DNA of 25,978 nucleotides. It comes from a virus. Lineage: Duplodnaviria; Caudoviricetes. Location of the stretch: positions 1-25,978 of the IMG/VR virus record IMGVR_UViG_3300017909_001925; one strand, given 5' to 3'. The position numbers were made by a program, and so were the translations under genes. Below, one piece after another: positions 1-25,978 of the stretch (its first letter is position 1; each line of letters starts with the position of its first letter). Below the pieces are notes generated by a model, which saw only the letters and a list, made by a program, of their open reading frames with translations, was not told the DNA's origin and did not search any database.

Positions 1-2
1 TG

Positions 3-686
3 GATAAAGAGATACCAGGAGATGACATCATCAGAGAAGATACAGTTCAAGAGGAAGATGTCAAAGACCAGGATATACAAGAAGAAATAGTAGAACCTAT
101 TGAGCTTACTGAAGAAGAGGTAGCTGTAGAAGTTGCTGAAGTAGAAGAAGTAATAGAAGATATTGTTATAGAAGAAGTTACTACTGAAGAAGTTATAGAA
201 GTAATAGAACAAGTCAATGACATAGGAGTACAAAACTTAGACCAAGCTACTGAAGAAGTACAAGAGGTAGTACAAGCTGTTGTTGAGGAAGCAATAGAAA
301 ATGTAGAAGATTTATCTGAAGAGCAAGTCGCAGTCGTGGCAGAAGTATTACAAGTAGAAGAAGAAGATGTTGAAATTATCGCAGAAGCAGTCAAAGAAGA
401 TGAAGTAGTAGCTGAAGCAGTAGAAGAGTATGTAGAGAGAGCTGTGGAGAATGCAGATGTAGAGAACTACACACTTGCTGATGTTGTAACAGAAGTACAG
501 TATGAAAACTTTTTAGAAAATCCAATAGAAACATTTGTAGATTTAGATTTTGAAGGTATAACTATTAGCAATATAGGAGATGATATGACACAAGACCAAA
601 AAGAAAAAGCACAAGAAGTGGTAGTGCCAGTTATTTTGACTAGAATAGCTACTATGGCAGCTTTTGTATTTAGGAGAAGTCTATGA
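3..686 (+). CDS. Very acidic (E/V/D-rich) protein with C-terminal hydrophobic anchor, 5'-truncated by the window edge
   Basis: Frame of ORF 336..686 is open back to position 3 (DKEIPGDDIIREDTVQEED...). C-terminus VVVPVILTRIATMAAFVFRRSL looks like a TM segment plus basic tail. ATGA overlap with the next gene. Confidence 0.75.
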   Translation, partial: DKEIPGDDIIREDTVQEEDVKDQDIQEEIVEPIELTEEEVAVEVAEVEEVIEDIVIEEVTTEEVIEVIEQVNDIGVQNLDQATEEVQEVVQAVVEEAIENVEDLSEEQVAVVAEVLQVEEEDVEIIAEAVKEDEVVAEAVEEYVERAVENADVENYTLADVVTEVQYENFLENPIETFVDLDFEGITISNIGDDMTQDQKEKAQEVVVPVILTRIATMAAFVFRRSL

Positions 687-865
687 TAAAGAAGTTATGG
701 ACCTGGTTCATAGCAGCAATAAAAGAAACATTAAACCTTAGTTGGACTTTGGTTGGTTTAGTTATTGCTACGCTTACACTAACTGGTTCTGCACAGCAAA
801 TCACAGGAGTTGCGACTATAATTACATTAGCAGTATGGTTACTTACAATAGGATTTAGAGATTAA
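683..865 (+). CDS. Small two-TM membrane protein (possible lysis accessory)
   Basis: Two hydrophobic segments (WTLVGLVIATLTL; ITGVATIITLAVWLLTI). Coupled to neighbours by ATGA/TAATG overlaps and upstream of the lysin. Confidence 0.7.
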   Translation: MIKKLWTWFIAAIKETLNLSWTLVGLVIATLTLTGSAQQITGVATIITLAVWLLTIGFRD

Positions 866-975
866 TGTGTATGGTAACTAAGAAAGAAGATGGTTCTTTC
901 GTACAAATATGCAACTGTAAGAATGGAAGTTCTTGTTGCAAGGAAGGTGGATTAGATGAAACTAACAGTAGTTAG
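865..975 (+). CDS. 36-aa Cys-rich micro-protein (MCMVTKKEDGSFVQICNCKNGSSCCKEGGLDETNSS)
   Basis: Hand-translated. TAATG overlap with the upstream stop; fills the gap before the lysin; 5 Cys. Confidence 0.55.
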   Translation: MCMVTKKEDGSFVQICNCKNGSSCCKEGGLDETNSS

Positions 976-1549
976 AACACAATTTGGAACAGATGCAACC
1001 AATGGGTTGCTATTTATAGATGGTATTTTTGAGTGTTATACACTTGAGGACCAATATCAAGCAGTAAAAGTTATGCACGAAACATGCATACCTGAAGGGA
1101 CTTATGATATTAAATTCAGAAAAACTGGAGGTTTTCACTCCAAGTACAGTGAGCGCTATAAAAATGCCCATTATGGGATGCTTCATGTACAGGATGTACC
1201 TAACTTTACTTATATTCTCATACACACTGGTAACACCGATGAGCATACCAGTGGTTGTTTGATTGTAGGGGAAACTCAACAAGACTTAGAAATCTCTAAG
1301 GATGGTTTTATTGGCAGCAGCACAGTGGCTTACAAGAAGATGTATGCTAAAGTTGCAGGTCAACTTCTTCAAGGTAAACCTGTAAGTATTGAATATACAA
1401 CTATTAACAACTTGTTTAAACAAGGTGATGAGGATAATAAATCAAAAGACCACACAGTTTTGGCTACCACAGTTTATGATAAATTGCAGGAAATAAATGG
1501 AAATGTTTTAACAATTAAATCAAAACTTAGTGGAAAGGTAATACAATAA
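956..1549 (+). CDS. DUF5675-like putative endolysin (L,D-peptidase-like)
   Basis: Motifs T-x-G-x-L-x-IDG-x-F-x-CYTLED, TCIPEGTY, VPNFTYILIHTGNT...HTSGCLIVG match the family as I recall it. Adjacent to a holin. Confidence 0.8.
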   Translation: MKLTVVRTQFGTDATNGLLFIDGIFECYTLEDQYQAVKVMHETCIPEGTYDIKFRKTGGFHSKYSERYKNAHYGMLHVQDVPNFTYILIHTGNTDEHTSGCLIVGETQQDLEISKDGFIGSSTVAYKKMYAKVAGQLLQGKPVSIEYTTINNLFKQGDEDNKSKDHTVLATTVYDKLQEINGNVLTIKSKLSGKVIQ

Positions 1550-1839
1550 TGTCAGATTTATTCGAAAAGAATAATAGAAGAAGAAACCAAGAGGGTAAGT
1601 TCAAGAAGGACTTATGGTGGACTCCTTGGAATGAAGCATGGAGTTACAAAATGAGTGATGACCTTAAAGATATGTTAGAGCGCACAGCTTGGACATTTAT
1701 TGAGGCGTTCATTGGCGCTTTGACAGTTGCACCTTTAGTAGGTGTAGAGGCTGAAACACTACAACTTGCAGCATTAGCAGGTGGTGGTGCAGCATTAGCT
1801 GTTATAAAGACATACGCTAAAAAACAAATTACTAAGTAA
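1549..1839 (+). CDS. Holin, r1t-like, with a charged N-terminal extension
   Basis: DMLERTAWTFIEAFIGAL...LAALAGGGAALAVIKTYA resembles r1t/actinophage holins. Two TM segments, directly after the lysin. Confidence 0.7.
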   Translation: MSDLFEKNNRRRNQEGKFKKDLWWTPWNEAWSYKMSDDLKDMLERTAWTFIEAFIGALTVAPLVGVEAETLQLAALAGGGAALAVIKTYAKKQITK

Positions 1840-1896
1840 ATACCTTAGTTGTCGTACATCTAGTGTAAAATAGGTGTTGACACATAAGGAGGTATT

Positions 1897-3078
1897 GTGC
1901 CTAAGAAGAAACCAATTCCTGCAGAAAATAGTAATAATTTTTTTAAAGCAGGTTGGAAACCTACTATGGATTTCGACCATACCACTGGTACAGGTGAGAT
2001 AACACATGTAGGAACAGACCCCAACTACGCATCTAAAACAGATGAGATATTAAAAGAGTGGGGATTTGACCCTAAATTGTATGAAATAGATGGAATCCTT
2101 AAGGTTTCTTCTTGGAACACACAATTAAAAGGTGGCATCGTTGAAACTTTCTTTGCATTTAAGGGAAGTGTACGCAGAAAATCTGCAAACAGAGATAAAT
2201 ATTATCAGTCATTGTTTAAACAAGCAGCAAAGAAGCCACCATTAAAGGACCATGGACTATTCAAGGGTGACACAGCCTTCTTCTTTTTTCTTTCAGATTG
2301 GCAACTCGGCAAGGATGATTATGGAGTTGAGAATACAATAAAAAGATTTGATGTTGCATTACAAGATGGTGTGCAACTACTTAAGAATCACAGAAAAACT
2401 GGGTTTAAAATAGATGAGATTTACTTAATAGGAATGGGTGACCTCACAGAAAACTGTACAAAATTCTTTTACGACAGCCAACCACACAATGTTTCTCTCA
2501 ACCTCTTGGAACAATATAGCCTTGCTAGAGCTATGATATTTAAAGCAGTAGAGACATTTTTACCTTATGCAGATAAAATTATTTTGTCAGGTGTGCCAGG
2601 AAACCATGGCGAAATGACTAGAAGTTCTAAAGGTCAGGTTCTTACAAGTCGCTTAGACAACTCAGATACAATGCATTTACAGATAATGGATGAAATATTC
2701 CAGGCAAATCCTGAAAGATATAAAAAAGTAAAGGTAATTATTCCTGAAGGATACCACTTAACATTAGATGTCAAGGGTCAAACTATGGCATTTACTCATG
2801 GTCACATGACAAATGGGTCAGGTAACGCAGAAAATAAAATAGAACAATGGTGGAAAGGTCAGATGTATGGATGGTTACCAGTAGGTCAGGCTTCTATACT
2901 AGTAACTGCTCACTATCACCATTTTCGTGCTAAAACTCAAGGAGACAGGCATTGGTTTCAATGCCCATCTCTTGATAAAAGTATTGATTTCACACAGAGA
3001 ACTGGGTTATGGTCGCATCCTGGTGTATTAACATTACTTGTTAATGACCGAGGACCAAGCTATCCAGTCATTGTTTAA
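1897..3078 (+). CDS. Calcineurin-like metallophosphoesterase (Mre11/SbcD-superfamily nuclease or phosphoesterase)
   Basis: Motifs SDWQ, MGDL, PGNHG, THGH, AHYHH. GTG start with AAGGAGG SD. Confidence 0.85.
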   Translation: MPKKKPIPAENSNNFFKAGWKPTMDFDHTTGTGEITHVGTDPNYASKTDEILKEWGFDPKLYEIDGILKVSSWNTQLKGGIVETFFAFKGSVRRKSANRDKYYQSLFKQAAKKPPLKDHGLFKGDTAFFFFLSDWQLGKDDYGVENTIKRFDVALQDGVQLLKNHRKTGFKIDEIYLIGMGDLTENCTKFFYDSQPHNVSLNLLEQYSLARAMIFKAVETFLPYADKIILSGVPGNHGEMTRSSKGQVLTSRLDNSDTMHLQIMDEIFQANPERYKKVKVIIPEGYHLTLDVKGQTMAFTHGHMTNGSGNAENKIEQWWKGQMYGWLPVGQASILVTAHYHHFRAKTQGDRHWFQCPSLDKSIDFTQRTGLWSHPGVLTLLVNDRGPSYPVIV

Positions 3079-3548
3079 ACAGAGGGCAAAACCTTATATA
3101 ATTTAGGCTTTCCATCAACATCCTTCTCAGGGTAGTGTCCTTCTTCTGTTCTTGGGTCTATCCATAATTCTGATATTTTCTCAGCACTAAACCACTTTGG
3201 TTCTGAATTTGGATGCTTGAAATAAAACAAACCAACTTTAACTTTGTCATATCTTCTAGCTCTGTACTGCATCTCCATCAGCTTGTGATAGTCTGATTCT
3301 TTTAATTTAAGTGTCCCTTTTACCTCAACTAAATAGATAAATCCATTCTTTACAACTGCGTAATCAGGTATGAGTAATACCTTTGTAACATACCAAAACA
3401 AATCAAGTTTGTTCTCTTTAGGGTCTGTTCCAATCTTTAACCAGTCCTTAAACTCAACAAGGTTCGCAGCTTTTAAATAGTTCTGCATAGCCTCATCAGC
3501 CATATCAGGAACTGATTGTCTATCATCATAGCTATCTGTATATTTCAA
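3075..3548 (-). CDS. PD-(D/E)XK nuclease-family protein (resolvase or endonuclease-like)
   Basis: IPDYAVVKNGFIYLVEVKG fits the PD...ExK catalytic signature. Confidence 0.7.
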   Translation of the reverse strand: MKYTDSYDDRQSVPDMADEAMQNYLKAANLVEFKDWLKIGTDPKENKLDLFWYVTKVLLIPDYAVVKNGFIYLVEVKGTLKLKESDYHKLMEMQYRARRYDKVKVGLFYFKHPNSEPKWFSAEKISELWIDPRTEEGHYPEKDVDGKPKLYKVLPSV

Positions 3549-3856
3549 AATATATCTCCTTGTTCGTATCTTTTTCTTTCTTCAGGAGTGGTAATGATTG
3601 CGTGACATCCTTTTTGGTCAACAGAGAAAGGGGTATCTCCTACTTGTTTAAACAGGAAGGCACACCTTTCATTACCATCCGAGTCCAAATAAACATCTCT
3701 TACATCTTTTTTAGTGCAAGGTTTGTTTCCTTCGACAACTTTACATTTTCTATCTAATGGTGGTTTCTTACTAAAGTCATAATCAGGATAGATTTTTTGT
3801 AATTTTTCTATCAGTTTATTGATATTGTAAGAACCACCAGCAGGTTCTAAAGCCAT
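3545..3856 (-). CDS. Hypothetical protein with 4 Cys
   Basis: 103-aa ORF overlapping both neighbours in the operon. Confidence 0.7.
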   Translation of the reverse strand: MALEPAGGSYNINKLIEKLQKIYPDYDFSKKPPLDRKCKVVEGNKPCTKKDVRDVYLDSDGNERCAFLFKQVGDTPFSVDQKGCHAIITTPEERKRYEQGDIF

Positions 3857-4713
3857 TCTTTCGGAACTAGCTTTTCAGAGTTGCTACTATTTATGTAACC
3901 TCCCCAGCCACATCCATTGTTTTGTCCAAAATTACTACAAGCAAAGTCAGGAATACCTTTAAACTTTTCATCTTGTGCTTTCTTAGCTCTATTGTCCTCA
4001 ATCCAGTCAGGTGAATTACAAGAAGGGCAGTTCTTAGTAATATCTTTTATATCACCAAATATCTCTTCGACTGCTTGTCTTGATTCCTTCATTTCTTGAG
4101 GCTCATTTTGTAACTCAAAGAACGCATCCATATAAGTATCAAAATCTTCATCAGTCCAAGTTGCTAAATCCTTGTTATCGACTGCTTTCCAAGCTGCGTT
4201 TTTATATGTCTCTCTAAGCGAAGCATCTTTTTCGTGAAACTCAGTAGCCTCTTTTAATTTTTGTTGCCACTCATGTGAGGCTTGATTTTCTTTTGCTTTA
4301 GATGGTGATTTTTTTGGAGGTGATTGAACTGGTGAATCATCAACAAAGAAGTCATCTGTTCCACTCCATAGCTCAACACCTAAACCAAATCTCATACAAG
4401 CTCTTTTGAATGCATCTGATTCAGCAAGTTTCATACACTCACCTTTGGTTGCTCTTTGTAATGCACTGTTCTCTACATCACCAGCACCTTGAAATGTTCC
4501 AAGTCCTTCCACTTGTATAGTTCCAATGCCACCAATTACTAATCCATCAATAATCGTTGGCTCAAACTTCCATGAGTATTTAACCTTACAATCTCTAAGT
4601 CTTTCAACATAGACTGCATGATTAACAAATTTCCCAAACTTACCTTTGGGTGGGTCTTGCACAACTTCTTTAGGGAATGGCGCAAGTAATTGTTCCCTTA
4701 CCTTTTCTTCCAT
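3847..4713 (-). CDS. Sak/Rad52-like single-strand annealing protein with C-terminal Zn-ribbon
   Basis: LLAPFP...FVNHAVYVERL...G-x-G...KLAESDAFKRACMRFGLGVELW is a Rad52/Sak signature. C-terminal CPSC...PDFAC...CGWG. Confidence 0.8.
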   Translation of the reverse strand: MEEKVREQLLAPFPKEVVQDPPKGKFGKFVNHAVYVERLRDCKVKYSWKFEPTIIDGLVIGGIGTIQVEGLGTFQGAGDVENSALQRATKGECMKLAESDAFKRACMRFGLGVELWSGTDDFFVDDSPVQSPPKKSPSKAKENQASHEWQQKLKEATEFHEKDASLRETYKNAAWKAVDNKDLATWTDEDFDTYMDAFFELQNEPQEMKESRQAVEEIFGDIKDITKNCPSCNSPDWIEDNRAKKAQDEKFKGIPDFACSNFGQNNGCGWGGYINSSNSEKLVPKEWL

Positions 4714-4716
4714 GTG

Positions 4717-4908
4717 TTACCTACTTTCTATTATTTTGTATACTCTTTGTCTGCTCAACTCAAGTGCATCACTAATTTCTTTGACTGAAATGCCATTGTT
4801 TAAACAAGCAAGAATAGTATTTAGTCTTACTGTTTTAAGTCTGTCTATATCACTGTTTGCTCTTGCAAGTTGCGAATTAATTAATTTGAGTTCGTTCAAA
4901 CTGCTCAT
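4717..4908 (-). CDS. Small helix-turn-helix DNA-binding protein
   Basis: GISVKEISDALELSRQRVYKII is a typical HTH, preceded by a short coiled-coil-like helix. Confidence 0.8.
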   Translation of the reverse strand: MSSLNELKLINSQLARANSDIDRLKTVRLNTILACLNNGISVKEISDALELSRQRVYKIIESR

Positions 4909-5014
4909 CTTTCTCAGCTCTCCATTCTCTATACATCTCTACAAGTCCCTCTACTAATACATACATTAGTATTCCAAACATAAACATTATGATTAGTCCC
5001 TGTACGCTAAACAT
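4877..5014 (-). CDS. 45-aa single-TM protein (MFSVQGLIIMFMFGILMYVLVEG...)
   Basis: Hand-translated. SD AAGGAGG upstream; N-terminal TM and charged tail. Confidence 0.65.
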   Translation of the reverse strand: MFSVQGLIIMFMFGILMYVLVEGLVEMYREWRAEKDEQFERTQIN

Positions 5015-5174
5015 TTTCCTCCTTTATTTCTAAAACTTTATGTCCTGATATTTGGTCAATGTAACCTTTCCAAAAGTTAATTGCCCAGTCAACATTTCTA
5101 AATGAGTATGAATCTTTTTGTGTAAATTCAACTCTGATATTTAGAATATGCTTATTGCTCTTCGGCTGTGGCAT
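5007..5174 (-). CDS. 55-aa hypothetical protein (MPQPKSNKHILNIRVEF...)
   Basis: Hand-translated. AAAGGAAG before the ATG; fills the gap and overlaps both neighbours. Confidence 0.6.
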   Translation of the reverse strand: MPQPKSNKHILNIRVEFTQKDSYSFRNVDWAINFWKGYIDQISGHKVLEIKEENV

Positions 5175-5382
5175 CTTCCTTTATTCTTTCTTCGTTAGCT
5201 TGTTGCATATTAAAGTTATAATCTACAACAAACTGTTCGATTAGACTATCTACCTTTACAATATTGTGTCTGTTAAGTTTAATACTTGTCTGTGTCACTT
5301 CTTGTCCACCACAAGCATTGGCTAAATTAATTGCCCACTTCTTCAAGTGTTTTGTTTCACTAAATATATTTGGCTTACTCAT
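5152..5382 (-). CDS. Hypothetical protein
   Basis: 76-aa ORF in a contiguous - strand operon. Confidence 0.65.
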   Translation of the reverse strand: MSKPNIFSETKHLKKWAINLANACGGQEVTQTSIKLNRHNIVKVDSLIEQFVVDYNFNMQQANEERIKEDATAEEQ

Positions 5383-5602
5383 CTGCTATCACAAAATTAA
5401 CATCAACATTGTCATCGATGATTTGTACCTTTGTATTGTATCCAGCACCACTTACTGTAAAGTGTTGCAAGATTGTAGCTTGTGATAAGTCGCTAGTCTG
5501 TTTCTTGACTGCACCATCTATATTGTTTGCCATTGTCCATAAGACACCTTTGGCTGTATTATTTTTGTAGTCGTACTTTCTACAAATGGATATTATATCC
5601 AT
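5375..5602 (-). CDS. Hypothetical protein
   Basis: 75-aa ORF with SD AAGGGAGG. Confidence 0.7.
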   Translation of the reverse strand: MDIISICRKYDYKNNTAKGVLWTMANNIDGAVKKQTSDLSQATILQHFTVSGAGYNTKVQIIDDNVDVNFVIADE

Positions 5603-5625
5603 GATTCCTCCCTTATATCTATTGG

Positions 5626-5787
5626 TTACTTGTCTGCTGTTTGTAGCTCTTCAATCTTTACGATGAAGTAGTTACTTCCAGTATCCTTAATCTCTGTTCT
5701 CTTTGCTGAGGCTTCCTCATAGGTATCAAACTCCCATGTCATAACACTCGCATCGAAAATCGAAAGACTCGTTACTAAGTATTTCAT
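5626..5787 (-). CDS. 53-aa hypothetical protein (MKYLVTSLSIFDASVMTWEFDTYEEA...), probably leaderless
   Basis: Hand-translated. ATG lies 7 nt after a TAACAT -10 hexamer. Confidence 0.6.
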   Translation of the reverse strand: MKYLVTSLSIFDASVMTWEFDTYEEASAKRTEIKDTGSNYFIVKIEELQTADK

Positions 5788-5793
5788 ACCACC

Positions 5794-5821
5794 ATGTTAA
5801 TAGCTATTTAATATTAAACAA
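5794..5821 (-). promoter_or_regulatory. Putative promoter TTGTTT-N16-TAACAT
   Basis: AT-rich intergenic gap; spacing is consistent with a leaderless start at 5787. Confidence 0.4.
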
Positions 5822-5865
5822 GTAATTACATAAGTTTTTACTGCTTGTTTAAACAACTACCTCTT

Positions 5866-5988
5866 TCATCCATATCTTTTCTTGCCACCATTTGCTACAC
5901 CATCACCAGTAGGTCGTTTCAAACCACGATACTTTCCACCTTTTTTAGATTTCATAGCTCTTCTCATAGCTCTATTCACTTTTACCAT
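5866..5988 (-). CDS. 40-aa basic micro-protein (MVKVNRAMRRAMKSKKGGKYRG...)
   Basis: Hand-translated. NRxxRR-type basic motif common in small phage proteins. Confidence 0.55.
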   Translation of the reverse strand: MVKVNRAMRRAMKSKKGGKYRGLKRPTGDGVANGGKKRYG

Positions 5989-6121
5989 CCCAATAGGATT
6001 TCTTACCTGTCATTATGTCCTCTCTGTAAAACTTCTTATATTCATATCTAAGAATAATTTTACGATTGAACAACTTGAACAAGGTAAAGTGTCTGTGTCC
6101 TGATTCTGTCGTTCTAGGCAT
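5972..6121 (-). CDS. 49-aa hypothetical protein (MPRTTESGHRHFTLFKLFNRKII...)
   Basis: Hand-translated. Overlaps both neighbours; GAGGGTG upstream. Confidence 0.55.
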   Translation of the reverse strand: MPRTTESGHRHFTLFKLFNRKIILRYEYKKFYREDIMTGKKSYWDGKSE

Positions 6122-6311
6122 AGTCATCACCCTCATCTCTCTTCTTAAATAGTCTGTCCATCAACTGTGATTTCATAAACTCTTCTGTTTCTTTTTCTTG
6201 TCGTTGTCTGAGTCGTTCTCTCTCAACTCTGTATTCACTGTATGTGATAAAGAGTAAAGAGATTGTTAAACCCATAATAAGTCCCAATACAAATAACATT
6301 ATGTCATCCAT
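6114..6311 (-). CDS. Single-TM protein with charged coiled-coil tail
   Basis: SD AGGAGG; N-terminal hydrophobic helix. Confidence 0.75.
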   Translation of the reverse strand: MDDIMLFVLGLIMGLTISLLFITYSEYRVERERLRQRQEKETEEFMKSQLMDRLFKKRDEGDDYA

Positions 6312-6322
6312 AGTTTTACCTC

Positions 6323-6538
6323 CTATACTTCGTTGTCTGTGCTACCTACTTCATTTAATTTTTTAAGCAAAAATATAAAAGCTCTACTTAAAGTTTTAAA
6401 TGAGTGTATTCTGTCATAAGCTATGCTCATGCCATCTTCTTCCCATTCAAGTAATTTTTCTTGTGCCTCTTCAATAGTTTTATAACGATTGAAACTAACA
6501 CTATTACCCTCATAAGATTCAAGTATATGTATCATCAT
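6323..6538 (-). CDS. Hypothetical protein (start revised to ATG 6538)
   Basis: AGAAAGGAAC precedes ATG 6538. The longer track start lies inside a TGTTTAAACA site. Confidence 0.65.
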   Translation of the reverse strand: MMIHILESYEGNSVSFNRYKTIEEAQEKLLEWEEDGMSIAYDRIHSFKTLSRAFIFLLKKLNEVGSTDNEV

Positions 6539-6565
6539 GTTCCTTTCTATCTGTTTAAACAAGCA

Positions 6566-6797
6566 CCAAGATATGAAGTAGTCAACTTAAGTTAAGTAGC
6601 TAATCGTAATCAGTTTCCTGATTGGATAACATTGTTATATTGAGTCGAAGTTTGAGGGATGTATCAACATGGTATTGTTGTAAGTTGTTTCTAGCTAGTC
6701 ATCTCTTACTCCTCACAAGTGAGAAAGCATGTGCAAACTCCTCATATCGAATATAACTTTAGTCATCTAACCTGTCATTGACTACCTCATACCTTGG
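6566..6797 (-). ncRNA. Putative structured ncRNA domain A (~230 nt)
   Basis: 20-bp closing stem 6566-6585/6778-6797 whose two mismatches are G-U on the - strand. AAUCAG-GAAA-CUGAUU tetraloop hairpin at 6608-6623. Further internal stems; no ORF in the track. Confidence 0.65.
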
Positions 6798-7043
6798 TAG
6801 CTCTCGGTTAAGTAGTACTATTGTGTTTCAAGTTCCCTTTGCAAGGGCTAATACCTAGAATTATTTTAATATACTAAGAACTAGCGTAACCATTCTAGGA
6901 TAGTCGGTGAGTACACACTCATGCTGTTCTTAGCCTCTCATCAACATCACTCAGTTACTTCAAGTTGTAACCTCGCTAAGAAAACCTCATAATGCTTGAA
7001 CATTAATCGTTTTCCCATAGTTATCTACTTAACCGACAACTAC
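6798..7043 (-). ncRNA. Putative structured ncRNA domain B (~245 nt)
   Basis: Perfect 12-bp IR 6804-6815/7025-7036 with extensions. GCAA-loop hairpin 6835-6847; 8-bp stems 6854-6861/6892-6899 and 6927-6934/6975-6982. Confidence 0.65.
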
Positions 7044-7167
7044 CTGTTTAAACAAGGGATGGTGCGAGGCATCACACCATCCAATGTTTTCCTGCTGGGA
7101 TATTATGGTCTTGCCATAATTACCACCTCACTTTCTACTTAAGTCATACAAGTAGTAGTGAGTTAAA

Positions 7168-7437
7168 TTATGTTAGTGCGTATTTGCTTGTTCTACTGAA
7201 CTTTGCACCTTCACACTCTTGGGATAGTACAAAAGAATCCCATTCCTTTGTAGCTTTATCCCCATCAACACTTCCGATTTCTTTTGCCTTAGCCATAGCT
7301 TTGGTCAAGCCATCGAATGCGCTTGGATGAATAAGAACTTTTCTGTCCTCATCACCATCAAGGTTTACCTCAAGCCATACACTGTATTCATTTACTGTGT
7401 AGGTTGCACCTTTTTTAATTTCATCTAGTTGTGGCAT
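7168..7437 (-). CDS. Hypothetical early protein
   Basis: 89 aa; SD AAGGAGGCA. Confidence 0.75.
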   Translation of the reverse strand: MPQLDEIKKGATYTVNEYSVWLEVNLDGDEDRKVLIHPSAFDGLTKAMAKAKEIGSVDGDKATKEWDSFVLSQECEGAKFSRTSKYALT

Positions 7438-7517
7438 ACTGCCTCCTTACTATTCTAGTAATTTACCTTGTTGTAATTACCATAATGCTACCTGTTTAAA
7501 CAAGTAGCACTAGCTAA

Positions 7518-7766
7518 CTACAATTTGTCTATTTTAATATCAGATGGGGTTGCACCATCACTATCAGTTACCAATACAATATCTTTGCCATCATAATCAA
7601 TTATGTTTATGTGACTCTCATGCTTTCTTATGGTTTCTAATACATCTGATAAAGCATCATCTGTAGCGTTTGTATCATGCGCAACAAGTAAAGTAATTTT
7701 TTCGACTTTACAATATCTTGCATAATCTCTATGATTTAACACTAGCTCTCTAGTATCTTTGCTCAT
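7518..7766 (-). CDS. Hypothetical early protein
   Basis: 82 aa; SD GAGGAGGCA. Confidence 0.75.
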   Translation of the reverse strand: MSKDTRELVLNHRDYARYCKVEKITLLVAHDTNATDDALSDVLETIRKHESHINIIDYDGKDIVLVTDSDGATPSDIKIDKL

Positions 7767-7885
7767 TTCTTTGCCTCCTCAATTAGTTTTTTCCAATAGT
7801 CATCTGATTCAGTGTCAATGAACCAGTCACCATTTTGAACGAACTCTTCGTATTCTTCTTCGTTTTCGAATACTCCATAAGCCAT
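7763..7885 (-). CDS. 40-aa acidic micro-protein (MAYGVFENEEEYEEFVQNGDWFIDTESDDYWKKLIEEAKK)
   Basis: Hand-translated. SD AAGGAGGCA at 7888-7896; ATGA overlap with the next gene. Confidence 0.7.
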   Translation of the reverse strand: MAYGVFENEEEYEEFVQNGDWFIDTESDDYWKKLIEEAKK

Positions 7886-7908
7886 TCTGCCTCCTTCTGT
7901 TTGCTATA

Positions 7909-8258
7909 TAGATAGCTTGTAACACACTGGCATAACTTTAATCTTGACTGCAAAGCAGACATAACCAATGTGCTACAAGCTACCTACTGTAAGTGAACTA
8001 CACTGGAACTAATCTGTTTATAGTAGTTTTTTCTATCTAGCTAACATTTCTGCACTAGACTTCCAACCTTTGTAACTTACATAGATAGCTTGAAAGATAC
8101 TAGGAACGAGGTCTGCAATTAGTTGTTTCGTTCTTATCCAGTTATGAACTGGCTACCTTGCTAATATCCTTCAAGCTACCATCACCGATACAACAAGGGC
8201 AATATATTATACTCAGTGATAGATAGCTTAGAAGTGGCTGTTTAAACAACCACTTCTA
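7909..8258 (-). ncRNA. Five back-to-back stem-closed RNA domains
   Basis: IR-bounded units at 7909-7986, 7988-8081, 8086-8178, 8181-8220 and 8229-8258. Stem mismatches are mostly G-U on the - strand; GCA-GAAA-UGU loop in the second unit. Confidence 0.65.
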
Positions 8259-8263
8259 TAATT

Positions 8264-8692
8264 TTAGAATGGAACATAGTCCTCATCCTCACTGAAAACA
8301 TTATCTGCCTCATCTTTTACTTCTTTGGGTGGGTTGAACATGTCATCCCATTCATCCTTAGTAAGTAAAGTCATAGCCTCTGATATTGTTATGAAGTGTT
8401 TGTCCTTTGGGTTTCCACAATCTGCATCATCGAAACTTGAACCAAAGTTTTGCTTTGCTGTAACACTGGCGTTTTTCATGCGAATATCTCTGAAGAACAA
8501 TGTCTTGTCCTCAATGTCATCAACATGCAACACCTCAATATTGTCACTGTATTTAGTTTCGATATTGATTCCGATATGCGCTTGAAGTTTCTTGAACTTA
8601 ACAAGAACATCATCTTGTGATTCAGCATCCACAATATGCACCTCTGTAAAGTGAGAGAATAAGCACTTTGCTAATACTATGTATTTTTCCAT
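8264..8692 (-). CDS. Hypothetical early protein with acidic C-terminal tail (...EDEDYVPF)
   Basis: 142 aa; SD AAGGAGGCA. Confidence 0.8.
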   Translation of the reverse strand: MEKYIVLAKCLFSHFTEVHIVDAESQDDVLVKFKKLQAHIGINIETKYSDNIEVLHVDDIEDKTLFFRDIRMKNASVTAKQNFGSSFDDADCGNPKDKHFITISEAMTLLTKDEWDDMFNPPKEVKDEADNVFSEDEDYVPF

Positions 8693-8763
8693 TATGCCTC
8701 CTTAAATAGTGATACTATAAGTATCTTTGACTACTCATTGTTTAAACAAGTAGTCTAAGATAA

Positions 8764-9435
8764 TTACTGATAATCTGCTCGTAACCTCTCAGGAAGCTCA
8801 ACAACTGTCGAACTACCACAAGCTGGGCATCTGAAGTTATCACCAACTTTTTTGTATTGGGCGTATGATACTCTAACTATCAATCCCCATCCTTGCGCAA
8901 CACTTCTGTCGCTAGAACCTATACAAGCCTCTGCACCAGTACATCGCACTGCAACTGAGGTTGAACCAGCACCTTCTGATTCCTTCATCTTGGCGTGAGG
9001 TAAATAACCTAACTCTTTGATAAAGTCTTGAATCATAAGGGTGAATCGTGGTCCAGCAACTGTCGCTGTTGGTTTGCCTTCAGCACCTAAGTAATTTTTG
9101 ATTACTCTTGAGAATTTTGGTCCATGCTTTGCATCAGATGGTAAGACTGCGTGTGTAACTTCGTGGGCTACAACTTGGGCTGTCTCGATACATTCTGCTA
9201 GGTTACTTGCACCTAATGTAGGTTTGATAAAGATTTCTCTGAATCCACCTTGTGAAGAATTCTCGTAGTGACATACTCCAATAGCATTACCATTACCTTT
9301 TGGCATAAATCCAATCGATAATCTGATTTGCTCTCTCGGAACAACTGGCACGAACTCAAGCGAAATTTTATCGTAAATAAAATCTGCTATTTTGTTTAAC
9401 CAATCTTCTCGGTTACCTTCGAATATTTTATCCAT
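8764..9435 (-). CDS. SprT-like zinc metallopeptidase with C-terminal Zn-binding motif
   Basis: VAHEVTH (HExxH) followed by HGPKF, preceded by AIGVC; C-terminal CxxxxxC...CPAC. SD AGGAGGCA. Confidence 0.75.
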   Translation of the reverse strand: MDKIFEGNREDWLNKIADFIYDKISLEFVPVVPREQIRLSIGFMPKGNGNAIGVCHYENSSQGGFREIFIKPTLGASNLAECIETAQVVAHEVTHAVLPSDAKHGPKFSRVIKNYLGAEGKPTATVAGPRFTLMIQDFIKELGYLPHAKMKESEGAGSTSVAVRCTGAEACIGSSDRSVAQGWGLIVRVSYAQYKKVGDNFRCPACGSSTVVELPERLRADYQ

Positions 9436-9465
9436 TTTTTGCCTCCTAATTATTGTGTTGTGATA

Positions 9466-9494
9466 ACCATACTATAGTTAACAACTGTTGTCAA
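9466..9494 (-). promoter_or_regulatory. Sigma70/SigA-type early promoter TTGACA-N17-TATGGT
   Basis: Consensus -35 at 9494-9489 and -10 at 9471-9466. Shares TAGTTGACAA and TAGTATRGTTA context with the 10726-10753 promoter. Confidence 0.75.
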
Positions 9495-9546
9495 CTATTT
9501 ATAATTACCTATCTACTCACTGTTTAAACAATGAGTAGTTAGCTAA

Positions 9547-9834
9547 TTAGTTATGATTTATGTATGAGGGTGAAACTCTATATTTTCTGCCTTCGAATTC
9601 ACCAGTCAATACAACTCCAATAGTTTTTGTATTTACTTTTTCTACGATTGCTGGATATAGTTTTCCACTTTTGAAAGTAACAACAACTTGGTCACCTTTT
9701 TTATAATTGGTGATTTCTGCTTTTGTATTTTCATCCCATTTCTTTTTCATAGCTTTCCATACTTCTCTTAAATCATCGTTATTATCAATTAATTCAATCG
9801 ATGCTTTCGCTATGATTACATTATCATTTTCCAT
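9547..9834 (-). CDS. Small protein with SH3/KOW-like beta-barrel
   Basis: KGDQVVVTF...YPAIVEKVNTKTIGV...KYRVSPSYI pattern; SD AGGAGGCA. Confidence 0.7.
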   Translation of the reverse strand: MENDNVIIAKASIELIDNNDDLREVWKAMKKKWDENTKAEITNYKKGDQVVVTFKSGKLYPAIVEKVNTKTIGVVLTGEFEGRKYRVSPSYINHN

Positions 9835-9906
9835 TTTTGCCTCCTATAATCTTGGTAATTATTTAATTACCTTTGAGGATGCTTGTTTAAACATCCTCTA
9901 AGCTAA

Positions 9907-10194
9907 TTAAATGTTTTTGCAATAATCCCAGTCTGATTCAATCTTTTGTTGTTTTCTTACTGAAGTTATTACTCTGTTTAGAGTGTGAAAGTTAGAATCT
10001 TCCAATGCTAATTGACAAATATCTAAAATATCTGCGCCATCCCATTCGAAATTATTAGAAATAAAATCGGCTAGTAACCTTTTCTTTTTCTCTTTAAATT
10101 CTTTTTCCTCTTTCTCTAAAACTAATTCTTTCTCAGTCTTAGGAATTTGAAATTCCTCATTAAGTTGATTTACAACTTCGCTAAGTTTTGCCAT
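9907..10194 (-). CDS. First early gene, hypothetical (start revised to ATG 10194, MAKLSEVV...)
   Basis: SD GAGGAGGCA at 10201-10209 supports the internal Met. Confidence 0.75.
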   Translation of the reverse strand: MAKLSEVVNQLNEEFQIPKTEKELVLEKEEKEFKEKKKRLLADFISNNFEWDGADILDICQLALEDSNFHTLNRVITSVRKQQKIESDWDYCKNI

Positions 10195-10220
10195 TTTTTT
10201 TGCCTCCTCTTTTTTATAAA

Positions 10221-10316
10221 TAGCTTGATGCATACAATGGGGCTAATGTTATAGGTTTACCACACCTAAACTTGATTGGTAGCTAATTCCAACCAGCGCT
10301 TATATACATCAAGCTA
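10221..10316 (-). ncRNA. Stem-closed multibranch RNA domain
   Basis: 14-bp closing stem 10221-10234/10303-10316 (one G-U on the - strand) enclosing two hairpins. Same GGUAGCUUG/CAAGCUA ends as the 7909 and 8086 units. Confidence 0.6.
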
Positions 10317-10324
10317 CCTACTAA

Positions 10325-10720
10325 AAGGGGGCTAAATGAATTATGCGCACCTCTCTCAATGTGACTCTTGCGTAAACTTGGCTCAATATCGTGGAACATT
10401 TTAGATGTTAGGTTGATACTATCGCTGTAACTTTTTACCTATTTTCTTGAGTTTCGTTAGCTTGAATTTTTCGCTGGTGAGGTTGTTTTATGTGTTACCA
10501 CCAATCTCATTTCTGAGAGAGTGTAAGCCCTTATGTTTTGGGGGCGTTTCTTTGTCCACTCTTGAAAATCATTTTGGTTTTGCCATTTCGGTCTAATTTC
10601 CCCTTGTGATTTCGTACTTGACTCGCTCACTTTCTTGAGGCTATTTTTTGAGAGTCTCAAGACCTCTCTATTGTGTTTTGAATCTCTTGAGAATCTTTGT
10701 CTTTCTCAGTCTTGATTCAG
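10325..10720 (-). ncRNA. Long structured 5' leader or ncRNA of the early transcript
   Basis: About 400 nt after the promoter without an SD-supported ORF. UCUCA-GAAA-UGAGA hairpin at 10505-10518; seven UCAAG pentamers. Confidence 0.5.
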
Positions 10721-10725
10721 TATTA

Positions 10726-10753
10726 ACTATACTACGATTATTTTATTTGTCAA
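10726..10753 (-). promoter_or_regulatory. Major early promoter TTGACA-N16-TATAGT
   Basis: Consensus -35 at 10753-10748, -10 at 10731-10726, AT-rich upstream region. Confidence 0.7.
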
Positions 10754-11420
10754 CTACTATTGAAAATAATTTAAAAAAAATATTCAATGTTTATGGGGGT
10801 TTTTCAGGGGGTCAAAAAAAATATTTATTTACTAGAAAAATCTTGTCAATTTTGGGGGGTGAAGATGGTTGGAATAATTTTAGCTGGGGGTTAGTCAACT
10901 TAACCTTTCTTTGTTTCTGTTTAATTTACTAGTATATGTTTTCTAGAAGTTGTTATTTTATTACCAAAGTTTACCAATATTAGGTTATTTCTATGACATA
11001 CAAGATGTTGTGTATAGGTGTAGATAAACAATATATAGTAGGGTAGGGGTTAAATGTGACACGCCACTTATGTATATGTGTGTCCTCTAAATATATGCTG
11101 TTAACTCTAAGTTAGCCCACCTGTTTATATCTTATTTATTGTTACTGGATTAAGTATTTTCACAAGTAAAGGACTATGTGAATTATATTTCACAATGTCT
11201 TAAGTTTGTGATATTAGTACAACTTACCCTGTGTCATCCCTCCCAACCGATAACAAATCTGTTTATGACTTATTTAAATATTATGAAGTAATAGCCTTTA
11301 ACGCTAGTTACCATGGTCAGGCAAGTCCACTTATTGAAGTTTTTATCTGATAGATTCTTTCTAAGTGCCTGGAGTCTATCGTGTTTGTTTTTCTACTATA
11401 CCATAAAAATATTTTATGTG

Positions 11421-11470
11421 GGGATTTTCAAGTGACTTATTAAGGAGGCAAAATAAGTATTAAAAATCCC
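11421..11470. other. Orphan hairpin with AAGGAGGCAA/TTGCCTCCTT loop
   Basis: Stems 11421-11428/11463-11470 and 11435-11441/11452-11458; loop 11442-11451. Confidence 0.6.
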
Positions 11471-11485
11471 TATATAAGTCTAGTA

Positions 11486-11497
11486 TGTGCTATAGTG
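11486..11497 (+). promoter_or_regulatory. Extended -10 promoter TGTGCTATAGTG
   Basis: TGnTATAGT; 11/12 identical to the element at 11835-11846. Confidence 0.5.
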
Positions 11498-11809
11498 GAT
11501 TAGATGGTTTTCATAACCCTTTATTCATTAAAGACATGATTGCCCTTTCTATTGTGTATGCGTGAGGGTGTGCCAGGCAACTGATGCACCCAATCGTATT
11601 ATAAAAATAACCTCAGACAAAAAAATTTTTTTTTACGCCACAATATTTATTTATATATATACTGGTATTACTTAGGGTGGTCCTAAGTATCGTATAGGGG
11701 TATACGATTAGAAAAAAGAAAGAATGCTTATCATATAGGACATTTGTGATTCTGTAAGATGTAAGTGTATTTCGTTTTTTTTCATAAACAGTTTGGACAC
11801 TGTATACAA

Positions 11810-11837
11810 ACAGAACTCCACTTCGGTGGAGTTTTGT
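11810..11837 (+). terminator. Intrinsic-terminator-like hairpin with C(UUCG)G tetraloop
   Basis: ACAGAACTCCAC-TTCG-GTGGAGTTTTGT; possibly bidirectional. Confidence 0.6.
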
Positions 11838-11846
11838 GTTATAGTG
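11835..11846 (+). promoter_or_regulatory. Extended -10 promoter TGTGTTATAGTG for the late/packaging operon
   Basis: TGnTATAGT; ATG 11853 is 8 nt downstream, consistent with a leaderless start. Confidence 0.55.
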
Positions 11847-11852
11847 ATGATT

Positions 11853-11918
11853 ATGAAAATGTATAAAAACAAAAAGAAAAAATCTAAAGGCAAAGGCAAA
11901 AAGAAACTAGGTTACTAA
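11853..11918 (+). CDS. 21-aa Lys-rich micro-protein (MKMYKNKKKKSKGKGKKKLGY)
   Basis: Hand-translated. TAATG coupling to the next ORF. Confidence 0.6.
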   Translation: MKMYKNKKKKSKGKGKKKLGY

Positions 11919-12043
11919 TGCCTTATAAAGATTATTCAGCAAAACAAAAGAAACTAGCTGCTGTAGCACCACCTTTTAAAAAGATTACTGCTGCAGATTT
12001 TAAAAAGCTAAGAGATGGCAAACGCAGACCAAAAAAAACATAA
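11918..12043 (+). CDS. 41-aa basic micro-protein (MPYKDYSAKQKKLAAVAPPFKKITAADFKKLR...)
   Basis: Hand-translated. TAATG overlaps at both ends. Confidence 0.7.
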   Translation: MPYKDYSAKQKKLAAVAPPFKKITAADFKKLRDGKRRPKKT

Positions 12044-12123
12044 TGGATGCTTTTATAGTATTTCTTATGTTTGTTCTTGTAAATGCGTGGGCATGGATTT
12101 TGATTAAGAAAGATAAAATATAA
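12043..12123 (+). CDS. 26-aa single-TM micro-protein (MDAFIVFLMFVLVNAWAWILIKKDKI)
   Basis: Hand-translated. TAATG overlaps at both ends. Confidence 0.65.
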   Translation: MDAFIVFLMFVLVNAWAWILIKKDKI

Positions 12124-12383
12124 TGGCAACATATCAAGGTAAAACAGTCACGCTTAATAAGCCTTCTAGGATAACTAAAGGTGAACCTGGTTATGGTAGA
12201 AAAAAATCTAAAGTCTATGTAAAAAATAAAAGTGGCAAAGTCATCAAAGTAATGTTTGGAGACCCTAACATGGAAATTAGAAAGGATAATCCTGAAGCAA
12301 GAAAATCTTTTAGAGCTAGACATAAATGCGATACAGCAACAGACAAGACTACACCTAGGTATTGGTCTTGCAAAGCGTGGTAA
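12123..12383 (+). CDS. Basic phage protein (DUF6321-like)
   Basis: FGDPNM...RKSFRARHKC...YWSCKAW motif recalled from marine phage proteins. Confidence 0.75.
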   Translation: MATYQGKTVTLNKPSRITKGEPGYGRKKSKVYVKNKSGKVIKVMFGDPNMEIRKDNPEARKSFRARHKCDTATDKTTPRYWSCKAW

Positions 12384-12386
12384 ACT

Positions 12387-12560
12387 ATGAAAATAAAAGG
12401 CGTAGATGTTTCTAAATTAACAAAGAGACAACAAGATGCGATGAAGAAACACTCAAAGCATCACACAAAAAAACACATGCAGTACATGTACAACTCTATG
12501 GTAAGAGGTAACTCTTTCAGTAAAGCACATGTCAATGCACAGAAGAATGTAGGTAGATAA
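12387..12560 (+). CDS. 57-aa basic His-rich protein (MKIKGVDVSKLTKRQQDAMKKHSKHHTKKHM...)
   Basis: Hand-translated. TAATG overlap with the next gene. Confidence 0.7.
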   Translation: MKIKGVDVSKLTKRQQDAMKKHSKHHTKKHMQYMYNSMVRGNSFSKAHVNAQKNVGR

Positions 12561-12778
12561 TGGCTATACCAGCATCGGCACAAAAATCATTAAGAGAAAA
12601 AGCTAAAAAATCAAAATACACTTATGGACAACTTGCACAAGTGTACAGAAGAGGACAAGGTGCTTATGTATCTTCAGGTTCTCGTAATGTATCTATGGCA
12701 GCTTGGGCTATGGGTAGAGTAAACAGTTTTATAAGAGGTGGACACTCACAAGATAACGACATAAAGAAGAAAAAATAA
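12560..12778 (+). CDS. Basic phage protein (DUF5824-like)
   Basis: L-x-x-VYRRG-x-GAY...W-A-x-GRVNSFI motif, family assignment from memory. Confidence 0.7.
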   Translation: MAIPASAQKSLREKAKKSKYTYGQLAQVYRRGQGAYVSSGSRNVSMAAWAMGRVNSFIRGGHSQDNDIKKKK

Positions 12779-12897
12779 TGGCACAGGTTAGTTGGATGTG
12801 GGGTGGCAAAAGACATTATGGAACTCTTATTAGAGAAACTAAAACACATAAGTTTGCTAGGACCAAAAATGGGAAAATTAAAAAAATCAAAAAATGA
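12778..12897 (+). CDS. 39-aa basic beta-rich micro-protein (MAQVSWMWGGKRHYGTLIRETKTHKFARTKNGKIKKIKK)
   Basis: Hand-translated. TAATG coupling. Confidence 0.65.
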   Translation: MAQVSWMWGGKRHYGTLIRETKTHKFARTKNGKIKKIKK

Positions 12898-12949
12898 TAA
12901 ATCTAAAAAAGAGTATGCAGGTAATCCTAATTGGGCAGGAGATGATTGA
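12869..12949 (+). CDS. 26-aa micro-protein (MGKLKKSKNDKSKKEYAGNPNWAGDD)
   Basis: Hand-translated. Ends in a TGATG overlap with the next ORF; start uncertain. Confidence 0.45.
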   Translation: MGKLKKSKNDKSKKEYAGNPNWAGDD

Positions 12950-13143
12950 TGAGTAGAAGAACACAACCTTATAGATATGGTGTACCTGCAAAGTATTTAT
13001 CAGGTATGTCTGATGCAGAAGCAAAGAAGAGAGCAGCCGAAATAAAAAGAACACAGAAAGCGTATAGAGCAGGTAAAAAAGTAAATATTGCTGCTGTATC
13101 TAAATCAAGAGCAAAGAGTGGAAGAAGAAACAAGATTACTTGA
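12949..13143 (+). CDS. 64-aa basic protein (start revised to ATG 12949)
   Basis: MSRRTQPYRYGVPAKYLSG...; TGATG coupling. Confidence 0.7.
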   Translation: MSRRTQPYRYGVPAKYLSGMSDAEAKKRAAEIKRTQKAYRAGKKVNIAAVSKSRAKSGRRNKIT

Positions 13144-13241
13144 AAGTTGGATGCCCTCGTTGTGGGGAACATTTAGTTTACAATAATGACAAGCAGAAAA
13201 TGGCTTGTTTAAACAAGGAGTGTGAACACTACAGAAAATGA
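13140..13241 (+). CDS. 33-aa Zn-finger micro-protein (MKVGCPRCGEHLVYNNDKQKMACLNKECEHYRK)
   Basis: Hand-translated. TTGA overlap upstream and ATGA overlap with terminase; CxxC...CxxxxC. Confidence 0.65.
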   Translation: MKVGCPRCGEHLVYNNDKQKMACLNKECEHYRK

Positions 13242-15154
13242 GTAAAGCAAAAGTTTGTTTCGCAAAGGGATGTCATAATTTACTAAAACCTCCTAAAAGA
13301 AAATATTGTTCAACTAAATGTTCTAAATCTACACATAATGCAATAGCTTATGCTAAGAAGAATGGTGCAGTGTATGAACCTGAACACGATGGTAAACCAG
13401 TAGCAGAACCTAATGTGCAAAAAAGAAGAGGTGAAGTTTATCAAAAATTAAAAGAACAAGACCTTGGACCAAAAATATTAAAAGGTGATTTAAGTAAACA
13501 AGATGCAGCAAAATTATTAGATTGTACAAAAGCTGCACTTAGTTATGCATACGCTGCTTGGGTAGAAGATATTGAAACAGAAGAATCTGCAAGAAACTGG
13601 AAACTAAAAGTAGAAGCAGAAAGGTCACTAAGAGATTTTAAAAATTTTAGAGATAGATACTTTGAAACAGAACAAGGTATTCCTTACGAAACACCTGAGT
13701 TTCACATAAGGTGGATTGAGTCTATTTTAAATGCTATAGACAATGGTGGACAGCAGATGATACTATCTCCACCACGACATGGCAAGACAGACTTACTAAT
13801 TCATTTTGCAGTATGGTTGATTATCAAAAATCCAAATGTTAGGATTTTATGGGTAGGAGGTAATGAAGAGATTGCCAAGAACGCAGTATCTTCTGTAATT
13901 GACCAACTAGATAATAATGAGAAACTAATTGAAGAACTCTGTCCTCCTGGAAAAACTTTTAAGCCAACATCTCGAACTGGCAAAGCGTGGTCGCAGAATG
14001 GGTTTACTGTTGGCACTCGTACTGTTACTGGGATTAAGTCACCTACCATGGTTGGTATCGGTCGTGGAGGTAAAATCTTATCAAGAGATTGTGACATCAT
14101 TATCGCAGATGACTTGGAAGACCACTCATCAACTATGCAACCAGCTTCAAGAGAAAACACAAGAAACTGGTGGACCACAACACTGTCAAGTCGTAAAGAA
14201 GAACACACAGCCATAATCGTTATTGGTTCTAGGCAACACTATGATGACTTGTATCATCACTTGTTAGACAATGAATCCTGGTCAACCTTAGTAGAAGAAG
14301 CACACGATACTAGCTGTAATAAACCTGATTGGTCAGATGATGAGCATGTTGAATGTATGTTGTGGTCAGGTAAAAGAACCTACAAGTGGCTAATGGATAG
14401 AAAGAGAGCTGCAGAAACTACAGGTGGTAGAGCTATCTTTGAAATGGTTTATCTAAATGTTGCAATACCTGATGGATTATCTTTGTTTAGCAGAGAAGAA
14501 ATAGAAGCATGTAGAGACCAAAAAAGAGATATTGGACATGTGCCACAAGGTGTAAGACTTATTGCAGGATTAGACCCTGCATCTACTGGATATCAGGCAG
14601 CAGTTTTGTGGGGATATGATGTGGAAACACAAAAACTATATCTTATAGATTTGAATAACAATCTAGGTGGAGGTATCCCACAAGCATTAGAATTAATAAA
14701 AGATTGGTGGAATAAATACAACTTGTCACATTGGGTTATTGAAGAAAATGGTTTTCAAAAAGCAATAAGACAGGATGAATCAATACGCAAGTTTGCATCA
14801 AGTCATGGTATATTTTTAGAGGGACATGAAACAAGGTCACAAAAGTTTGACCCAATATTTGGTGTTACAGCTATGAGACCTATGTTCCAAGAAGAAAATA
14901 TTAATTTACCATATCTTGGATATGAAGCCCAAGAAAAGGTAAACTTATATACAAGTCAGTTAGTGTATTTCAGTTCTGCAAGAAACAGAAGTAAAACTGT
15001 AGGCACTAAGACTGACATAGTTATGGCTAGTTGGTTTCCAATGAGAGCCATAAGAAGAATGCAAAAAGAAAGATTTGCAGAGTTAGGATATGATTATAGT
15101 CCTAGCTTTACTGGGTATGAACCTAGTAGTATGGATGTAGATAATTGGAGTTAA
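13238..15154 (+). CDS. terL: Terminase large subunit with N-terminal Zn-finger/HTH extension
   Basis: Walker A PPRHGKT, Walker B IIIADDLE, coupling motif VIGSR, nuclease GLDPA...IEENGFQ...DIVMA. Confidence 0.92.
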   Translation: MSKAKVCFAKGCHNLLKPPKRKYCSTKCSKSTHNAIAYAKKNGAVYEPEHDGKPVAEPNVQKRRGEVYQKLKEQDLGPKILKGDLSKQDAAKLLDCTKAALSYAYAAWVEDIETEESARNWKLKVEAERSLRDFKNFRDRYFETEQGIPYETPEFHIRWIESILNAIDNGGQQMILSPPRHGKTDLLIHFAVWLIIKNPNVRILWVGGNEEIAKNAVSSVIDQLDNNEKLIEELCPPGKTFKPTSRTGKAWSQNGFTVGTRTVTGIKSPTMVGIGRGGKILSRDCDIIIADDLEDHSSTMQPASRENTRNWWTTTLSSRKEEHTAIIVIGSRQHYDDLYHHLLDNESWSTLVEEAHDTSCNKPDWSDDEHVECMLWSGKRTYKWLMDRKRAAETTGGRAIFEMVYLNVAIPDGLSLFSREEIEACRDQKRDIGHVPQGVRLIAGLDPASTGYQAAVLWGYDVETQKLYLIDLNNNLGGGIPQALELIKDWWNKYNLSHWVIEENGFQKAIRQDESIRKFASSHGIFLEGHETRSQKFDPIFGVTAMRPMFQEENINLPYLGYEAQEKVNLYTSQLVYFSSARNRSKTVGTKTDIVMASWFPMRAIRRMQKERFAELGYDYSPSFTGYEPSSMDVDNWS

Positions 15155-16912
15155 ATGCCTTTAGATAGCGATAAGTTGTACGAGAAGATAGATTACCTAA
15201 GAGTTATCAATAGAGAACAAATGATTGATAGGTCTAGAATTCGTGACATTATGAATGGTGGTGAAGCTGCAGTAAAAGCACTTCTAGGTAATTCAATAAA
15301 TGTAGAATACCATGAGTTACCAGCACCTAACCTATTTTTAACTGCATTAGAAAGATTTTCACAAAAATTAGGAAGAAGTCCTGATTTAAAAGTTGATATT
15401 ATAAACGATAAAGATTCCGAAAGAGCAAAGAAAAAATCAGAAAAATTAGAAAGAATTGTGACTTCTTATGACAAGTTTCAAAAGCTACACATGCAATTAC
15501 CACAAGCTGCAAGATGGTTACCTGGTTATGGTTTTATAGTATGGACCATAGGACACAAAAGAGATAAAGATGGTAACCCATATCCTTATGCTGAACTTCA
15601 AGACCCTTTTACTTGTTATCCAGGAGTGTTTGGTAATGACCAACAACCAAAAGAATTAGCAATAATTCGTAGAGTGCCACACACAATATTGGCAGAACAA
15701 TATCCTGAAGCTAAACAATACATATTTCAAAAAGAAGAAAATGATGATGGTTTTCAAAATCCTTATTCTGCACTTATGGATAGTACAGACAGAGCAGGTG
15801 CTTGGGCTAACTCAAGTGGTCATGGCAAAGTAGTTGTTGAATATAGAGATGCAGAAGGTACTTATGTATTTTTACCTGAAAACAAAAAGATTATTGACTT
15901 TATGCCAAATATGCTTAAGTCAGGACCTTGTTTTGTTGTAGCTAAAAGATATGCGTTTGACCAAATGCAATCACAGTTTCAACACATTACAGGTCTTATG
16001 GCAAACATGGCAAAAATTAACATACTTGGAACTATTGCTATGGAAGATGCAGTATTTACAGAAACAAACATTGTTGGTGAAATAGAGTCAGGCAAATATA
16101 GAAAAGGTAGATTTGCAGTTAACTATTTAACACCAGGTTCATCTGTATCTAAACCAGTCAATAACTTACCTTATCAATTATTTCAACAAGTAGATAGATT
16201 AGAAAGACATCTTAGATTAGGTGCTGCATATCCAGTATCTGATGATGGTCAATCACCAAATGCATTTGTAACTGGTAGAGGACTAGAAGAACTAGGACAA
16301 TCTGCATCACTGCATGTTAGAGAATATCAAACAGTTCTTAAAGAAGCATTAGAACAAATAGATGCTAAAAGACTTGAATACGATGAAATAATGTTTACAT
16401 CTACAAGAAAACCTATTGCTGGTATGCATAAAGGAACAGCATACAAAGAGTCTTACACACCATCATCTGATATATCAGAAGTTTACGAAACAAGAAGAGT
16501 GTATGGAGTAATGGCTGGTTTTGATGAGCCACAAAAGATAATTACAGGGTTGCAATTAAAACAACAAGGCATTATTGATACACAGACATTACAAGAAAAC
16601 ATGGATGGATTAGATAACATTACTAAAATACAAAATCGTATATCTGCAGAAAGAGCAGAGACAGTATTGTTTGAAAGTCTTATGGCACAAGCTGCACAGG
16701 GTAATCCTAAAGCAACTATGGCTGCAATAGACATTAGAAAGAACCCTCAAAAGATGTCAGATATTTTAGATAAATATTATACTCCTGAAGGTGAGGAAGT
16801 TTCTGAAGAAGAAGAACAACTTATGGCTGGACCACAACAACCGGCAGGACCTCAAGGACCTCCTCCAGGATTAGCACAAGTATTACAACAAGTAGCACAG
16901 CAAGGAGGATAA
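15155..16912 (+). CDS. Portal (head-tail connector) protein
   Basis: 585 aa directly after terL; helical, with a Q/P/G-rich C-terminal tail typical of portals. Confidence 0.75.
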   Translation: MPLDSDKLYEKIDYLRVINREQMIDRSRIRDIMNGGEAAVKALLGNSINVEYHELPAPNLFLTALERFSQKLGRSPDLKVDIINDKDSERAKKKSEKLERIVTSYDKFQKLHMQLPQAARWLPGYGFIVWTIGHKRDKDGNPYPYAELQDPFTCYPGVFGNDQQPKELAIIRRVPHTILAEQYPEAKQYIFQKEENDDGFQNPYSALMDSTDRAGAWANSSGHGKVVVEYRDAEGTYVFLPENKKIIDFMPNMLKSGPCFVVAKRYAFDQMQSQFQHITGLMANMAKINILGTIAMEDAVFTETNIVGEIESGKYRKGRFAVNYLTPGSSVSKPVNNLPYQLFQQVDRLERHLRLGAAYPVSDDGQSPNAFVTGRGLEELGQSASLHVREYQTVLKEALEQIDAKRLEYDEIMFTSTRKPIAGMHKGTAYKESYTPSSDISEVYETRRVYGVMAGFDEPQKIITGLQLKQQGIIDTQTLQENMDGLDNITKIQNRISAERAETVLFESLMAQAAQGNPKATMAAIDIRKNPQKMSDILDKYYTPEGEEVSEEEEQLMAGPQQPAGPQGPPPGLAQVLQQVAQQGG

Positions 16913-17196
16913 TGTCTGAATTTGACCCAATGCAAGAAACAAACGAAAAGTTTTATGACATTATAAATCAGGATGATTGGAACTTTGATTTTGGAAAAGA
17001 GTTTCAAATACAAGATGCAGAAATGGAAGAGTTTACTCCTCCTGTTATGCAGTATTGGTTGCCAACACCAATAGCTGGTGTACACCTAAGAATAGATTTT
17101 GTTATAGAAGATGGCAGACCTGAAAACGATGAAGTTTTAAATTTTTTAAATAACTTAAGTAGATTCTTAGAAGAGAACGAAGGTGAACAATGGTAA
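16912..17196 (+). CDS. Acidic hypothetical protein
   Basis: 94 aa; SD AAGGAGG; TAATG coupling. Confidence 0.7.
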   Translation: MSEFDPMQETNEKFYDIINQDDWNFDFGKEFQIQDAEMEEFTPPVMQYWLPTPIAGVHLRIDFVIEDGRPENDEVLNFLNNLSRFLEENEGEQW

Positions 17197-17648
17197 GAAA
17201 ACCAGCAACTTTAAAAATGGCACAAGAAGCTACAGATGCAAAAGACCCAGCTTTTCAAGATTTATATATACCTAGGAAAGAAGGAGATTCTACAGGTTCA
17301 TCAAAATTAGTAAATACTTTAGCTGGAGGACTGGAAGGTGAATCTACAGAGATTGTAGAAGCAGAAACAGGACCATTAGGAGTTAGCGCTGTAAATCCTA
17401 TAGCTTTAGGTTCAGCAACAAGAAATCCTGCAGAACCAAATACTGCTGGTATATCACAAGGTGCTGGTCCTGGACCAACAAAACAAAGACCTGCTGGAGA
17501 TTTAAATGCATATTTAGCAGGACTTATTGAAAGATTTGGAAGAGACCCATTGTTACTAGATTTGTTTGAGCAAAAAAATGCTACACCTATGGTAGAAAAC
17601 CCAAGACAAAATACTAGATTGACAGATTCGGAAAGCAGATATGCGTAA
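17190..17648 (+). CDS. Hypothetical virion-region protein
   Basis: 152 aa; contains T-x-x-P-x-EP-x-TAG-x-x-x-GAGPGP, a low-complexity motif typical of post-portal genes. Confidence 0.7.
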   Translation: MVRKPATLKMAQEATDAKDPAFQDLYIPRKEGDSTGSSKLVNTLAGGLEGESTEIVEAETGPLGVSAVNPIALGSATRNPAEPNTAGISQGAGPGPTKQRPAGDLNAYLAGLIERFGRDPLLLDLFEQKNATPMVENPRQNTRLTDSESRYA

Positions 17649-20600
17649 TTATGGTACAAGCATATCATTATATGATTTAGTAGCCGAATCAGCTAATAAA
17701 ACTAGAGTTTCAATAGATAGTTATAATCAAGGTGCTAAAGACTCTAATCCTGAACTTGCACAAAGAATAGTTAATCTAGCTACAGCATATCCTAATATGC
17801 CAAATGAGTTGCTTGTATATGCAGGATTATCAGGACTTGAAGCAGAAGATGATTTAGCTTTACAGTTAGCAAACAGAGTACAAGAAAAAATTGTACAAAA
17901 AAATACACAAGATATAGTTACAAATGTTTCTTGGGGTAAAAGAAAGTTTCAACAAGGTATGTTGTTGCTCGATGCAGCATTTCAACCAGTATCTAGGGGA
18001 TTTAAGTCTGCAGTAGTTGCAGCACAAGAAACAGGTAGGTCAGTTCCTTTGACAGTTGCACAAGCTGCAGTTGGTGGATTAGGAAGTTTAATTACAGGTC
18101 AAGCATCTTATAAAGATAGATATACAGCTAATTATTTAGATTCTGTTATTGGTCCTGGAGTTGGTGCTGCTTTTCAAAATGCAAAAGAAAAGTATGGACC
18201 TACAGAGTATCAAATGTTTCTTGATGAAAGAAAGAAAGGTAATCCTATAAACTTAGGAACTGGTTTTATACCTAAATCAGTTGACCTAAAACAAACTCAA
18301 GTGTATTTAGATGAGATAAGAAGAGGTACACCTACTAACGAAGCTATGTCTAAAGCAAGAGATGTTTATGGTTTACCAATAACTCAGTTATTTGATTTAA
18401 GAGAAGATAGATTTAAGTACACAACTAAATCAGGAGAAAAAATAAATATATCTCCTGGTCGTGTCATAGCAGCACAAGTACAAGAACCAGGTGCTATGGG
18501 ATACAATGTGTTATCAGGAATTATTGATGGTGTTTTTAGATTAGCAGCAGACCCTACTAACTTAGCGTTAGCTTATGGTGCTGGTGTAAAAACAGCTATG
18601 AGAGGTATGGTTCAAGCTAACCAACAAGTAAAACTTGCTAAAGATGGTATATCACTTACAACAAAAACACTTGCTAATACTTTTAAACTAGGAGAAAAAG
18701 GTAAGAAAGCAAGACTTGCATTTTATGGAAGAACAATAGATGATGTAAGAAAAACAGGTTGGGGGCAAAAGTTTGGACAAGCACTAGCAGACTTAAAAGG
18801 TGATGAAGGTATGTCATTCTTAAACGATATACCTGAGTTTAAAAATATACATCCATCATTTAAAGAAGTAATACTACAAGTAGATAATGCAGATGATGTA
18901 TGGAACATACTAGAAATGGTTGCTAAAGGTGGTAATTTAACTCAAAAAAACTTTGATGATGTTTTTACAATGTTAAAAACAAAACTACCTGAAAAGACTG
19001 CAGAGCTAGATAGAATAAGAAATCTTACATTAGACAATATAAATTTTGGATTAGATGTGTTACCTGCAAAGCCAACAGTAACTGGTGAATTGTTTAACTA
19101 TATGGGCAAACTTATGACAGGACAAGCTACAGATGTTGCACCACTTAGAAAACTTACAGGTTCATTATTATCAAGAGATAACTCAGCAAAAAAACTTCTT
19201 GGTATGGGAACACAGTTAAGTCAAGCAGTAATTCCTAGACATGTAAGAAGAGCTATGCAACTTAGACCTGAAACAGTTATGGTCATAGGAGATTTAGGGG
19301 CTGCAGCAAATAATGCAGATGATATGTTAAAACTGTCATTTGCCGATACAAAAACAAGAGGTGCATTTGTAAGAGAAGTACTAGCAGCAGAAAACCAAGA
19401 TGAGTTAAATGAAATTACACACAGAATAAATCAAGCAGTAGCAAAATCTGTAGTTAAAGAAAATCCTAAATTAAAAATAGATGTAGAGGATTTGTTAAAA
19501 CAACAAGAGGCTTATGTAGCTGAACTTGATGAACTTAGGTCTTTCTTTGATAACACTTATGGTAAATCACTTGCTTTTAATGGTGCAAAAGTTAAGAAAA
19601 AATTTGACCAACTTATTACTGATGCACAAGCACACTTTGAAGCTACTGGTGTAAAAGTAGATGAAAAAGATTTACAAAGAGTAGTCTTTGAAGCTGTGCC
19701 ATCTATGCATTTATTAACACAAGCATCTGATTCTTTTACAGCATCTTTATTAGACCCAAGAGATGTAGTAAGAGCTACAAGAGCGCATCAAAGTTTGATA
19801 GGACCTGAAGATTCTTTACTAAGAGCATGGGTCAATAAACCTAAAGATTTGTTAAATGAAAAAGATTTTGGCTGGACTGACTTTCTTAAGATACCTAGAA
19901 AAGCACTAGTACAGAATGCAAAAGCTAATAAGTTATCTTTGAAGCCAAAAGGACCAATAGATACTATGTTGGATGATTTACAAAACAATATATTAAAACC
20001 TGCATGGATGTTTAGATATGCTTTAAAACTTCGTATCGCACCTGAAGAAGCAGCAAGGGCAGCATTTGGTGGTACAGTCAATATCTTTACTACACCATTC
20101 AAACGAGCAGCATTACTTAGTAATAAATCATTAGGTTATCTTGGACAACAAGTAAGAGAAAACGAAGTCTTGTCTGCGTACAATAATTTAGGAGAAATAG
20201 TATTTTCTTCAAGGATGTCTCCTGATGATGTAACAATGCTTAAAAATCTTATAGATGAAAAATCATTGGATGATTTTAAAGCTATAGATTATCCAAAAAT
20301 ACAAAACTTAATTAAACATAATTTGATAGAAGTAAACTATGCAGGAGAACCTTCAGATTACATTATTGAAGCTGCTTTAAATGGATACAATGTTAAAAAC
20401 TTAGTTACAGAGGCATTACCTGAAAGTGCATTTAAAACAACTTCAAAAAAAATAAAAGCTACCTCTAAAGGTAACATTGTTGGATATGATGGCAACACTT
20501 ACGAATCTATGGGTGAGGCATTCTTAAAAGCTGGTGGGTTTAGTGCAGATTTAGATGAAAGACAGTTTTTTGATTTACAAGTAAGAAAACCATCAGATGC

Positions 20601-23600
20601 AGATGTATTCGTATCTGCTTATAAAAATAAAGAATACAATCTTGGAAACTTAGATGACATAGAATCTAAAGCACAATTAGCAGGGTTAAGTTCTGCTGAT
20701 TATATCAACACACAATTAGACAACATATTTTTTGATGATGACTCTATAGCTTTACTTTCTAAAAAAGACCATGTACTAGGAACATACATTGACTCAGAAG
20801 GTAACTATATGATTGATGTAGCTATAGGACTAAGAGGACAAAATGCAATAGATAACGCAGTGTATTTAGGTGCGCAAAGTTTCCAAGAAGCAGTATTTGT
20901 AGCAAATAAAGAACTAGCTACACAAGCAGGTTATGGAAAAGCCATTGATGATTTTGGTATGTTACCTATCTATGAAGCACCTGCAGGAGGTGCAGCCAAT
21001 ATAAATATTGATGCTGTTCTAAACAAAACAACTATGGAAGCTATGTATAAATCAAACTTTGATGCATTGTCACTTAAAGTTGAAGATGTAAAAGGTGCAG
21101 CGCAAGGTATGCCTAGTGGTAGTTTGTTTTCAACAGATGAAGCCTATCTAGTATCTCAAAGCGAAACAGCTATAACAAGAGGTCTTTTAGATGGTAGAAA
21201 AGATTTATCTGAAAACCTATATGTTATGACAGACAAAAGACAAGCAAATGGTGTTATAAATCCAAGATACTGGGAAGGACTATGGGGGGAAATAGGAGAG
21301 ATACTTTCCCAAGATTACAATACTGTATTAGTTGCAAACTTTGGTGTTGATGGTGCATTAGATATTTTACAAAGACCAGGAACAGCAAGAGATAGACTAG
21401 AAGAGTTTGTTAAAAGAAGTTACAACCCTGAAGATAAAAGATACCTTACAGATAAAGGTGCATTAAGAGAATACTTAGAATCTATTGCTTACAGAATAGG
21501 AAAGGCAACTGGTAACCCTACTGCAAAAATATTAGACCCAATTACTGGTAGAGAAATTTCTGCAGAAATAGCAACAAAAGTATTTTATAACAAAGGTAAA
21601 AAAACATATCCAAAATTTACAGTTGACTTATCTGTAGGTGCTAACACTAAATTATTTCAATTTATAAAAAATGGTGGTGTTATAGATGGTAAAGACTGGG
21701 CTAGATACAAACAACATATCAACACTATGAAGTTCAAAGAAAGAGGACAAGCTAATCAAAAGTTTTATAAAGAGTTCATTAGAGTATTTAAGGATGAAAT
21801 AGATGCTGCAGATTTAGGACCTAAACAAATACCTAGAAAGTTTGATTTAAATAACAGAGTATCTGAATCAGGAACAATAATTAGTGGTGATGAAATAAGA
21901 GCTGCTGGGTTTACAGATGACATAGATTTTGATAACAAATATTCAACATATCAAAAACTTATGGAAAGAGGATATAACAACCTCATATCCAAACCATCGA
22001 ACAAACTTAACAGAGACCCTTTGTTTAGATATGCATTTTATGAAGGTGCTATAGAAATATTGCCTTATATGACTCAAGAAGCTAAAGATGAGTTTATGAA
22101 AGGTGCAAAAGTATGGATTGATGGTAATAAACTGTGGGATGATTTAGCTGCTGCAGCAAAACAACCTGCTTTAGAAAACACAATTACTTCTGTTGCACAA
22201 GCAGAAACATTACTTAAACACTCTGCATTACAACAAGTGCAAACACTATTTTATTCTTTATCTAAACGACATGTTGCTTCTGACTTGTTTTCTAAATATA
22301 TTCCATTCCCTGAGATATGGGCTGAGGTCGCACAGTCTTGGGGTAAGTTGATTGTAGATAATCCACAAAAATTTAACAGAGCAAGAATAGCCATAGATAA
22401 TGGGCAAGAATCTAAACCTTGGGATAGTGAAAATGGATTCTTTAGTAAAGACCCAAATACAGGAAAACAAGTATTTAACTATGTTGATGTATTTAATGTG
22501 TTATCTTTAGGTGCTATTCCAGCATTAGGATATGCAGTAGAAATGTCAGGTGCAAGAGATGTACTATCAGATAAAATTACTTCACCATATCAATCAACAG
22601 TGTTTGGTCAAGATTTAACAGACCAAGGAATCAGAGCAACTGCACCTGGTTTTGCTACAGGTCTTAACTTAGTTGCACAAAATGGTTTTGCACCAGGTTT
22701 TGGACCAGTAGTAACTATTCCAATGAAATTTATTATGAATAAACTAGGAAGTCCTAAGTTACTTAGAAAGACTGTACTTGGTGAGTTTGAAAATGCTGGT
22801 GCAGGTTCAATACTTGAACAAGGTCCAGCTTATCTTAAAAAATTCTTTTCTGCTTTAGATTCAGGAGATGAAACAACAAAGCGTGGATATGCAACAACAA
22901 TGGGAGATATATACACAGCGTATGTATTAGCAGGTTTAGTTGACCAATCAGACCCAATGTCTGTACAAAAATACTTAGACCAGGCAGGAAAACAAGCAAG
23001 AAATATTTATATATTCAGAGGATTAGCACAGTTTTCATTACCAACTGCTGTAGTACCAAGAATAGAAGTAGAAGATAAGAATGGTACTTGGTATGGTGTA
23101 CAAACATTAGTAAATAAATACCAAGAGATACTTATAAAAAATGGTTATGACCATTTTCAAACACAACAAGATTTTATAGAAAAGTTTGGAATAAATCCTA
23201 TACCTTTGAAACAAGCTAAATCTTATAAGACTGGTAGAAAACCACTCAAAGAAAACTCCTTCTTTTATTGGATAAAACCTGAAAACAAAAAACTATTAGA
23301 TGCTAACGCTTTACCTAACACAGCATATTACATATTCCCTGACAAGATTGAAGATGAATTATTCTATCCTGCTTACTTTGAGTTAACAAGTGTTGATTTA
23401 ACACCACAACAAAGAGCTAACTACATGAGACACTCACAGGCAATATTTGAATATGAAAAAGGTAAACAAGATATTAGAGAAGAAAACCTAAGTCCTGGAG
23501 AGCAACAAAGAAGATTCTCTCAATTAAAAAATAGCATTGATGATGAATATGGTATTGATATATTTAACTATGCAGGTAAACCTAGAACAGCATCAACTAT

Positions 23601-23949
23601 TGAACTTATGCAGGAATTAAGAAGATGGACTGATTATGAACAAACAGCTAATAGTCCTGAGTGGCAATATATAGAACAGTATTTAGATAGAAGAGATGAA
23701 ATAATTGATGTATTATTAAAAGGTGGGACATACACTTACAAAGGATTGACTCTAAATATTGTCAAACCCACAAAGAGAGCTAGAACTTTAAATGGTACTA
23801 GCGAAGGTCCAGTAAGAGCAAGAGAGATAATGACACAAATTTGGACAGACTTAATAGAAGAAAGTCAAGGCACTAACTTCGCACAATTAGCTAATGAGGT
23901 GCTATTCTATGAGATAAGTCCAAATAACAGTGCAAACAGCAGGGATTAA
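17641..23949 (+). CDS. 2102-aa putative internal virion/ejection protein
   Basis: Uninterrupted 6.3-kb ORF, helical-looking, with a DPTNL motif common in large ejection proteins. Function inferred from size and position. Confidence 0.6.
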   Translation: MRNYGTSISLYDLVAESANKTRVSIDSYNQGAKDSNPELAQRIVNLATAYPNMPNELLVYAGLSGLEAEDDLALQLANRVQEKIVQKNTQDIVTNVSWGKRKFQQGMLLLDAAFQPVSRGFKSAVVAAQETGRSVPLTVAQAAVGGLGSLITGQASYKDRYTANYLDSVIGPGVGAAFQNAKEKYGPTEYQMFLDERKKGNPINLGTGFIPKSVDLKQTQVYLDEIRRGTPTNEAMSKARDVYGLPITQLFDLREDRFKYTTKSGEKINISPGRVIAAQVQEPGAMGYNVLSGIIDGVFRLAADPTNLALAYGAGVKTAMRGMVQANQQVKLAKDGISLTTKTLANTFKLGEKGKKARLAFYGRTIDDVRKTGWGQKFGQALADLKGDEGMSFLNDIPEFKNIHPSFKEVILQVDNADDVWNILEMVAKGGNLTQKNFDDVFTMLKTKLPEKTAELDRIRNLTLDNINFGLDVLPAKPTVTGELFNYMGKLMTGQATDVAPLRKLTGSLLSRDNSAKKLLGMGTQLSQAVIPRHVRRAMQLRPETVMVIGDLGAAANNADDMLKLSFADTKTRGAFVREVLAAENQDELNEITHRINQAVAKSVVKENPKLKIDVEDLLKQQEAYVAELDELRSFFDNTYGKSLAFNGAKVKKKFDQLITDAQAHFEATGVKVDEKDLQRVVFEAVPSMHLLTQASDSFTASLLDPRDVVRATRAHQSLIGPEDSLLRAWVNKPKDLLNEKDFGWTDFLKIPRKALVQNAKANKLSLKPKGPIDTMLDDLQNNILKPAWMFRYALKLRIAPEEAARAAFGGTVNIFTTPFKRAALLSNKSLGYLGQQVRENEVLSAYNNLGEIVFSSRMSPDDVTMLKNLIDEKSLDDFKAIDYPKIQNLIKHNLIEVNYAGEPSDYIIEAALNGYNVKNLVTEALPESAFKTTSKKIKATSKGNIVGYDGNTYESMGEAFLKAGGFSADLDERQFFDLQVRKPSDADVFVSAYKNKEYNLGNLDDIESKAQLAGLSSADYINTQLDNIFFDDDSIALLSKKDHVLGTYIDSEGNYMIDVAIGLRGQNAIDNAVYLGAQSFQEAVFVANKELATQAGYGKAIDDFGMLPIYEAPAGGAANINIDAVLNKTTMEAMYKSNFDALSLKVEDVKGAAQGMPSGSLFSTDEAYLVSQSETAITRGLLDGRKDLSENLYVMTDKRQANGVINPRYWEGLWGEIGEILSQDYNTVLVANFGVDGALDILQRPGTARDRLEEFVKRSYNPEDKRYLTDKGALREYLESIAYRIGKATGNPTAKILDPITGREISAEIATKVFYNKGKKTYPKFTVDLSVGANTKLFQFIKNGGVIDGKDWARYKQHINTMKFKERGQANQKFYKEFIRVFKDEIDAADLGPKQIPRKFDLNNRVSESGTIISGDEIRAAGFTDDIDFDNKYSTYQKLMERGYNNLISKPSNKLNRDPLFRYAFYEGAIEILPYMTQEAKDEFMKGAKVWIDGNKLWDDLAAAAKQPALENTITSVAQAETLLKHSALQQVQTLFYSLSKRHVASDLFSKYIPFPEIWAEVAQSWGKLIVDNPQKFNRARIAIDNGQESKPWDSENGFFSKDPNTGKQVFNYVDVFNVLSLGAIPALGYAVEMSGARDVLSDKITSPYQSTVFGQDLTDQGIRATAPGFATGLNLVAQNGFAPGFGPVVTIPMKFIMNKLGSPKLLRKTVLGEFENAGAGSILEQGPAYLKKFFSALDSGDETTKRGYATTMGDIYTAYVLAGLVDQSDPMSVQKYLDQAGKQARNIYIFRGLAQFSLPTAVVPRIEVEDKNGTWYGVQTLVNKYQEILIKNGYDHFQTQQDFIEKFGINPIPLKQAKSYKTGRKPLKENSFFYWIKPENKKLLDANALPNTAYYIFPDKIEDELFYPAYFELTSVDLTPQQRANYMRHSQAIFEYEKGKQDIREENLSPGEQQRRFSQLKNSIDDEYGIDIFNYAGKPRTASTIELMQELRRWTDYEQTANSPEWQYIEQYLDRRDEIIDVLLKGGTYTYKGLTLNIVKPTKRARTLNGTSEGPVRAREIMTQIWTDLIEESQGTNFAQLANEVLFYEISPNNSANSRD

Positions 23950-25469
23950 TGGAAGAAGATAACGATTTACAAGATTTAGAGGAACTTACTGAGGAAGAAT
24001 CAGTTACACAACCTAACGAAGTTTCTATTGAAGAACCACCAGTAGTGTTCTCATCTTTGCTTGATGTTATTCAACAAACAATAAATGCACCTTTGTTTTA
24101 CTTTTCTATATCAGAAAAAACCAGCCCACAATTAAGTGCTGGTGGAGTTTACGCACCAGTTAATCGTATAACAGAGCAAAGGTTCTATACATTAAGTGAC
24201 ATAATGACAGGTAATGTTTATGTAAAACACATACCAAGAGAATTTAATGATAGATTTAAACAACTAGTTATAAACCCACCAGAAGATGCACAAACACAAT
24301 TAGTGTCATTACTTGATGATGTTAGTAGACATTTGCAAGATAACGATGCAAAACAAACAGTAGAGATTGGTGAAGGAAATACTAAATCATCAATAATTGT
24401 AGAGTTTGACAAAGACAGAACTATGGAGGGTAATACTAATTTAGCTACAGCAGGTGCAGAAGCAATTAATGTTATAGATTTTGCAGATTTTGTAGAAAAA
24501 ATAGATTTTGTACAAATAGAAAAAGATAGAAAAGAAGCCGAGGAAAGAGCAGCAGCAGCAGAGGCTACTGAAGGTGTGCAAGTAGTAGATGCATCAGGTG
24601 GTCCTTTAAGAACATCTGCACCAGCATGGGGTTTTAAAACAGACAATCAAGGAATGATTGAAAACAGTAAAGGTGAAATGGTAGAAGCACCTTTCTTCAA
24701 GGGTGAAGAATACTCAATGTTTGAATATGAGTTAGAAGCCGATGACATATTTAGACTACAAAAACAAATGGAAGCTGCTGGTATGGATGCACCACCAGTC
24801 ACAGAGTATGGTCAATGGACATCAAGAGAAGCAAATTTCATGGCACTTATATTTTCAAGAGCTACAGATACTGGTCAATGGGAAATAGATACTGCTAATG
24901 GTTTACAAGGATGGGAAACAACACTTAAAGAAGTTTCTGAAAACAATCAGGAACTAGAAGGTTTTATAAAATTATTACAAGATGGTCAGTATGGTAAAGA
25001 ACCAGTTAATGCTACACCAGCACAGATACAACAAATATTAGATGCAGGTGCAGCCTCATTAGGTATTACTTTAAGTGCTAAAGACTACAGAGATTATGCG
25101 TATGTTGCTGTAAATGCTTTTCAAAAAGAAGCAGAGTTATTAGATGAATATAACAAGTCTGCAGTAACTAATAGCGATTTAATAAGAGGTGCAAGTTTTA
25201 GAGATGCAAGAAGCATAGGTGAAGGAGAATATGCAAGAGTATTAAAAGGTTCAATACTTCCATTAGTTATACCTTCTTATGAATCTCTTACTGGACAAAA
25301 AGGTGTAAGACCTCAATTAGCATCTGCACAAGAAATTGTTACAGAAGAATTAAAAAAGATAAAAGCTAATCAAATACAAGGACAACAAGATTTAACAAAC
25401 TTAAGATATACAACGAATTTATTTGAACAAGCTATGGGTCAAATAGAGTTTATGAAAGAAACTACATAA
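23949..25469 (+). CDS. Putative virion protein, possible peptidoglycan-binding-like segment
   Basis: 506 aa; DIFRLQKQMEAAG...YGQWTSREA resembles the PGBD pattern. Confidence 0.55.
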   Translation: MEEDNDLQDLEELTEEESVTQPNEVSIEEPPVVFSSLLDVIQQTINAPLFYFSISEKTSPQLSAGGVYAPVNRITEQRFYTLSDIMTGNVYVKHIPREFNDRFKQLVINPPEDAQTQLVSLLDDVSRHLQDNDAKQTVEIGEGNTKSSIIVEFDKDRTMEGNTNLATAGAEAINVIDFADFVEKIDFVQIEKDRKEAEERAAAAEATEGVQVVDASGGPLRTSAPAWGFKTDNQGMIENSKGEMVEAPFFKGEEYSMFEYELEADDIFRLQKQMEAAGMDAPPVTEYGQWTSREANFMALIFSRATDTGQWEIDTANGLQGWETTLKEVSENNQELEGFIKLLQDGQYGKEPVNATPAQIQQILDAGAASLGITLSAKDYRDYAYVAVNAFQKEAELLDEYNKSAVTNSDLIRGASFRDARSIGEGEYARVLKGSILPLVIPSYESLTGQKGVRPQLASAQEIVTEELKKIKANQIQGQQDLTNLRYTTNLFEQAMGQIEFMKETT

Positions 25470-25978
25470 TGGAAGAAAATTATTCAGCAGAACAAGTTAT
25501 AGAGGCATTAGCAAGTGTAGGTGTACCACAACAAGTTATAGAGTTGGTTGTGCCTATAGCTGCTTATGAATCAAGAGTAGATGGTGTTCCTTTTGTACAC
25601 GAAGCTGCTGATAAACTATCACCTTCTTATGGTGTATTTCAAATTAATGTGGACTCAGAACCTGCATTTTACTACCAAGTTATGAAAAATGCTGGATTTA
25701 ATATAGAAGGTTTATTTACAGAGGAACAGATTAAACAATTAGAAAGCAATATTGTCGGTGAAGATGACACAGATGTAAGAGATTTTAGTGATGATGCACA
25801 AGCCAAAGCAAAAACATTTATAGCAAAATCAGATTTAAAAACACAAGCACAACTATTTAAATTAGTTTACGACAATAAAGCTAAAGAATTAGAAACAGAT
25901 GAACCAATGAAAATACTTTCTAATATGTATGTAATGACAGTGGATAAATTTAATGACAAAGAAAATGAGGATGCACAA
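25469..25978 (+). CDS. Lytic transglycosylase/lysozyme-like domain protein, 3'-truncated
   Basis: Hand-translated MEENYSAEQVIEALASVG...PIAAYESR...SYGVFQIN, showing the catalytic ES and G-x-FQI motifs. TAATG coupling; no stop seen before the window end. Confidence 0.7.
   Translation, partial: MEENYSAEQVIEALASVGVPQQVIELVVPIAAYESRVDGVPFVHEAADKLSPSYGVFQINVDSEPAFYYQVMKNAGFNIEGLFTEEQIKQLESNIVGEDDTDVRDFSDDAQAKAKTFIAKSDLKTQAQLFKLVYDNKAKELETDEPMKILSNMYVMTVDKFNDKENEDAQ

Follow-up and report, generated by a model that had tools for sequence, protein, structure and literature searches.

What keeps one short palindrome repeated, letter for letter, along an arm of a tailed-phage genome, and which protein reads it? 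The window analysed here, a 25,978-nucleotide stretch of the viral record IMGVR_UViG_3300017909_001925 (Duplodnaviria; Caudoviricetes), holds 14 exact copies of such a word, whereas 100 dinucleotide shuffles give a mean of 0.14 and a maximum of one. A sequence-only reading had placed all 14 at these same coordinates and put the chance expectation at about 0.1; its further observations, namely gaps of 363-1152 bp among the first 13 copies, a flank shared by 13 of 14 (YTGTTTAAACAR) and no copy in the last 12.7 kb, are likewise confirmed.

The word and its placement

The copies of the palindrome first proposed are indeed exact, but its invariant part is only the 8-mer GTTTAAAC, the PmeI site; the outer T/A is a preference that is dropped in some lineages. 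One-mismatch variants add just three sites, against 3.9 expected in all, and this exactness, with no shoulder of near matches, is seen in six of six genomes. The word is about 10-fold enriched, i.e. it is not avoided as a restriction-modification site would be. The gaps between copies show no fixed helical phase, and the flanks show a slight 3' A bias that is explicable because coding strands are purine-rich. Past position 13215 the window contains no copy, which does not amount to depletion, since only 0.16 is expected in the late genes.

The copies are also enriched against a codon-resampled background. Specifically, the seven genes at 956-5014 contain four in-gene copies where 0.53 are expected, a number that codon resampling reaches in none of 1000 draws. 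As the sequence-only reading had noted, sites 1 (1413-1422, inside the DUF5675 gene 956-1549), 2 (2213-2222, inside the exonuclease gene) and 4 (3645-3654, inside a 103-aa gene, 3545-3856) are read as LFKQ, and site 5 (4797-4806, inside an HTH gene) as CLN. Site 14 (13206-13215) is again CLN, in a 33-codon Cys-rich ORF read by eye (13140-13241), and is separated by 23 bp from the large terminase gene that follows; four of the five near-complete relatives likewise have a copy shortly upstream of terminase. Site 3 (3072-3081) falls on the overlapping stop codons where plus- and minus-strand gene blocks converge. The core of site 6 (5846-5855) lies 25 bp upstream of a -35-like hexamer (5821-5816; -10-like, 5799-5794) of gene 5626-5787, a promoter pattern that is kept in relatives without that copy. 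Site 7 (6552-6561) sits immediately 5' of the ribosome-binding site of gene 6323-6535, and site 8 (7045-7054) adjoins a terminator-like hairpin at 7057-7082.

The other five copies top long minus-strand hairpins that follow stop codons (z -5.7 to -9.4). Site 9 (7493-7502) forms the tip of a long hairpin at 7471-7524 (z -9.4), site 10 (8239-8248) that of a hairpin at 8229-8258 (z -6.9), site 11 (8739-8748) that of a hairpin directly after an SprT-like gene (8720-8771, z -5.7) and site 12 (9521-9530) that of a 24-pair hairpin (9502-9549, z -6.7), while site 13 (9884-9893) lies in a hairpin at 9861-9912 (z -8.9). RNA hairpin signals include RNase III sites, terminators and PeSL-like cassettes, and a word acting at the RNA level, in the loop of a processing or termination hairpin, would suit these five copies as well as the stop-adjacent sites of relatives, of which 19 of 26 form good folds and 23 of 26 have the better fold on the sense strand. 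Among the relatives' remaining sites, however, folding is limited to 5 of 51 within genes and 7 of 40 elsewhere between genes, the hairpin arms differ at every site, and a non-palindromic variant, GTTTACAC, occurs on both strands, all of which leaves an action in RNA very improbable. Sites instead appear to be placed wherever the sequence is free, be it at hairpin tips, on stop codons, in spacers or in synonymous codons.

Selection on the array in relatives

Relatives were collected with the exonuclease/metallophosphoesterase gene (1897-3078, plus strand; phrog_284) as anchor. The five near-complete ones carry 15-24 copies each, including sparse ones every 3-13 kb in virion genes; the tiling of one arm originally described for the window thus stands as a dense stretch, but the array is not confined to it. 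Copies are kept by codon choice, because at exonuclease site 2 the site-forming codons are used in 59 of 59 array-bearing relatives and in none of the 38 array-less ones that encode identical residues there. Spacing is even in three early arms (CV 0.33-0.38 versus 0.89-0.93; P <= 1e-4) and in seven of eight cultured phages (P < 0.05), which partly reflects the spacing of gene boundaries. The exact, evenly spaced sites are kept by selection on the DNA, and the codon tests support the proposal of a selected, region-wide array of sites read by a DNA-binding protein, whatever amino acids are encoded there. Selection here favours a palindrome rather than removing it, in phages whose avoidance of other palindromes, GATC and ACGT among them, is outright.

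The presence of the array also varies. On a 127-row exonuclease tree its state changes 16 times, at least 10 of these changes being forced by strong branches. At base level, 46 of 47 aligned sites are broken across 14 array-plus/array-minus pairs, in rows that are not independent and with several blocks poorly aligned. A search for a replacement motif in array-less relatives returned only promoter and ribosome-binding words among the 11 loci examined. Two further ideas were rejected. A link between the array and avoidance of the restriction sites GATC/ACGT was apparent in a first set and broke in a larger one. Likewise, a fixed distance between site and promoter applies to just 8 of 117 oriented sites (24-26 bp upstream of TTG..TAnnnT), mostly at one homologous promoter that also occurs without a site.

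Candidate readers of the word

Among 23 candidate families, a single one, encoding an SprT-like zinc metalloprotease (8764-9435, minus strand; 223 aa), is present in 17 of 17 array-bearing and in 0 of 17 array-less loci that were fully spanned, although only four independent pairs exist among these loci (sign test p 0.125). As far as the compared sequences go, sites and SprT-like gene are present or absent together. Further loci with SprT homologs carry GTTTA[AT]AC arrays in 27 of 39 cases; the other 12 have few or no exact sites, e.g. locus L310 (0) and locus L317 (0 exact), the latter with three GTTTGAAC after the gene start. This gene had been overlooked by the sequence-only reading.

The protein belongs to phrog_6361 and matches PF10263 weakly (23.5 bits, below the cut-off of 25.6), a viral SprT-named model matches it at E 1.4e-9, and SprT-like annotations account for 24-35% of members in the Atlas clusters. 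Its catalytic HExxH with a third His (H91 E92 H95 H104) and four C-terminal Cys are invariant in 21 of 21 sequences. In a fold search, human SPRTN is the best solved-structure match, at a non-significant E of 0.038; a sequence search of solved structures gave nothing under E 0.6. For the C-terminal domain the fold search yielded no significant match, with a GCM domain on DNA as the top row (E 1.6), a lead only.

The obvious phage-encoded candidate had been a coiled-coil and HTH gene (4717-4908, minus strand), which carries site 5. Its family is present in all 17 array-bearing loci, where its own gene usually carries a site, but also in 14 of 17 array-less loci, a distribution that does not follow the array. 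The recognition helix (SRQRVYKI) is unchanged in several array-less relatives, and array-bearing ones differ from each other at the positions that usually read bases. This protein is a very improbable reader. The PD-(D/E)XK-like gene, whose product had been suggested earlier for a cleavage assay, was rejected as reader too, with no tblastn match in any of the five array-bearing near-complete relatives.

A reader supplied by the host was considered as well: a GntR/HutC-type regulator, a methyltransferase, or a Chi-like or other self mark, with the SprT-like gene travelling along as a helper or through shared host range. The word does fit GT-N-TA-N-AC, the GntR/HutC operator consensus, as previously pointed out, and an exact 8-mer without a shoulder resembles restriction-modification specificity. 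Unlike in such operators, the N positions are fixed in each genome, single-mismatch variants being at or below expectation, and the same word recurs in phages of actinobacterial, alpha-, beta- and gammaproteobacterial hosts (Arthrobacter, Microbacterium, Streptomyces, Dinoroseobacter, Methylophilales, Burkholderia and enterobacteria), which together make a host GntR/HutC regulator unlikely. The 33 window proteins include no GntR match and no methyltransferase match, and array state is independent of GATC/ACGT avoidance. Moreover, phages of the same host, Microbacterium foliorum, differ with the tail of their SprT homolog (Percival has 16 sites, Quenya 0 and Armstrong 0). A host-encoded reader of any of these kinds is accordingly improbable.

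Cultured phages tie this tail to the word. Among 20 cultured phages with an SprT homolog, each of the 15 whose zinc-ribbon tail contains Q[TSG]TR carries between 4 and 42 GTTTANAC sites, one of them usually beside the start of the SprT-homolog gene, whereas the five with another tail, which form two groups, have 0-2. The rule was drawn from the first ten phages and held on the second ten. It is not literal, because the window's protein has GSTS where the KQTTR motif is expected. Since the word comes and goes with the SprT-like gene across related and unrelated phages, it is likely to be that protein's binding site, and from this co-occurrence, the sole kind of evidence in hand, we regard the SprT-like protein as very probably the reader of GTTTAAAC.

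A possible tethered protease or repressor

The best overall reading of these sequences, with a probability of roughly 0.55, is that the SprT-like protein binds GTTTAAAC, regulates its own gene and works as a protease tethered to DNA. Specifically, its small C-terminal zinc-ribbon domain would grip the word, probably as a dimer, which would anchor the protease at intervals of about 0.4-1.2 kb on the early arm, and expression of the gene would be limited by a site in or close to its promoter. In the weakest step of this model, the bound protease may cut, in cis, host proteins that load on, slide along or are stuck on phage DNA, with silencers, translocating defence motors and crosslinked proteins as putative targets, and with the greatest density on the early arm. 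The odds that the site-bound protein serves to clear host proteins seem somewhat less than even. More tentatively, the tiled 8-bp word and the Spartan-like protease that docks on it could constitute a two-part self-marking system, a row of DNA-anchored checkpoints destroying host proteins, in phages of at least two bacterial phyla.

The main rival reading, if a rather unlikely one, is that the SprT-like protein is instead a repressor, which blocks initiation at promoter sites and, stoperator-style, elongation at dispersed ones; it would then hold a lysogenic or carrier state or time early genes, with the protease domain used for self-cleavage or induction. Sites do lie over likely transcription starts ahead of the SprT-homolog gene in phages HeidiAbel, Persinger and Mica (6-8 bases after a -10-like hexamer), and phage Yang has one between ribosome-binding site and start codon. 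In the window, however, sites overlap no promoter pattern; two lie 25-27 bp upstream of a -35, the second being site 12, whose core is 27 bp from a sigma-70-type pattern ahead of the SprT-like gene (TTGACA, 17, TATGGT; 9466-9494, minus strand), a consensus match only. Phages of clusters AZ and EH and phage Zeta1847 are turbid or temperate with no repressor identified, and lytic cluster EB phages have a divergent tail and 0-1 sites, as a repressor would predict. Against this, the five near-complete marine relatives have no match to the integrase domains PF00589 and PF00239, though some cultured carriers are temperate. In phage Liebe, a frameshift in the SprT-homolog gene is described as going with clear plaques in bioRxiv 2025.05.26.655371, which favours a repressor role, but Liebe and Maureen differ by three further changes. 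HeidiAbel, with an SprT-homolog gene and six sites, has a separate cI-like gene and clear plaques according to PMC11990801; the phage is also reported there as very sensitive to restriction systems, which argues against a general anti-restriction function. The word, furthermore, stays the same across many phage groups, unlike immunity operators, which diversify.

Several known systems share features with the array. As set out in PMC9283540, the stoperators of cluster A phages are likewise more than a dozen genome-wide sites for one phage protein (the L5-type immunity repressor) at promoters or gene junctions; they are asymmetric 13-mers oriented with transcription and are bound by a monomeric repressor of temperate phages with HTH and Stoperator domains, whereas the present sites are 8 bp long, palindromic or nearly so, found in both orientations, in many cases inside genes, and linked to a metalloprotease. 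The 17-bp inverted repeats of cluster O mycobacteriophages share invariant palindromic sites, a higher density at one end and phages without integrase, with over 30 per genome and about a third in genes; they differ in sequence and length (7-3-7) and, in the part of PMC4351075 at hand, have no identified reader and are confined to one cluster. SPRTN/Spartan and SprT-like proteins, including the cluster AZ homolog gp46, which is predicted to bind DNA in bioRxiv 2025.05.26.655371, likewise have a small zinc-binding domain behind an HExxH zincin domain, but SPRTN is activated by DNA structure rather than by a sequence word. The main text of that paper names no site and has no match for "palindrom" or "operator". 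ArdC, an antirestriction protein of mobile elements, also combines a DNA-binding domain with a Spartan-like metalloprotease; its domain order is reversed, it binds single-stranded DNA without sequence preference, its protease activity is dispensable, a point against the tethered-protease reading, and the available portion of PMC7213743 describes no site array.

For the SprT-like family, these results predict an 8-bp target and the domain that would read it, and they point to cultured phages in which to test both, namely E. coli phage HeidiAbel, Arthrobacter phages Liebe and Maureen, and OM43 phage Venkman. To our knowledge, no function has been established for the SprT-like proteins of prokaryotes and phages, and in a search of the literature outside subscription journals neither the word nor its link to SprT was found described. 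If the model is correct, the protein would be the first SprT protease to act in cis and with sequence specificity, and the system a class of counter-defence carried by synonymous codons; were the protein only a repressor, it would represent a stoperator-type system with a new reader fold. A GTDB scan with the SprT alignment returned two weak partial matches and no host. As a guess, GC content, ribosome-binding sites and terminase similarity to Streptomyces phages may point to an actinobacterial host such as Actinomarina.

The palindrome array and its conservation

The ten-letter palindrome TGTTTAAACA occurs in 14 exact copies in the window, where 0.14 are expected. The positions assigned to them by the sequence-only reading held up, as did the gaps of 363-1152 bp between the first 13 copies and the Y..R flank in 13/14; the outer T/A around the invariant 8-mer core GTTTAAAC is present in 14/14. 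Allowing one mismatch adds only three window sites (3.9 expected in total). An excess within genes was likewise seen against a codon background, with four copies in the seven genes of 956-5014 and 0.53 expected from codon resampling.

The sites occupy several kinds of place: the tips of hairpins that follow stop codons, stop codons themselves, positions next to ribosome-binding sites or 5' of promoter patterns, and gene interiors. Five window copies form the tips of long hairpins whose folding favours the transcribed strand. Since most in-gene sites do not fold (5/51 do in relatives), we take the hairpin tip to be unconstrained sequence that accommodates a site. The five long hairpins within 7471-9912 follow stop codons and are poor in U-tracts. 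Several are closed by common outer arms, TAGCTA..GGTAATTA-like, and are followed by AT-rich spacers and AGGAGGCAAAA-type ribosome-binding sites, resembling modular gene cassettes. The top palindrome in several array-less relatives is likewise TTAGCTAA. Site 14 lies in a Cys-rich, 33-codon ORF (13140-13241, +) below the ORF cut-off, between small late genes and the terminase. Additionally, the window (1-25978) holds no GATC, GGCC, ACGT, CGCG, AAGCTT, CAATTG or CATATG and one CCGG; the set of avoided palindromes varies among relatives, a possible host-range signature.

With the exonuclease (1897-3078, +; phrog_284) as anchor, at least one copy was present in 63/63 loci found with exonuclease identity of at least 76%. 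Near-complete relatives carry 24, 19, 17, 15 and 15 GTTTAAAC (1.6-2.1 expected), and single-mismatch variants are rarer than expected in 6/6 genomes. In some lineages the 8-mer is retained while its flanks vary freely, with one copy per 350-450 bp. The flank preference CTnnYT-core-ARnnAG, computed on the 135 sites left of 584 once look-alike contexts were removed, is common to intergenic and in-gene sites. Spacing in three early arms is much more even than random, with gene boundaries contributing in part.

Wider scans added relatives with 65-70% exonuclease identity, among which the array shows a nearly all-or-none pattern, apart from four short loci that are intermediate. On a 127-row exonuclease tree, built by a quick method and excluding duplicates and loci with less than 3.5 kb of arm, array state switches 16 times; strongly supported branches force at least 10 of these switches. 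The synonymous-site check proposed earlier bore out the array: at the exonuclease LFK[QHR]A motif, site-forming codons occur in 59/59 array-rich versus 0/38 array-poor loci, with array state scored on the remaining arm and 12 rows without these residues excluded, which indicates that selection acts on the DNA word.

The genome plan and the gene that tracks the array

Recognised in the window were a large terminase (24-26% identical to Streptomyces phage terminases, e.g. Immanuel3), the exonuclease, a holin, a Rad52-like annealase, a small HTH and a SprT-like protein; a major head protein was recognised in a relative. Virion and lysis genes occupy the + strand and meet at 3075 an arm of small − strand genes running from ~10.2 kb, which gene content and promoter patterns suggest to be early. 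After the portal-position gene, a 2,102-aa protein (17641-23949) without Pfam or PHROG match is probably an internal virion protein. Five relatives, 95-100% complete and 38.7-41.2 kb long, share this plan and contain no tyrosine or serine recombinase domain; ORF lists and scans of part of the proteins revealed no evident DNA polymerase, helicase or RNA polymerase in these 39-41 kb genomes. In 5/5 a site lies at the equivalent position upstream of the genes for scaffold and major capsid protein (G001 5968, G002 31430, G003 22679, G004 22457, G005 17263), in two inspected cases 3 bases 5' of the TTGCAT of a TG-extended -10 promoter pattern.

The HTH gene (4717-4908, −) had been the suggested reader of the word. 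Its family occurs in 17/17 array-bearing and 14/17 array-less loci, and its recognition helix is the same in array-less relatives, so it was rejected as reader. Clustering the arm proteins of 60 long loci ranked the SprT-like family (8764-9435, −; 223 aa in the window) first, with 31/37 array-bearing versus 0/23; of the six misses, three were recovered by profile search and the other three contigs stop before the arm end. Among 34 loci spanning the whole arm, it alone of 23 candidate families splits 17/17 versus 0/17, although kinship reduces these to 4 independent pairs (4/4 concordant, p 0.125). The same word accompanies two SprT clades of merely 25-31% mutual identity.

Across 21 SprT-like sequences the HExxH motif does not vary, and neither do a third His and four Cys. 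The predicted model (pLDDT 80) strongly matches a SprT-named model from a Bordetella phage; its best solved-structure match, human SPRTN, is weak (E 0.038). The 78-residue zinc-ribbon tail is predicted to run strand, Cys pair, short helix, strand, helix, Cys pair (pLDDT 79.5) and gave no significant match in a solved-structure search. In the window clade GSTS replaces KQTT in the tail, and the second-strand Arg is retained.

SprT homologs in other phages and the proposed role

With a SprT alignment we gathered and inspected 39 further loci, many of them close kin: 27 carry GTTTA[AT]AC arrays and 12 have few or none, most of these being high-GC loci with 0-7 related words. We also scanned 20 cultured phages hand-picked out of 129-164 tblastn matches. 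In fifteen of these a Q[TSG]TR strand precedes the first Cys pair, and their GTTTANAC places are nearly all GTTTAAAC or GTTTACAC: Yang 20, Percival 16, JackieB 42, R26L 21, Pan1 16, Liebe 17, Zeta1847 23, Soondubu 23, phage 4A 14, Venkman 36, Alexa 13, Arya 9, Mica 7, HeidiAbel 6 and Persinger 4 (reversed-pattern controls, 0-5). Quenya, Franklin22, Armstrong, Epa5 and CN1, with another tail (two groups), have 0-2; Immanuel3, absent among the SprT matches listed, has 0 sites. Of eight cultured phages tested, seven space their sites more evenly than random. In most carriers a site lies no further than 100 bp from the SprT gene start, in three of them 6-8 bases 3' of a -10-like hexamer. Site counts differ with tail type among phages on one host species, which points to a phage-coded reader.

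Taken together, sequence comparison indicates that the array is real, selected and tied to the SprT-like protease across unrelated phages, and the SprT-like protein probably reads the word (roughly 80%). We favour a DNA-tethered protease that would clear host proteins off phage DNA, because its catalytic residues are kept, spacing and not control points governs where the sites lie, the densest arrays occur in integrase-less phages, and the word lacks the diversification reported for immunity operators (PMC9283540). Against this purpose count the high sensitivity of HeidiAbel to restriction systems (PMC11990801) and the clear plaques linked to a frameshift in the SprT-like gene in the AZ preprint (bioRxiv 2025.05.26.655371, section 14). 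The main rival, a SprT-like protein acting as a stoperator-like repressor, keeps that rank because no repressor has been identified in AZ, EH and Zeta1847 phages. By analogy with T7, we would guess the dense arm to be the first part of the DNA to enter the cell.

Known systems and variant words

The closest known systems are cluster A stoperators, cluster O 17-bp repeats (PMC4351075), SPRTN and ArdC (PMC7213743); other literature consulted comprises PMC3861242, PMC7771536, 10.64898/2026.04.03.716425, 10.1101/2025.08.03.668216, PMC7474061, PMC7302621 and PMC8163748. The array misses a defining feature of stoperators, and likewise one of GntR/HutC operators, one of restriction sites and one of RNA hairpin signals. 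Our literature search found no description of the word or of its link to SprT.

Venkman (MT375522.1), a cultured marine phage whose isolation paper does not mention SprT in its main text, has 34 GTTTAAAC, 32 of them within the first 19 kb, a density gradient as in the window. Among loci from the homolog scans, L273, L274 and L280 have mostly GTTTATAC and L278 and L279 mostly GTTTAAAC, though their SprT tails are near-identical, suggesting either tolerance at one position or drift. L317 has three GTTTGAAC ~650 bp apart after the SprT gene start and L312 (72% GC, divergent tail) seven GTTTAGAC, possibly specificity variants. Other words recur in genomes that have a SprT homolog and lack the array: CCCTGGGC in Epa5 (NC_052964.1; 53 copies versus 5.3 expected) and CAAGCCATGA in L307 and L318 (7 and 11 copies). 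L286 and L290 have three sites 16 bp apart, ~1.37-1.40 kb upstream of the SprT gene.

What the first reader, a model, noticed from the sequence alone, without database searches (positions are those of the whole stretch)
6566..10720. Early transcript carries an array of structured RNA modules with shared closing stems (candidate processed small-RNA array)
Seen: about 1.4 kb of the early arm (6566-7165, 7909-8258, 10221-10720) has no credible ORFs and consists largely of abutting IR-bounded units. On the - strand several units open and close with near-identical sequence: AGGUAGCUUGAUG...CAUCAAGCUAU (10221-10316), UGGUAGCUUGAAG...UUUCAAGCUAUC (8086-8178), AGGUAGCUUGUAG...UUACAAGCUAUC (7909-7986), AGGUAGUUGUCGG...CCGAGAGCUAC (domain B) and AGGUAGUCAA...UUGACUACUU (domain A), while interiors appear unrelated. 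Stem mismatches are mostly A-C on + and so G-U on -, and GNRA loops read correctly on -, matching the transcription direction. Established: T7 and SP82 early mRNAs are cut by RNase III at long intergenic stems. Inference: a conserved processing stem releases several distinct RNA cargoes early in infection, possibly decoys or anti-defence RNAs.
Basis: partly seen in the sequence, partly recalled or inferred. Interest (0 to 1): 0.85.

Follow-up and report, generated by a model that had tools for sequence, protein, structure and literature searches.

The report
Swappable structured-RNA cassettes in marine phages
An uncultured marine phage carries, between its early genes, RNA modules whose constant 20-base-pair stem encloses one of well over a hundred different small folded sequences that related phages gain, lose and swap; the stem is likely cut by the host's RNase III, which would release a library of small RNAs whose targets are untested.

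Summary
Observation largely confirmed. Units A-E fold on the transcribed (-) strand (z -5.4 to -7.1) and are five of the six long-range 18-bp stems in the window. C, D and E belong to a large family: 358 distinct units with 147 cargo families in marine phage contigs, all non-coding and co-oriented with early genes. The stem and several cargos covary, some as pseudoknots. Near-identical phages lack E, lack C, or hold another cargo inside B's arms, so these are exchangeable cassettes. A and B share only the 7-bp stem core. The 400-nt leader is not an array of IR units but holds a covarying pseudoknot. The stem fits E. coli RNase III box spacing, with one antideterminant; no RNase III, integrase or reverse transcriptase was found in 18 carrier records. 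Cleavage, expression as discrete RNAs and anti-defence function are not shown; RNA-run contigs were inconclusive. The host is probably a low-GC marine actinobacterium. No Rfam match, and no paper in my searches. This scan reported what appears to be the same family on other DNA before.

The parts
10726..10753 (-). sigma-70-like early promoter at the head of the early arm (predicted)
   Evidence: 11 of 12 consensus match; -35 hexamer kept in L441 and L001
10320..10720 (-). A-rich non-coding leader F; not IR-bounded
   Evidence: z -1.0; 92% identical in L001 with its only long frame broken; partial matches to leaders in L092 and L419
10633..10668 (-). H-type pseudoknot in the leader (5-bp and 5-7-bp stems)
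   Evidence: kept through changes on both sides in L441 and L419; 1 of 300 shuffles reaches 10 Watson-Crick pairs
10216..10321 (-). unit E: canonical frame plus about 60-nt cargo, just upstream of the first gene's RBS
   Evidence: z -5.4; same cargo in L385; replaced by a short plain hairpin in L441, whose flanks are 98.3% and 99.6% identical
8081..8183 (-). unit D: canonical frame plus pseudoknotted cargo with an inner 5-bp hairpin
   Evidence: z -5.9; 25-sequence alignment 95.4% paired, 13 pairs with two-sided change; cargo found in 32 viral loci
7990..8078 (-). D-C spacer, itself a mobile structured cargo framed by the 3' arm before it and the 5' arm after it
   Evidence: homologues in L309, L310, L312, L337, L368, L381 in other contexts
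7908..7987 (-). unit C: canonical frame plus 34-nt cargo
   Evidence: z -7.1; cargo family of 6 distinct units; absent with the spacer from L001, where D's 3' arm is followed by the sequence that follows C's 3' arm in the window
6796..7044 (-). unit B: variant frame plus about 205-nt multi-branch cargo
   Evidence: z -6.3; same arms hold an unrelated roughly 245-nt cargo in L001, L009, L012/L140, L268, L315
6565..6798 (-). unit A: variant frame plus about 186-nt multi-branch cargo
   Evidence: z -6.1; 98-99% identical in L009 and L010; variant in RNA run X6 keeps pairing at 6 of 6 changed paired positions
7471..9912 (-). five intergenic hairpins (about 9861-9912, 9502-9549, 8715-8767, 8226-8258, 7471-7521) with the palindrome at the apex; four carry the frame's UAR/YUA core in the inverted orientation
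   Evidence: same build in L002 and L003
1413..13215 (.). 14 copies of the 10-bp palindrome TGTTTAAACA (1413, 2213, 3072, 3645, 4797, 5846, 6552, 7045, 7493, 8239, 8739, 9521, 9884, 13206); it abuts A and B and also lies inside ORFs
   Evidence: 0.14-0.32 expected; kept inside ORFs of a 77%-identical relative; absent from 8 other carrier genomes, so not required by the frame
3847..4713 (-). Rad52/Erf-like single-strand annealing protein, candidate catalyst of cassette exchange (inferred)
   Evidence: Pfam PF04098 E 6e-5, phrog_3290 E 1e-8; same family in 4 of the 7 candidate proteins tested from this position in other carriers

Best explanation
The units are exchangeable RNA cassettes in the early transcript of a marine phage: a constant stem of about 22 base pairs encloses a variable folded cargo, and host RNase III likely cuts the stem, which would release each cargo as a stable small RNA that likely acts by its shape on host or rival-phage proteins. 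Shown: the strand-specific stem, its covariation, the cargo families and their gain, loss and replacement at the arms. Inferred: (1) transcription from the promoter at 10726-10753; (2) a staggered cut 11-12 pairs above the stem base, giving inner RNAs of 80 (E), 77 (D) and 54 (C) nt closed by an 8-11-bp stem, and leaving spacers and mRNAs with complementary ends; (3) exchange by recombination between repeated arms, probably through the phage annealing protein; (4) action in trans as protein ligands under diversifying selection. My odds by step: RNA structure 0.95, cassette exchange 0.9, RNase III cut 0.6, trans-acting cargo 0.55, anti-defence in particular 0.25.
For: Folding and strand bias. 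358 distinct units in 313 loci, 147 cargo families, Chao1 about 295. Tests free of my pairing filter: 165 of 207 pattern hits pair at 7 or 8 of the 8 unconstrained positions 11-18; 90 of 92 hits to the 5' arm alone have a 3' arm. G-U dominates positions 3, 13 and 18 (318, 266, 306 of 358). 121 of 128 units are co-oriented with the nearest ORF and 0 of 128 overlap one. Cargo D: 95.4% of cells paired, 90 two-sided changes vs 30.9 shuffled, three pair types at one pseudoknot position with no mismatch; 19 upstream and 20 downstream flank clusters among 34 rows. Across 26 cargo families 40 compensated pairs vs 16.3 in column shuffles; crossing stems of 9 or more pairs in 35 of 102 cargos vs 19.8. 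Precise exchange in close relatives. Box spacing: PMC5141509 (passages) puts the E. coli distal box UU/AG at 10-11 and the proximal box CWUW at 2-5 from the cut centre, which matches A1G2 and C7U8U9 of the stem; one set of boxes suffices (PMC1540722, abstract). The frame also occurs in an unrelated HK97-type phage with WhiB, and no RNase III is encoded in 18 carrier records, pointing to a host factor.
Against: No read-level ends. G10-C sits at proximal-box position 4, where G-C suppresses cleavage by the E. coli enzyme (PMC1540722, section 17). 8 of 32 D copies have lost the lower half of the 5' arm. Sequence-blind variants keep only the basal RUARY core, which lies mostly between the boxes, and vary at positions 8-10; E. 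coli sites have no strong consensus (PMC8708148, passage), so the box match is weak evidence. Positions 1-10 were fixed by my search patterns. Cargos cut out of their stems fold only weakly (mean z -0.68, antisense -0.79, n=90). 11 of 26 families show no compensated pair. The 3-bp second pseudoknot stem of D never varies in the 25-sequence alignment (one compensated change). RNA-run contig X3 runs across B's 5' arm. No target was found for any cargo.
Confidence: 0.45

Rival explanations
1. The modules act in cis: the stems process or protect the early mRNA as in T7, and the cargos tune stability or translation of the next gene.
For: 101 of 358 units have an RBS and ATG within 60 nt downstream, median 23 nt, vs 31 in the control direction; E and C sit just before an RBS; RNase III maturation of T7 mRNA is established (PMC8708148, passage).
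Against: Cargo D lies in 20 different downstream contexts; units stand in tandem with no gene between them; a 98-99% identical phage uses a plain hairpin in place of E; hundreds of cargo types are not needed for end protection.
Confidence: 0.22
2. The stem is bound but not cut (an RNase III sponge or a site for another host or phage protein); cargos work while displayed on the intact transcript.
For: G-C at the antideterminant position; the most constant part is the basal core rather than the boxes; the same core closes the palindrome hairpins in the opposite orientation; the stem base AGGU/AUCU equals a predicted Mini-III site with a wobble pair (PMC5141509, passage), so the recognising protein is open.
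Against: Pairing is kept for about 10 more pairs above the core with compensated changes, as a cut duplex would need; host enzyme rules are unknown.
Confidence: 0.13
3. Cargos are antisense regulators or guides that pair with host or rival-phage transcripts.
For: Unpaired stretches are conserved within families; high diversity suits many targets.
Against: No match to the carrier's own genome in 21 units from 10 records; no excess identity or complementarity to E. coli rRNA and five tRNAs; lengths vary from about 25 to 245 nt; covariation points to shape. The real host genome was not available.
Confidence: 0.1
4. The arms are DNA-level recombination sites (attC-like or PeSL-like) or a selfish inverted-repeat element, and the RNA fold is incidental.
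For: Exchange points fall at the arms; the 14-copy palindrome is a DNA-type motif next to A and B.
Against: 0 of 18 carrier records encode a tyrosine integrase or reverse transcriptase; strict co-orientation with transcription; pseudoknot covariation inside cargos; units confined to the early arm.
Confidence: 0.1

Closest known systems
RNase III sites of the T7 early transcript (R1.1 type); SP82 sites recalled, not read
   Same: Long G-U-containing stems between early genes of a phage that encodes no RNase III; box spacing fits.
   Different: R1.1 is a 49-nt stem with no conserved cargo; here one stem sequence is reused around 147 or more unrelated cargos of about 25-245 nt that are exchanged between phages.
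PeSL cassettes of T4-type phages (PMC2839356, abstract)
   Same: Repeated intergenic elements in a variable early region that serve as recombination points for modular shuffling.
   Different: PeSLs are promoter plus terminator and shuffle genes; these frames have no promoter or U-tract of their own and shuffle non-coding folds.
Phage counter-defence RNAs: Racr RNAs and pseudo-ToxI repeats (recalled); viral sgRNAs (bioRxiv 10.64898/2026.06.01.729453, search listing only)
   Same: Small phage RNAs; type III antitoxin RNAs are short A-rich pseudoknots (recalled), as some cargos are.
   Different: Each known case mimics one host RNA; no cargo matched an Rfam family at gathering level and no mimicked host RNA was found.
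CRISPR arrays and pri-miRNA clusters (established knowledge)
   Same: Constant parts flank variable parts in one precursor; RNase III family processing.
   Different: Inverted arms rather than direct repeats, cargo length not fixed, cargos structured and conserved across phages, no cas or other effector gene found.
Correia elements (CREE) of Neisseria (lead from earlier finding e1-9718218; properties recalled)
   Same: Terminal inverted repeats that fold in RNA and are RNase III targets.
   Different: CREE interiors are related and spread genome-wide by transposition; here interiors are unrelated and units lie only in the early arm.

Membership tests
RNase III processing site | duplex of about 11 bp or more on each side of the cut | tested here: met
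   stems of 18-24 bp in 171 of 173 units; 20-27 bp in the window
RNase III processing site | distal and proximal boxes at E. coli spacing | tested here: inconclusive
   AG and CUU match on the basal half but G-C lies at the antideterminant position, the upper half does not match, and these positions were fixed by the search pattern
RNase III processing site | staggered cut with 2-nt 3' overhang in vivo or in vitro | not testable with these tools
   only assembled contigs were available
Mini-III site | WSSW tetranucleotide near a stem end, in a host that has Mini-III | tested here: inconclusive
   AGGU/AUCU at the stem base fits; host unknown; absence of Mini-III from actinobacteria is recalled, not checked
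Any Rfam 15 family | covariance-model match | tested here: not met
   0 matches at E<=1 in the window; 7 sub-threshold matches in 20 related loci
CRISPR-like guide array | direct repeats, fixed-length spacers matching targets, effector gene | tested here: not met
   inverted arms, unit length 60-200 nt or more; no self matches; no effector among the 68 and 66 proteins scanned
Integron attC cassette | tyrosine integrase; one gene per site | tested here: not met
   0 of 18 records with PF00589; tandem units without genes; a host integrase was not testable
Retron msr-msd | a1/a2 inverted repeat with a cognate reverse transcriptase | tested here: not met
   0 of 18 records with PF00078
PeSL | promoter plus terminator hairpin in each repeat | tested here: not met
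   no terminator-like call on C, D or E and strong promoter matches only at 10726-10753 and 9466-9494 on the minus strand
tRNA or anticodon-arm decoy | tRNA fold, or excess of 5-bp stems with 7-nt loops | tested here: not met
   0 tRNA genes in the window and 60 loci; 7-nt loops in 18 of 144 families vs 17.7 shuffled, strict YUNNNR loops 4 vs 1.2 (shuffle maximum 5)
Type III antitoxin mimic | tandem repeats of one pseudoknot that neutralise a cognate toxin | tested here: inconclusive
   pseudoknots present but cargos are not tandem copies and no Rfam match; toxin binding not testable

The most novel reading that the evidence does not exclude
Marine actinophages carry a natural, recombining RNA-aptamer library: hundreds of distinct small folds mounted on one host-processed scaffold, swapped like gene cassettes and released at the start of infection to inhibit host or rival-phage proteins.
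Probability: 0.3. Interest if true: 0.93.

Novelty: categorically new. Interest (0 to 1): 0.76.

Why it matters
Known phage small RNAs are single cases. A shared expression scaffold with at least 147 exchangeable folded cargos would add an RNA layer to phage-host conflict as diverse as the early proteins, in what is probably one of the most abundant marine bacterial groups. It is directly testable: cut sites are predicted to the base, near-identical phages with and without a cassette exist, and the scaffold could serve as a small-RNA expression frame.

Tried and rejected
Rfam: no family. Annotated phage collection: no meaningful DNA match for the window's early arm or a four-unit relative. GTDB scan with the 5' arm: 2 hits, a cyanobacterial contig not followed up and a 3-kb bin contig with small phage-like ORFs; the host was not identified. 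Anticodon-arm decoy idea, prompted by D's 7-nt CAU loop: no general enrichment, and L001's D has another loop. Mimicry of or pairing to rRNA/tRNA, using E. coli as stand-in: nothing. Self-targeting: nothing. Obligate partner protein: the commonest neighbour, an AAA_5 ATPase in 37 loci, is not in the window's early arm. Interlocked pairing of D's 3' arm with C's 5' arm is negligible at equilibrium in the window (P<1e-6). RNA runs: six small-share runs; X6 has a 212-nt contig at 6580-6772 wholly inside A, X5 and the probably-DNA run X1 also cover A, but ends differ and X6 also covers other parts of the relative's genome, so expression of a discrete RNA is not shown. The B-arm scan gave 3 relatives already held and 2 hits that look like chance. 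The first pair count used a misaligned structure and was redone. Literature: searches found no description of this element; the alignment files of the 8,495 viral candidate RNAs in PMC10690425 could not be read, so single cargos or the stem may be listed there; Shi, Tyson and DeLong 2009 (recalled) was not in the library.
Full report
Setting. The window is a partial phage genome (64% complete by CheckV) with terminase at 13238-15154, large virion-type proteins beyond it, and an early arm on the minus strand running from a sigma-70-like promoter at 10726-10753 down to an annealing protein at 3847-4713. No cultured relative was found at DNA level. The host is inferred, not shown: the exonuclease's 855 matches are dominated by phages of Mycobacterium, Propionibacterium and Streptomyces, the best named terminase matches are Streptomyces phages at about 26%, 1 of 38 carrier records has WhiB, and GC is about 35%, like the Actinomarinales phages described in PMC7771536 (33.6-36.5%; passages).

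Observation. Units A (6565-6798), B (6796-7044), C (7908-7987), D (8081-8183) and E (10216-10321) fold on the minus strand with z of -5.4 to -7.1, always better than on plus. Their closing stems hold 14 G-U and no A-C pairs on minus, and a sequence-blind search finds only one other long-range 18-bp stem in the window. The three intervals are non-coding. It does hold an H-type pseudoknot at 10633-10668 that survives changes on both sides in L441 and in the distant L419.

Family. A pattern of the two 10-nt arm ends hit 121 and 120 viral stretches (estimated about 160 and 180) and the 5' arm alone 124 metagenome stretches (about 380). From 387 sequences I extracted 546 units, 358 distinct, requiring 16 of 18 pairs. 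Because that filter and the patterns bias the counts, I ran unfiltered tests: 165 of 207 distinct pattern hits pair at 7-8 of positions 11-18, the other 42 at 1-6 and are taken as chance without individual checks; 90 of 92 5'-arm hits with enough flank have a 3' arm. Positions 11-18 show swapped pairs (for example U-A 299 vs A-U 46, C-G 279 vs U-A 54) and G-U is kept at positions 3, 13 and 18. Units lie on the sense strand (121 of 128) and never in an ORF (0 of 128). Seven of eight other carrier genomes examined share terminase or portal with the window at about 51-58% and carry their units in one region, shown to be the arm of small early genes where loci were mapped; the eighth is an unrelated HK97-type phage with WhiB. 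A and B are variant frames sharing the 7-bp basal core; other variants appear.

Cargo. The 358 units fall into 147 cargo families, 77 of them singletons, Chao1 about 295. Isolated cargos fold only weakly by minimum free energy (mean z -0.68), but crossing stems are enriched (35 of 102 vs 19.8, mononucleotide shuffles) and 15 of 26 families with four or more variants show compensated pairs (40 vs 16.3). A scan with D's cargo alone gave 33 hits: 24 in a full frame, 8 with the upper stem and 3' arm but a decayed lower 5' arm, 1 chance. On 25 sequences (the window and 24 of the 33; duplicates, the chance hit, one insertion variant and three decayed copies left out) the stem, an inner 5-bp hairpin and a pseudoknot give 95.4% paired cells and 13 pairs with two-sided change. 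The unit A variant in RNA run X6 keeps pairing at all six changed paired positions, including one G-C to A-U double change.

Exchange. L441 is 98.3% and 99.6% identical on either side of E yet has a short plain hairpin in its place. L001 lacks C and the D-C spacer, joined at the repeated 3' arm, and holds a different 245-nt cargo inside B's arms; that cargo recurs in B-type arms in L009, L012, L268 and L315. The D-C spacer is a cargo of its own in six other loci. Within the window the three canonical units have different upper stems, so own-arm pairing (-28 to -37 kcal/mol) beats cross-pairing (-16 to -20). No tyrosine integrase, reverse transcriptase or RNase III was found in 18 carrier records, 12 of them at least 90% complete. 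Recombination by the phage annealing protein is my inference.

Mechanism. A 20-bp or longer G-U-bearing stem between early genes suggests host RNase III, as in T7 (PMC8708148, PMC5371410; passages). The E. coli spacing of distal and proximal boxes (PMC5141509) fits A1G2 and C7U8U9, and B. subtilis RNase III has similar preferences (bioRxiv 10.1101/2023.03.12.532304, passages). That register predicts inner RNAs of 80, 77 and 54 nt. Against it: G10-C is a catalytic antideterminant for the E. coli enzyme (PMC1540722), a quarter of D copies lack the lower stem, and the most constant bases are the basal core. The RNA runs hold only contigs and settle nothing. For function, movement of one cargo among about 20 contexts, tandem units without genes, and dispensability in near-identical phages favour action in trans, and covarying pseudoknots favour shape over base-pairing; tests for anticodon mimicry, rRNA mimicry and self-targeting were negative. 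Anti-defence is only one option, since Actinomarinales are reported to lack identifiable CRISPR and toxin-antitoxin systems; host takeover or interference with rival phages is as likely.

Second motif. TGTTTAAACA occurs 14 times, only between 1413 and 13215, at hairpin apices, next to A and B, and inside ORFs where relatives keep it. It is absent from eight other carrier genomes, so it is a lineage-specific, probably DNA-level, site and not part of the frame.

Novelty. No Rfam family and no describing paper in six topical searches; the alignments of PMC10690425 could not be read. Earlier notes of this scan describe what appears to be the same family on other DNA; they are not independent support. 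It works like a T7-type processing stem combined with PeSL-type shuffling, but is a member of neither, and an exchangeable library of folded RNA cargos has no counterpart known to me. Interest 0.76.

Noticed in passing
window 1413-13215: 14 copies of the palindrome TGTTTAAACA, none in 13300-25978; 13 in L010, 7 in L002, 9 in L003; conserved inside ORFs. Candidate binding site of a phage or host protein; the HTH gene at 4717-4908 contains one copy.
   Followed up: partly
window 10633-10668 (-): Covarying H-type pseudoknot with an A-rich loop near the 5' end of the early leader, also in L441, L001 and L419; no Rfam match. The rest of the leader has blocks shared with L092.
   Followed up: partly
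window about 7760-7865 (-): A short ORF between two identical RBS motifs is missing in L001, a second deletion between short repeats.
   Followed up: no
window 8764-9435 (-): SprT-like metalloprotease with a C-terminal zinc finger behind its own promoter-like site (9466-9494).
   Followed up: no
L042:1184-1900 and L058:3929-5413: An AAA_5 (MoxR-like) ATPase (37 loci) and a roughly 494-aa protein (19 loci) are the commonest early genes of carrier phages but are absent from the window's early arm.
   Followed up: no
L091/L092 1233-1613; L099; L158: Cargos nest: the same core fold occurs alone or wrapped in an extra helix inside the frame (families 2 and 4), and L393 carries two cargo stems side by side.
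   Followed up: partly
L136 (GTDB bin contig, 3097 bases): A contig in a proteobacterial bin carries the 5' arm among small phage-like ORFs; probably a misbinned phage piece.
   Followed up: no
L010:12776-13900: Tryptophan-halogenase-like gene in the closest relative's late region.
   Followed up: no
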